NCBI GenBank assembly: GCA_050273025.1
Contig: CP158635.1
Location: forward strand, 7,006,001 to 7,070,000
Length of the DNA: 64,000 nucleotides
Source of the DNA: Cenococcum geophilum
Taxonomy: Eukaryota
Direction: 5' to 3'
Shown here piece after piece: positions 1 to 64,000 of this stretch. Numbering within the stretch: the first letter of the stretch is position 1; each line of letters begins with the position of its first letter. Made by a program: the position numbers and the translations under genes. A model generated the notes under the pieces. It ran no database searches, was not told the DNA's origin, and saw nothing but the letters and a program-made list of their open reading frames with translations.

Positions 1-759
1 GACGTATATACTTAGCGTTAGAGATAGATTAAACGTTATAGGACAACCGCATATTCGCTCGAGTATACTTAGCATAAAAAGAAGGTTAGCAACTAAATGG
101 AGCTGCGATTGTAATATATACTAACTTCTTCTCTATATAACAAGAATAGAACGGTATAACTTTACTAAGTAACAGAATAAACGTCACCAGCTAGTTATAA
201 TAATTAGACGCAGAAGATTTAATAAGAGGCATTAGAAATAATAAAGGTTATTAAATTAAAGACGGGAATGCTATACCTCTAATAAACGACTTAGAGATAG
301 GAGATATCTTTAAAGACAAAGATAAAGAGGAGGGGGATGGTGTTACGGACCTTATATTGGTAGTAGTGCGACTACTAAGGGCAGATATAAATGGGTTAGT
401 TAAGATAGTATAGGAGGAGCTAGAACTAATTAAGCTATAAAATAAAAGGTAGCTAAGTTATATAGCTAGTTATGTTATAAGTTTAGAACGTAGGAACGTA
501 GGAATATGGGAACGCGACGTACTAACGTACTAACGTACCGACGTACTGAACTCTTTATTATAGAGAGGAGTTATATATTTAAGGACACACGGTCTTTATA
601 GATAGTTTCTCTTCCTTATAGTAAATCTTAGAATATAATTAGAGTTAATCTGTTAGGCAACTACTCCACTAGTTATGTTTACGTTGTTAACTATTCTATA
701 CCTACATACCCAGCCCATTAACAAGTCCACCGTAGTATTTCCTACAAGGCTTCGTTATA
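1..759 (+). mobile_element. 3' end of RIP-degraded Ty3/Gypsy LTR retrotransposon (antisense ORF remnant, PPT, 3' LTR 341-759)
   Basis: Polypurine tract GAGGAGGGGGATGG directly precedes TGTTAC at 341. Segment 341-759 is the reverse complement of the LTR at 4413-4824 and is related to the LTRs at 49203 and 56729. Confidence 0.8.
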
Positions 760-2893
760 GTAAAATGGCTTATCCTTAGTAACTATAATCCCCTTTATAC
801 TTCTAGCGAGGAGACATATTTAAAAAGGAGGAAGGTGTTATAGTCTCTTATACTAAGTCTTTATAGTAGCTTTAGTAAGCACGCCTTTTTTATAAAGGCG
901 CGATTATATAGTAGCTAGAGCTATTATAAAAGGAACCTCTATAGGGTTATCTACTAGTATAAACGTATTAAGTCCGTTAATATATAGGATATAGGCTATT
1001 TCTGCCTAATCTTTAATAAAGTTAATTATATTATAGAGACCGTTAAAGAAGGCTCCCTTCTCTTATAGAACACTAAGCGAGATAATATTTATAAAGAAGT
1101 TAGGATAGTAATATACTTTGGTAAATATAATTATATAGGCCAAGTAGTTAGTTTGGGCGACTATAAGCTTAACTAATCTAACGCCAATGGCCTTTATTAG
1201 GCCTCCTCCTGTCTAAATTTAGATAGGTTTAATTTTCTTATACTAGATAAACTTCTTAATATTATTGCCTATATAAATATTTAACTATTAGCTATCTAGG
1301 AGTTCTTAATATTTATTCCTAAAGCTATAGCTGCTAGCCCAATAACCTATATAGTAAAGATTGATCTAGTTACCAAATTAGTAGCTTAAAAGGGGCGATT
1401 AGATGTCCCCTTAGAGGCCTTATTTATATTTAAGGCTACTTTATTACCTAAGCGCGGAGGTCGTTTCTCTCTAGGTCTCCACTATTCGGGTCTTAAGTAA
1501 GCATACTTTATTTAGCAGCCTTCCTCGCCACCTAGATAGCCTAGCTTATACTATTTATATTTATTTAAAGCATCCTTAATAGGGCCCTAATTACCTAATA
1601 AGGCACCACGGCCAGCTCCCCCGCCTCCGCCGCGACTATTGCTGCGACTATAACTATTGCCACGTCCTTAACCGGGGTTACCTAGTGGCTTATTAACTAA
1701 GGCAAAGCTCTTAGGTAAGTCCTTCTGCCGAGTCTCGTTAGTAAGGTCAGCGATTAATTAAAGTAGTAAAATTGTATGGCTATTGCGGATCTTGTCTTAT
1801 TGGATTTAAGCCTATATAGGGAAGTGTTTATTAACGGCGTTAATAAATTAATAGTTAATAATCATGTTATCTAGGGCAAGCTTTACCTGCTTAATTCCTT
1901 AAACCGCTTCTTAGCAACGGCTTGAAAAAGTAGTAATTACTTAGTTTAATTAAAAACGGAGCTTAATAAAAGTCTCCTATATATTGGCCTTATAGATTAA
2001 GCTACGGGCCTTAAACGTCTGCTTAAGGTAATTAATATAGTCCTTTACCGTCTGCTTATACTCTAAGGTAGTAAGGATCTTATTATTAATTATACTAAGG
2101 ATAACTAAACAGACTTTGCCGTTTTCCTTATTATACTTATTAGAGAGTGCCTTATTAGTTAAGCAAATTAAATTATTAGTATCCGCAATAATTTAAGACC
2201 TCTTAAGGATCTTATCTCGCTCCTCCTTGTTAGTATCTTTTAGTACTTAATTAATAGATATTATGGGTTTCTCTTCCTAGAGCTTTAGGTAGAGGGGTAG
2301 GCCTATATCTTCCCAAATAATATATAGAAGGCCCTTATTATACAGGTACGTGCTAAGCTGCGTCTAATATTAGTGCTAATTTAAACCATCTTTCTTAAGG
2401 CTTTAAATGCCTAGATAGTTTTTACCTATAGCGTCGCGTAAATAAAAGGATTTAACGCGTAAACAGTCGAATTTTAATGCGTAAAAAAAACAAATTTAAC
2501 GCGTAAATTTAATAATAAAAAATGACTTTGTATATAGGTGTGGTAACCTTTAATACGGCCTATAGTAAGGCGTTAAATATAGAGCAGTAAGATATAACCT
2601 AGTATAGGTATAGTAACCCTTAATGCAACCTATGGTAAGGTGTTAATCTTCTAACGTTATAGCTTGGTAGTAACGAGTGCTTATAACCTAATAAACTAAA
2701 TAATATTAGAATGAATAAATAAATCTATTAAATCTAACTATAAGGAATATAGGCCTATATCTACAGATACTAAAGTAGTTACTACGGAGACCGAATAAAA
2801 GAGGTGTCTGCTTATATAAGCAGGAAACGCGTATAGGCGTATATAGAGGACTCTTTTAGAACCATTATTAGTGGAGTCTTAACCCCTACTAAT
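760..2893 (-). mobile_element. Truncated RIP-degraded Ty1/Copia element (gag/protease part, probable 5' LTR ~2706-2893)
   Basis: Minus strand reads a RIP-altered Copia protease-region motif (S*IANS..YIGNN, cf. WIADSG..H) and YYPNFFINIISLSVL. GGTTATAAGC (cf. Copia PBS-region GGTTATGAGC) lies next to the putative LTR. Confidence 0.6.
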
Positions 2894-4824
2894 ATTTCTT
2901 GTTCTATAGTGGAATTATTCTCTACCTTTATTACGTATTCAAGCTTTATATACTTTTAGTTAGTCGCCTATTTCTTCTTATAATTACTGCTAATAGTCTA
3001 ATTATCTTAATTTTTAGATTTTATTGCTTAGTAAAACTAGTATATAAGAACTTTCTCTGTTAACTACTAGCCGTATATACCGTCTTTATTCTAATCTAGT
3101 TTATAAAGTTAATCTTATTCTTTATCTAACTCTCTTATACCCTAAAGTCCTTTTAACTTTAGGCTCTTATAGCTAATAGCTTATACTATACTTAGCATTC
3201 TTATAAACTTAGAATGCGTTATTATAGTAAAACGCAAAACTATTAATTAAACACTCTTTTATTTCTCTATATATATATATTATTTACTAGTCTTATTTCC
3301 TTTACTATATAGTAACTCTAACCACTTCTATAGTCTCTAGCGAAATAACTTTATTTTCTATAGTTTATATAAGTTTCTTCTTTAAGCCATTTTTCTTATT
3401 ATAGAGTTTGCCTAAACGTCTTTTGCTATTAAGATTTCTAATTTAGCCTCTGCTTCTTAGTCCTATAATTACTTAATTTTTAATCTTTAGGTTTTTATAG
3501 TTTCTTATTTTATCTTTTAGATTCTTTAGTACCGCTTAGGTCTATTAGCTCTAGTCCGCTATTTTATAGTTTTTAACTCTAACTATATTGTTACGTGCCT
3601 TGCGCCTTATATAACTATAAAACTCTATTTTATTCTTTCTTAGTTTGTTTTCTTTAATAGATTCTATTATTAATTTTAATTACTTAATTTATAAGTTCCC
3701 TAAGTATATCCGTATCTTTTATTAGAATAATTACATTCTAGACTTTCGCTTTAAGTTCTTACTTATACTATACTATAAGCGCCTTATTATTTTACTTAAC
3801 CTATATAGCTAGTATTTAAAACTACGTTATATACTTAATTGCTAAGGTTTATTATACTATATTTTAAAGCTTTTATTTTACTATAATTATTGCTTTTAAG
3901 TCCCCAAATATTTATATAAGTTAGCTTGTGAATCCTTTCTAGCTTAAGAACATATACTTAACTTCTAGGTTAGTAGTTATGTTTCTATGCTTTTATATCT
4001 TAATAAGATAAGATTCGAAACACTTAAGTGCTCTTTTTATTAGAAATAATTCTGTATAGACTACTTAGTCTATTAATATAGCGAGCTTTGTACTCTCTTA
4101 TATTACCTTAAAGCGCATTTATACTAAAAATCCCTTAAGCTTTAACTTCTCTTCTAAGAATCGCTTAACCGATAGTAATTTAACCTTTACTACTCTGATT
4201 CTATTAATTCGTTCTTTAAGTATTTAATTATTATCTATTAATTAATTAACTATTTCTTGTAATTAACCTACTGTAATAAGCTGTAAGTTAGTATCCTATA
4301 TACTAGTATTCCCACTTATTCTTAATGTGGTTACTACTATTAATGGCGTTATAACTAGTGCTTTTAGTGACATATTACTTAACTTATTAATACTATAACT
4401 AGGTAGTAAATATATAATAAAGCCTTATAGGAAATACTACGGTAAACTTATTAATAGGCTAGGTATATAGGTAACTAATAAGTTAATAATAATAATATAA
4501 CTAGTAGAGTGGTTACTTAATAGATTAACTCTAATTATATTCTAAGATTTACTATAAAGAAGAGAACTATTTAAATAGGGACTGTGGTCCTTTAAATATA
4601 TAATACTGCGCCTAAGAAATATACTAAGCACGTTAGTGCATTAATACGTCAGTATGTTACGTTTCTACGTTTCTACGTTCCGAACTTGTAACGTAACTAG
4701 CCATATAACTTAGTTACCCCTTGTTTTATAGCTTAATCGGTTCTAGCGCCTTTTATACTATCTTAACTAACCTATTTATATCTCTTCTTAGTAGTCGTAC
4801 TACTGCTAATATAAGGTCCGTAAT
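2894..4824 (-). mobile_element. 5' part of RIP-degraded Gypsy element (5' LTR 4413-4824 + gag)
   Basis: Colinear homology with the gag at ~55500-56700. RIP-masked zinc knuckle TYINYRK*SYFARDY (C-x2-C-x4-H-x4-C) at ~3325-3375. LTR matches 341-759. Confidence 0.75.
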
Positions 4825-5521
4825 CTTTTTTCGTTTAGCCTATTACGAAATAAAATAATATTTTACTATTTCTACTAAAGTCTCTACCCACTTAACTTGT
4901 AGTAAGTTATAAAGTATTTACGACAATCTATACCTTTTATTAGATAAATTTATTTACTACCTTAAAGCAATAATAGAAGGTAAATCTATACTAACGACCT
5001 AGGATTTTTTAAATTTCTTATAGACTAAGAACGTATACCACCTTAGTAACTATTAGTCGTATTTAAAACTACGGTACTTATAGATTTATACCTTAAGAAT
5101 ATAAATATACTATTTTATAGTGTTTTCTTTTTATTTAAATTATTTCTCCACTTATTATATATAGAGGTTATTTATCTATTCCAGTATAGTAAGAAGGGGT
5201 AGTTAGGTTACGCGAGGAGGCTTAAACTTATAGCTATACTTATAGGGCTATTTATATAGGAACTTCTCTAAGTATATATAAAGGGGGTTTAGGTTGTTAT
5301 AGGGTTTATAGAGGTCTTTGTATCGGAACTTCGTTAATATTTCTAGATCTAGGACTTATATATTTCTTTTTTTTTCTAGTTCTAGTATTTTCCTAACATT
5401 TTTCTTACCAATTACGTACTGGGCGTGAATTATTAATTACGCACTAGGATGAATAAGTATTCTCCGCTCTAGTTTAAGCAGGGAGGGTTGTGCGAACTAG
5501 GCTTACGAGCTGAAGGTCGTG

Positions 5522-5712
5522 CTGGGTAATCGTCCGAGCTAGGTAATCGTGCGAGCTAGGTAATCGTGAGAGCTAGGTGATTATGCGAGCTAGGAGATCT
5601 TATAGCTAGGCGATCGTGCGAGCTAGGAGATTTTATAAGCTAGGTAATTGTGCGAGTTAGAAAATCGTGCGAGTTAGGTGATCGTGCGAGTTGGGTAATT
5701 GTACGAACTAAG
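5522..5712. repeat. Degenerate 17-bp minisatellite (CTAGGTAATCGTGCGAG-like, ~11 copies)
   Basis: Head-to-tail units with no spacers are visible directly. Confidence 0.85.
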
Positions 5713-6309
5713 GCGGTTTATCTAAGTTCCAGAAAATGATTAGATAAGTGATTAGACGGTGCTACAGTAGGTGTAGTCTATTATTTTATCTAAGGCACTA
5801 AGTCTCTACCCAAAATTAAATACCCCCTTTACCAATACTCTTATAAATATATCTACAACTATATTAAATACAGACCCTAAAGCGAGTTAATAAACGTAGA
5901 GAGGCTACTATAAGATCTCGCTGCCGTCTTTTAATGCCTTTAATAATTACATACCTAGTAAGACAATTGGTAATATATATCCTCTTATCGATTTTAAATA
6001 GACGACCTATACAGCCCAAAATATACTCTAATTACGACGTTAAATTAGTAGAGAGGCCTATTATCGTTCTAGAAAATATCGCGATTATTTAAAATAACGA
6101 GTAATAGGCAAGTTAATTTACTACGTAATTTAAATTCTGTTAAGAAACAAGCTAGTAATAGTAGCTTAAGTCCCTAAACAAAGCCCTTAATCAATTTACT
6201 TTTCTATACCTGGCATTACCGCGGACCTTACCCTAGTGCTAAATATAATATTACAAACCACTCATTTATAAATCGCCCACTCCGCTAACCTCCGAAATCT
6301 TACCTAACC

Positions 6310-7436
6310 TTACCCCAGCGTATCAGCATGCTGGAACTTCTCCCTATCCACCCGATCCCCCAGACTCGCCGTCCGCACCGCCTCCTCGGCCGCAATCGCC
6401 GCAACATTCGGTCGCTGCACCTCCTCCGCCGTCGCGGGGACGGGAGGGGGTTCGAAGAGCTTGGCCTCGTGGTCATTAAAGTCCTGTCCCGGGTTAACCG
6501 TCTGGTACTCAACCGTCTTCATCAGCTTATAGAAGCCGACGGCGAGCAGCGTGCCCATAAACGGCCCAATCCAGTAGATCCAGTGGTATCCGTTAAAGAA
6601 GTGTGTTACTACGGAGGGGCCGAAGCTACGCGCGGGATTAAGGGAACCGCCGGTAAAGAAGACGCCTAAGGGGGATGGAGTTAGTCGGCTAGAAAGTAAG
6701 TAGGGTGCTAAGGGGGTTATTACCTGTCATTTCTGCTATAAAAAGTGATAGCCCTATTCCGATTGGCGCTAGGTACGTAGCTTTATGTTTCTCAGCTGCA
6801 AGCATAAAGATAGTAAAGACCAGTTCGGCGGTTAAGAACATCTCGAGAAAGACGCCCTGCGCAATAGTTGTGCCACCTCCAAGAGAGGTAGATACGTTAA
6901 GTGGGCCGGGGAGAATTGCAGAGACCACGCCCGCGGCGGCCATGCCGGCGAGCATTTGGGCGATAAAGCAGAGAACGGCTCGAAGAGGATTAACGGCCCC
7001 AATGAGATAGAGGCCGAGGGTTACCTAGAATAAACGGTTAGATTATGCTTCTTTCCTTTAGTATAGAAATAGGACGTACTGCAGGGTTAAACAGCCCTCC
7101 GCTAATTCTAAAGAATATCCAGACATTAACTGCGAGTGAGAAACCAAACGCAAGACTGATAAAGAGAAGCACTGAAGTATTGGGTGCTTGTGTTATCGAG
7201 TGATTTTCCTGCTGTCCTCCTGCACCATTTGCTACTACAGCTGCAGCATTGGCGACTTGTGTTGCTCCAAATGCAAAGAATAGGAACATAAATGTGCCCC
7301 CAAACTCTGCCACAAACGCAACTATCTCATTACGAGCACGGTTTGAGAGAAATGGTAGGGGGTGATGTTGCCCCCGTTCATTTTCGTTGTTGGGGTCGAA
7401 ATCCTTTTTATGGAAAGGCAGGACGTTTTGACGCAT
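6310..7436 (-). CDS. Aquaporin (MIP family, fungal water channel); exons 7436-7080, 7024-6724, 6665-6310
   Basis: Two NPA motifs (ISGGLFNPAV, TGGSLNPARSFG), AEFGGTFMFLFF in TM1, and HWIYWIGP. Two GT-AG introns restore the frame. Confidence 0.93.
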
Positions 7437-8189
7437 CGCGAAAGACGAAGCCTCCAATAGAGAATACGCGCGACGGGAGAAAAGTTTAGAAATTAAAAAC
7501 CAGATTAAGGATCCGAATAGCGCCGATAAACGTACAGAGCTCAACGAGAACTAAAGACAGCAAGAAAATAAAGAGAGGAAGGTTGGATTAACCCGTTAAA
7601 TACGCAAATATGCCCGGCTACGAAGGTGGCGTTTAGAGGGAGCAGCTGTCAAAAGAAGCCCAAGGAGGGGACCCCGTCTTCCGCACCTCCCACGGACTCC
7701 AATAAACATGATGTGTAATACTGCCTTTAATGCTGCAACATGAGCACCTCCAATGAAAGGGCTACGTGGCGCTCCTATGATGAAGCCGGCGTCTCGAACT
7801 CACCGATAAGGCCACACGGACGACGCCCTAAGGGAATTTAGAAGGTCTGATGTGAGTATGATCTTCGCAGGGTTCGCGTTGAAGCGATCCTGGGGGAAAA
7901 TAAAGTTATCAGTCGATGATTGATGACGGAGGTGGCGTGCCGAGTTGGCGCGCTAGGATCGTCGAACGTCTAGTTGTGCCGATGATGCACTTCTACAATC
8001 TGCATGTAAATGTGATAATTTCTTTAGACTGCATTCCTCAAATTTCATTAATTGGTTCAATAATTGGCGTACAGTTGACAATATCAAAGGGAAGACATTT
8101 GAAATCTACGACTGGAGCTGGACCCATTTAAGGCAGCAACGCCCCAAAATTCGCCACCAACCACCTGACTATATGGAGCCTTGGCTATT

Positions 8190-8731
8190 ACAAAGTAAGA
8201 ATTTTTAGAGATCTACCAAGCTACAAATAAAGACGGTATTCGAGTTAATATTCCTATATCGCCTTCCGTTGGAGAGAATATTAATAAAGTTATTAATTTA
8301 GTTATACAAGGTGCTACACCCCTACGTTCTAAAGCTTTGCATAATCTACGGGATCTTACCTTAAGAACCCTTGCAAATAAAGTTGTACTTTAGCGCATGA
8401 ATACGGAGATAGAGAAGCAGAAGAGGCAGCGTTAAGGAAAGGAAAAGACGTCATATGGTAAGGCACGAGTTTCGTCAGTGCAAGAGGCTCTTTAAAGGAA
8501 CCAAGAATGGGAGGAGAAGGAGCAAGAAGAGGCTCTTAGAAGGGAACGTAATGCGGCTTTACGTGGTAAAGTAGGCTTCGCGAAGAAGGTGTTGAAGGAA
8601 CTACCTCTACAGACCGATCTTTTTGGATAGTATTAATAAATTGACCAATTTGGGTGAGAGTCCGTGCATACGAGAGCTGGGCCCAGGGGTGGCTCGATCG
8701 GGTGGCTGGCTAGTTGGGGTGGCAGTTACGT
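8190..8731 (+). mobile_element. 3' remnant of pogo/Fot1-like DNA transposon
   Basis: Degenerate basic/coiled-coil transposase C-terminus (...KRQR*GKEKTSYGKARV...). The terminus has repeated GGGTGGC motifs ending ACGT followed by TA. The left boundary is approximate. Confidence 0.55.
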
Positions 8732-9047
8732 TATCCCGTGTCACCGGAATGAATCTTCTGCGGAGCGTCTGATTTATGAGATAACCTCGATCCCAGAGGT
8801 CTTACCTCCTTAAGGATTCGTCTCCTCTATAATCTATCTTGTTCCTACAATCACGCTTCACAGCCCCTGCCTGCAATGTCCCCTGACAGCTTTTCTATTG
8901 TATCTAAGATCATTCACTTGAAGGTCCACCTTACAAAGTCTAACAACAGGCAACAAGCCAATTAGCGCTGAGCTTGCAAAAGACCCGACCCATGCAGATT
9001 CCTTCCCCATACTTGTCGCCAGGTGTCACCATTCAACTCGTACAGCG

Positions 9048-9544
9048 TCAATGACCGTTATTGGCCTGGCCTCGCTCAATCCGGAACGTGAGCGTGTCAC
9101 CGCTCTGGATGTGATAGTGCGACAGGTTGTGACCGGCCCGGAGGCTAGAACCGTCGAAATACAACCTGACCAGCTGCCAATCATCGCGACTCATTCCCAT
9201 TGCGTCTGCGATCATTTCCCTGACGGTTCTGACGGAGGCGTCCCTGGGTGGCACCCTGAGAGTGATCGTGGTGGTGTCGTTGGGTCTTTCCCGCCGGCAG
9301 TCTGGTAAATGTTAGTTCCTCCAGCTGCTTGCCGGCGAAGATCAAGCGCTGGAAATCAAGAGGAATGCACTCCCTATCCTGAATCTTGCTCTTAATGTTT
9401 TCAATACCATCAGAGGACTCGACCTCAAGGGTGATGGTCTTTCCAGTGACTAGGCCGAGATATGTTAGTAACACGTACTATCGTGGACTAACAAGTAGCT
9501 ATTAAGAGGTGGGGTACCGTACGCGTTTTAACGAATATCTACAT
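9048..9544 (-). pseudogene. Ubiquitin / ubiquitin-like tandem pseudogene
   Basis: ATG TAG ATA TTC GTT AAA ACG C| = MQIFVKTL with CAG>TAG. After an intron: [38 protein letters not shown], which breaks off. A divergent UBL ([29 protein letters not shown]) follows in another frame. Confidence 0.8.
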
Positions 9545-9724
9545 ATTGGATGTATTATATGAGGTGGTGGGACAACTGCAGAGGGCTGGCTGTAGGTATT
9601 AGGAGCCGTTCGTGAGGATAGATGCAGATTGAAAATAGGTTAAACCAAAAGACGAGTGGAGGGACATGAGCTTTATCCCTTCGGCTGGTGACATCACCGG
9701 CCGAAGGGATAGAAGAATCTGTCA

Positions 9725-9886
9725 GGACACGAGCCAGACTCGCTCAGTAGCGTCACGTTCTCGCCCGATGGCAGCTGGCTGGTGTCGGAATCCTATGACC
9801 ACACTATGCGGGTATGGAAAGTCGCCACCGGGCAAGTCGACTAGACGCTCAAGGGCCATTGCAACGTCGCGTTCTCGCCCGATGGG
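9725..9886 (+). pseudogene. WD40-repeat fragment of HET-E/NACHT-WD type
   Basis: Reads [53 protein letters not shown]. It has an internal stop and no NACHT domain nearby. Confidence 0.7.
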
Positions 9887-10387
9887 GGTTCGGAACAATC
9901 CCTCAAAGCTTAAAAAACCGGGGCTTCTATGCGTCGGTTATCGCATAGATCTCCCAAGGCTCTGAAGCCCTTGGTGGCGTAGACGTATAGGCATAGATTT
10001 ACCCCGCACGGCGTATCTTGGTAGACAATCTTACATCGCCACCCCACCAAGATCACGTGCATATCGCATCTGCCCCGCGTCCACGCCGCGTGCGTGTGAT
10101 GGTGCATGTGAAAGTAAAGGCTCTACCGCCTATGGTAAGCCAAACGTATGCGTCATAGGCGTGGGTTACGGCCTGAGAAATCTATGCGTAGGCCGGAAGA
10201 ACTTTTGGGGCCGTGCGGGGGATGTACTAGACCTCTGCGAGCCCAATGAGCAGGAGAAAAGCGGCTCACAAGCAAAAAAGCGGTGCACACAGCATCCACG
10301 CTGGCTCGTGATAGCGGAAAAGAAGCAATTGGATATCTTAAAAGGGGAGAATAGCGAGAGGAAAAGCGCCACGTGAATGCATAGCAG

Positions 10388-10478
10388 CCTCCCTTCATCT
10401 CTTCATAACCTCCCTTCATCTCTTCATAACCTCCCTTCATCTCTTCATAACCTCCCTTCATCTCTTCATAACCTCCCT
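10388..10478. repeat. 21-bp tandem repeat CCTCCCTTCATCTCTTCATAA x4 plus a partial copy
   Basis: Perfect copies just downstream of the KCH1-like stop codon. Confidence 0.95.
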
Positions 10479-10496
10479 CCACCCCACCGAAGCCTA

Positions 10497-12897
10497 CTAC
10501 CACTCCTCACTCCCCGTCGGCCTACCCTGCCAATGCCCCCCACCCACCCCGCCCCTCCGTCCCGCCGCGCCCCCAGGTCCCACCGTCGCGCTCCTCACCT
10601 GGCCCTGGCTCTGCCCCACCCACCCCGGCTGCACAATCGGCGCCGTAGCACTGCGCTGCGGCAGGACACTCCCCGGCCCACGCCCCGGCAGCGGATTCGA
10701 CGCCTCGCGGCGCTGGATCGCCGACTGCAGGACCGCAGGCAACGCGGCGCCAGGATTCGCGACCGGCGTCGCGTTGCGCGAGGGATTGAAAACAACATAC
10801 CCCCTGCCGTTCCCGTCACTATTGCTAGGGTTGCTGGGGTTGCCCGGGACAAGACTGGGCGGCGGGGATGTGGCGCCACGCCGCCGCTGCTGCGGTTGCT
10901 GTTGGTGGACGGGCGTCGCAGAGCGGAACGGGTCGTAGTCGTCCGCGCCGTAGTACGGGCTCTGGGCCCTCGCCTGGCTCTGGGCCTGACTTTGGTTCTG
11001 CATATAATCATACAACCTTGCGGGCGCACCGAGCGGCGAGATCTCAACGGGGCTCATTTCATACGCGGGGCCATGAGCCGGCACGTGCTGCTGGTCGTAC
11101 GGGGAGAAAGTTGGGTCGGCGAGGCGGGACGGGCCTGGGGCGCGGCGGCTGCTGGCGCTGAAGCCGGTGTTCTGGCGAGAGGGCCCTCCGGTGCGCGGGT
11201 CGTGCGTTGCGGAGAGCGGGCTGATGAGGTGCGGGAAGTTGCGGCCGGAGGGGGAGTTGAAGTCTGTGTTGGTGTTGAGGCGAGAAGGCGCGCCCTGAGG
11301 CATCGGGGAGTAGGGACGCTGGGGACCTTGCAAATCGCCCGTCATGCTGCGGTTCGGAGGTGGGCGCGAGAAGTACTCGCCGTTGCGGTCTAAGGGCGGC
11401 ATTTGGGGGACGGGCGAGCCGCGACCGGGTTCTCCGTATCCCATCGAACCTGCTTGGCTGAGTAGTGGTGCGTTGGAGGTGTAGCTGGCGTTGGAGAATG
11501 CTGAGGATTGGGTATCCGATCGGGTTGGAGGCAGAGGTCTCTTAGCATATTCCGGGAATGATGGAAGAGTAGGTTGTCTTGACGTGCCGCTTCTATTAGT
11601 GCTCATCGTGTTCGTCCGACTTGGAGGTTGTGATGAGTATGGCGGTAGCGAGCCGTTGTTCTCTTTTCCGAAGGAGTAGATCGAGTCCTTATCGTCATCT
11701 GAACCTGAAAGTACTGGTAGTGTTGGTACACGCTGGACTTGGCCTGGCCGATCGCCATTCTTGATGGCCTCCTGCTCTTCCTTTCTGCGTTTTGCGTCTT
11801 GCTTTTCCAATGCCTTCCTGACTTTCACACTAACAATCTTCTCAAGTCTTGAATCTACCTTTCGGCGGCAGTAGATTGACAGTCTTCCATCTGAGCTCGG
11901 AATATAATGCCAGAGGAAGAGTATGTAAAGTATGACAGAAACAATGAGTGATATGGCGGATATGACCCAGACAATAAGTGTGAATAACATGGTGAAGTAA
12001 ATGATTACTTCCTCCCTATTTCGTTGGGCGAGAAGATCCACGTTGATCCAAAATTGTTGAAATGAGGAGTGACCGTCTGTGGCAGCATTTTTGCCCTCAG
12101 GTATCAAATCGGCTCTCATAACAGCCCATAATGTGAGAGCATTAACAACTACTCTCGGGCCTTCGGCAAGAACAATGACAAGAGCTCCTACAAATCGGAT
12201 TAGCATGAAACCTACATGCTGTTCGCGATGCCAACATACCTTTGAATTGAAAGTAGACAAAAAGGGCAATATAATCAACGCCCTTCTTGCTCATTGTTAA
12301 CTCAGCAAAGACGAGAAATCTTCTCCATCCTTGTCCGTTTTTGCCCATTCGGATACTCTGCAAGATGACGGCAAGAGGGTCAAGATAGCTCTCGGCAACA
12401 CCGCCTGCACGAATAACCCGAATGGCTCGGAGCCATTCCAATGCAAGTAGTACATAGGATAGAATGATACAGATGGTGAAGATCCATTTGGCGATGTCGA
12501 AAGGAATTGCTGGCTTAATCTGGCTGGACCACTTGTTGAAGGCTAGAAGATTGATTGCAGTGAATGCATCGGCTATGTAGACGGCAATGGAAGTTATGAC
12601 AAGTATCCACAACCAGGCATACGAGAATGGTGCGATGCAGGATGTTGATTTGAAGTCTGAAAGTGTCTAGAGGTAGTTAGTAAGCTTTCAATCGATCGAG
12701 CGAAGAGATTTGTGCTCTAGCGTAATGCGGCTCCCGATCTACCGTCGAGATTGAAAGTCACAACTTGTGTGAAGCAGCGCCTATTATCCAGGAAATTAAG
12801 GATAAAGAAGAATTGAGCTTCCACATACGATATAATCCCACTTCTGTTCCTCGGTCACCTTGACACCTTTCTCCCTGTCACCTCCACAACAGTCCAT
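10497..12897 (-). CDS. KCH1: Kch1/Prm6-like fungal potassium transporter (3 exons)
   Basis: Spliced N-terminus MDCCGGDREK..EEQKWDYI|TLSDFKSTSCIAPFSYAWLW, conserved-looking AEGPRVVVNALTL and YCRRKVDSRL, several TM helices, and a long Pro/Ser-rich tail. Confidence 0.8.
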
Positions 12898-14710
12898 GTT
12901 GACTGCTGTAATGTATTAAATAAAGTAGACGTCCTAAGTCTACGACCACCTTCGGAATTGTGCCAGACCAGCTGGAGCCGTTTCTCGAGGTAATAGATGG
13001 AATGAGCGACAAAGACGCGTAGTCTTAAGAGGAGGTCGCGGTCGGGAAGCCGCAATTGCTGTGCCGGTGTGCTGGCCTCTGTAGTAACAGCCCAGCTGTC
13101 CACCGCCAGCGGGTATGTTGGTGAAAGAATTGGTCGGAGTGAAATCCTTGAGGACCCAAGAGAAGAGGCTGAAGCGCGTGTCTAGGGAGTGTATGAGGTC
13201 TCACACTAAGTCCGAGTCGGGAATATTAGGAAGGTGCATGACGCGAGTGGGATTCCTAGAGCGCGGGACGTCTGATGCGCACAATGTCCGGGCGTGTTTT
13301 ATCAACTATCAGATGGCGCACGGCGGCATGGCCCAAAGGTTACAAGACCGAGCAATGGCGAAATTAGTGAGCGTGTTTGTGAATAGAGCGACAGCTGGAT
13401 GGAGTGGAAGTGACGGGCGCGAAACGGGCGAACGATTGGGGTATCACAATGATTGCAATACAAATGAAGGGTCAAATGCGAGGCAGCCAAGAAACCAAAC
13501 AAGAGTGCAGGGCATCTATTGGTAACATGTCCTTTTACGATCACTGTACTTTGCTCATGTTGGACAGCATTCATCCCTGCAGCTGGCGGCTGGCAAAGAC
13601 CCGACCGCTCAACTCCGCGTTTGAGAAGGTCGCATGGGCGGCCCACTCAACGCCAATCAAGCTTGCTGCGAGAAGGCTAAAAGCCACCCGCCGACCGATT
13701 AAGCAATGACTAGACCTGTTCCTGTGTATCCGCCGCTTCAGACTGGCATGGGTGTTAATTGGTACCCTGGTGATTGCTGTTACTTGAGACGCCCATGACG
13801 ACTCGAAGCTCCTCCTATGAATACTACCAAATATCATCGAAGACGCACATCCAGCGATCACGATTTTGTCGAAAGAGTATGCAGTCATCACGTTGCGCAG
13901 GTTGATTTTGAGTGTGCAGGTCTCTCGATAAAGCGCCGTGTCTCAACCCGCATTTCACGGTTATCCATTAGTTCTCGGTCAGATCATCCGAGGGCATCTG
14001 CTCACGCTGCTCTGTTCTACCATCATTTAGCCATCTTCTGGTCTTACCGCTTTCTTTCCTTTCTGGGTAATAATGCCGAATAACAACGCCGAATATCTAC
14101 CAGGAAATGAACATGTTGTAGTTGCGCCACTGTCCACGTATCAACCATGATATATCCCAAGACGCAATCGTATAAAGTCGGGTACAATAACTAAATTACA
14201 TTTGACTATGCACTGCTTCTTTTTAAACAGCAGGAAATTTTCTTCTACGCTGCATACATACCTTTCGTAGTTCTAGTCATAAATGTTGCGCTGAACTGTG
14301 CATTTGTGCGAACTCATACACAGCGTGAGAGCTTTGTTCTTGCTTAAAAAGGACGAGAGAGCTCCTAGACTTGCCTGCCTAATGCTTCTATACTATACTG
14401 TTCCTTCAATTAAGACTGCTTTGTCGTTTCCTTAAGCTACTCCCAAGCTTCGTCCTCTCGATTCTGAAATTGTAGCACACTCCCTTTCCTCTACCTATCC
14501 ATCTCACATCCCACCACCGCAGCATCAGCACCAATGCAAACAACAATCGCCCCTCAACCCCCAAGCACATCCAAATCCACATCCACACTTCCCCTTCTCC
14601 GTCCTCATAACCGGTGCCAGCTTCAGCTTCCTCGCAAACTCCTATGCGGATACGTAGACTGATGGGACGGCGAATCTCGAAGTATACAGGTTCCGGGCCC
14701 ATATAAAACC

Positions 14711-14950
14711 AGCGCGAGGATTACCGATCCGGCGAAGCGCAACATTCTGGCACTATTGAAACCGCCACACTAATTCGGTGCAAAGCAGTTGTCTTTACAA
14801 ACGGATTACTGTGAGCGGTTTAACAAGCCTAATGTGCACGTTATCGATACTAACGCCACACCGGTGACGGAAGTAGTTCTAGAAGGCATTCGGACAGCGG
14901 ATGAAAAAATGCACGAAATTGAAATAAGAACACTAGTGACTGGTTCGATA
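14711..14950 (+). pseudogene. Fragment of Baeyer-Villiger (cyclohexanone-type) flavin monooxygenase
   Basis: Reads RARITDPAKRNILALLKPPH*FGAKQLSLQTDYCERFNKPNVHVIDTNATPVTEVVLEGIRTAD, which resembles the BVMO C-terminal half. It has an in-frame stop and no N-terminus. Confidence 0.7.
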
Positions 14951-15379
14951 GCATTACGGGTGGGTTGCCGGATTATATTCGAAGGCTTGACGGGCTTAGA
15001 GAAAACGGTATGAGGTTTGAGGCGACTTGAATAAACACATATGAAAGCACTGTATGATACAAACGGTTTTGGATTTGGGCTAGCGCAACTACAATTATAG
15101 TCATAATCACGCCTCTTCATCCAGCATAGCACAGCATAGGGTCTAGTTTTAATTTAATAAAAACCACTTTCATTCACGCATCTCTGCTCTCGTCCATACG
15201 CTATACTAGCTGAACTCCCCAATCGCGCCCATCCACCCGAGAGTGTGCCAAATAAGCATCCCATAAATAAAAAACAGAAGAGGCATGCTAAGTGCAAGCC
15301 GGTCTACCCATAAGTTTTATACTACAAAGCCTCCTCTTCCACCCCAGAAGCCTCGCTTTTTTTGTTTCTATAAGAGCGT

Positions 15380-16452
15380 TTATAGCTCGTCGTGGCCACT
15401 GGGCTCCTCATCGCTGTAGTCGGGCATTCCGCCCGCGCCGCCACTGTACAGCTTGCTGGTGATGGGGTATGCCACGCCACTGAGCTTCTCCTTCTGCTCA
15501 TCGAAGTCCTCGGCCGTGGCCGTAGCGGCGTTCTCTTCTAGCCAGTCTTGAGTTTCCTTGACGGCTTCGAGGATCTATTTCATACGTTAGTCATGTGTCC
15601 TTTGATATAGGGGAAGAAGGGAGTCTTACAATCTCCTTGTCCTCCTCGTCAATCTTGCCACCAAGACCTTCCTCGTCGTTGACCTGGTTCTTCAGGCTGT
15701 ATGCGTAATTCTCGAGGCCGTTCCTGGACTCAATGCGCTCGCGGGTAGCCTTGTCTTCCTCGGCGTACTTCTCGGCTTCCTCAACCATACGCTCGATTTC
15801 CTCAGCGCTCAGGCGTCCCTTGTCATTAGTGATGGTGATAGACTCAGACTTGCCGGTTCCCTTGTCGCCGGCGCTGACCCTCAAGATACCGTTGGCGTCG
15901 AGCTCGAATGTGACTTCGATTTGAGGAACACCACGAGGCGCAGGACTAAAGCACATTAGTGGATGTGTGAGATAACGTGGGTAATAGGGTTAGTGCGCTA
16001 AGTCGTGGCCGGAATTCAGCAGCGCCAACCACCCTATTCCAGCCACGACTTAACGCACCAACTCTTGCACCCACGTTAGAGATGTAAAGAGGACTTACGG
16101 AATGCCAGTAAGCTCGAATTTGCCCAACAGGTTGTTATCCTTGGTCATCGAACGTTCACCCTCGTAGACCTGGATCAAGACTACAGGCTGGTTATCAGCG
16201 GCAGTCGAGAAGATCTGACTCTTCTTGGTGGGGATGGTCGTGCCACGTTTGATCAAGTGGGTCATAACACCGCCGGTGGTCTCGATACCGAGGGTCAAGG
16301 GGTTGACATCCATCAAAACAAGGCCCTCAGCTTTGGCTTCGCCGGAAAGGACACCACCTTGAACAGCGGCACCAAAGGCAACAGCCTCATCAGGGTTGAC
16401 ATCTTTACGGGCTTTCTTGCCGAAGAACTCCTCGAGCATAGCCTGGACCTTT

Positions 16453-16484
<32 letters not shown>

Positions 16485-17774
16485 ATCGTCAATGTCACTC
16501 TTCTTCATCTTGGCGTCCTTGAGAACCTGTTCAACGGGCTTGAGCGTCTTCTTGAAGAGATCGTTGTTCAATTCCTCGAACTTGGCGCGGGTAAGAGTCT
16601 CGGAGAAGTCCTCACCGGCGTGGAAAGATTCGATTTCGATCTTGGCGGTCTTCTGGGAAGAACTGTACATATTATTAGCAACTGTAATATTAGAATAATG
16701 GGAGGGTGATCCTTACAGAGTTCGCTTGGCTTTTTCAACCTCACGCTTCAGCTTGCCCATCGTCTTGGGGTCCTTGTTGATATCAACGTTCTTCTCCTTG
16801 TTGTACTTCTTGGCGAAGTAGTTGATGACACGGTTATCGAAATCTTCACCACCAAGATGAGTGTCACCAGCGGTCGCTTGGACCTCGAAAACGCCGTTGT
16901 CAATCGTGAGGATGGAAACATCGAAAGTGCCACCACCAAGATCGTAGACGATGACTTGACGCTCATCTTTATCAGTCTTGTCCAGACCGTAAGCCAAAGC
17001 TGCCGCGGTAGGTTCATTGACAACACGGAGGACGTTGAGGCCGGCAATAGTACCGGCGTCCTTGGTAGCGGCTCTCTGAGCGTCGTTGAAGTAAGCCGGA
17101 ACAGTGACGACGGCATTGGTGACAGTCTCGCCGAGATAGCTCTCTGCCACCTCCTTCATCTTGCCCAAAACCATAGCGCTAATCTCCTCTGGAGTGAAGG
17201 TCTTCTCCTCATTGTGAACATCGACTTTGACGCGGGGCTGGCCGTTCTTGTTGACGACGGTGAATGGGAAGTGCTTCAAATCAGCCTGAACCTCCTTCTC
17301 GACGAATTTACGTCCGATCAAGCGTTTCTGCGAGTACGTTAGGATTTGTATCTTACAAGGATGAAGAAACGGATTCTTACAATATCGAAAATTGTCCGGT
17401 GAGGATTGCTGGCGTACTGATTCTTTGCCGCATCACCAACAAGTCTCTCCTCGTCGGTAAAAGCCACCCATGAAGGCGTTATTCGGTTACCTGTCCAAAC
17501 CATCAGCTCCAGCCCGTGAACTCGGCTGAGAGTACATACCTTGGTCGTTGACCATTATTTCCACCTTGCCATTCTTCATTACACCAACACAGGAGTATGT
17601 GGTTCCCAAATCGATACCGATCACGGGCCCAGTAACTTGGTTCTCTTTCAACGGCTCCTGGTCTGCCCTCGCGGTCGAAGCGAGCATCAAGCCCCCGCAT
17701 AGAACGAGAAGAAGATAAAAGGCCATAGACCAGGCCGAACGCGACGACTCGCCGCCTCTTGACCGCCTCGGCAT
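15380..17774 (-). CDS. KAR2: ER Hsp70 chaperone BiP (multi-exon)
   Basis: Signal peptide, [34 protein letters not shown], and C-terminal HDEL-stop. Confidence 0.98.
15973..16078 (-). other. Long RNA hairpin inside BiP intron 15946-16098
   Basis: Outer stem TAACGTGGGT/ACCCACGTTA. Inner 27-bp stem in which the three non-Watson-Crick pairs are G-U on the transcribed strand. Confidence 0.75.
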
Positions 17775-18942
17775 CGTGAAGATGTGTGATGCGAATAGGG
17801 AGGTGAGTATGCTCGATCTCTATCGAAGAGCCTAGCAAAGAATGGGTATAGGACAATACAAGAGGTCTACGTCCCCAAGACCAACAAGTGGAAATGAAGA
17901 AAAGTGGTGGAAGAAGTGGTGTGGGAGAGAAGGAAGAGGGGAGGGAGAAAAGGCTATGGGGGAGAACTTAAAAGTAGCCAGAGTGTGAAGTTCTGAACAG
18001 AATACAGTTGCATTTTGACGCACTTAAGCTCTCACCGCCTGCCGGGAAAGGCTAAGCACTAGGCCGCATGCGCCACTTCTCAATAACGCAACTTGTCCTT
18101 TCGAAGCTGAGCAAGAGCCCCAAGAGCCTCTCACAGAGATGCTTCTAATTAAGTCTAACCACGCCCCAATTCCGGCCGGGATTTGTGAACACGTATAGCT
18201 TTGCTCGCGGCAAATAAGTGGTGGTCATCATTTCACGATATGTGATTCCAGCGCTCTTTAATTCCAGCTTTCAGCCTCGGCCTTTCTACCAGTGCTGTAC
18301 ACCAAGCTATGCTTTACAAAAACTGCATGTTATTTGAACTTTTTTTATTTTTCTTTATTTTTAAAAGTCAAACCCCGTTTTGATTTCTCACAAATAAGGC
18401 GTTCTTGCGATGCATTATCGAGCAATAGATACAGCCCCGTTCGCTCGCCACAATAAGAGCTGGTCCATGCGGTCAGGAACAGCCGCAGAGCTTCTTCCAA
18501 GTGTCCTTTTCTCAGCCTCGCATGAAAGGGTGATGTATCCTCTACTTACCGATCGCGGACTTCCACACCAATCGTCTGCAGTTCCAAGATGGGGCAAGAA
18601 TAACTCTTTCGTGATTACTCAATAAGCTTTTAGGTAGACAGAAGTCATACCGCAAGTTTATTTGCGGCGAGAAGGAAATAACCCTAATCCTTCATAGCGT
18701 TGGCGTTCTGCAAATAGCTTCAGAGCAGCTATATTAGGGTTATTGCCAGCACGTAAATATGCACAGTGCAAGGCTTTTTGCAGTACAGCCTGCTGTTCTG
18801 ATTGTTCAATAACAGTCGTATTCATCATACGTGTCTTGCGTCTTGTGTCTCGTCAATGTAGCTATGATTCATCCACGGCAAACGGGCGGGGTCCAAAAGA
18901 ATGGCAAATCGACGCCGGCACATTTGCCATAACTTCGCTCCT

Positions 18943-20377
<1,435 letters not shown>

Positions 20378-20591
20378 ATTCCACGGATGTTTTGAGGTAG
20401 AATTATGAATATCTAGGGGATTCAAAGACCGATGTGGGTAAGGTGAAATAGCGGGCACAAACACTTTATACCTGCAAGCCTTCGGCTCCAGCGGGCTTCC
20501 CACTTGCCTCGAGAATTTCACGGAACATCCTCGGATTGCGGTTGAGTTTCTTCATGTACAGTTATTCCCGAAAGTAACGTAGGCGATACAC

Positions 20592-20692
20592 CAAAATACT
20601 GCCAAATGCCTCAGAAGTAACCGTTGGGTCGTGCACGCCGTCATATCGTGCACGACCCAACGGCTACTTCTGAGGCATTTGGCAGTATTTTG
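20592..20692. repeat. Near-perfect inverted repeat (46-bp arms, 9-nt spacer, 1 mismatch)
   Basis: CAAAATACTGCC...GTCGTGCACG at 20592-20637 and its reverse complement at 20647-20692. Confidence 0.9.
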
Positions 20693-21059
20693 ATATCCCA
20701 TCTATATCTGGAAGGCGATAGATCCACCGTCATAACCCTTATCGTCGTCATGACCCTATCACCGACGTTAACGAACACCAACGAACAGCCCAACGAACAA
20801 CCTCCTAGAAGATGCGCAGTTGATTGGTGCGTGGATTACCCGGCCAACACTCGGATGGAAGTCGTAATTTCTTGCTAATCATCATCCCCGCAGTGGCCAT
20901 GGCGTCAGTATCATTACTCATAAAGCCTGTTGCTGATCCAGCATGTTTCTTGCTTGGCAAATACCCAAATTAAGGTATGTATACGTCAAACTTGATGCTC
21001 TAAGTCAAAGATTCGACCCCTTAAGCCTGATTTTATATTGTTACATCAGAGTGCTGTTT

Positions 21060-22791
21060 CTACCACCCCTCAAGCGCTTTCACCTTGACAAATAAACCCC
21101 CTTTAGGTCTTGCTGTGATCCCTCCTTGAATTTCCAGCTTCATATTAGGATCGGAAAGCTCCATTTCGTAATGGCCAAATAATGCCGCCAGCAAAATTGC
21201 AAACTCTGCCTTGGCAAAATCTTTCCCAATGCAGCTTCTTGGACCATGCAAGAAGGTGAGAAAGGAGTAGTTGCTGTCAGCGCCGCCAGTATTAGTTCTT
21301 CCAGGCTCCATCCAACGATCTGGGTTGAAGTTCTTGGCATCTTCGCCCCATAACTTTTGGCTGCAGTTTATCGCCCATGGGCTGATAACAATACAGGTGC
21401 CTTTAGGGATTGGGTGGCCGAGAATAGTGGTGTCGTGAGCGGCTTCCCGAAAGGTAATTGGAACCGGGGAGAAAAGACGTAGGCTCTCGTTACAGACCGC
21501 GTTAAGGTAAGGAAGATGATCAATCTCCATCGAAGATATTTTTGCGTCATGGTCGAGAATAGATGGAAGATTGCCTCGAATCTCTTCGCGCAAACGCTTT
21601 TGCATGTCGGGGTGAAGACATAGCAGGTATGTAGCCCATTGAAGTGCTGAAGCAGTTGTTTCGTGCCCAGCTGCTAGAAAAGTCATGAGTTGATTGACGA
21701 GGTCATCATCACTGAAACCACCAGATTCCAACGCCACAGACAGAATGTCAACATCCGTACGTTCCCCTTTCTCAAATTTCTCTTTTTTACTCTTGATCAA
21801 GTCGTAGCAAGTCTGTTTAATGAGCTTGATAGCGCTTACAAGTTCCTCATTACGCTTAACGGGAAGAGCCCGTAAAATCCAGATGGGAACAACATTGCCT
21901 AGGATTTGCATGGACCGCGCAATGCGGTCAGTTGCGAATATTCTTCGATAGGTCTGATTCAGCTCGTTGTCAGGGTCTTCAATTGCACCGAAATCCCGCC
22001 CCAGTCCAGCAATGCCAATGATATCAAGCGTTGCTCGACTGACCCAATTGCCGATCTCGACTACGGAATATGGTTGTTCGGTTGGAATGCCTAGCTTTTG
22101 AATAGTGACATCAAGTGCCTCGATCAATTCTCTTGATTTATTCCAGAAAACTGGGTAGAGATCCTTAATGTGGCGGTACGCAAACGCTGGCATGAGAGTC
22201 CTTCTTTGCCTCTGGGAATAATTAAGCAACGATCTACTGTAAATGAAACTTGAAGATGGTACCTTGTGTTCTTCGCCCTCTGCTAAAAGAATGCCAATGC
22301 CCAAAACTCTTCCAAGGCCGTTCCCCAGTCGCCCAGGTTTAATGAATTCATAGTTCCTGTGCACGAGGACCTCAGCTAAACCTTTGGGGTTAGTGATAAG
22401 CACACGATCTTCGTTGAAAAGAAACGCGTATCGAATAAGGCCTTCATTCGGAACTTCTTCTGCCCACCGCTGTTGGGGCGCGCCTGAAGGCTCCTCCAGG
22501 ATTCGACGATAATTGCCAACGAGAAAATTGCCACCCTATAAGATCCTTAGAATTTAATCTTTACAACTTTACAACTTCACTTACTGGGGCTGCTGGGAGA
22601 TGCCGTAGAGGGCTAAAGTACTTAGGCCAGACAATCACAGTCCATGTGAAGAGGCAAGCTAGCTGAAGGCCGTAAAGAGCAGCAACAGCCCAGTAAAACG
22701 AGTGGTAGACATTATATGTTGCAGCATAACGGGTCACAAAGAAGGATATTAGAATAGAATCCAGGAACAGAACTTTCTTCTGGACGGCCAT
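21060..22791 (-). CDS. Cytochrome P450 monooxygenase (3 exons)
   Basis: N-terminal TM plus SPLRHLP, AGHETT, ESLR, PDRW, and heme motif FLHGPRSCIG. Confidence 0.96.
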
Positions 22792-23475
22792 ATCTGCGGC
22801 GAGGCTACAACGATAATGGTTTTCGTTGTGCAAAGCAACGCCTCTCTGTGGAGAGACAAATAACCGTATATATCAACACAACAGGCTGCACAATAATAAA
22901 GGTAGTAGAAGTAATATAACGCTGACGAGAGTCCTAGTTCTAAGTGCTGGGTTGAGGCTGGAGGTTGGAGAGGGGCTCCATTTTATGGCTCTAACATTGC
23001 AAGTGTTATTTGGCGAAAGCGGTTGGTCGTCGCTTGGAGGCGCTATCCCTTCGCGTGGCAAGTTTTCTTGGACTTTTCGTATATGCACGCCTCATAAGCC
23101 AATTAGAGGCTCTATACCGTAAAGAGCTTGGTGTTAAAGCCTCCGGTCAGTGAAGGTGCCGGCGCCTCATTGACGCTTTTGACGCTTGGATATTGCGGTA
23201 AACAGTAGCAACGTGGCCAAGAAGCCTATAATGTTTAGTGTAGTTGATTAAAAAGCTTTAATATTAAATTTTCAGACTTTATGCCGCCCAAAAAAAGTCG
23301 TGCGTCTTCGCCTCCGAAGCCTCCAAGGTTGGTTAATAAAGGGCAGAAACTTAAGTCATGATGTCATACATCACAGCTTTTTGCCCAACTTCCCAAAATA
23401 AATATATATAGGTGTTTATAGTGGTGGCCTTCTACAGTATTTCATCGACCATCGCAATATTGACGCGTTTTGGTA

Positions 23476-23937
23476 ACGTAAAAACCCCCCAAGCGAGACA
23501 TCCCCCCCAGCGAGACACCTTAATTACCTGATTCTGAGCCACGCTTATTAAAATAATATTATATTAAATCTATTTCTGAAATAGACTATATCTTAAAAAC
23601 GAACTATATATTTAAATTTTTACTTTATTAAGTAGGAAGGAAGATAAAAGTATACTCTAATTAAAAAAAAGTTTGGGAAAGCCTGGTTTATTAGTGATAA
23701 GGATCCACCTAGCGTGCTGCGATCTTCACGCTGAACTGAAGAAACTAAAAATCTTTAATAAAATTTTATTCCTTCAAAAAAAAATTATATACTTTTTAGG
23801 AGGCTTTTTTAGAGTATACTTGCTTTATATTAAATTTTTTAATTTCAGAAAAAGCTATCTTATTGCTACTAAAATTGAAGAAACGTGTTAAAAATTGTCT
23901 CGCTTGGGGGGGTGTCTCGCTGGGGAGGGAGGCACGT
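23476..23937. mobile_element. pogo/Fot1-type MITE
   Basis: TA|ACGT...ACGT|TA ends, imperfect TIRs with duplicated CCCC(C/A)AGCGAGACA motifs, and an AT-rich non-coding interior. Confidence 0.8.
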
Positions 23938-24129
23938 TAAGGCTTGCTAATAAAATCACGCTAGCTAGGGTGTCTGCAGCATGCTAACCCAGGAAAGAAC
24001 GCCCAAAGCGCCCAACACGAAAAGTCTCTTTTGCCACACAAAGGGATCGCGTCGTTAAGTCGGGTGGTCGGCTAGTTCAGTTTCGCCGAAGCCCCGACTG
24101 CAAAAGCGGACCAAATGATTCGGACTCTA

Positions 24130-24592
24130 CTAGTGGTCCCGGGCTCAATGCAACAACCGAGCTCAATGCAACTTTTATATTTGTATGGCGTCTCATACAA
24201 AATCAACCTTTTTCCAAGTTGAATAACTCAACAACAACGCTATAATAAATTATTAAATATATATACTTCTTTTTTTTATACCTAAATAAGTATAAAGAAA
24301 CTTAATTTTAATATTAATTTTCTATTTTATAGAAGTTTTAGTATTTACTGGCCTTAAATAAAATATAATAATAAAAAGTATAGAAATACAATAAATACAA
24401 TAAATATCAGCTTTAAATAAGTTATATTATTGATTTTTAAAGGATTATATATAAGCCTTTAAATTCTTATATAATTTCTATGTAGTATTGTTAAGTTATT
24501 CAACTTGGAAAAAGGTCGATTTTGTATGAGACGCCATACAAATATAAAAGTTGCATTGAGCTCGGTTGTTGCATTGAGCCCGGGACCACTAG
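24130..24592. mobile_element. Tc1/mariner-superfamily MITE with ~100-bp TIRs
   Basis: TA|CTAGTGGTCCCGGGCTCAATGCAACAACCGAGCTCAATGCAAC... is mirrored almost perfectly at the other end, with a TA duplication. Confidence 0.88.
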
Positions 24593-26449
24593 TAAGCGCT
24601 GCTTACTAGTGGGTGCCACGAGTACTGCGAGTTTCGCAGATCGAGAAGCCTGCTCTCTCGGTTCCATATGAAGGGTCTTTTCATTGGGGTGTTGCCACAT
24701 TGGAGGCTTTTTGGATAGATCTTTGAAGGCTACCGGAGCAAAATTAGTGATTGATACTCTTTGAAATCGCAGCAAAGCGTTCCTAGAGTCCTTTTCCTGG
24801 TCCTGTTCAGATCTACCGATAACTACCTTAGGGCGCCCAGAAGGCTGGACGAAAAAAGTGCGGATACCGAAAACTTACTAGCCCGGCAAGCCTCGATTGA
24901 GGATTAGTTGTCAATGGGAAGAAGTTCTCCCTTCTGCCGCGTCATTTTAAGGACACTCCAATATATTTCAGCGGTCACTCACGAGCGGAACTTAACGCTC
25001 TACCTGGAGAAAGATACAGTGCAGACCAATCACCTCTCGCTCGGGGTGCCGCGGCATTAGGTGCAGGCCCTGCTGTCCAAATTCCAACTCGCATCAGCAA
25101 TACGACTCCACGGCGGACAGCACTGGATTTCCAAGTATCAATCTAGAAGGCTAATGAGCGTAGGATAGCAATCGGATCATCAATTGGCCCGGGCTCGACA
25201 GCTTCTGTGCAATACTCCATTGTTGTAAGTTTGCGTGAACCTACAAACTATAATGTAGGTTTAAATACTCACGATCATATGATGAAATAGGGCTCTAGCC
25301 GTGCGCTTGTTGGACTTGAGGTAGCTCGAGCCAGTGCTGAAGTGGCTATTGAAAACGACCTTAATGATCCGTTTATGCCACTGCAGCCATTACAAACCGA
25401 TTTGATATACCAGTCAGCGGAAAGCCCCATAAGAGGCGTTGCACAGCAATCAAGCCAACTTCTAGCATAAGACAGTCAGCCACAAAACAAACGCCCCACT
25501 TGACTCTCTAACATATTAAACGACGACGACCCAGAACAGGAACCAAGCCTTGTAATGGTCAGGGTAAGCGTGGATACTTAGAGGCGTTCTTATGCGAGCG
25601 GCTGATGTGACTTTGACGGTTGAAATATTTAAGTTCTCTAGGATCGATTCATTTGGGTTCCTTGGTGTTGGATTTGGAGCTCTGGAATTGGACTCTTGGT
25701 GTGCCGGGTACTGCTGTGCAGCTGAACAGACTTTCTATTATTACCGTGGGCTTTCATACCCTTACTCTTGGAGTTTGCTAGACTGGAGGAGAAGCGACTG
25801 ACGGTTCTGGACTTGTTACTTTCCGCTTCTATAGGCGGGGAATTTCTACCTACTACTCTAATGTACTTACTTCGGCATTACGGTTTAGAGAAATGATTGA
25901 GATATCATCTGATAACTAATCCTAACCTGATGGCGTGATAAAAATGTCAATAGAGGATTGTCCAAGCTCTAGTCACTAACCTCATTTATTTGTCACACAT
26001 ACACCTAAGTATTTGAGGTTTCAAAGCCTATGCATAATGAATTACTAGAGTGACACTATCTTTTTTCTCAGTTTTCAGGTGATGTAGGTGCATGAACAGC
26101 AAGTATTCGATAAAGCGAGTTTGAAGAGCCCGAGCGAAGTAACGATGCGCTGAACCATACACTGGACAAAAAAATAGATTGGAGGTAACGCCTGTGATTG
26201 TTGCGTTCGAACCAATTAGAGAGCTCCCGGGAAATCATTCGAGCAGAGATATAACAGACCAAGACGCCGAGAAATGCCAATGATGCAACAAATGAAATCA
26301 GAAACGCTAGACAAGATACAAGTAACAGCAAGAAATGCAGTGTGACTACAGGGTATCAAAGAAAGATCCCAATGTATCAGGAGATACAGGATCGAGAGTT
26401 AAGGCGATGGTAATTGCTATCAAGAAGACGAAACCGTAGCATCTGTTAG

Positions 26450-27084
26450 TTATGATCTTCCTGCCTGGGCAGGCCTCTTGTCAATGCCCAGAGCATCGTC
26501 AAACTGAACCGTAAGGGCACCAGAACCAATTGCCTGGACACGATCCCAGCTGCCCTCTTCATTACCATTGTCACCAATTACGTTTTCTAGCCACGTTGCT
26601 TCGTCTTCGTCGCCCGCGCTGCCTGAAGAAGAAAGCCTACTTCCGGGAGTTCTTGGAGCAGGAAATCGCTCGTGGAAGAGGCGAGGGTATTCGGAGGTCA
26701 TCTTTGACCCTTCTTCGTTGTACGCCGATTGCGAGACATCAATTAACTTGCTAACAAGGGATGGAGATATTAGCTTCAGGTACCAGACGGAGGCAGGAGA
26801 CCTACTCCGACGTCTGCGCGCAAATCCGCTCTAACGCGTCTCTCTGGCGTCGAATCTCTTCTGGATCTGGTTGAGGCCCACTGTTGGGACCACCAGTGCC
26901 ATAGTGGCCTGGTTGGTACGGGTCGCCGAGCAAGTGCGAGGTGTCAGATCGCTGAGCAAGGGGGAAAATTAGCACGTTTATGCGCCGTAAGTGCTGCAGA
27001 CAGCAGTAGAAGAGTTGCGGACGCACTCACATCAGATTGAGAGGTCCGCCGCCCCAGACCTAGACAGGAAGAGCAGATGCCCAT
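26450..27084 (-). CDS. LAMTOR1/Ego1(Meh1)-like lipid-anchored vacuolar protein (3 exons)
   Basis: MGICSSCLG myristoylation/palmitoylation start, SDTSHLL dileucine-type motif, and EEIRRQRDALERICAQTS|..LIDV across two GT-AG introns. Confidence 0.72.
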
Positions 27085-28097
27085 GGAATGTGCGAAGGCT
27101 AAGGACTACGATTTCGAAGATGTGTGCGAGACAGGAGCAACCGGATGTGAAGAAACATGCATATGGAGCATGGAGCAGCTATGGAATATTTTAAGTGGCG
27201 TTAGACGAGGATTGTGGTTGTGTTGTAATGAGCTCCATGTTGTGATTGGGTTGGTGAGAACTCTAACTGATTCGGTGGCTGGAAACGAATTCTCTCCTGC
27301 CGAGCCGCAATCCCTCCATCACCACCACTCTTCCAACATGGCTCACAATACATTCTTCGGAACCCTGCCGTTATCCGGTATTCATCTCAGTTTCTTCATT
27401 GTTTCTATCTTCGTCTCAGTACTAGTCTAGTGTTTTTTTCTTCTTAATTCGTAGACAATATCTTATCAAAATCCCAAAGCCTTTTAATCATCGCTTTCTC
27501 TCTTTCAAGTCGTTTTGCTATGTTGCAATTTTCTGTTAGGGCTACTGTTCCTGCACCAATACTATTAGTACAACCGCAGCAACGCGACTTTGGCATCAAT
27601 AAGATAACCCTTTCGGACCTGAAGAAACGATGCGTGTGCCCTAAATGCAGGGTGATTGAACTTTGACGAAAAACACTAAAGCAAGGGGGCTTGGCTCCCA
27701 GCTCAAAGATTTTTGCATGCCTCCTAGTTACCGAGAACGGAAAATTCAATCACCACGTCTTGTGGTAATTTGCCACCTCAAGGCGGTTATCGTGAGCAAA
27801 CTCAGGGCGGGCTGGTCTCACGCAAGGTCACTCTTGTACAGCGCTACACTTGAGCGCGAGACCCCGTCCCGTTTGCGGCACTTTGAAAGTCCGCAATTGC
27901 AGTTGCCCCTGCAAGGCACATTGATGAGTTCTAGTGAGCATGGCTATTAGGAAGGCTATGGAGGCAGGTATTAAATGTCTTAATTTGCTCATTATTATAA
28001 AGATCATGCCGTACTTCAAAGGCTCGACCGTCTTCCGCACAGCAACCGTCACTCATTGATTTAATTGAGCCTCCATCATTCGCTAAGGTGCTTAATC

Positions 28098-31000
28098 ATG
28101 TATCTGATTTTTTTACGAATGCTGGCTTTGACCTTCCTTCCAATCTCTACAACCTTGGCTAGAGTTACTAACCGCGTAGATGCACCTGCTGAGCCACTAG
28201 TTGCAGCTCGGATCGCTTCCAAACAAGGTTCTTTGTTCAGCCATCTTCGAAACGTATTTTTCAAACGAGACGAAATCTGTGTGAAGGATGACTTTTATTA
28301 TTACCTACAAAGTAACCCTGAAGCCAACACATTTTGTAATATATGGATCAGTATTCCGCCTGCCACAACGATGGTTGAGTACACATCAACGATGTAAATT
28401 TCCTCTCTTGAAGGTCATATCGCTATTGTATTAACAGCTTATGTAGAACTGCTACAGATATTACAACTACTTCGACAAATACAGTTGTCGATACAGTCCG
28501 GACAACTACTGTGTTTACCGTAACTGCAACCGAAACAGTAGCCATTAGAGCTAAAGAAAAAAGGGAGGATGCTCCAGCTCCTACAGACCCTCCACTTCTT
28601 CGCCGAAATGTTTTGTTGAATGGTATAGCGGCTGTTGTTACCGACGCTATCGGTGGGACCGTTGCCTCTTCCGCGGATATGCCAGCAGGCACCGCTAAAG
28701 CCTCAATTGATGCAGGGCTTTCTAGTGCCTGCTCATGTTTGAACTATCAGCCGCTCTCAACTTTCACTGTAACCTATACTGATTTACCTTATGTAAGGCA
28801 GAAAGAATTATGCTTCTAGGAAAACGACTAATGCTCCGTAGTATACAACACTAGATGCCTTCGAGCAGGACACTCTCACCCTACAATCTACTATCATCCA
28901 GACGTCTTACACAACTCAGACTACCACCCAGACTACGATAATAGGTCTTATGTCTTCCATTAGCTTGGCACCTTCTAGTTCACCGCTCAATTCAACCGCA
29001 TCCGCCGCGACATACGTACCTACGCCTTTGAACAACACTGCGCCAACCAGTTCAGTGCTCATTTCATCATCATCGCTCACCGCAGCGGCGTCTAGCACGG
29101 CTTCCATTGTGACATCCATTACAGTAGCAGGCGGGCCTGGTCGTCCCTCTTCTGAAGCAAGGGCTATTGCTACATCACTTCCAATCTCTTGCCCTCAAAA
29201 CAACAACCAGACAATAACAAATATCATTGGAAATAAGGGGCTTGAATATCTAGTTCTCTGTGGCGTCAATGTCTTTGATAATACCACCATTCTCAGTACG
29301 AGCGTGGCTGGGCCAACCGAATGTGCAGCTGAGTGTTCATTCGTGAACGACGCATTCCAAGAAGATCTGTGTCAAAGCGCTGTCTTCATTCCCGCTGTTG
29401 GTGGCAACGACAACTGTGTTCTCAAAAAGAGTGCAGAGGTGTATGCCCAGACACCTGGATACGTCAGTTTTATCCTCTTGAAAACTTTTGCCGGTGGCAG
29501 CAACTCCACGTGCTCTGCGAACGTATTCGCGGGTGCGAGTAGCTCGGTGGATACGTCCTCGTTGATTGCGTCTATCACTAGCGCTGGTCTGACAGTTACT
29601 CAGCCGCCATACGCTGTTTCTACCGGTGGTGGAGGCCAGTTTTCGACACACTATTCCCATGGTGAAACTGATTCTGCCGGAGTTTACGACTACTCCTGGT
29701 ATAACATAGAAGCATCATCAAGTTCATGGTATTTGAATTATGCATTCTCCTGGACTTGTATTATCATTCACCCTCAAACGATCGTTATCCCTCGAAATGT
29801 GAGGAGTGGGATAGTGGAAGGATCAAGTATGGTGATTGCCGACACGGATATCACGACTATCATCCATGGCTCTACGACCACCATTATCGATGGGGGTAGT
29901 ACAATTATAATAACTAATGTGAACGGCCAAGCCTCTGTACCCGCCTTGGTCACCAGTGGAGGCGGCGTTTTCTCAACAGGTGGATCAAGTTTGGTTATGG
30001 CTTCCCAAGGTGGTTCAAGTGTCATCTCTCCAGCTCCCGTGACTACATTTACCGAAACAGTCACATCCCCAGTTGCCACAGCGACTATTATCAGCATTAG
30101 CACGGCTGTCTCTGGTGGAGCTAGTGGTTCTGGTTTTGGCTTTGGCAATACAACAAGTGTTGCAACGGTTAAGAGTGTGCTTAGTGGTGCGGGAGGCGAA
30201 ACCACTTCTGGTGGTTTCTATAATGTCAATTCCACAGGAGGTGTCGGTGCTATCAGCCCTTCTGCCTCTGCATCGTCGGTACCGAACAAGACTACTTTCA
30301 TCAACAAAAGTGATTTTACTGTTACCTCGGTGATCTCCGGAATGACTTCGTTCTACACTTCCACCGAGCCCCTAGGTGTAGTTAGTACAGCGTCGTCAGG
30401 CCTCACGGCGCTTCTTCCCCCTCCTTCGAATGGCCCAACAGGTCCTGCCAACCAGACAGCTATTGTAATAACTACCGTTATCTCAGGAGTAATTTCAAAG
30501 TACACCTTCACCGGGGGTGGAGGGGTGATCAGCCCTACATCCGAGGGAGCATCTGCATCAACCTCCTCTCTACCCACGAATCAAACCGTTGTCACAGTAA
30601 ATGAGACAACGATTGTCTATACTACAGTAATATCTGGAGCGACTTCAACATATTTGTCTACCGGAGATGTGGGTGTCGTTAGCCCCAGCTCTAGCCTTTC
30701 CATAATTCCAACATCTCTGCCCATCAAGGGAACCTCTGCAATAATCACTGAGACAGTTCAAACATTAACCGCAGAGCCATCGAGTTTTTTCTCAGGCGGC
30801 ACCTCAGGTGGTTTCTCCACAATGAATTCCACTGGCGGCATTGGTGCTACTACCCCTACAATGAGTACTGTGAGCTTGGGTCCTGTTTCGACACTCTCGG
30901 CTATACTGTCCAATGGAACATCCGTGCCCATGAATGGAACGGTTCTGATATCAACAATTGTGCCTTCAGAGGTCTTTTCGGGTGAAACATCAGGCGGGTT

Positions 31001-33335
31001 TTCTACGATGAACTCCGCTGGTGGCATCGGGGTAATAACTCCCCCTGCTTTGAGTCCTTCTACTGCAGCTTCGGCCGTGCCATCTAACGGTACCGCCGCA
31101 TCCATGAACGAAACAGCTTTGATATCAACTTCCATAGTTTCTGGTGGAGTTTCGGGCGTTATCTCAGGGAATACAATAGTGATAAACTCCACCGGAGGTG
31201 TTGGTGTTATAAGTCCAACATCCAGCCAGTCCACGATATATACCCCTACGCCAGTAAATGGGGCCACTGCTTCTCTTAATAAAACAACTTCTGTCACTTC
31301 GATATTCATATCTGGTATTACCACGCTTCTAAGCGCGACCAGCGAAAGTGAAATCCAGCCTCTCCCTTCGGGCAGTCCATCAGTCACACTTAACTTGACA
31401 ATTGCTTCTCCTGAGATAACCACTTTTTCAGGTACCGCTCCTCCAAGTATGGCACCGACACACAGTGTGAATACTTCTACATCTAGTTTCACATTCAGTG
31501 ATCACCCTGACTCTAGAGGCTACAGTCCTGGGTCAGACTCATCCTCAGCCTTCAACTACACGTCAATCGTGGGCACTCGAGTAATTGTTTCTACAATGAC
31601 TCCTTCTGGGACTGCATTTTCTCCCTCGCGTTCAAACTCTATTATTGCGTCAACGGGCACCCCTGTCGTGTTGAACGGTACCACCTCTAGTGAAGCCTCG
31701 TTGACAACACTTCCAGGCTCCAACTCAATTTTCATGGCTGGCACCGGAATCACTAGTCTAATAATCTCCTCGGGAACATTATCGTTGACTCTCGCATCAA
31801 TCTCTGGCAATGGAACTACGGCATTCCCGACCGCGCCTCATTCTAGCAGTTTTACTTTCAATAACGGCGGTGACTCACGTATCGGAATACCTAGCCTTAC
31901 TGAGACACCAACACCTACACCATTTGCAAATCCCACAACGCAAGTTGGCAGTGACTCAATATCAATCTTACCTTCAGCTTCCATTTCAATACCGAACCCA
32001 AACTCAACGATGCCGCTTAGTAGCGGTCCGGTATCAGCGTTACCCTCGACCCCTCTTCCGACTCCATTTGCGAATTTTACAACACCAATCAACACTGGCT
32101 CAGTAATAATCCTATCCTCAAATTCTAGTCCAACTCCATCTGCCAACTTCACACCGCTATCAAGTAGTGGTTCAGCACCAATTCTGTCATCGACTCCAGG
32201 TCTGGTGGCATCTGCAAACTCTACGATGCCACTGGGTAGCGGTTCTGCTCTGACTATCCCATCGACTTCCATTTATGCAGCACCACTGAACTCTACAACA
32301 CTACTCGGTACTGGTTCGACTGAATCTGCTTCGGCACCTTCCCTATTCGAAAACTCAACGGCAGTTTTTGGCGGTGGTTCTATTCCGACCATCCCATCAA
32401 CCTCGATTCCACCATCTTCAACAAATTCCACGGCGTCATCTGGAACTGGTTCCACCATAGCCGCAACTCCAACCCCTCTTCCACCGTCTGCTATGCCTAG
32501 TTCGTCAGGGAATGTCTCAATTAATGTCAACTCTATTTCATCGCCATCATCTTCTCTTATCGCTGGGGTTACCACATCGGCATCGCCGTCCTCTACATCT
32601 ACAGTCTTATCCAACGCAACTAGTTCAAGCGAATGTAGAGGTTCTGCTACTCTATCAATTGAGACTGTGTTCATTACTCACACTGTCCCCGCTTCAACCT
32701 ATTCCTCGGCCGGAGGTTTTTCGTCCCAAACACACGGCCCGATCTCAATCGGTAGTCCATCCACAAATAGCTCCACTTGGTCTGAGCATCGTGTTATTGG
32801 CGAAGTTGCTACACAGGCCCAGATTAATGCTGCGTGTGCTAATAGCGGGAACCTTATTTTCAATGGAGATTTTGAGATAGTCGACGGTAATAATAACGCT
32901 ATCGGCTGGGATTCGTACTCAAGAAGTAGCTTTATTGACTTTGAAGACTATCCATCAACAACACAGCATACACCTGGGGGTTCATACAACGGACGCGTGG
33001 TTAACATAGATCCTGGTGCAAGTGTTTCAATTTGGCAACCTGTCACGCTATGCCCGAATGGCTCATATTACCTGGAAGCGTGGGATCGCCAATACCCGCT
33101 CCTAGCCGAGTGTGTTGTTTCATACGTGCTGGGTAACCAAACAGTGTTCTCGACCAGCCCGCAAGAGGCATGGGGGGCTCAGAAAGTAATTTATACTGCT
33201 GGTGAAACCGCAGCAGCTGTCAGTCTGACTTTCAACATAACGGTCACGTGCTCTGGGCCATCAGGAAAATTATCTGAGGACGTGAATAGGGAAATGATAG
33301 CCGAAATTGACGATTTGAGTTTGATTGCTTTATGA
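28098..33335 (+). CDS. Large (~1710 aa) secreted Ser/Thr-rich mucin-like glycoprotein with Cys-rich PAN/apple-like module and C-terminal carbohydrate-binding-like domain; exons 28098-28393, 28447-28792, 28842-33335
   Basis: Signal peptide, two frame-preserving GT-AG introns, SSACSCL motif, C..ECAAEC..C..C module, many N-x-S/T sites, and C-terminal NLIFNGDFE domain. Confidence 0.82.
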
Positions 33336-35213
33336 TCGTGGCAAACCTCGAAATATTACAGAAGTGGCAACAGAAGCGACTGGAGCGCCGAAAAGGAAAA
33401 AATGCGGTGGGGTGAAGCGTGGGGGTGTGGGGATGGTTGGGATAGTTTTCTTAACTTCAACTAATTTTCGAAACGTGATTAGCCTTGCTTTTACAAGTTG
33501 TTTCTGGTAGCGCTGAGACTTTTCACAGAGCGTAAGATCCCTTTGAGTATTTGAACCCTTTGTCAGACTGTATCCGGGGAGCATAGTAGACTCATAAGAG
33601 CGTTTAGACATACTATTGGTCTGGAAAAGAAATGAATGGGTCTTGAATTAAGGTTTGAAACACGCAGAAAATAACACGGATGGCGAGGAGGTAGGCCCAG
33701 AACAGATTTTGAGGGATATTCTTGCCTTACATAGTGCATTGGTTTCGCCCAAAACGTTCAGTACGTTAGTCTCTTTGGTCGCCCATTGGCCCACCTGACC
33801 CTCTATCCTAGCATATACCCTGTACACGTCATAGAATCAGCAGATGGAGTAGTACAGTGTCAGGTATAATGAACTGCAATAAGCGCCCGAATTTTGGAAG
33901 CAAGGTGGTGTGCTGAAGTCGCGAGTTGATAAAGCTTTCCACCTCTGCATTCTCACCGGACCGAAGAGGACGATGACTGGATTATCAAGGAGATCACGCT
34001 TCGATGTTAACATAAAGTACGATCCAGGGAAGGATCTGAATTTTCACAGCAAACCGCCACGAATATCTCTGTACCTTCGGGTCGGGATGATCTACGACTT
34101 AGGCAGACCAGTCAGAGACCGCCACGTGGGAAAAGCACGACTTGCGACAGCACTCTCTTCTGTGGGTTGATATTGTTGGTTTCGGCCTTCAGATGGAAAA
34201 ATCAATCATTTTTGAGCTCTTGTTCTTTCTCTAAGAAAAACGTTCGAGAATTTGGACATACGGAAAGACACAAACTCTCAGAGCACGACATTATCCACCC
34301 GTTCTAGAGATCAGAAAAACTAAGGTGCCTAGTTACGAAATATCGAAAAGACACTACCCATACTTTCTGAACGAAAGCAACACTCGAAATTCATCCTTAA
34401 GAATCTGAAGAGATCATGTACAATAAACAGGCAGGGAAATGACACTTGATGGACAACGCATGAATACACTATACGAGCAAAACAAAGCTTACCAGCAGCA
34501 TGGACTTTTTCTGGGCCGAACCTGGCATTCCAATGGGATTTCTAGTACCAATTCCGCATTAATACGGACGGTCGAGCGATGAAGCTTGGAGAACATGAGG
34601 TGTTGACGATGGGAGCGGAGAAGGTACGGAGGTACATCGGCAAGAGCCGCTAGTCGCATCACGTGGCCGGTCACTTTAGCGAACTTCTTTCTCCTCACTT
34701 CGGCCACCTCACTTATCGACCACAACAACTCCCTTTGCCCTCGCGATAACTGCATTCATCACGGCCCTCGTCTCAAATCACGGCGCGAACAATGTCTTCG
34801 ACCCTCCGTGCAATTTGGGCTCTGAGCCTAGCGCCGCGCCGCTGTCGGTGGGCCGTGCGCGATCAACTGCGGACAGCTATTTTGGCTACGCGACTCGCAC
34901 GGATTGGACAGCTTCAGCCCCCATCAACCGGCTCAGCGGCTACTTCACAGCCATCAAAATGGGACCAATCATGAAGTTAATGGGATTCGTTACATCATCA
35001 AACCCGAAAAAAAACCGCTATGAAAGAGACATGCGACTGTAAGAGGTACCGCCCTGTCTTTCCTTGCTTCACCTCGCCTCTCAATATCAGTCTTTTCCGT
35101 GTCAGCCCAATTTCCCTTCCCGAAAATGAATGGACTTCAACTCCCAGAAAAAACAAAACGTTGTACATGAAACGAAATTCTCCACCGTCCGTCTGGTCTT
35201 GTTCTTCGCATAC

Positions 35214-35558
35214 CTAGACATGGCTGCCGATGCCCTGGAGCCGCCTGTTTCTCTCACAGCCAAGTTCGTAAATCTCTGTGTCCAGGCCTCGGATAATTTC
35301 CATTGATTTGTCAATGGACGCTCTAAATTTGTTCCCCTCGCGTTGCCAGCGGTTGATGCGATCAACCTCGGCGGCCCGGCGCCGCATCTTGGTGTCGATT
35401 TTCTCGCACAGCTTGCACTTCTGACCAACAGGGACCGTTTGCATGATAAGCTTCATGCCACATGTTTCGCCAATACGATATTCGCGGTTGCAGTGCTGTC
35501 GGAAGTGACCCCACTTCCAGTCACCGCAAACGAAACGATGTTGATCGAAGAAACACAT
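35214..35558 (-). CDS. Small Cys/His-rich protein with C-terminal coiled coil (probable conserved fungal hypothetical protein)
   Basis: MCFFDQHRFVCGDWKWGHFRQHC..ETCGMKL..KCKLC then a heptad-like helix. A putative 5'-UTR intron lies at ~35579-35643. Confidence 0.75.
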   Translation of the reverse strand: MCFFDQHRFVCGDWKWGHFRQHCNREYRIGETCGMKLIMQTVPVGQKCKLCEKIDTKMRRRAAEVDRINRWQREGNKFRASIDKSMEIIRGLDTEIYELGCERNRRLQGIGSHV

Positions 35559-38500
35559 GTTTCAAGAGCTGGACTATTCTAGCGCAAAAGGTTGTGTCAG
35601 CCCTACGGAATAATTGTTTGGACGACAGCTCATGTCAACGTACCTTGCGTTACTTGGGCTGGGTAATGGGCCAATTGATTGGACTAGGGAGAGCTAAGCT
35701 AGGAAAGATCAGCCTTAGGGGTCAATTCAAGATGAGGAACCGCCGTGGTAACCCACACTCTGGTTGGTTGAGAGGCAATAGACTGTTGACCCAAGATGTG
35801 GTATGAGGAAGAGCTTAGACAAGAATGTTTGATGTTTGAGTCGGCGGTTATTGCTCAAGGATGGCCTGCTTTTGATGGAGCTGTTGGAAAGGCAGGAGCT
35901 GTTGATGTGATGGGTGAAACTCAGAAGGTGTCGACGCCGCTATTTATGCTTCAAAGGACGGAAGGATCATCAGAAGCTCGAGGTTGTCTGGCCACCGTCT
36001 ATGCTCCCGTCTCCAGACTAGAGATCGAGCCCGTCGTCCATCCACGTCTCGACATGGTCGTACCCCACTCCCTGGCGTCCAACGATATCGCCACGATCAA
36101 CGGATCACTTTCATATGCCGCTAATGGATCCATGGAGCCCGGCTGCGATGATACCCTAGGCCGTACCCGGCGTTCCAGCTATGCAAAGAAATATCACATT
36201 TGCTAGGGATCACCGACGTCGTGGCTTCTTCGACCGCGTAATATCTCCCTCCGAGGAGAAAAATCCCTCAGGATTCTTGGTCTGTTGTTTCAGCCGGACC
36301 ATGCTGCAGAGTCTGGATGCTTTCTTTTGGAGTTTTTTGACATTTCATCCCTGAAGGAAGTTGAGGACGTTGAACCGAGATACAGTCACGTGCTTCAATC
36401 CCGATGCCGAACCACCATCCGCTTCTCCATTCGTTAGTCCAAGTTGCTAGGCGATTGGACAGTGGCATTTCTCACGTTTTCCCCCATTAATCCGGAACAC
36501 GGAAAGACGAAAACGCGTTTGCCCAACGGTGTTGTTACCACGTACCCACCCTAGAGAGCTTTGAGAGGTGCTGCTCAAAGGATTGGTCAACGTCTGTTCA
36601 GAACACCTGCCAGCCCTTCGGTTCAAACTGTTACTTTCTTTTGTCCTCGTTCAAATCTCTGTGTTCGCTGTCTAAGCGACCAAATCAGAGCATGTCCTTG
36701 TTTCTGGGTCGGTATCAGTCTTGCTCGTCGTTCCAGCTAATCAACGTGTAGACCAAGGGACCATTGGTAGTATTCGCCTCGATCACCCATTGCCTTCTCC
36801 AACACGGACCTTCATCTTTGCTTGGCTGACACAACCTTCCCGACCCCCTCTACTGGCGGTTGTCCAGTCACCTTATCGGCTCACGCTGCAACACCCGTTC
36901 AGGGAGATGATGTCCGGTCATGTCATGCACCGTAGGCATGGTTCACTAGCCTGCGTACATGCATGATGCATTGGACTTTCGGTTCTCCTAATGTTCAGCT
37001 GATTAACTTCCCGCTCAACGGCTCCGTTCTCCCGCATCCCGCCTATTGTTGAATTGTTTAGTTCATGCAGGCTGACAGGCATATGGCTTTAGATAACAAG
37101 CTGGCGTGAAGTTAATGCGGCACCTAGCCCGCCATCGCATATCGAAGCAATCATTTAAGTTTCAAAGCTACGCTAGATTTTGACCGAAGCATGCCCATCG
37201 GAGATCCTCTGACGTGGCGGACGGGGTTTGGTTGATCTCTGAGGAGACCATCTACCCAGGTAACCATCTTTCAATCAATAATGATCTTGACAAAACGCTC
37301 AGCTTTGGCTCGCCTCACTGTTACTGCGGTCCGGGCTGGGATTACCTGCCCAACCCCAACCCGCAGGAAGGCGTCACAAGCCTGCGTATCCACGGCAAGA
37401 TCAGACGTTCGCCTGAGTGTCCTCACCGGTTACCCCGCTGCGGACAGGATCTTGTATGGACGGAACAGGATCATGGAGGAAAGCTTTGACGTTGCAGTGG
37501 CGAGATACCTGCAACATGACTCCTCCTGTCATGCTGCCGATGCTTTCTGCCTGACATTGAGAAGTCAAACACCGCATCGCCGAGCCAATGTTCGCTCACC
37601 GATAGATTACTTTTCGCCTATCATGGGCTCCCCGTCCGACACCAGGCGCTGAGCAGACTCTAGAAGGTGAGAATGAGGTTGGAGGAACTGCCGTGCTGCA
37701 GGAGCAGCGTTTGTTGTCGTTTCGCTTGCCTCCTTTTCCAGTCCTCGCGTGTTTTCTCTCCCACCGGCGACTAGGGCAGTGGAGGCAAGGGCCTGGGCGC
37801 AGCAAGCATAACAAAGTAAACAAAGGGTCGACCCCGAAACCACGCACTCAAACCAGCCAGATAGCCAGCCAATTAGCTAAATGCCAATTCTCCACCCCTT
37901 CCCTCTAGCATTTTGCACCGTTTCGTGAAGTGTGCGCGCGCCAGCCCCCACGGAGCGCGCTTCGTGGCCATGACCGGACGTTGATTTTTACTACATGCAG
38001 GCGCGCTCGCTGCTGGTGCTCGAGGCCGTCATGTGAGAAGGAGCGGATGCTGGGTAGGACCCAAGAGGGAGAGGTAACTAGAGTGTCAAAGCCCCCCGTT
38101 CGCCTGCCCGCGCAAGACTTGAATCCCGAGAACAGAGTTGCGTGTGGAGCGCAGCAAATGAGGTGACCGAGTGGGTCGCGGTGGGGTTCTGGAGGCCTCT
38201 AGCCGGCGCTGGGTGGATGGTGTGGGCTGGCGGTGATTGGACGGGTGAGTTCGGAGGGCTTGGGCGAATGGGGGGCTGGATAATTAGTGGAGGTATGCTT
38301 TAGTGGTGGGTAAGAGTGTGTTGCATGAATTGGGCTGCTGTAGCAGGGCAAGAGACCATGCAACTAGGCTGTAGATGCATATGCAAGGTTGGGAGGGGAG
38401 GGGGGTCGGGGCTGGGATTGGGATTGGTGCACTGTTTTCCTGGACGCTGAGCAATTTTTTTTGGTGCTGAGGGACAGAGCATAAAGAATACCGTATCCGT

Positions 38501-41500
38501 GAATCGCCTTGTATGGGACTCTGCCTAAGAAACCGTTGAAGTTGTACTTGTGCTCTGTCAGCGAGACGTCGTGCGACGACGACTGTTCAGAGAGCGTTAG
38601 TTATGATGGCATCAGAATCCAAGGCAACAAGATCTTCTCCGCTACCGCAGTCGCATACGCAAATCACCGGACTTCGCCGGTCCAGAAGGCTTTTGGTGCC
38701 ATGATTTTTGTTCTTTATTCTAGTAGCGTGTTATTTGACGTAAATGTCGGGGTAATTCCGCAACGTGTATCGTGACATGCCGAGAAAGGCCACTGCTGAG
38801 CTGCTCCTGTACTTGCCGTATTTGGTTCGAGGTGCTTCCACGCCTTAGGGTCTATGGCTGGTTCGAGTAGTCGTCAACAGGATCACGTTTGGACAGTGGC
38901 TCAGCCTCAATCCAGCTTTTAGCACATTTCCATCCTGTTCTAGGGACATCTGGGGCGCTTGGAACTCCTCTAGCGCTGCAATTCGCCCAACGCAGATGAG
39001 CCTCTAAGAGGGCTTTCTGGCGTCAATGACGAATAATCTTTTTGCTTCCTGTGGCAATAAGACAAGTCTCGGACCAGACACGATACTATGATATGCTGCC
39101 GCCACTGCCGCGGTGTAGCATAAGAGCGGTGACAAATTTGAGCTTACAGTAGGACCGATAGAGCCACTTGGCTAGCGCTGGCATTAATACTGGAAGTGTC
39201 GTTGATGCATCGGGCCACTTGGCCATGAAGGAGCCAACTATAGCAAGAGTAAATGGAGTCTGTTCAATGATGTTAGTATTGCGAAACCGTGTTGCATTTC
39301 CTTGGCCATTTGAGTTAAATAGATATATAGGTAGCTAGTATACGTATGTAAAACTGTAGAAACCTAGCGAATGAATGGGGTCGGTACCGGAATGCGGAAC
39401 GAGGAATTTCATACATTGGGATAATGCACAGAATTGTCTGACAGGCCCCGAGGCAGTGCTCTGGCTCGGCATGCAAGCGAAAGCCGGCGATATGCTCTTC
39501 AATCTTTTTTCTCTGCTATATTGTGACTTTCATTCGCCACAGAAGCGAAATCGGAGTATGCTTTGTCCGTAAACCGGACGGGAACATGAAAGAAGTCCCG
39601 GAAATGCCGGAGCATATTCGTATGTACGTAGTAGAGGGATTAGTCGAGCAAAGGAAGTTGTGGATAAGCCACGCTTTGAGGGAGTATGCAAGAATCAAGA
39701 ACTAGCAATTCTCTAAGATCATACGATGCATATCAGACGGGGGTTAACTCGCGAAGAATCCACGAATGCCTCCCAGCCCCATAACGGACACGATTCTCAA
39801 AACAGGTCGACCGATGCAGCGACTTCGGACCGTTCTTCAGGCACAAGAAGAATCCAACGGCATCATTGGCTGCTGGCTGTGTCTCTCCGCCCATACTCTG
39901 CCAAAAACATACACGTATTTTGTCTTGTCGCTTGCCACGCGCTTCTCGGGCTGTATTCGCCATTTTCGCCGAATTCAAGCAGTGAATCTGGAGTGGTACA
40001 CTGCGGCGCAAGATCTCAACAAGGTCCTTGGGCCACACGTTCCGAGATACGAAAATGGGGTATTCCAACAAATTTCGCGCTCCCAAATATCTCAAGCTAG
40101 AACCCAATCCGAGGTCGGGTTATCCTGTGAGAGTGAACCGCAAAAATTTGGTACCAGAAGGATTCGCGCCGAGGATCTCTAAAAATTATTTCCTGTTGCT
40201 GCTGCCCCCAGCGCAGAAGAGCCGAGGATGACCCGTGTGTTGAATCGTGACGCCTCGGGAGAGACAGCTAAATATCTAAATATTGCCAACGTATAAACAC
40301 TGCGAGAGTCGACGGTATGCTAAGAACACGAAACGTGTTTAAGGGATGTTGAATACGCCTTGCGAATATTGGCACCAGTGCGATAAAGCCCAATTCCTAA
40401 GACGACTAGTGTTTCGATTCAGTACGTTAGATCCCGCGATCTCCCGATCATCCACAACTGCCAAAACATCGGAGGCTCTCCAGTGCCAGTGTACGGTTTG
40501 AGGGACGTCAAGGGCTAATCTTCGGAACCTCTAGTTGAGGACGTGGTACTCCTTCTCTTCTCTCATTTGCCGGTGTCTTGAACTCGAAAATCCTCTTTCT
40601 CCATTTCTTCCCCATCCATGACCCTGCGAATAAATGGAACCAGAACAATGCTACCGCTAGTCATGGCCATGGCAACTTTCTTCCGATACGTCCATTTTTT
40701 ATGCGTGATCCTTTCTAAAGAGGGCACGTGTAGGGGGCCTCATAGTCGTTCAATAAAATTTTCAGATAAGTGGCACAGAATTACTGAACTTCGGAGAGTA
40801 TCGGTTTGTAAGCGCCGAGTTCGGGTTCACTGGTCAACGAATTGGGCCTTGGGCACTTCAATGTCAATGCTTCATGCTCAACATACCGTTAGGGATAATT
40901 GCCTGCCCAGCCTTGATATCAGTATCGCGTCCAAGGTCAAACGCAATAGTACCAATGGATACGAACGAGGCGGAGAACTTATCTAGATATAATAAGAGAT
41001 CCATTTGAGTGGACAGCAAGCTCGCCAGGAGGATTCCCACCCAAGATGTTCGTTCCCGGGCCTCAGGAATGCAATGGTTAGGCCTTCGCATTGATACCCC
41101 AATCAGGAACTCCAGCTAGAAGATCGTTTTTCTGATTTAGGACTTAGGCACAGCAGAGCATGGTCATGGTTTTACCGAAACGTTCTCAAGTAGTTCAATC
41201 ACCAGAACAGTAGCCGAACCAATGACAACTTGCCGAGCTTTTGCTGCAGCATTTGCGAGGTTATCGAAAAACTTTGATTGTGCATGCAGCAACACCAACT
41301 AAAATGCCTGAAAAACCATGGAACCATAGGTGGTATTTTAGTGTTTGCCTATATTTGGCAAGCCGCGGGTTGCGCGCAGAAGATATGTTGCACCAAAGCC
41401 TAGAGACGTCAATCGTAGATTAAAGAGGTGTGGTTCACTCGATTCCCTGGTTTCGCGATTTTTGTAATTTGATACACTTGAAGCCTGAGTACAGAAGCTC

Positions 41501-42389
41501 AACTAGCAGGATCCCTAGTATCCCATGCTTTTATTTGCGGGGTTGTCAGTATAGCATAAAAGTTGAGCTATATCTTCTCAGGTCCAAATTAGCTGTCTGT
41601 ATGCGATTTCGATGAAATTCCTGTATAGCTCAAGCTAATGTCTGTTGAAAATGTTCCAAGGTAACATCCAGTGCCAACCAATGTGTGTGTCCAGGTTTCA
41701 GAAGCCTAGAATTGGGTCTGTACGGCCAGACTGGATACTTATGCTCCGGAGTACCAGTAATATCTATCGTAAAAGGTGTATCCTAGCCTTGCTATCCTCG
41801 CAGACTTCCCCTAGTGTTATGGCGGCCATCTTATTTTCCCTAAATATTTCCCTACGAATTTGAATTGCGGGTTCCTTTTCCGAGTAGTACTTCAATCCAT
41901 CAATAACTAATCTGTCCGCATTGTAACAATTGAATTTTGGTCGTTGAATCTGCGCGTAGCTACGAAAATATCCTAGGCGGTCGGGAGGTAGCATTTATTA
42001 CAGTAAGCTAAATCTTTGCAGCGGAGGTTGATGCAGAGCTCCGCGAGGGACCGTATCGGAAATCAGGGAGTGGGATCTGGCAGATGCGGTAGCCGACGGA
42101 GGAGCTGGTCGGACTTGTAGAAGTACCGTCGAACGCGCCGTAGTCTTCTCGATACAACAGGCCGCACCAGGGATAGTCAATTTCAGTGCTAGAAGCATTG
42201 GAATGGTATGAAGCTGGCGAGATAATTGTCGATGAGGAACAGCATGCTGACATAAAATAACAGTGACTTCGGGTTTTCTTTTTCGAGCTAACCGAGATCT
42301 ACGGCGCCTGCACCAGTCACTGACGTCCCCATTCCTCGACTGGCCTTCTGACCAATAGTTCTAAGAACTTTAGAAATGGCTGAGATCTG

Positions 42390-42662
42390 TAGTAAGTATT
42401 TCTACTATTATACTTCCTATATATACTATAAAGTATCCTTATTCTATAAACTTATCTACTATAACTAGTGTCGCGTTATATTCTTACTATTTATATAACT
42501 ATAAGTTAGACTTACTATTAAAAATAAAGATTTACTTATTATAATATAGAACTACTAGTATATGAGGTGGATATATATAAAGGATAAGAAAAGTTTAAGT
42601 AAAAAGTTTAAAAAGTTATTAACTATAAGGAGGTAAATAAGTAACTACAGTATAAAGTTAAA
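42390..42662 (+). mobile_element. Host Gypsy relic, left part (integrase end / chromodomain N-half)
   Basis: Reads ...KVINYKEVNK*LQYKVK and continues LLGYKET at 48761 once the Helitron is removed, giving a chromodomain-like YKVKWxGY. Confidence 0.6.
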
Positions 42663-44719
42663 CTAGGAGGAAATCCAATCTACCACCTCGCGTAGCGAGG
42701 TGGCGTCTCGCTGTCTTAACTCAGGTGGCCTTTCGCTGTTATAATAATCGCGTAATATAGATTTACATAATTAATTACGTAATGTATATTAACAATAGCT
42801 ATTTACATTATCGTTATTATCGTCTTTTTCTTTAAGCAATAGTACTAGCACTACTATTACTACTATCACTACTACCACCGCTACTGCTGCCGCTCCTGCT
42901 TCTGCTCCCACTGCTACTATCACCGCCGCCACTATTACCACTACCATATTACAAAAGCAAAACTTCTGGATATATAATATTGTCCATTTCTATTTAATTT
43001 AGAGGAAGTAGTACCGAAATACTATTTACGGTAGTAACCCGAGACAGTGCAATATAGAGCTAGCCGTGTATAAAAACCAGTATCCGTAAATCAACGCCTA
43101 TAAAGTTAAAAGACTAACCCTATAACTTATTTACGGTCATTATAAAAGATAAACGGATAGGAAACTGCCGTTAATTAATAATAAACGGTAGCTTACCTTC
43201 CGTAAAAGACAGTATAATCTACAGGATAACCTATAGCTGGTTAGCGAAGGTGCTACTAAGAATATGGGCTTTAAGACAGCAGCGGCCTATCTGGGTAAGA
43301 ACTATACGGGTACTGTTATAGAGGCCCTCTTTAGGATATAGGTTCCGTAAAAGGATTATTAAAGCGCTAACCTTAAGGCAGAGCTGTGTGGAAGAAAGGT
43401 ATATAGGGTTAAAGCTCTATAAAAGCTTTAGGGGGAAAGTACTTTCGGTATTTAGATCGTCCTATTATATAGTATCTATAGAATAAAAAACGGACTTAGG
43501 GCTATTAAGAAAGTAGAGGATGGTGTTATTAATAGTAGCAACAGTGTCGTTACGGATAGTTAAGATAGCACGGCTGTAGAACGTATAGAGATTAGTATAC
43601 GCCTACTGTAAAAAAGTGGGAGGGTAAACGGAGTTGATAAAAGGCTATAGACTGGTAAACTAGGCGATACTAATAGGTAACTAGATACGACTAGTAAGAG
43701 TAGGGTTATAAGAAAGACTACAGACCTAGGTAGTAAAGTATTAATTTAGCTCGCCGTTTAAAACGCGGATATTCTAGCGTAGCGATAAAATACGGAGGGA
43801 AGGCTATAAGAAGGACTGCCGTAAGTAGGCCGCAATAACATTAGCATAGGTCCCCCGTTTTATAACAGGGAGAATCTAAGCAAAATTACTACCTAAAATA
43901 ACGCGAACGCCGCTAAAAGGAGCCTAGGTATTAGAACGGACGTCTATAAGTATATAGTGCACAGCTTTAAAGCAGTAACGGTGCTATATTAGCACTTTAT
44001 CCTAAATTATAAGGGCAATAGAGCGCAGTAACTACGCTAGCTAGGAGTCTTTAGGTACGTTATATACGGATTCCTTATATAAATTAATAGGAATACAAAA
44101 ATAGGAGTGGGTAGTTCGGCCGCCAGGTAGTAAAAGGGCAGATATGCTAGAAGAGGCGATATAAAGAACAATGCGGCCGCGAGAGCGGTAGTAGTGGCAG
44201 ATATAGCGGTAAAGAAAGGTTTTACTGGTGCCTATAGGGCCCTATAGGAAAAAACGAGCGTTCTGCGGGTCTGTATCTATAGTAGTAGTAACTATAGTAA
44301 AGTAGGCAGCCTAGTTAGAATTTAGCTAGGAACGCAGCTCTGTAAAAAGGCGGCCTTCCTTAGTAGTGCTATAATTAAGCTCTATAGTAATAAGCGGGTT
44401 ACTATCTATAAGGTCCTAGCGGTGCTGTAGTAAAGGCAGAAAGTAATCTATAAGAGTTTTGCTATAGTCTGTAAGCACCCGCTAGATAAGATATAGGCTG
44501 TAATCCAGATATACATCGTTAATACTACCTAGAAGATTAGGCCGACGCTCTAAAACATAAGGGAGATTATTATAGAGAGACGGCTTAAATTTCGCCTAAA
44601 GGGTAGGAGGGTCGCTTACGGGGCTATAGACTAAAGAAGTTATAAAAAGAGACCGCAGCTAGGCGCTAGTAGCGAATACGGATACTTCCTATAGGCAGTT
44701 AACCCACTCTTAGTTATTA

Positions 44720-45738
44720 GTAGTAAGTTCTTTAATTAACGTCTAATACGGATCCTATCTAGGCCCACGCAGACTACTCTATACATAAGGGAAACTTATA
44801 AATTAATAAGAAGAAAACCCTTGTTGATATAGGGGACGGAAAAACCCTATGAGCCACCTCAGTAGGATGAAAAACCCCTGTTTTGCCATGTCCGTCCGTA
44901 GCGGCGGCCCTACGGGCCTACGGCTACGTCCTGTCCTCCTTAGATAATTTAAACTCCTTAGGAACCACTGCTTCCTTCTCTAGCTTATCTAAAGCTAGGG
45001 TTCACTACGTCCTAGCTAGGCCTTACCAATCGATTGCTATGCTTATAGTTGTGTCCTGTATCTTAACCACCCCCTATATGCTATCTCTTATTAACCATTA
45101 CTATATACGCCATGCCTCCCCCCCCCTAGGCCTATTAAAGGCGTAAGGGGGATTTATCCGCTTTAACTACCTAATACTAAATAGCGAGCGGGATGTGTAT
45201 GTGTGTACTCTGGGTATCTTTTATGCCTAGGCCCTGGTTGCTAGGCCCTCTCTAAGGGTTACCACTCCATTAAGAGGAGACGAGGAAAACCATGTCTTAT
45301 GATCCGGCTGCCAGTTAGTACGGTAGTAAGGCGGCGAGTAACCGCATGCTCCGCGGGCGATTGCCCTAGGGGTTAGGAGGGGCCGTATATTTGCTCGTTC
45401 GTTCGTTCGTTCACGTTTGCTTATTTGTTAATATAAGGTCGTTAATGCTTTCTACTAGGGGACGGGGGATAATATCGAATACCGCGCATCCATGTTAGAT
45501 CGTATAGGTGCCCTAGATAGGAGAACAGCGTAGTAGTCGTCGTATTGTAGAGAGCCAACAGTAGTAGTTTTTAAGATCTTACCATCTAAAAAATTTTCAC
45601 CACCGCCCTTAACGCCTACAACCACCACCGGTCCTATCCGCACGCTGTGCGACGTCTCTGCGTTGGCTCTAGATCTGAACTTCGAAGACCAGGTTCGTAG
45701 CCGTCACCACGTACAGGTGCAGAGTCCGATTTCGACGG
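44720..45738 (-). mobile_element. Non-autonomous non-LTR retroposon (SINE/SIDE-like, ~1019 bp) inserted in the Helitron
   Basis: 17-bp direct repeat CCCACTCTTAGTTATTA at 44703-44719 and 45739-45755. The Helitron frame rejoins on removal. The 3' end is ...CTTACTAC (TAC-type tail), and no convincing protein-coding ORF is present. Confidence 0.85.
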
Positions 45739-45740
45739 CC
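45656..45740 (-). ncRNA. Candidate HDV-like self-cleaving ribozyme at the retroposon 5' end
   Basis: Manual fold: P1 GGCCGUC/GACGGCU (G1-U wobble), P2 CUCUGC/GCAGAG, P3 ACC/GGU, L3 UGUACGU, P1.1 GU/AC, P4 CUGG-UCU/AGA-U-CUAG, J4/2 GCCAA(C); 85 nt. Confidence 0.72.
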
Positions 45741-48700
45741 CACTCTTAGTTATTATTAAGGAGCCCTAAAACCATATAAGCGGCTTAAAAGGTTAGGTAA
45801 ATAGTACTAGCGATAGTACGGAGGTACTTAAAAGAGGTAGCGCCAGAAATAACGGTAAGTAGCAGCTATAAATAATACCGTTTGCTAGTAATGGGGCTAC
45901 AGTAATATATACGGCCGATAATAGTATCCTTTAGGCGGACGTAGCGCTACTATTAGCGTATTTTTGCTATAAAGGTATATCTATAAGGGAAGTCCTAATA
46001 AAGCGTAGCACGACCATCCGCATTTTTAGAGTTGTACTAAAACTAAGCAGTTAAAGTTAAATAGGCTATTTTAAGATGCTGTTATAGGTCCTTTATAGAC
46101 TTATCTAGCTAAAAATAAACGGGCTATTAGCCGGGAAGGTATACGGTAAGCTATATTATGGGGGGGTATTCCTTATAAACTAGGAACTTAAATAGCCGCC
46201 AGACGGCCTCTATAGGGCCAATATATTTGCTATAAAAGTACCTACTAATTTTGTCGTTATTATTTAAGAGCTATACGGTTGTTTAGTTAGTCCCCTTATA
46301 AATATACTTATAGATATACTTTACGGCCTATACGAAGGTATAGACCTCGACGTTAATATAGGCCCTATACTTTACGCTAAAATAGGGATTGTATAGTATA
46401 ACCTAGCGGTTATTAAGGTTTATAGTAGTACTATTACCGCCTAGTATACGGACAGGCTATAACCGTAAATTATTACGGCGGTAATACTAAGGGTAACTAT
46501 TGTTATGTACGGCCATTGCGGGGCAGAATGGCTTTAGAAATCGCTTTAAGTAGGTTAGCGGACGGCTATAAGTACCAGCAACTATATAGGGGGCGTTTAG
46601 GTTATTAGTACCGTAAGGCCTATAGACTATTATAGTCTGTATAATATTGGTAAGCCGTCTAATAGGGTTATCCTAAGGCTATAGGAGCTCTATAGATACG
46701 TAATAGTTAATAACTATAAGATCTATTAACATATTACGGTCCTCCAGATGTAAAAAAAGAAGAAGGTAAAGATGTAGTAGGCACCGTTTTTAATATTTAA
46801 TAGTCTAAACGCAGCTAAGAAATCTACTAAAAATCTAGTTTTTCTTAAGGTTATATAGAAGGTGGATAACCTTTATATAAAAGACACGGGTAACCAAATT
46901 AGGGTGGTTAATAGCGGTTTAGAAAGGTAAAAGTTTATAGGTAATTTCGTCCTACTATAAATTGGCCATAAAAGTAATAAATAGGCTTAGACGGCCGTAA
47001 TGGCGGACTATTACTATAGAATCTTAGTAGCACTGGCCGATAAAGCGGGCGCTGCTAAGGTAACTTAAAGGAAGAATAACGCGGTGGCTAATAAAATTAG
47101 GGTTAAAATTTCTGTAAGAGATAGTATCCATAATACCGTTATATAGGTCCGCATGGATATTAGACTGGTAAAAACAGATCTAGTTAAGCTTATTCTGGTT
47201 ATATAGGGCTTAGGCATTAATAATATACTACTAAAATAGGCGCCGAAAGGCGAACGGCACTAATTTAGAGCTGTTATAGACGTAAAGGTAAAACTAAAAG
47301 TAAGCTCGCTAGGGAAGGCGGTTATACTAGCGGGTATAGGAATTACTATAGAGCTACATACCCCAGTGCCAGCTAGGGTTGCTATAAGGAAAGAGTAGCA
47401 CGTAGTATAGCGGTATATAGGTAGCATAGTTTAAGTTAATACGGTAGTACCGCGGGGGCTCCTTAAGCTAGCTATGGTTAGTAAGAATAATATTGCGGAA
47501 GCTAGCGCTTTTATACTTATTAGGAATAATAATAGCAACCTTAGTAGCCGTAGGTAGATTTTTACGGCGCCAATTAGCGCCCGCCTTAACGATTAGCTAT
47601 ATTTATAGGTTTAGAATAATCCGTAACGGAGTAGACGTAGCTTACGCCTACGCCTACGCCTAAAGCCGTTCTATGGCGGTTTGGTATAAAGTAATAAAAG
47701 GATTGCTAATCTTATATAGCATATCAGTAAGACGCCGTAAAACCTCTATATTAAGCTACGGATTAGTCTATAGACAGATATTAATAGCGTAGGTAGGGTT
47801 GTAAAAGTAAAGCTAAGTATATTAAGGTATAGCTTTAGAGGGAGCTTCTATAGGCCTAGTAAGGTGGTATAATTCGCTATAAATCTAGAAACAATTAATA
47901 CCGGCCGAAGTAGCGCCACAATTAGTAATAGTGTAGTTAATAGAGGTAAAAGCCAAAGCCGTATTATATAAACGGAGCTAGTTCTAAAACGTACGGGTAA
48001 AGCGTTCCCGGGACTGTAGTAGGGTCTATAAATACTACGGCAGGGATCTAAATAAAGGTAAGATAATATTGCCTTACTTACAGCAGCTCTTAAAGTAAGG
48101 CTATTTAGCCTACGTAGAACCAATCCGTTTATCTATTTAGTATAAAGCTTAGCAGTAATTATAGGCTGTATTTATAGGCCTAATATCTAACTAGTCTATA
48201 ATAGGGTGGACTATAATAATAGCGGCTATACTTATAGGCCTAATATCTAACTAGTCCGTAATAGGGCGGGCTATAGTAGGTTATAGCTAGATTAATACGG
48301 GTGGTATAAGGAGGCGGGAAGTAGAGGAAGAAGTAGTAGCGGAAGTAGCGGTAGAAGCAGCGGTAGGCTGCCAAAGGTCTGCTAAAGATCGTCAGGACCG
48401 CCCCTTTCTTTTCTCCTATATATAGAGAGTTAGAAAGGCAATTAAAAAGAAGGGAAAAAAGTATTAACCTTATAAGGTTTACAGGTCTTATATAGAGCTC
48501 CAAGACGGTTCGTTGCAAAGTCAGTAAAAGAGCGATACTGCTTATAGGCAGTACAAAATATGTAATTAGAAGGCATTTCGGAGGTAGGCAGGGAGTAGTA
48601 TATTAGTAGTAGGTAGGGTATAGTAAACAGGGGGAAGATAGAGAGCAGTAAGGGGTAGAATTTAAAATTTAATAGGGTAGCACGTAAGGGAATCAGGTGA

Positions 48701-48782
48701 CCCGAACATTCTTATAACTAATTAAAAACCGCCAAGCCTCTTCCAACAGTTCTATATAGATTATTAGGTTATAAAGAAACTA

Positions 48783-49202
48783 ACGTATTCCACTAGCGAA
48801 AGCCGCAAATCACCGAGTGTCGCACGTTAAACCCTACTAAAAATTGGGAATTTTATATCTTAATATTTTAACAACCACTTAATAATAAATTCTAATAATT
48901 TATATTTAGACTTTTATATATACTTTATAGCCTATATTAAAGTTATATAGTAATTAGTTAAGTAGTTTTTAAAATATTAAATTTTAGGGGCTAAAATAAG
49001 CCAAATTACTATATCTTAACAACTACTAAACTAATTACTATGCAACTTTAAGATAAGCTGTAAAGTATATATAAAAGTCTAAATATAATTTATTAGAATT
49101 TATTATTAAGTGGTTGTTAAAATATTAAGGTATAAAATTCCCAATTTTTAGTGGGGTTTGACGTGCGACACTCGGGGGTTTACGACTTTCGCTAGTAAAT
49201 AC
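48783..49202. mobile_element. Foldback MITE (~180-bp TIRs, TA|ACGT ends); right tip split by the Gypsy insertion
   Basis: 48783-~48965 is the reverse complement of ~49020-49202. The missing terminal GT|TA is found at 57159-57162, after the Gypsy TSD. Confidence 0.8.
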
Positions 49203-52200
49203 TGTAACGGAACCTTGTAGCAAGAACTACGGTGGGCTCGTTATTAGGCTAGGTGTGTAGGAAATGCAAGTACAAAAGTCAACAACGTAATAACAACTAG
49301 TGGAGTGGTTGCCTAATAGATTAACTCCAATTATATTCTAAGAATTACTATAAGGAAGGAACTATCTAGGTAGGGACTAAGGGTCCTTAAATACACAACC
49401 GTACTCCTAAGAAAGTTATTACTTTATTTGCTCTGTCTGCTCTGTTTACTCTATAATAGATCTTATAGATTATATAGATTATACAAATTATATTACATAA
49501 CTCTACTTACCATTCCTTATTATATGGTTCTACGGGTTCTATCTTAGACCGTACTTATATTAACTAACTAGCTTCTTCTAACTTCTCTCTAAGTAGTCGT
49601 AATATTATACTTAAAGCGTTTATAATACTATCTCCCTCCTTTCTATCTTTGTCCTTAAAGATACCTAGCATCTCTAGGTTATTTACTAGAGGTATAATAT
49701 CCGTCTAATTAATTTAGTTAATATTATTACTTATAATGCCTAAAGCACCTTCTTCTTCCTCTATAGCCCGTTGGTCTTATACCATTACTATAATATTATC
49801 TCTTAGTAAGATAATGCCATCTCCGTGTTCTTATTATATAAAAGAAGGGCTAGTTTACATTACGTTGGCGAGTCCTTTGTCCCGGTAACCTTCCTCTTAT
49901 TTAAAGTATACTAAAGCGAATATTCAGTTATCCTGTAACGTTCGCTCTATCTCTAATATTAAATATACGCGACCTATTACTCTTAATAGTCGTCTAGTTC
50001 CCTAATTAATTTGTTTTAGGGTCTTATGTTTAATCCGAGGCAGAAAGACTTAAGGGTAATCTTGCCGCAGCGCTGGCGGAAGCCTATTATTAATCCGAAG
50101 AATCTGCTCGTGCCCTTAAGGCTTAGCAGTCTGCCTTTATAAAAGTTTAGCGTCTTTAACGCGTTTATAAGAAGGTTTGCTTTAAGGAGTAGAAACTTAT
50201 AGAATAAGGTCTATAGGAACTAGGTAATAAAAGAACGGATTCTCTTCTAATAGAGAAGGAAATAGATCTAAGTAGTTCGGCAACTGCTCTTCTTAGGTCC
50301 CCCTTAGGTAACTTATTCTTTAGCGATCCTTCTTTATTAATACTACCTAACCTAATCTCCTCCGATACTCCTGTACCTTTTTTATAGCATTTTTTAAATT
50401 CTCTAGTAGCTCCTAGGTAGTCTTAGTATAGCCTATCCACTTAACCTTATACTATATCTCGTTATTAATATTCTTATAATTAATAATCTTTAATACTTGC
50501 CATTTATCTTCTTCTTGTCCTCTATATATGTCTGCTTTATAAACTAGTAGCTTAATATTTCTATATACTGGCTCTAGCATTACAATATACTATATAGGGT
50601 AGATCTTCATTTTAGCTGGTAGGTTTAACTTAAATGTAACTAGTGAAATCCTTTATATAATTTTAAAAGGTCTTAGTCTAACACAGTCCAATTTCTTACT
50701 TAGTCGTTAACTCTTAAAATTTTTATGTAGTAGCTATACTTTATCTCCCTCCTTAAGATCTGGTCCCTTAGATCTCTTAGTATTATAGTACTTTTTTATT
50801 CTCTCTTATACTTTCTTTACTAATTCCATAAGGTCTATATAAAGATTTATTAATATCTTTATTCTCTCTTTAGCTATACTACTTATTTTCTTTACTTGCT
50901 GTAGTAATAACAATATTCTTAGCTTATATCCGTAATTTACCTTAAATAGTAATATGCCTATTCCTTCTTAAGGTGTTATATTATACGCAAACTGTATAAC
51001 TAGTAACAGTAATACCCAATTATTCTATGCATAATTAACATAATGCCTTAGATACTATTCTAGCGTCTAATTTAATCTTTCTATTTAACCGTCTATCTAC
51101 GGATAATATGCGGTAGAAGTTGCTGCTTAAACTCCTTGCTCCGCTAAAAACACTTCCTAGAATGCTGCTACGAATCTTAGATCTCTATCTGATATAATTT
51201 TGCTTAGTGCTCCATGTCTTATAAACACTTCTTTAATATAGATTTTAGCGATATCTTCTACTAAGATTTCTTCCGTATATGCTATAAAGTATCCCCACTT
51301 TATAAGCTTGTTTACTATTACTAAGATTATATTATAATCTTATCCAGTAATAGGATCTTTTAATTTTAGTAACTTAATAATAAAGTCCCATAATATAACC
51401 TCCTATAGTCTCTCTAGTATTTTAATAGGTTATAGCCCTCTATATAGCTTATATCTTATCGGTTTGTTCCTTTAGTAATCTAGATATTCCTTTATAACCT
51501 TTCTAGCTATCCTCTAGATTCCGTTAATAATATACTCCTCCTAGAGTCTCGACACTAAGCCTATAGCTTTATTATATCCTTAAGTTAGTCCTTTATAGAA
51601 GTCCTCTATAAATTACTCTGCTATGCTTCTTAGGATATACTTTACTTCTTAATTTTCGTATATATCTATCTGTGGATCTTCTAGCTATACTTCTAGAATT
51701 CTTTATGCCTAAAAGCTTTCTAATATCTTATAAACTTTCTCTAATTCGTCGTCTTCTTAAGTTACTATAATTTTTGGATGATTATACCTAATTAATCCGT
51801 CTGTATCTTTTTGCAATAAAGCCCCTAATAGCTTTTCCTTATTTTATAGTTTAGCTTTACAGCTTAGAGCATCTACCCACGTATTATCTATACCTTTAGT
51901 ATACTAAATCTCAAAATAGTATTCCGTAAGCATCTCTACCCATCTAACCTGTCTTTGGTTAAGTTCCTTTATTATTAGGAATCCTATTAGGTTCTTATAA
52001 TCCGTCTTAACCATAAATAGTTTTTCTATGCCTTATAAGAATACTCTCTATTCCTTTAATGCTGCAACTATACCTAATAACTCCTTATTATAGATGTTAT
52101 AGTTTAACTCTAGTGGTATTATCTTCTAACTATAGTATGCCACTAGGTGCTATCTATCTTAATGCCTTTATATAAAGCACGCCCCTAGTATATAGTCTAA

Positions 52201-55200
52201 TATATCTATTTTTACAACTATCTCTAGTTTTAGTTAATAGATCTTAAGAACTAGCTCCTAGGTAAATAACTCTTTAACTTTCCTAAAGAGTTCTCTTTAC
52301 TCTTCCCCCTATGCCTATAGTTCTTCTTTCTTTATTAACCGCGTAAATAGCTTAATGTCCTTTAACCATTACGCTATAAACCTTTTATAGTAATTGTAAA
52401 ACCCTAGGAACAATCTTAACTATATAACGTTCTCTAGTTCCTACTAATTTACTATAGCCTTAATCTTCTTTAAATCTATACTAAGTTAGCCTAGTTTAAT
52501 AATAAATTTAATAAAATCGGTCTTCCTGGTAAAGAACTTATATTTCTTAATTACTACTAGTATCTATTCTTCTTGTAGTCTCTTTAAGACCCATTTAATA
52601 TATTCCCCGTATTCTTCCTTAGTTATTAAGTAGATAATAATATTATTAAAATATACTATAACAAATTTATCTAAGTATTCTCCTAATATATTATTAATAC
52701 GCTTTTAGAACGTTACTAGTGCGTTTATAAGCCCGAATTGCATAACCAATAGTTTATATAGTCCTTTCTTTAACCTAAAGGCTGCCTTCTATTTATCGCC
52801 TTCCTTAATCCTAATTTAATGGTACGCCTATCTTAGATCTATCTTTATAAAGATTTGCGCATTGCCTATCCTATCTTAGATTTTGCTAATTAAGGGTAAA
52901 GGATACCTATCCTTCCTGGTAATGCTATTTAACTATCTATAGTTAATACACAGCCTTAGTTTACTATTCTTCTTTAGTATAAACAGTACTAGATAACCTG
53001 CTAATAACTGCGATGGTCTAATATATCCCTTTTATAGATTTTCCTAGATAAACTCTTTTAACGCTCTACCTTCTTCTTCAGTAAGCTTGTAGATTGGAAA
53101 GAACTTTAGACTTATTCCTAGTTCTAACTCTATTTTATAGTTCTATGCTATATATTCTAATAGCTTCTTACTTTCCGGTAACTATAGTTTCTTACCGTAC
53201 TTATAGTATCTCTTTAGTATATAGCTTAGTCCTTTTTCTGTTTCTTTATAGGTTGCTCCTACTTAGTACTATACTAACTTAGCTTATTATTATATCTTGC
53301 GGCATTAAGTATCTCTAATATCGACCTAACCTGTAATCTAATTAATCCTCGGATTATATTCCTATAACTAAGGCATACCTAATACTGCCTCGTCCCGTCC
53401 TAATAGTAGGATATTAAAAGACATCTTAATTTATCTTTCTTTAATAGTTATCTAAATAGGTCCTATTTTAAGACTAATAATCCCTCCTCTATAGGTTATT
53501 AGATCTCCTAAAATTATAACTAATAGGTAAGGTTACTTCTTTTATCTATAAGGTAGCCCCATTCTCTTAACTACTGCTAGTAAGATATAGTTTTACGTTA
53601 CTCTACTATCTATTAGCGCTTTAAACTACTAATCTTACTAATTAATCTGTAAATTTAGGTATTATCCTTAAATTCCTTTAAAGGTCTAAGGCTTTACCAC
53701 TAGCTCCCTCTAGTCCTATAGGCCTCTACTTTTTCTAACTATTAGCTACTTAATCCTAGTATACTTAGCTCGCTTTTTAGCTAATACCTAGTTCGCTTTT
53801 TATCTTTAATATACTATAGATATATATTTTCTAGGCATTCCTACTACTGTCGTCCGTCTAAGTATTTTTCTATAAGGAATCTTCCTAGTTAAAGTACTAA
53901 ACTTCCTTCCTCTTAGATTTCTATTGGATGCTATCCGTGTATATATTTAGCATTCCTATACTATTACTTATCCGTCATCTAGTACATCCTTATAGGGTAT
54001 TTCTAATTCTTTTCTTTTGGATTCTTATATATTTTATATATATCGTCTATGTACGCGATCTATAATAACGTGTGGTATACTAGGTACTTTAGGTTAACTC
54101 TTAGCTTATCTTTATCCTTAAGTTTAAACCTTTATTATACTAATCTAAACGTTACAACTTTATTTATAGGTACTAAGATGCGCCTCTTACTTCTCTAGTC
54201 CTCTAAATATTCCTTTAGATCCTTTAATGTTATAATTAAGGCTCCTTTAATATACGTTATAGCCTTCTCTATAATTAGGTGGTCCTAGATAACTTTTTTA
54301 TCCAACTATATATAGAAATCTTCCTACTTATTATTATGCCTTTGCCTATACTACTTTTGGTACAGCTGCTAGAGTATATATAGTCTATCTATAAGGAAGT
54401 ATCTTCTTATTGCTATATTGTGACAGCCTTTTATATATCGTTCCTCGAACCTAGTTAAAATCCCTAAATCCTCTTTATCTTCTAGTTTAGTAAGCCACTT
54501 AGCTCTTAGTATGCCTGCTCTTAGCCTATTAGTGATTCTTTATACTAGTGCTCTGTCCTTTATACGTCCTAATGTGCTAGATCTCTTATCTAGTTTCTAT
54601 TCTTACTATATGATAATTCTTTACCTAAACTCTTTTATAATTTCTTTTAGTTTACGCCTTATGCTCTAATCCTTAAAGTTATCTTACTTCTTAATCCTAG
54701 TATTAACTTTTTAATCTTTAGTCTAAACACTTTATTTAACTAGTAAATCCTCTAGGTCTATATATTCGTCTCTTAGTCTAATTACTATTTATGCCGCAGA
54801 TTCTCTAATCTATAAAGAAGCCTCTGGCCTCTTATCTGTGGGTGTCCTAATTTATACCCTAAATTCTTAACCCCTTAGGTTCTTTAATCCCAAGCTTGCT
54901 TCTGACTTAAGCTTAGCTTTAGCCTTAGTCCAACTAGGCTTACTTAGTGTCCTTATCTTGTCTTAAGAGTCCTAGATCTTACTTATCTTATCTTAAGAAT
55001 TTTATGCTATTAGGAATTCTTATCCCGAGCTTATTTATATGTCTTTAAACTAAGCCGCTACTTTACTCTATCGGTTTCTGTTCGTTGTGGGTTCTTAAGC
55101 TTACCTTATCTTATCTTAAGAATCTTAGTTATCTCTTATCTTATCTTAAGAATCTTAAGCCTTTGGCCTTTTGCCTTTATTAAGTGCCGAAGTAGTTTAC

Positions 55201-57153
55201 TATCCTACTTCTCTTACATCTCGTAAAGCAATAGACATTATATCTAGTGGGGTTTCGATCCCTACTAATATTCCTTATTCTATACTAGAATTATCCTCTA
55301 CCTCTGGTATAATATCTCTAAGGTCTACTCGCTTTTAGTAAGCGGCCCTTATTGCCTTATTATTACGGAATGTTTCGCCTAGGTTAAATTTATCGTCCTT
55401 AATATCTAATCTGCGAACTAGTTCGTTAGTTCCTTTGCATTTTATAGGTACTAGCTCTTATAGCTAATAGCTTACGCCATACTTAGCGTCCTTATAAATT
55501 CGGCATACGTTATTATAATAAAATGTAAAACTTCTAATTAAACATTCTTTTGTTCCTCGCAGTATATTATTATCCCTTTATACGTATATATCGTCTACTA
55601 GTCTTATGCCTTTTACTATATAGTGACTCTACCTACTTCTATAGTCTCTAATATAATAACCCTATTTTCTGTAATTTATGTAAGCTCCTTCTTTAAACCA
55701 TTTTTCTTACTATAGAGTCCGCCTAAATGTCTTCTACTATTAAGATCCCTAATTTGGCCTCTACTCCTTAGACCTTTAATTACTTAATCCTTATCCTTTA
55801 AGTTTTTATAGTTTGCTCCCTCTTTTATAGGCTTCTTTAGTACCACTTAGGTCTATTAGCTCTGCGCCATACCATAGTTTCTAACTTAGCTTTTGTTATT
55901 ACGTACTTTGCGCCTTATATAACTATAGAACTCTATCCTAGCCTCTTTTAGCCTGTTCCCTCTAGTAGATTTAATTATTAATCTTAATTACCTAATCTAT
56001 TAGTTCCTTTAGGGTATCCGCATCTTCTATTAGGATAATTACATCCTAGACTTTAGCCTTAAGTCCCTATTTATACTATGCCATAAGCGCCCTATTATTC
56101 CACTCTACTTATATTACTAGTGTCTAGAACTATATTATATACTTAATTATTAAAGTTTATTACACAAGGTTCTGGAGTTTTTTTTCTGCTATAGTTATTT
56201 CTTCTAGGTTTCTAAATATCTGCGTTAGTTGTTCTGCGAATCCTTTCTAACTTAAGAATATAAATTGCACGTCTTAGTTAGTGGTCGTTATTCCGTTTAC
56301 CTATATCTCTATAAGGTAAGGTTTAAACCACTTAAGTGCTTTTCCTAATAAGAATAGTCCTATATAGGCTATCTGATCCACAGGCGTAGGTAACTTTGCT
56401 CCCTCTTATAAGACCTTAAAATGCATCTATATAAGGAATCTTTTAAGCTTTAACCTCTTTCCTGTAAATCTCTTAATTAATAGTAGCTTAATCTTTACTG
56501 CTCCTATCCTATTAAGTCTTTCTTCCAATACTATATTATTAGCTATTAGCTAGTTAACTATTTCCTATAGCTGTCTAACCGTCACAGGTTGCTGTAAGTC
56601 AGTATCTGCTATACTGGTGTTACCTCCTGTCCTTAAAGTAGTTGCTGCCGTTAATGGCGTTGTGGTGGCTGCTTTTAGTAGCATATTATTCGACTTCTTA
56701 TATTAATACCGTAACTAGGTAGTGATTATATAACGGAACCTTATAGTAAGAACTACGGTGGGCTTGTTATTGGGCTAGGTGTATAGGAAATGTAAGTATA
56801 AAAGTTAACAACGTAATAACAACTGGTGGAGTGGTTACCTAACAGATTAACTTTAATTGTATTCTAAGAATTACTATAAGAAAGGAACTATTTAGGTAGG
56901 GACTAAGGGTCCTTAAATACATAACCGTACTCCTAAGAAAGTTATTACTCTGTCTGCTCTGTCTGCTCTATTTGCTCTGCGATAGATCTTATAGATTATA
57001 CAGATTATACAGATCACATCACGTAACTCTGCTTACTATTCCTTGTTATATGGTTCCATGGGTTTTATCCTGGACCGTGCTTATATTAACCAACTAGCTT
57101 CTTCTAACTCCTCTCTAAGTAGTTATAACATTGTACTTAAAGCGTTTGTAACA
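49203..57153 (-). mobile_element. Full-length RIP-inactivated Ty3/Gypsy chromovirus
   Basis: 425-bp LTRs at 49203-49627 and 56729-57153 (outer ends TG..CA). TSD AATAC/AATAT. RT motif FVIVYFNNIIIY (YxDD after RIP), integrase, and chromodomain YKVKWIGYTKTT*ELLENLKNA. Confidence 0.93.
49736..50430 (+). pseudogene. Antisense extra ORF of the Gypsy element: Zn(II)2Cys6-like motif, probable intron and coiled coil (RIP-damaged)
   Basis: MPKAPSS..PCSYYIKEGLVYITLASPLSR*PSSYLKYTKANIQLSC, with TAT/TAC at the Cys positions. Acceptor TTTTAG at ~50019 is followed by a helical EAERLKGNLAAALAEA segment. The end is approximate. Confidence 0.6.
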
Positions 57154-57162
57154 AATATGTTA

Positions 57163-57995
57163 TATATAATCTAAAAATAAATCTAAAAAAAGCTAAAAGA
57201 AATGTTAAGGAGTATTATTAAAAAGGTAGTTAAATAATTAAAAAAAATTAGTAAAATATAAACTACTTAAAGAGGATATAGAACGAATATCTACGAAGGT
57301 ATAGAGAGTTATTTTCTTCTCTACTTTAATAGAATTCATTCTTTTATTACTTAGTTGCTAAAGACCTTATTAAACTAAATGGTACTTCTTTAAACGAACC
57401 TTCTTGTAGACTTTTTTAAAACGCTGAAGATAAGTATAGGTAAAGGAACGTGCTTTAAAGGCCTAGTACTCTTCTTTATAGATATAATGTTTAACCTTCT
57501 AGAGGCGGTAGATCTTAATAAGGATAGCTAAAAGTTTACCGTTAAGCTTTGTAGTAGTAAATTAAACCTAAAACCTTAGAATAAATTAGATAAGAAACTA
57601 GAAGACTTTAAAGAATAATATAACGCGCATATTTTATATTAAAAGTGGGAACGAATATTATAGAACGATTAAATATTTACTTTAATATACTCTAAATAAG
57701 AGGAAGATTTACGACTAAACGGAGCTATAATTATAATATAGACTAATCTTTCTTTTAAATAGTACGAATATGGAGATATAAATTTTACTAAGTAATAATA
57801 TTATAGTAAATAGTACGTATATAACGTTGCGCTTATATAAAGGGAGGTTACTTATGTATAATGAGTAATAAAGAAAACTAAATTAAATTAGAGAATACTA
57901 TACCTCTAATTAATAATTTAAAGATATAGAATATCTCTAAGGATAAAGTTAGAGAGGAGGGGGATAGTATTATAGACTTTATATTAGTAACGTTA
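57163..57995 (+). mobile_element. Host Gypsy relic, right part (chromodomain end, antisense ORF, PPT, truncated LTR start)
   Basis: GAGAGGAGGGGGATAG followed by TATTATAGACTTTATATT matches the PPT/LTR start at 325-358. An antisense Cys-motif copy lies at ~57650-57780. Confidence 0.7.
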
Positions 57996-58101
57996 TACCA
58001 TTTCCGATGAATGAGTGCATACCAAGGCCTATATTGTTGAGTCCCTGGTGTCAGGGAACGAATTACTCTCGTGGATGACAAGGGAAATACAGCTTAACTC
58101 T

Positions 58102-61100
58102 CTACAAACCCTTCTCAACATCCCTCCGCATTCTGAATCCCGTGCTCCCATTTACACCACTTAGTTTCCTCGCGGCCGTGCCCGATGTCCCTCTCGATGT
58201 CACGGGGTTCAGATGCCCTCCTGTCCACTCCGTCTCCACACTCTTCCTTCCTACTCCGCTTCTGGCAATGCTGATCGCCTGGTCCAGCCCGAGCAGACCT
58301 AGCATCCTCTCACCTTCCTCGTTTTGGCCTTCTCTATTCCCTCCCTTTCGTCCCCGTTGCCTCCACCGCCTCCTTACCTCCCGGAAAAAATCTCCGATAT
58401 CATCTAGCAATAAGGCGATAAGAATCATTGGTATCGAAACGGCAAATCCAATTCCAAACATGTATTTCGAAACATATGAAAGCGGAAGTGAGGTGCTGCC
58501 ATCATTTGCACGAGGGAATTCGCGAACGTTTATCGCGAAGAATGCCGCGATGAAACTGAGAGGTAGAAAAACAATCGTCACAATTGTGAAGACCATTATA
58601 GTTTGGGATTGCCTCGCGGTGCCGGCAGCTTGGTCACGAGTGAATCGAGCTTCGAATGCGTTTGCGTGTTTTTGTTTGAGATCGAGCAAGTCTGTGATGG
58701 AGGAGTAGATACGCTCCGCTTGCTTGTCCATGCGGTCTATGTCTTTTATATGCATTTCTATGGTCTTGAGCTGGTCGCGGAACCGCTTCTTGACTTCTTG
58801 CTGAGAGCGACGCTCCTCCTGGTAAATGTCGCAAATAGCGGATTCGAGGTCTGGGAGTACTTGCCGCTGGTCCTCCAGCACCTTTGCGATCATGTTCAAT
58901 TCGTCCCGGATGTCTTTGGTTTCGGTAAGAAGGTCAGTCTCTTGGCCGATATCGAGGAGGTTATCAAGAAATATTGGGTCTTCATATTTGAATTTCTCTT
59001 CTCGTACATCGAGATCAGCATCCTTCGATTTCTTTTTAGCGTTATGTTCGAGGTTTCGGGACGCGTATTCGAAGTGACGGCTGAAGCGGGTTGAGCGCCG
59101 ATGATGTTGTAGCCAGGCTGATGCCTGCACAGAGGCAGCATTGAATTCCTTGAAGAGCACAGTCTCGCGATCAGTTGCGCTACCAATACTAGACTCGAAC
59201 ATGTCAAGAAATTGGTACTCTTCTTCGCTAGTGTAATGATGGCCGAAAACACCCGAGCAGCGGCCCGTGATGAGCAGGGAGAGGTCGTGAACGGATTTGA
59301 CTGATTCGCGGGTCTTGGAGTTGATATCTTCAATGATTCCATCTAGGACATTCAAAGGATCGTTCTTCGGCTGTTGCCAGCGCTGCGGAAAGCTTGTTAC
59401 GATGAGGTCCTTGCCTAGTATCCACATCCAAAGCTGGTCCACCATAAAAATTTTGGGGTCGATATCGGTCTCGTCAGGGTCTATTCCTTTGGTTTGATAA
59501 CGATATACAACCTGATCCTGATCCCGGCTTTGGGTGTCAATGTTATGATAAAAGAACTGGTCCAACGTGCGTCGAACATGCAGTGACACACTCGATGTAG
59601 CGAGATGCGCCCGAAGCAACATTTCGTCGTATGTTCTGGCCTTCGTTAGGTTGGGACGGAATTGGGCCTTCATACTTTCGGCCCTCCTGATGGCGTCCTG
59701 CATTTCTTGACGGCGACGGTCGGTTTCAAAATGTAGATATGGCATGAAGGTGTAGATATTACCCTTTGCCGTCTGAAGGGGGTCTTTACGCCCGGGAGAA
59801 CCAGGCGAGCGGACGTTTCGGCCGTCGAGAAATTGACTGAATTTGCGTTGCTCATCCCTATTTCGGGTGCCTGGTCCGTGTTTATTGTTTTTAGTAACTT
59901 TGTTAGCCGTCTTCTTCCCTTTATCCTTCTGTGGCCCTTTTGTGCCATCTTTCCGACCAGAATGACCCGAGGATTTAGACCAATCGCTCTTCTCTTCGCC
60001 AGAAGTGTATGCCTTTGCTGGGGTCTTAGGTGGGGCTTCATCTTTGGGGTGTGGAGTCTCACTAATGACAATCCGGGGCGGTCCTTGCTCTGCTGGGATT
60101 TCTGGAAGTTCGTCCTCCGGAAGCCTTGGTGTTCGTGGCGTGCTTTGACAGATAGGCCTCATAAAATGGGAGTGAGTTTGCTTGCCTCGATGCTGATGGC
60201 TGAAGGATCGTTCTAGGGCTTTAAAGCTTTCTACATCACCGGCGCCTTCTTCAATGAATGCCTTTGTGAGCAGTGCCTCTACCCAAGTCATGTTGTTTGC
60301 TGGGAGATGAATCCACCTAAAATTAGTAGATTTGTTGTGTTTCGGAAGGACAGTAATGGCGGGTTTCTGTGTGTTGACAAGGCCACGTCCATACAGAAGC
60401 TCTGGCTTAATTGTCAGCGTTGAGCCCGGACAAAGAATTGTTAAGACGCACCGTATACTGTCCGTCTCTTGACTCGATTTCCGTTGTGGAAATCTCCAAA
60501 ATCAACAATGGTGGCATTGAAACCATTGCATGCTCCAAGAGCGTCTTCCGAGAGGACTTCTACATTATTGAACGGAGCTAGAAGGTCGACAATATCCTTC
60601 CGTCTATTTTGGGCTGCTCGTAGGAAGGGGGTGCTGCCGAAGGCGTCTCGAGTAGCTCTCTTAATATCTTTGCGTGCAAGAAGGCATTTCACTATTTCTG
60701 AGTGGCCTCCTTGGGCACAGAGATGAAGAGGGGTCATTCCATTGAGGAGCCTCGCATTAGGGTCCGCGCCTGCTTTCAGGAGAAGACGTACAACTTTCTC
60801 TGAGGCCTTCTCACAGGCATTGTGTAGTGGTGTCCACGATCCATCGCTTTTCGCGTTAACATTCGCCCCACATTTAAGAAGCATCGCTACAATATCATCC
60901 CTATCATGTGCTGCGGCGAGGTGGAGACTGGTTTTCTCCCGTATCTCTACTGCGCCAATGTCAGCTCTTGGACCTCTCGGCCTGTTGAGCAGCATCTCAG
61001 CGAGGTCTATCTTCCCAGTCGCACATGCCCAATGCAACGGCGAGCGTTTCAGCTCGTCCTCGCCTTCTGGTCCATCAATATGAATATTAGACGATAGCAA

Positions 61101-61622
61101 TAGATCAATGACGTCTCTTCCCCATTCACATTTCTTGTCCGCGGCTAGATTATGTAAGACATTCCGCCCCCTAACGTCCTTGGCATTGACATCTGCTCCC
61201 TTTGTAAGCAACAGATTCAAAATGTGCCAGTGATTCTTCCACGCCGCTGTCATAAGGATTGTCCTGCCTTGCTTGTCCGCTGTATTTGGGTCTGCACCAT
61301 GTTCTAGCAGTAATTGTACGATCCCGACGTGGTTCTTCTCCACTGCCTTCAGCAACGGTGAGAGCCGATTCCCAGCGGCTCCGTCCGGTCTCGCGCCCTG
61401 TTTCAAAAGGTATCGCGTTGCGTTAATCTTTCCTTTCTCCGAACTACGCATCATAGCAATGCGCAGGAAGTTGTCGTTCAACTGGCCCTTCTCCTTTGCT
61501 GTTTCGATGATTTGCCGCAGTACCTCCGTGTCATCCTCCTCTGCTGCGCGCAGTAATCGCGGTTCCAGGCGTTCATGGTGATCGCTTGCGCCATCACTTG
61601 ATCTCGAAAGTGATCGAGGCAT
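58102..61622 (-). CDS. Ankyrin-repeat protein with C-terminal CorA-like helical bundle and 2 TM segments (intron ~60403-60451)
   Basis: Multiple ankyrin repeats (SPLHWAC, TSLHLAA, TPLHNAC, TPLHLCA), WIHLPANNMTWVE, MPYLHFE, LHVRRTLDQFFY, MVDQLWMW, and FTIVTIVFLPLSFIAAFFAIN. Confidence 0.9.
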
Positions 61623-63644
61623 TATAGAGAGAACATGTCTTTACGGTGCCGGGGTGACGTTTGGTTAAATTCACCGAAGCCGAACATCGAGGTAGAGGGG
61701 AGAGGTGGCTGTGGACGTGCGCGAGATTGCGGTTCGCGCGAGGTATAGGAGACGTGAATAGGATCCGGCCGCAATAGAGTATCGATTGAAGAATCTCGGT
61801 GAAAAACATTATGACTGTTGCACCATGTGCTCCTAAGAAGTCTGCGCCGAGAGCTGACTGCAGGATTGTAATGTTATTAGGATGGTTTTGTCACATCTGT
61901 AATTTTCGCCGCCATCTTTGGAATTCACCAGAACACAACTTTGAATAAGCAGATAAGCAAATTCCCAATCATAAAAGCGTATGAAGACTCTTTTTATTCT
62001 GGTTCCTCCAACGATCTCATCTTACAATAAGCTATGCTTCAGTCGGTCGTCCCACTACCATTTTTGCGAGCTTAAACGAGACTGGGAAGGTGATTGCAGA
62101 TCTGTTGATCTTCAAGCTCAAATTTTACCCCTCAAATAAAGCATGGCTGAGCTAAGCAAAGCTGGCAACCTAGGTTTCGCCATACGGAATACATCTCCCT
62201 AAAATTCCTCTCTATTCTTATTGATAATATTCTCAGATCTACCCAGAGACTTGCTTATCCCTTAACCCGTTAGGGTCCTTAGAGAATTCGCTACTGGATT
62301 TAATTGGGGGTTCTTCGATTGGCTAGTCCCTTATCCAAATCAACGGGTTAAGGCATACCCTTTGTGCCTTGCATCATAAGATGTTGGTAGGGGGGGCATC
62401 CACAGGAGCTTCCTTGGGTCACGTGATCATCGCTTAGCTAGTATATAGAGTCGTCCCGAAGGGACGACTCCACCTTATGGAGTCCACACTTTCATACACC
62501 TGCATTCCCGTGCGACATAAGATAATAAAATGTGGCCCGTGCACGGGGCCAAGAGAACAACTTGCTCGTGTCAAGTATATAGTTACAGGCAAAACTCCTT
62601 AGTACGATATGGGTTTTGGCGCCGAATGTATCGTAATACCAATATCAAGAGTCACGTGTAGGGTGAATAAGCAGTAAAACTTCAATAAAAAGTGGATCTT
62701 AAAGCCTAAAGGGCTAGATATACCCCCTTCCCATACAACTAGTTATACCGATATTGGTGGTAGAGCTTAACGATATCGTTAAAAGTCAGATTATCGTTAG
62801 TTACACCAAAAAAGGCTTAATTAGGGCGTGTAGATCGTAATAAGGAGTTTTGCCTGTAGTATCTATCACATCGTAACCGCGCCAAACGACCCCCCCCCCG
62901 CGATACCAGACACGAAGCTATACTTTTTTCTTCCTCCACGTGATATCTTACATGTAGAGTGTAGCTTTGGCCTAGAAGAGAACTCTATATTTTTATAAGG
63001 CTGTTACGTGCTATAGACTCTACTAGATATACTAGGGGTAGAGAAGCGTTATATAGCTTGAAGTAGTAGTATATTATCACGTGCGATATCCCGGGGTAGC
63101 CTTACAACGAGCTCAACGAGCCCTACGACGGGCCGGAGGAGCACCAAACTTTAGCTCTGGATTGGTGGTAGAGCTCACCCACCTGGTGGGTAAACTGAAC
63201 CACTAATCCACCTGCTTGGAGGAAGCAGGGGGGTGGCAGGGGTAGGATCAAGCGCCTTGCCCACTCGGGCAGGTGGTGTAGTGGGTGGTCCTCAAAAAAA
63301 AAGGGTCTAATGTCGGTTAACAGACCAAGAATAATGCTTGGAGAACTCCAGGACAGTCATTTGATGAGACCCACCAAGGAGGATTGTTTCAGATTGTCAG
63401 GAACTGCTCGTTCATGGTAACCTTGATGGAAAAAGGAAGGAAAGAAAGACGTTAGAATAAAATTGCTTGGCATGGCTTCTAGCGAATCACGTCGTGATCG
63501 CGCCGCAACAAGCGCGCTCCTGCATTCACGCCTCAATAGCCGCTCATATACCATAGCTCAGCGTTGCTGCTCCTTCCCACTTATGCCAATATTTCGCTCC
63601 TCCCACAACGTCGATAAACCTTTATTGTTTTTACCTTTCTCATC

Positions 63645-64000
63645 ATGCCTTACACACCGAACAATGACTGCGACAACCAGTGCGCTAATATTCCTTTTCA
63701 AAACTGGGCGACAGACTTAGCAATTCCGCCAACGCCCCCCCCACTTCCAAGAAGCGCAAAGCCAAAGTCTTTAATTCCTCAACCGCCTACGCTTCCGCCA
63801 AACGCTTTCCGGTCCATCAGTAACTCCGCCTTCTTGCAGGTTATAACCGCAGCGAATGCGTCTAACAAGCAAGACTACACTAAATCGCCTTTTCGGCCCT
63901 GTCATCTGTTTTTCTATGGCTCCTTGATGGATCCAGAAGTTCTCCAAGCCGTTCTGGGGCTTCCCGAAATTCCCGCAGTTAAATGTGCGAGTATTACCGG
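63645..64000 (+). CDS. AIG2-like / gamma-glutamylcyclotransferase-fold protein (5' part, runs off the window)
   Basis: Open frame from ATG 63645 containing HLFFYGSLMDPEVLQAVL. Confidence 0.75.
   Translation, partial: MPYTPNNDCDNQCANIPFQNWATDLAIPPTPPPLPRSAKPKSLIPQPPTLPPNAFRSISNSAFLQVITAANASNKQDYTKSPFRPCHLFFYGSLMDPEVLQAVLGLPEIPAVKCASIT

Follow-up and report, generated by a model that had tools for sequence, protein, structure and literature searches.

In L1Tc of Trypanosoma cruzi, the HDV-like ribozyme Pr77 is formed by the first ~77-85 nt of the element and cuts at +1. The non-autonomous, non-coding NARTc carries the same head and also cleaves at +1 (PMC3185411, available portion). In animals, the 5' ribozyme of R2, RTE, baggins and R2-derived non-autonomous elements releases the RNA of the element from a co-transcript and determines where the 5' junction lies; the accessible part of the review on them (PMC6765202) also describes hundreds of copies whose downstream part is conserved and whose upstream sequences differ. 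For fungi, 230 variant HDV ribozymes in 26 species have been reported, many per genome and with "widely variable gene associations", two of which cleave in vitro; the accessible part of that paper contains the word "retrotransposon" 0 times (PMC5640933). Since fungal HDV ribozymes were already published there, the "variant" label given to the present head in the first-pass annotation was set too high. Our literature search found no report of an HDV-like ribozyme capping a fungal retroposon.

The 64,000 nucleotides of the Cenococcum geophilum contig CP158635.1 analysed here (the window) contain a Helitron interrupted by a retroposon copy (Table 1). The insertion is flanked by the target-site duplication (TSD) CCCACTCTTAGTTATTA, whose two copies are exact over 17 bp in a repeat search and 19/20 identical when the match is extended to 20 bp. 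Between them 1019 bp were inserted, and the length of the retroposon varies from 1019 to 1021 bp with the assignment of the 2-nt TSD microhomology. The minus-strand 3' end of the element reads ...TTACTAC and adjoins the 3' TSD copy. An empty site was observed in public contigs (X1, X15), with joints from 44710 to 45747 and 1036 nt skipped. Helitron domains were searched with stop codons translated as X; the Rep and helicase domains flank the insertion, therefore the retroposon lies between Rep and Hel, and both elements have the same orientation. The 17-bp TSD, the TAC-type tail and the split Helitron proposed earlier were all borne out by these results. No second copy of the element was found in the 64-kb window.

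Table 1. Coordinates of the insertion, its host Helitron and the parts of the putative ribozyme (window positions).
Feature	Position	Strand	Remarks
Retroposon copy	44720..45740	-	G1 = 45740; 3' tail end = 44720
TSD, element 5' side	45739..45755	.	17 bp; last 2 nt = element G1G2
TSD, element 3' side	44703..44719	.	17 bp
3' terminal region + (TAC)2 tail	44720..44793	-	part common to a second, RT-associated repeat family
Host Helitron Rep (Helitron_like_N, PF14214)	~46757..47266	-	E 3.9e-23; RIP-degraded
Host Helitron PIF1-type helicase (PF05970)	~43750..44307	-	E 1.2e-42; RIP-degraded
Putative HDV-like self-cleaving ribozyme	45656..45740	-	element nt 1-85; predicted cut 5' of 45740; from descriptor, sub-threshold Rfam alignments and pair counts
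P1 5' strand GGCCGUC	45734..45740	-	closing pair G1.U
P1 3' strand GACGGCU	45699..45705	-	7-bp P1
P2 5' strand CUCUGC	45719..45724	-	pairing with GCAGAG
P2 3' strand GCAGAG	45656..45661	-	P2 present in MFE and centroid folds too
P3 ACC/GGU + 7-nt L3 UGUACGU	45706..45718	-	main contributor to the RF02682 and RF01787 sequence matches
P1.1: L3 nt 2-3 (GU) with AC	AC 45697-45698	-	G-C + U-A, instead of two G-C
J1.1/4 GAAC + P4 hairpin + AG	45667..45696	-	P4 here CUGG-UCU ... AGA-U-CUAG
J4/2 CCAAC	45662..45666	-	candidate catalytic C = 45666 (position 75)

A metagenome scan yielded at least 120 further family loci. The other copies align over the full length at 73-87% identity, and a full-length copy of ~1.0 kb exists at nearly all listed loci with enough DNA. 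Copies that begin elsewhere had been named beforehand as one finding that would refute the ribozyme reading. In 120/120 copies listed, the flank is unrelated right up to the G1 base (45740 in the window) and no copy begins elsewhere; contigs also break at 45740 in two DNA runs (25 in X1, 16 in X5), and the DNA depth over the element is 10-100x that of the flank. The first heptamer among the 120 listed copies is GGCCGTC in 82, GGTCCTC in 24 and a point variant in 14. Subfamily B accounts for 25 of these 120, and its 5' ends are as precise as the rest.

TSDs of 11-19 bp were detected in 47/61 testable listed copies, versus 0/61 control flanks. Some flank repeat is present in 51 listed copies: in 39 it stops immediately before G1, in 6 it reaches +1 or +2, and in the other 6 it falls short of G1. 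The 2-nt overlap of the TSD with G1G2, already noticed at the 5' junction of the present copy, is real and recurs as a 1-2 nt microhomology in 6/51 other listed copies. The listed copies are inserted at many TA-rich sites, and the tails of 47 of them are (TAC)1-5 in 35, A/T triplets in 8 and of other kinds in 4.

The family is non-coding. No sense ATG-ORF of at least 40 aa was found in the subfamily A consensus, and the longest sense ORF has a median of 39 aa across 61 listed copies. Judged from its sequence, the element appears to encode neither a reverse transcriptase nor an endonuclease. Its terminal 70-85 nt are common to the 3' end of a second repeat (76-88% identity; 76.5% between 44714-44793 and the L016/L011 family 3' end), which at locus L023 lies downstream of an RVT_1-like stretch, a weak match of 16.2 bits and E 0.0091 (cut-off 29.6). 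An autonomous LINE with the same two ends had been envisaged by the first-pass annotation; its 3' side may be represented by this RVT_1-like-associated repeat, but among the loci examined no full-length LINE carried this head. Four results on the listed copies support a LINE-mobilised, non-coding family: the variable TSDs, the (TAC)n tails, the absence of a conserved ORF and the 3' end shared with a repeat whose RVT_1 match is sub-threshold.

A non-coding, high-copy element with a precise 5' end might also be a classical SINE, with a tRNA-, 5S- or 7SL-derived head and internal A and B boxes that direct its transcription by RNA polymerase III. A TTCGAA motif near +55 to +60 stands at about the position of a B box. 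However, this hexamer is not preserved in subfamily B, and the element is ~1 kb long with a T6 run near nt 150 of the present copy, which would stop Pol III. ARAGORN detected no tRNA-like gene in 44600-45900, and Rfam gave no tRNA, 5S or 7SL match, even at E<=10. A Pol III SINE is largely refuted and has only a minimal chance of being correct.

The head of the element satisfies a nested double pseudoknot descriptor, with the helix order P1-J1/2-P2-P3-L3-P3'-P1'-P1.1'-P4-J4/2-P2'. The pairings listed in the first-pass annotation (P1, P2, P3, P1.1, J4/2 and G1.U) are all present in the sequence. L3 keeps the conserved U...CG and aligns to L3 of RF02682 and RF01787; the candidate catalytic C is aligned to the C within the GCUAA of RF02682, and N-A-A follows it. 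In HDV, P1.1 consists of two G-C pairs and J4/2 is one nt shorter than here. No AGUA/GAA, the loop E motif, was seen in the head.

The HDV-like descriptor, which was composed after the candidate was seen, matched 1 locus when both strands of the window were searched, and this locus was 45740. On shuffled windows it matched 0.57 loci per window (at least one match in 26/60 shuffles), therefore the fold alone is within chance; folded without the pseudoknot, the head did not exceed shuffled sequences in stability (z +1.03). The start of the fold exactly at the TSD-defined element end goes beyond chance, at ~1e-5 as estimated from the shuffle rate. With this same strict descriptor, 77 family copies passed in 420 kb versus 2 unrelated matches.

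The region 45640-45760 was scanned with 4227 Rfam families. Only RF02682 (45656-45740; 13.5 bits, E 1.7, gathering 44) and RF01787 (45653-45740; 12.9 bits, E 2.3, gathering 37) matched at E<=10, in models that do not score pseudoknot pairs. These two alignments, full-length from G1 though sub-threshold, independently support the putative HDV-like assignment. RF02682 was also matched by one subfamily-B copy. Two neighbouring 121-nt control stretches gave no HDV match, and a scan of 2.5 kb gave no match at all. The search proposed earlier for this region thus returned HDV-like families only, and in register, but neither reached its gathering score.

Across 71 distinct sequences, standard pairs fill 96.8% of the pair cells versus 31-45% with the partners slid, so the copies keep the pairings, and their loss, the second finding named beforehand as refuting, was not observed. 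The closing pair is G1.U in 67/71 and A-U in 3. At P1 pair 5-38, subfamily A has G-C and subfamily B the swapped C-G (17 distinct sequences), and pair 3-40 is a U x C mismatch in these same subfamily-B sequences (17/17). The pairing of P4 is preserved in four sequence forms among the subfamilies. In one form an inserted G pairs with the bulged U, followed by a U>C change, and subfamily B has a different stem, often with a UUCG loop. P2, P3 and P1.1 show either no variation or changes in one strand of the helix, so no covariation evidence comes from them; L3, the 3' side of P1.1 and J4/2 were preset by the search pattern, and that they are conserved therefore proves nothing. An apparent G-C to A-U covariation can also result from RIP transitions when both strands are hit, and the second L070 copy is a case of this. 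The covariation of the core is thin.

The head may be an HDV-like ribozyme by descent which was inactive before the family spread, the 5' end coming from a master transcript that started there otherwise. The P1.1 with A-U instead of two G-C pairs, the additional nt in J4/2 relative to HDV and the P1 mismatch in subfamily B are consistent with such decay. In contrast, the subfamilies differ by 18% overall whereas columns 1-50, of which J1/2 and L3 were preset by the search, are 92% identical, and P4 was repaired by compensatory changes. L1Tc moreover works with a 1-bp P1.1, according to the available portion of PMC3185411. We consider an inactive relic improbable.

RNA of the element was detected. 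In RNA run X21, the bins over 45478-45663 contained 3427-5240 reads versus 41-44 by strand (~100:1) and the flanks 0, and the RNA depth was confined to 44734-45787. In this run 502 molecules end at 45728, which is 12 nt inside G1 and not at 45740. An X15 RNA contig (record 10, 1149 nt) may extend beyond the 5' end of the element.

The common 5' end could be a transcription start set by an internal promoter for RNA polymerase II within the first ~100 nt, an arrangement found in many LINEs, and the HDV-like fit coincidental or serving another role (protein binding, RNA stability, translation). A start site predicts the precise 5' end and the element-confined sense RNA equally well; the chance-level descriptor, the sub-threshold Rfam scores and the spread of subfamily B despite its P1 mismatch fit it too. 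The same 77 nt of L1Tc act as promoter and ribozyme (PMC3185411, available portion), which makes a promoter role plausible without excluding cleavage. However, a fold with all HDV-like helices, G1.U, the U..ACGU loop and the C-N-A-A of J4/2 begins exactly at nt 1, at the ~1e-5 chance estimated above. The sole Rfam matches are both HDV-like and in register, and the two control stretches gave none. The compensatory changes in P4 and pair 5-38 act at the RNA level, and 39/51 listed copies have no extra nt between TSD and G1. We regard a promoter without cleavage as unlikely, with some appreciable chance left to it.

The insertion is probably a copy of a high-copy, non-coding, LINE-dependent fungal retroposon with an HDV-like ribozyme head cutting 5' of G1. 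The element RNA would be transcribed in sense orientation, from the minus strand of the window; its first 85 nt would fold as the nested double pseudoknot and the transcript would be cut immediately 5' of G1 (45740); hence every mobilised RNA and full-length DNA copy would start there, whatever lies upstream. The RNA 3' end, consisting of 70-85 conserved nt and a (UAC)n or A/U-triplet tail, may be recognised by the reverse transcriptase of the partner LINE. Target-primed reverse transcription by this LINE at TA-rich sites would then leave TSDs of 11-19 bp. Three of these points are inferred: that the RNA cleaves itself, which LINE is the partner, and whether transcription comes from the element's own promoter or from read-through.

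The fungal family resembles L1Tc and NARTc, as far as the available text describes them, in its putative HDV-like ribozyme head at nt 1, where a cut is predicted, and in its dispersed insertions. It differs in that the autonomous element L1Tc has the same head, whereas the fungal family shares only its 3' 70-85 nt with an RT-associated repeat; the tail is poly(A) there and (TAC)n here, and the host kingdoms differ. R2, as covered in the accessible text, is site-specific in rDNA, unlike the non-coding fungal family with its many TA-rich sites and its TSDs of 11-19 bp.

The fungal ribozymes in the accessible part of PMC5640933 have a C-G at the cut site where the retroposon head has G1.U, and loop E partly replaces their P4, which in the head is a regular hairpin flanked by GAAC/AG. 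They also carry an extra nt, usually C, between P2 and P3. C 45719 of the head is readable likewise or as paired with G 45661, and this pair is C-G in 69/71 and U-G in 2/71 distinct sequences. The head is set apart from these ribozymes by their description, not by alignments, and the family may be among them. RF02682 (HDV-F-prausnitzii) and RF01787 (drz-agam-1) share with the head the P3 ACC/GGU, the U..(A/U)CGU loop and the G-C-N-A-A of J4/2; the head differs in its P1.1 (G-C + U-A), its longer J1/2 and P4 and its scores far below gathering. Ribozyme-capped non-LTR retroposons are known in animals and trypanosomes, and the present family would place one in a fungus, where HDV-type ribozymes themselves had already been published.

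An insertion of about 1 kb with a 17-bp target site duplication (TSD), splitting a Helitron, had been proposed in the first-pass annotation, and the repeat and domain searches bore this out. An exact 17-bp repeat was found, and from its spacing the insertion is 1019 bp. On the minus strand, the order was flank, TAATAACTAAGAGTGGG, element, TTACTAC, TAATAACTAAGAGTGGG, flank. The Helitron frames were translated with stops read as X before the Pfam domain search, which placed the element between the Rep and Hel domains, in the same orientation as the Helitron. Judged by its sequence, the DNA flanking the element is a RIP-degraded Helitron. The AT-rich blocks of the window (28-39% GC) contain this Helitron and a degraded Ty3/Gypsy element; neither a LINE nor a second copy of the element was found in the window. 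Among the genes of the GC-normal part are one with PF16944 'Fungal potassium channel' and a P450, and the window is fungal. A long open frame in this part had no Pfam family at E<=0.001, and positions 1-6000 gave no Pfam match.

Positions of the features in the window and in metagenome loci (prefix L), and helices of the element head
Feature	Position	Strand	Detail
TSD copies	44703-44719 and 45739-45755		exact 17 bp, direct repeat, spacing 1036 bp (repeat search)
Element	about 44720-45740	-	non-coding; first nucleotide (G1) at 45740
Head	45656-45740	-	element nt 1-85, putative HDV-like ribozyme
P1			7 bp, G1.U pair
P2			6 bp
P3			ACC/GGU, enclosing 7-nt L3 UGUACGU
P1.1			GU/AC (includes A-U pair)
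P4			hairpin
J4/2			CCAAC
Helitron_like_N (Rep)	about 46757-47266	-	Pfam, stops as X
PIF1 helicase (Hel)	about 43750-44307	-	Pfam, stops as X
Ty3/Gypsy LTR retrotransposon	about 50566-56474	-	RIP-degraded; RVT_1, RT_RNaseH, SH3_Tf2-1, weak Ty3_capsid (stops as X)
Open frame	28842-33332	+	1497 aa
Second repeat	L016 1-919
Second repeat	L011 4048-4956	-	listed span 4048-5068
Second repeat	L023 4461-5070		listed span 3511-5072
Second repeat	L015 1074-1558
Second repeat	L020 91-437	-
Second repeat	L051

Copies of the element were surveyed in public reads and metagenome contigs. Part of the element was present in 20 public sequencing runs, and four runs (X1 and X5, DNA; X15 and X21, RNA) were aligned to 44300-46150; the word shares of the runs are no evidence of habitat or strain. 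In both DNA runs, the summed contig depth over 44734-45725 exceeded the flank depth 10- to 100-fold. Contigs matching up to 45740 and then continuing into mutually unlike AT-rich sequence numbered 25 in X1 and 16 in X5. An empty site was also found, as contigs of X1 and X15 jump from 44710 to 45747, a gap of 1036 nt that equals the element together with one copy of the TSD. The Helitron flanks (44300-44700 and 45790-46150) were multi-copy too, with a contig depth of 1500-4400 in X1 and many RIP-type transition variants.

The metagenome was scanned with a pattern in which J1/2, L3, two P1.1 nucleotides and J4/2 were fixed and all long helices were unconstrained, and at least 120 loci were found. 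The single 5′ end expected of a ribozyme-capped family was observed, the upstream flank being unrelated up to G1 in 120 of the 120 matches listed. Their first heptamer was GGCCGTC in 82, GGTCCTC in 24 and a single-transition variant in 14. Nearly all listed loci with enough DNA held a full-length copy of about 1.0 kb, with 73-87% identity to the window copy.

TSDs were sought in the 61 listed loci that offered 25 nt or more upstream and 1.1 kb or more downstream. A flank repeat of at least 8 nt was present in 51 and none in 10; repeats of 11-19 nt (mode 14-15) occurred in 47/61, versus 0/61 when DNA 400 nt upstream served as the control flank. The repeat ended exactly before G1 in 39 of the 51 listed loci, overlapped the element by 1-2 nt in 6, like that of the window copy, and ended 1-16 nt short of G1 in the other 6 (two probably spurious 8-mers). 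TA was the usual start of the TSDs in these loci. The TAC-type 3′ tail noted earlier for the window copy was widespread: among the 47 listed copies with a TSD of at least 11 nt, 35 ended in (TAC)1-5, 8 in A/T-triplet repeats and 4 otherwise. The consensus of subfamily A, one of several subfamilies, had no sense ATG-ORF of at least 40 aa, and the longest sense ORF per copy had a median of 39 aa. The TSDs, the tails, the lack of a long ORF and the common start are what target-primed reverse transcription leaves behind when it copies a non-coding RNA whose 5′ end is fixed.

Two loci held unusual copies. Oriented from G1, L017 keeps element nt 1-185 and then runs into sequence (GC 0.42) that matches nothing among the 120 listed loci and the window; it may be a 3′-deleted copy, a rearrangement or a chimeric retrocopy. 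L070 carries a diverged second copy at 1-810 (-), with 74% identity, which was detected by BLAST and missed by the scan pattern. It keeps L3 and J4/2, its J1/2 is one nucleotide longer and its P4 is CUAAGU/ACUUAG. From this copy it follows that RIP transitions on both strands can convert G-C to A-U pairs, mimicking covariation.

Every pairing that the first-pass annotation had assigned to the head (P1, P2, P3 and P1.1, with J4/2 as described) is present in the window copy. Plain minimum-free-energy folding is uninformative for a pseudoknot. A loose fold descriptor, composed after the candidate was seen, had its single match on both strands of the window at the head locus. Shuffled windows gave a mean of 0.57 matches, with matches in 26 of 60 shuffles, and therefore the fold by itself is no evidence. 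What does count as evidence is where the fold starts, a position that the TSD sets independently: we infer a chance of about 4.5e-6 for any one position and of roughly 1e-5 over the three that the TSD allows. Over 420 kb (the listed loci and the window), the same descriptor in strict form found 77 family copies versus 2 unrelated matches, with one diverged extra copy (that in L070). Subfamily B copies fail the strict descriptor because of a P1 mismatch. No second HDV-like family was found in these 420 kb, where the 2 unrelated matches are at chance level.

An Rfam scan of 2.5 kb gave no HDV-like match. The scan was then restricted to 45640-45760 (121 nt; E<=10, 4227 families), a short input for which the Rfam filters are laxer. 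The sole matches among the 4227 families at this threshold were RF02682 (HDV-F-prausnitzii; 13.5 bits, E 1.7, gathering 44) and RF01787 (drz-agam-1; 12.9 bits, E 2.3, gathering 37), in both cases covering the whole model and starting at 45740. P3 is aligned in both cases, together with P1 in one and with P2 in the other. The G-C-C-A-A of the element stands opposite G-C-U-A-A of the model, which makes position 75 (45666) the candidate catalytic C. Both scores are far below gathering and non-significant singly; what counts is that two matches at chance level both belong to this single small class and keep the register that was predicted. A subfamily B copy matched RF02682 at 10.4 bits, among three Rfam matches, and two neighbouring 121-nt control stretches gave no HDV-like match. 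One control stretch had five weak matches at 45551-45614 (-), element nt about 127-190, all to C/D-box snoRNA families and four on the element sense strand (best ceN22, 16 bits, E 0.6, gathering 45). Within it, CUGU of subfamily A is CUGA in B. This stretch may be a kink-turn-like motif, or chance.

The pairings were also kept among the copies. In an alignment of 121 sequences (71 distinct; the listed copies and the window), 96.8% of the pair cells held a standard pair versus 31-45% with the partners slid by 1-3 columns, a control that flatters the structure because it was derived from one of the aligned sequences. Because selection no longer acts on dead copies as they drift, the informative differences are those between subfamilies, and these are few in the head. 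Subfamily B (25 of the 120 matches listed by first heptamer, GGTCCTC 24 and GGTCCTT 1) has the P1 GGUCCUC/GAGGCCU. Its pair 5-38 is changed from G-C to C-G, a transversion pair and thus outside what RIP can produce. The covariation that the first-pass annotation had asked to be checked was partial: P4 and pair 5-38 are compensated, but the 17 distinct B sequences with the changed pair 5-38 have U x C at pair 3-40, and P2, P3 and P1.1 do not vary among copies (the P1.1 nucleotides being fixed in the scan pattern). The B mismatch suggests either a P1 tolerant of mismatch or a bulged U3 with a register slip; the 5′ ends of B copies are as precise as those of A copies.

P4 is the variable peripheral helix of HDV-like ribozymes. 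Its commonest form here contains a bulged U (CUGG-UCU / AGA-U-CCAG). With one inserted G, the bulged U is paired as G.U; with U>C, the stem is a perfect 8 bp; another form has a second inner helix; and subfamily B forms a distinct stem of 9 bp, in many cases closed by UUCG. These forms argue that selection has maintained an RNA hairpin where P4 lies. Relative to the commonest head, the window copy carries a single transition (C>T, position 70), by which one G-C pair of P4 becomes G.U. Over the whole element, consensus A and B are 82% identical in a mosaic (columns 1-50 92%, several 3′ blocks 94-100%).

The element is transcribed. In the raw reads of X21, the first-mate depth in the bins covering 45478-45663 was 3427-5240 on the plus strand versus 41-44 on the minus strand, and the depth in both flanks of the element was zero. 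By the usual library design, this strand bias means minus-strand RNA, the element sense. RNA abundance on 44734-45740 was very high (summed contig depth up to 462,426 in X15, read depth up to 5,240 in X21). The X21 reads were mostly less than 90% alike and 64% of the aligned X21 material continued into unlike sequence, so the expressed copies differ from the window copy. An extra base behind 45688 (360/1806 RNA reads) is typical of A2/A3, and a base missing at 45638 (1068/2478) of subfamily B. The internal joints 45258->45332 and 45512->45582, seen in RNA reads only, may be subfamily indels or processing.

In X21, 502 molecules end at 45728, 12 nt inside G1, where the adjacent depth is 1287. 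Libraries of this kind usually lose about 10 nt from RNA 5′ ends. This pile is consistent with an RNA that ends at G1, without fixing that end or separating a cut from a start site, and one 1149-nt X15 RNA contig may extend past the 5′ end of the element. The main rival explanation is an internal promoter that starts transcription at G1. It would account equally well for the common 5′ end and the RNA, but it leaves unexplained both the in-register HDV-like fold and the compensation at the RNA level, and we consider it unlikely. The two are not mutually exclusive, because in L1Tc Pr77 serves as promoter as well as ribozyme (PMC3185411). That the head is an inactive relic of a ribozyme is possible, with a very small probability. 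A Pol III SINE head was excluded as far as the tools go (no tRNA-like gene by ARAGORN and no such Rfam match).

The first-pass annotation had also looked to an autonomous LINE sharing both ends of the element; a shared 3′ end was found in a repeat associated with a sub-threshold reverse transcriptase match, but the same head was not seen. Four 3′ ends in the listed loci had no element head 1 kb upstream. That in L035 continues the full-length copy of its own locus. The remaining three lie in a second repeat, at least 920 nt long, which resembles the element only in the last 70-85 nt (84-88% to A/T-triplet-tailed copies, 76.5% to window 44714-44793). The common 3′ end fits sharing of the SINE/LINE type. 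In L023, an RVT_1 match lies at about 3630-3873, some 600 nt upstream of the second repeat, and is sub-threshold (16.2 bits, E 0.0091, cut-off 29.6). This arrangement looks like the 3′ part of a degraded LINE, which may be the partner; it is a lead, not a demonstration. Among the 61 listed loci that extend 1.1 kb or more downstream of G1, no autonomous element with the same head occurred. L017, L025, L096 and L066, which diverge after about 180-250 nt, continue into unique or other sequence and not into a LINE.

We tentatively propose that this is the first recognised fungal retroposon that is ribozyme-capped and LINE-dependent, a reading that we consider possible rather than probable. Such caps would then explain many of the numerous, variably placed fungal HDV ribozymes, and the head would tolerate both the A-U pair of P1.1 and the mismatch that one subfamily has in P1; it may also carry its own promoter, as Pr77 does. 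Should the head cleave, retroposons whose 5′ end is set by an HDV-type ribozyme would occur in fungi as well as in animals and trypanosomes, and at least part of the catalogued fungal HDV-class ribozymes, whose spread lacks an explanation, would gain a biological role. The family is abundant and transcribed, and its subfamilies, differing in P1 and P4, offer natural variants for studying how far the HDV fold tolerates an A-U pair in P1.1 or a mismatch in P1. For annotation, Rfam thresholds miss such heads, and a fold search anchored at TSD-defined element ends can detect them.

Established carriers of an HDV-like ribozyme at the 5′ end are R2, RTE, baggins and L1Tc, together with non-autonomous derivatives (PMC6765202, PMC3185411). 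HDV-class ribozymes in fungi have also been published: 11 canonical examples were known earlier, and 230 variants were reported in 26 species, two of which cleave (PMC5640933). The fungal variants are described there as having 'widely variable gene associations', and the word retrotransposon does not occur in that paper. The literature on HDV-like ribozymes and fungi, covered partly by title and abstract, contained no fungal retroposon with such a head; PMC5640933 was compared by its text, and a prior listing in its alignments is possible. In conclusion, the mechanism is the known one, and what is new in detail is the host kingdom (fungi), a non-coding element with a (TAC)n tail and a P1.1 that includes an A-U pair.

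Follow-up and report, generated by a model that had tools for sequence, protein, structure and literature searches.

A probable antisense accessory gene, degraded by RIP, between pol and the 3′ LTR of a Ty3/gypsy chromovirus in Cenococcum geophilum

Antisense genes beside the 3′ LTR and the Cenococcum element

For an extra gene placed antisense to gag-pol in the interval from pol to the 3′ LTR, the closest described case is brtn of the Botrytis element Boty (2011, Virology 417:248; cited in PMC8365987, PMC7264820, PMC4227169 and PMC5987419), and the fungal literature that we found consists of citations of this single 2011 description. In plants, antisense ORFs in the same interval are described for Grande1, RIRE2, Retand (with a TRP28 domain) and PvRetro13, where a DNA-binding regulatory role is suspected (PMC7264820, PMC11963269). 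Antisense genes are also encoded by HTLV and STLV (PMC11963269).

Here, we analyzed a window of 64,000 nucleotides of Cenococcum geophilum DNA (contig CP158635.1; all positions below are counted from its first letter) that carries an LTR element running on the minus strand. Pfam matches to RVT_1 (2e-17), RT_RNaseH (2.2e-20), RT_RNaseH_2 and SH3_Tf2-1 (1.3e-6) follow one another in the gypsy order in a single minus-strand frame flanked by LTRs, which places the element in Ty3/gypsy. The end of pol (~50413–50580) is what we take, from its motif as seen by eye, to be chromodomain-like; Pfam Chromo gave no match at E ≤ 0.01 on the RIP-mutated pol translation. No target-site duplication was recognizable at the LTR ends. 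The features are as follows:

2..235, minus strand: third copy of the antisense gene, part 1 only, cut by the window start and from a related family
49205..49625, minus strand: 3′ LTR, 421 nt, 88.8% identical to 56731–57151
49632..49654, minus strand: polypurine tract, seen directly as a pyrimidine run on the plus strand, 6 nt off the LTR edge
49736..49970, plus strand: coding part 1 of the antisense gene, with a basic N-terminus and the six-Cys module; one RIP stop
49971..50019, plus strand: putative intron of 49 nt, GT...AG in most copies, GA at the donor in the window copy
50020..50387, plus strand: coding part 2, in frame +1, with a predicted long helix and a Pro/Ser-rich tail; eight premature RIP stops
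50401..56700, minus strand: RIP-degraded gag-pol with RT, RNase H, integrase SH3 and the chromodomain-like end
56731..57151, minus strand: 5′ LTR, paired with the 3′ LTR copy
57208..57848, minus strand: second copy of the antisense gene, both parts, more degraded, abutting the 5′ LTR in inverted orientation

Beginning ~110 nt inside the 3′ LTR boundary, near the polypurine tract, the antisense gene converges on pol in a tail-to-tail arrangement. It therefore occupies the place of an antisense additional ORF between pol and the 3′ LTR (aORF-3R): it is read from the plus strand, opposite to RT, RNase H and SH3_Tf2-1, and most family copies carry it with coding-type conservation (of 80 loci, 74 gave full-length matches). 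The polypurine-tract stretch itself is conserved in other families as an N-terminal read-through of their ORFs. A first-pass annotation of this sequence had proposed an ATG-started antisense frame at 49736, between the chromodomain and the polypurine tract, extending to 50430. The frame is real and its start stands (73 of 74 copies have ATG or ATA, which RIP makes from it), with the position and the strand of the Pfam matches in agreement, but its end moves to a true stop, TAG at 50385–50387, which is present in 73 of the 74 copies.

Boty is a gypsy element of a fungus that bears a chromodomain, and the Cenococcum element, with its chromodomain-like end of pol, resembles it in where the antisense gene sits. 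The likeness is one of position and orientation, and the passages that cite brtn mention no cysteines, coiled coil or intron. The present host is a different fungus, and its copies are all RIP-mutated. With the plant ORFs, the gene shares position, orientation and conservation across family copies. On the plant side, however, Retand belongs to a non-chromovirus lineage (PMC11963269), with POL–3′LTR regions of ~2.9–6.6 kb, and the proteins are of other families (TRP28, PF04195), for which the passages cited report no six-Cys module. The first-pass annotation had noted that such a gene is no part of the standard gag-pol layout; the arrangement is nevertheless a known one, given these published cases. 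A further parallel is HBZ of the human retrovirus HTLV-1, an antisense gene read from the 3′ LTR end that has a spliced form, carries a dimerization helix and regulates the transcription of its own element. The gene described here likewise lies antisense at the 3′ LTR end, with a putative spliced form and a predicted coiled-coil-type helix. The two have no sequence relationship: HBZ is a bZIP protein devoid of a cysteine module, whereas a cysteine module is found here.

Cysteine codons and coding constraint across copies

In the window, the antisense frame has TGT at codons 31 and 67 and TAT or TAC at codons 34, 41, 55 and 58, and the translation (P0001, the frame from 49736 read through its single TAA) confirms the proposed x2-x6-x13-x2-x8 spacing of Cys and Tyr. 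For comparison, 74 related DNA copies were drawn from metagenome contigs. At codons 31, 34, 41, 55, 58 and 67, TGY was found in 23, 31, 6, 6, 50 and 22 of these copies, respectively, and TAY in all the remaining ones. The reversal of TAY to TGY by which the first-pass annotation had read these codons is thereby borne out at all six positions. Among 269 natural ORFs, the six columns are Cys or Tyr in at least 88% of rows, or at least 97% once alignment gaps are left aside, and in 120 ORFs they contain Cys and Tyr exclusively, bar one Phe at position 34. Arg sites in the same 120 ORFs show the mixture of Arg, Cys, His and Tyr expected of CGY under RIP. Tyr codons of pol served as a control: of the 49 TAY codons in the RT–RNase H–integrase region of this copy, 43 show G in at most one copy, and among the other six are the two codons of the CxxC pair in the zinc finger of integrase. 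Reads from an independent run carry A>G at 49908 at about half of the depth, and a less mutated contig has TGT at codons 33, 34 and 41. Codon 33, Tyr in the window, was originally Arg (CGY in 26, TGY in 32, TAY in 14 and CAT in 2 of the 74 copies), so the first Cys pair would read C-S-R-C. Judged from these copies, all six Tyr/Cys codons were Cys before RIP.

Both parts of the gene also bear the marks of a translated sequence. Since RIP cannot produce transversions, we counted only transversion polymorphisms common to at least 3 of the 74 copies. Across codon positions 1/2/3, they number 7/3/23 in part 1 and 18/14/44 in part 2 (25/17/67 in total, p = 2.4e-9), while the putative intron, at 5/4/3, displays no codon periodicity. 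Indels keep the frame in 3/3 cases in part 1 and, among those common to at least two copies, in 9/10 cases in part 2. On the plus-strand reading, 22/23 of the third-position transversions in part 1 and 33/44 of those in part 2 are synonymous. By this measure of sequence change, both parts evolved under constraint on their protein as the family diversified.

This family is large. A word-seeded search returned 413 ORFs at E ≤ 10, an exhaustive HMMER search returned 264 cluster representatives (50% identity) at E ≤ 1e-3, 172 of them at E ≤ 1e-10, and 590 places of the family were confirmed in metagenome contigs. The best 150 of the 264 HMMER representatives are all short unnamed ORFs and include no cellular homolog; cluster look-ups supplied no names, and a further word-seeded search turned up no relative longer than P0001. 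Searching with the part 2 alignment gave one weak match (E 1.2e-3); broken up by RIP stops, part 2 is not called as an ORF. The window copy is dead, with one stop in part 1 (TAA at codon 51, a site that is Gln in 120 of 120 ORFs), eight in part 2 and GA in place of the donor GT. None of the 74 copies is intact: part 2 always contains stops (at least four), part 1 is stop-free in only 16, and no un-RIPped pair of copies was found.

Could the cysteine motif be a chance product, a Tyr-rich translation of RIP-mutated DNA? The loose [CY] pattern by itself is not rare: six-frame translation of 18 kb of AT-rich DNA gave four matches against a mean of 0.37 in a Markov-1 simulation, and although three of the four are homologous copies of the antisense gene, the fourth is an unrelated chance match in the LTR. 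Support for the motif hence rests on the comparison of copies and not on the pattern, and since the copies have Cys where the window has Tyr, conserve the columns over hundreds of ORFs and display coding constraint, we give chance almost no credence. It is also very improbable, if somewhat less so, that the minus strand is what codes here, either as a longer pol or as a further sense ORF, with the plus-strand cysteines as its shadow. Codon periodicity alone fits the minus strand equally, and in the inferred pre-RIP sequence the minus frame that shares the third positions has no stops opposite part 1 and two opposite part 2. That frame, however, has no Met, contains six stops (50184 to 49993, likewise inferred for the pre-RIP state) that sever it from pol, and would require a frame change just as the plus strand does. 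In part 1, only 15/23 third-position transversions are synonymous on the minus strand, against 22/23 on the plus strand, although in part 2 synonymy hardly separates the strands (29/44 on the minus strand). Variation is lowest at codon position 2 of the plus-strand reading (17 transversions, vs 25 at position 1). Moreover, the six conserved Cys become six His/Gln of no known meaning on the minus strand, whereas the plus-strand reading yields a confidently modeled long helix.

Joining the two parts and the predicted protein

Between the cysteine part and the helix part the frame changes, part 2 being in +1. One natural ORF, P0174, encoded on a JGI contig of 2113 nt, indicates how they may be joined: its residues 1–51 follow one frame and its residues 52–110 the +1 frame, with exactly 52 nt skipped. 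The skip is identical in all nine loci examined and in window coordinates, and it includes the 49-nt GT...AG segment. The same +1 relation is found in three further fragments, L019, L046 and the second copy of the window, while L021 is the sole copy with both parts in one frame, its segment being 1 nt shorter. (The fragments L019, L021 and L046 are from a sister family, and the pol matches found at these places belong to neighboring copies.) The donor is GT in 51 of the 74 copies and the acceptor AG in 71; among the non-GT donors, 11 AT copies are explicable by RIP, while seven GA and five AA copies are not. The donor hexamer, GTCCTA, is non-consensus: fungal introns usually have G at +5, and it does not. 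A canonical 49-nt splice further predicts an extra codon, CGG, that is absent from P0174. Six raw RNA reads fall on the stretch, all of them partial and with first mates on the minus strand, from a library whose strandedness is not known, and none contains a splice junction. On the sequence evidence, the intron at 49971–50019 is likely spliced out. The intron-like segment followed by a helix, as the first-pass annotation had it, thus survives in part: a long helix is predicted in the other frame, and the removal of the segment is probable, with a non-consensus donor.

Other ways of joining the parts were considered and set aside. Pairing a donor GTATGC at 49963 with the acceptor at 50019 removes 57 nt, which keeps frame 0 and meets a stop, and P0174 keeps the residues that would be removed. 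A donor at 49989 leaves 31 nt, which is too short, and its positions +3 to +6 vary between subfamilies. For a donor at 49997 with an acceptor at 50049, the AG is missing in two haplotype groups. A second intron starting at 50056 would fall in a stretch conserved as frame +1 protein across families. Finally, were there a programmed +1 frameshift at CCC-TAA, translation would run into TAA at 50007 in 73–74 of the 74 copies (the middle base of this codon is A in 73 of 74).

AlphaFold2 modeled residues 47–109 of P0174 as a helix with pLDDT above 90, and gave low confidence over the cysteine module (pLDDT 45–68 in P0174 and 44–56 in P0191). Against Zn_clus (PF00172), P0174 scored 9.4 bits (E 1.5), below the gathering threshold of 21, and two of 40 partly mutated members gave weak matches (best E 0.052). 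Two ORFs with the six Cys intact, P0165 and P0191, had no Pfam match at E ≤ 10; of seven other ORFs scanned beside them, five had no Pfam match and two matched unrelated families only. Raw translations, P0001 included, gave nothing relevant in Pfam, a PDB sequence search with P0174 returned no matches, and residues 76–160 of P0165 reached a best score of 0.79 in the ESM Atlas, under the lead level. No genuine Zn2Cys6 pattern occurs elsewhere in the window.

Two further explanations accept the antisense gene and differ on its intron or on its origin. That the gene is real and unspliced, with the frame change being a 1-nt insertion inherited from an already broken master copy, or with a short product of ~86–106 residues (Cys module and tail) made from the unspliced frame and the read-through form of another family as the working long form, strikes us as unlikely, though it has evidence of its own. 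Natural ORFs do cross the segment: P0245 has the Cys module, the segment and the helix in one frame, P0151 and P0103 owe their merged frame to a 1-nt difference, and P0031, P0043 and P0060 run for 105–106 aa in frame 0. A Boty gene variant is named ‘brtn-106’ in PMC4227169, where 106 residues is our guess at its meaning. The non-consensus donor is missing in 12 of the 74 copies for reasons other than RIP, and the transversions at 49972 and 49978, in the first 8 nt of the putative intron, behave as frame-0 third positions, as if still coding. On the other side, part 2 keeps its codon periodicity and its in-frame shared indels in the +1 frame of the frame-shifted family, so it was translated there; P0174, moreover, joins the parts without the segment, and the three further fragments share its +1 relation. 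Slightly less probable again, in our estimate, is a true Gal4-type Zn(II)2Cys6 cluster with a dimerization coil, captured from a host transcription factor as a DNA-binding regulator of the element itself. The layout invites this reading: Gal4 has a cluster, a linker, a dimerization coil and an acidic-hydrophobic tail, and here six Cys at 2-6-n-2-8 are followed by a linker, a predicted long helix and a Pro/Ser-rich tail with an acidic-hydrophobic end. A sister family also has the basic residues K-E-K-K after the second Cys, and the weak Zn_clus matches and a spacing just one residue off the usual range point the same way. Yet the PROSITE spacing for Zn_clus is C-x2-C-x6-C-x(5-12)-C-x2-C-x(6-8)-C, and the 2-6-13-2-8 spacing of the window, P0165 and P0191 departs from it by a middle loop one residue too long. 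The window family has few basic residues, with a single Lys between Cys2 and Cys3, and the protein, at ~200 residues, lacks the fungal transcription factor middle domain and is carried on a transposon. The scores given above, the low confidence of the modeled module and the want of a cellular homolog among the representatives inspected also count against it. Judged by profiles and models, the cysteine module is not a recognizable member of the Gal4-type Zn_clus family, to which the first-pass annotation had likened it.

A possible element-encoded regulator

We consider it probable that 49736–50387 on the plus strand represents a genuine accessory gene, antisense to gag-pol, that belongs to a Ty3/gypsy chromovirus family and has been killed by RIP in this copy. 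In this accessory gene, the transcript would begin in or beside the 3′ LTR and the 49-nt intron would be removed by splicing; because it is antisense, the intron would stay in the genomic RNA and be copied into each new insertion. The product would be a small protein that opens with a basic N-terminus and a six-Cys module predicted to bind zinc. A helix of ~60 residues would come next, probably forming a coiled-coil pair, and the chain would close in a Pro/Ser-rich tail, acidic and hydrophobic at its end. A nuclear role would be the most likely one, in which binding to nucleic acid or chromatin may tune the expression or silencing of the element itself, in the manner of a miniature Gal4 or of HTLV-1 HBZ, while the protein belongs to neither family. 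The DNA-binding, regulatory, targeting or anti-silencing function suggested in the first-pass annotation is likewise conjectural.

A broader proposal, which we put forward as a speculation with the balance against it, is that many fungal chromovirus families keep, under selection, a mini Gal4-like factor with a zinc cluster, a dimerizing coil and an activation-like tail. Such a factor would be made from an intron-bearing antisense transcript starting at the 3′ LTR. By binding either the LTR of its element or the chromatin of the host, it would govern how the element is transcribed, targeted or silenced, much as a fungal equivalent of HTLV-1 HBZ.

Reading genes through RIP, a mix of TGY and TAY can be taken as Cys and a mix of CGY, TGY, CAY and TAY as Arg, and transversions alone provide a RIP-proof test of coding constraint. 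Antisense extra genes of LTR retrotransposons are known yet almost uncharacterized. What is added here is a large gene family, protein-level selection in both of its parts and a definable architecture, in which six Cys and a long helix go with a probable antisense intron that would persist through reverse transcription. This architecture gives a testable hypothesis, namely that these elements may encode a zinc-binding dimeric regulator of their own.

The host element and the site of the antisense gene

The AT-rich block at about 46–58 kb of the window has a GC content of 0.26–0.46 per kb, compared with about 0.44–0.55 in most of the other DNA, and normal-GC DNA continues from about position 58000 onward. 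Within the block, 421-nt direct repeats (49205–49625 and 56731–57151, 88.8% identity) enclose a 7.9-kb element. Reading through stops, a single minus-strand frame displayed the Pfam pol domains RVT_1 (2e-17), RT_RNaseH (2.2e-20), RT_RNaseH_2 and the integrase domain SH3_Tf2-1 (1.3e-6) in order, and ends in a stretch that by eye is chromodomain-like. The domain order, the LTR-type repeats and the stops in the minus frame thus identify a Ty3/gypsy element on the minus strand, degraded by repeat-induced point mutation (RIP). A run of pyrimidines, which forms the polypurine tract when read on the element's own strand, begins 6 nt from the 3′ LTR; the antisense gene is located between this tract and pol's end, on the strand opposite gag-pol.

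Features of the antisense region
49205–49625, minus strand: 3′ LTR of the element, from the direct-repeat pair
49736–49970, plus strand: part 1 of the antisense gene, six-Cys module
49971–50019, plus strand: putative intron, 49 nt
50020–50387, plus strand: part 2, frame +1, long helix

The plus-strand frame that starts with ATG at 49736 runs for 50 codons to a TAA and, when read through, extends to 50002 (translation P0001); its codons 31 and 67 are TGT, and its codons 34, 41, 55 and 58 are TAT or TAC. Another frame, offset by +1 (translation P0002), spans from about 50019 to TAG at 50385 and contains 8 premature TAA/TAG stops. With one stop in part 1, eight in part 2, four of the six cysteines changed to tyrosine and GA at the donor, the window copy of the antisense gene is dead.

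Before RIP, the pol frame appears to have been open beyond the chromodomain until TAG 50184–50182 (minus strand), save for TAG 50415–50413 (minus strand), which we interpret as a Trp codon changed by RIP; if so, pol and the antisense gene may share about 200 nt at their 3′ ends in a tail-to-tail overlap.

The window contains several further repeats and element fragments. A more degraded copy of the region from polypurine tract to helix (57208–57977, minus strand) adjoins the 5′ LTR in inverted orientation, which suggests insertion of the main element into another copy, or recombination with one. At the window start, the AT-rich block carries fragments of related elements, namely an LTR with antisense-gene part 1 of a sister family (7–762, 67% identity to 49200–49967) and a gag/LTR stretch (3163–4619, 74% identity to 55454–56940). 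An inverted repeat (48792–48977 and 49011–49196; 186 nt, 91% identity) lies immediately outside the 3′ LTR, and a direct repeat (54951–55007 and 55104–55160; 57 nt, 84%, 153 nt apart) lies in the gag/linker region. No target-site duplication was recognisable at the element ends (49200–49204 and 57152–57156). Between 35 and 74% of the words sampled from the RIP-mutated stretch were found in sequencing runs under four organism labels and in a root metagenome, so the insertion is common to several sequenced strains or close species.

Tyrosine codons and the six cysteine positions

The spacing of Cys/Tyr codons reported by the first-pass annotation was confirmed by the frame from 49736 and by comparison among copies. 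The bare pattern is weak evidence: translated in all six frames, the 18 kb of AT-rich DNA contained its loose [CY] form four times (0.37 expected), and three of these matches (49826, 57770 and 148) are homologous copies of the antisense-gene region. Of 457 candidate ORFs, 413 matched a profile built from the three window copies at E ≤ 10, and the 120 matches listed were without exception short unnamed ORFs from metagenome contigs. Among these 120, the six columns read Y67/C53, Y79/C40, Y117/C3, Y106/C14, C66/Y54 and C75/Y44, the sole other residue being one F at position 34, and the window's TAA at codon 51 corresponded to Gln in every case. Ancestral Arg columns displayed, in the same 120, the four-way R/C/H/Y mix that C>T and G>A changes produce from CGY; residue 33 is such a column, and the first Cys pair was therefore C-S-R-C. 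Across 269 natural ORFs, Cys or Tyr filled the six columns in at least 97% of non-gap rows, and two ORFs, P0165 and P0191, retained all six cysteines at a spacing of 2-6-13-2-8.

At the DNA level, 590 relative-encoding places in metagenome contigs yielded 80 retained loci, from which 74 full-length copies of 49600–50480 were aligned, all RIP-mutated (GC 29–38%). TGY was kept at the six positions in 23, 31, 6, 6, 50 and 22 of the 74 copies, and all remaining copies carried TAY. As a control, 43 of the 49 TAY codons of the window's RT-RNaseH-integrase region had a middle-base G in at most one of 47–57 copies; the other six, which include the integrase zinc finger pair three codons apart, had G in at least 13. 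This mostly G-free control indicates that the TGY signal reflects real cysteines rather than noise, and the proposed reversal of TGY>TAY to Cys was thereby borne out. An independent DNA run carried A>G at 49908 in about half of the read depth, and a less mutated contig from another run had TGT at codons 33, 34 and 41. A possible seventh cysteine, ten residues past the sixth, lies at codon 77 (49964–49966), which is TGT in 3 of 74 DNA copies and Cys in 14 of 119 ORFs and in ORF P0174.

Coding constraint, strand and the change of frame

Since RIP makes transitions only, coding constraint was assessed from transversions, counting a column if no fewer than 3 of the 74 copies carried a purine and no fewer than 3 a pyrimidine.

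Transversion columns by codon position 1/2/3
Part 1 (frame 0): 7/3/23
Part 2 (frame +1): 18/14/44
Both parts: 25/17/67, p = 2.4e-9
Segment between the parts: 5/4/3

All three indels of part 1 were multiples of three, as were nine of the ten part 2 indels present in at least two copies; single-copy indels were mixed. Part 1 was free of stops in 16 of the 74 relatives and part 2 in none (minimum four). One minus-strand frame has the same third positions, and appears to have been open opposite part 1 before RIP, so the periodicity by itself cannot name the strand. The plus strand is favoured, because 22 of the 23 third-position transversions of part 1 are synonymous on the plus reading vs 15 on the minus, codon position 2 of the plus reading is the least variable, and ATG or its RIP product ATA at 49736 and TAG at 50385 are each present in 73 of 74 copies. 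Moreover, the minus frame lacks a Met, six stops stand between it and pol, and the plus reading gives the six-Cys motif and a helix at pLDDT above 90 (AlphaFold2). Part 2 synonymy (33/44 plus, 29/44 minus) did not discriminate.

The Cys and helix parts lie in different frames in the window copy and in each of the 74 relatives, as well as in two metagenome loci (L019 and L046) and window copy 2, the last three being fragments of the window's and sister families. In a locus of another family, L021, both parts share one frame and the sequence is 1 nt shorter precisely in the intervening segment, a confined length change such as an intron would permit. P0174, a 110-aa ORF on a 2113-nt JGI contig with a single Cys-to-Tyr change, fuses the Cys module straight to the helix: its residues 1–51 and 52–110 align in two frames and skip exactly 52 nt, corresponding to window 49970–50021 (nine loci and the window coordinates). 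Inside these 52 nt lies a 49-nt GT...AG segment (49971–50019), whose length obeys the frame rule in both family types, with donor dinucleotides GT in 51, AT in 11, GA in 7 and AA in 5 of the 74 copies and the acceptor AG in 71.

We consider it probable that this segment is an antisense intron that is spliced out. Against splicing stand the donor hexamer GTCCTA, which differs greatly from the consensus of most fungal introns, the GA donor in the window's own subfamily, one codon that a canonical splice keeps and P0174 lacks, and two transversions just inside the donor that act as frame-0 third positions. The gene may instead give a short product without splicing, or be read through; the natural variants P0245, P0151 and P0103 are open across the putative intron and continue in the helix frame. 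Six partial reads of a raw RNA run included no splice-junction reads, and their first mates were all minus strand. Taken together, the codon-position transversions, the in-frame indels and the P0174 fusion support the proposed antisense, probably spliced accessory gene.

We also considered other donor–acceptor combinations, as well as a +1 frameshift, and discarded them. Another natural variant, P0263, has an in-frame internal deletion that leaves the first half of the Cys module fused directly to the helix.

The protein and its place among antisense genes

The six-Cys spacing and the long helix downstream resemble a Gal4-type cluster; however, the middle loop of the module is one residue outside the PROSITE range, and its Zn_clus score falls below the cut-off (P0174, 9.4 bits against 21). 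Raw window translations gave nothing relevant in Pfam, no Pfam family was assigned to the protein, and no PDB chain matched by sequence. Of 40 partly mutated members, two matched Zn_clus (best E 0.052); P0165 and P0191, which keep all six cysteines, and seven other ORFs scanned alongside did not. The Gal4-type identity suggested earlier was thus not upheld. Structure prediction with family alignments recovered the helix with confidence (pLDDT above 90) but not the Cys module (45–68 for P0174 and 44–56 for P0191). The Cys2–Cys3 interval contains one Lys in the window's family and K-E-K-K in the sister family.

Passages of PMC8365987, PMC7264820, PMC4227169 and PMC5987419, citing Zhao et al. 2011, describe brtn as an additional antisense gene that Boty-like gypsy elements of Botrytis and Sclerotinia carry between pol and the 3′ LTR; compared by description only, the window gene resembles it in strand, site and host element type. 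Plant elements with genes at the same site include Grande1, RIRE2, Retand/TRP28 and PvRetro13, and these genes are suspected of a DNA-binding regulatory role (PMC7264820; PMC11963269). Full-text searches of open-access papers and bioRxiv returned no description of a fungal retrotransposon whose antisense gene has a cysteine cluster or an intron. An antisense accessory gene at the pol–3′ LTR site is of an already known kind, to which the window gene adds a member. Going beyond its architecture by inference, the product is best read as a putative nuclear factor of small size, zinc-binding and paired through its helix, which the element would make for itself and which may have a regulatory function.
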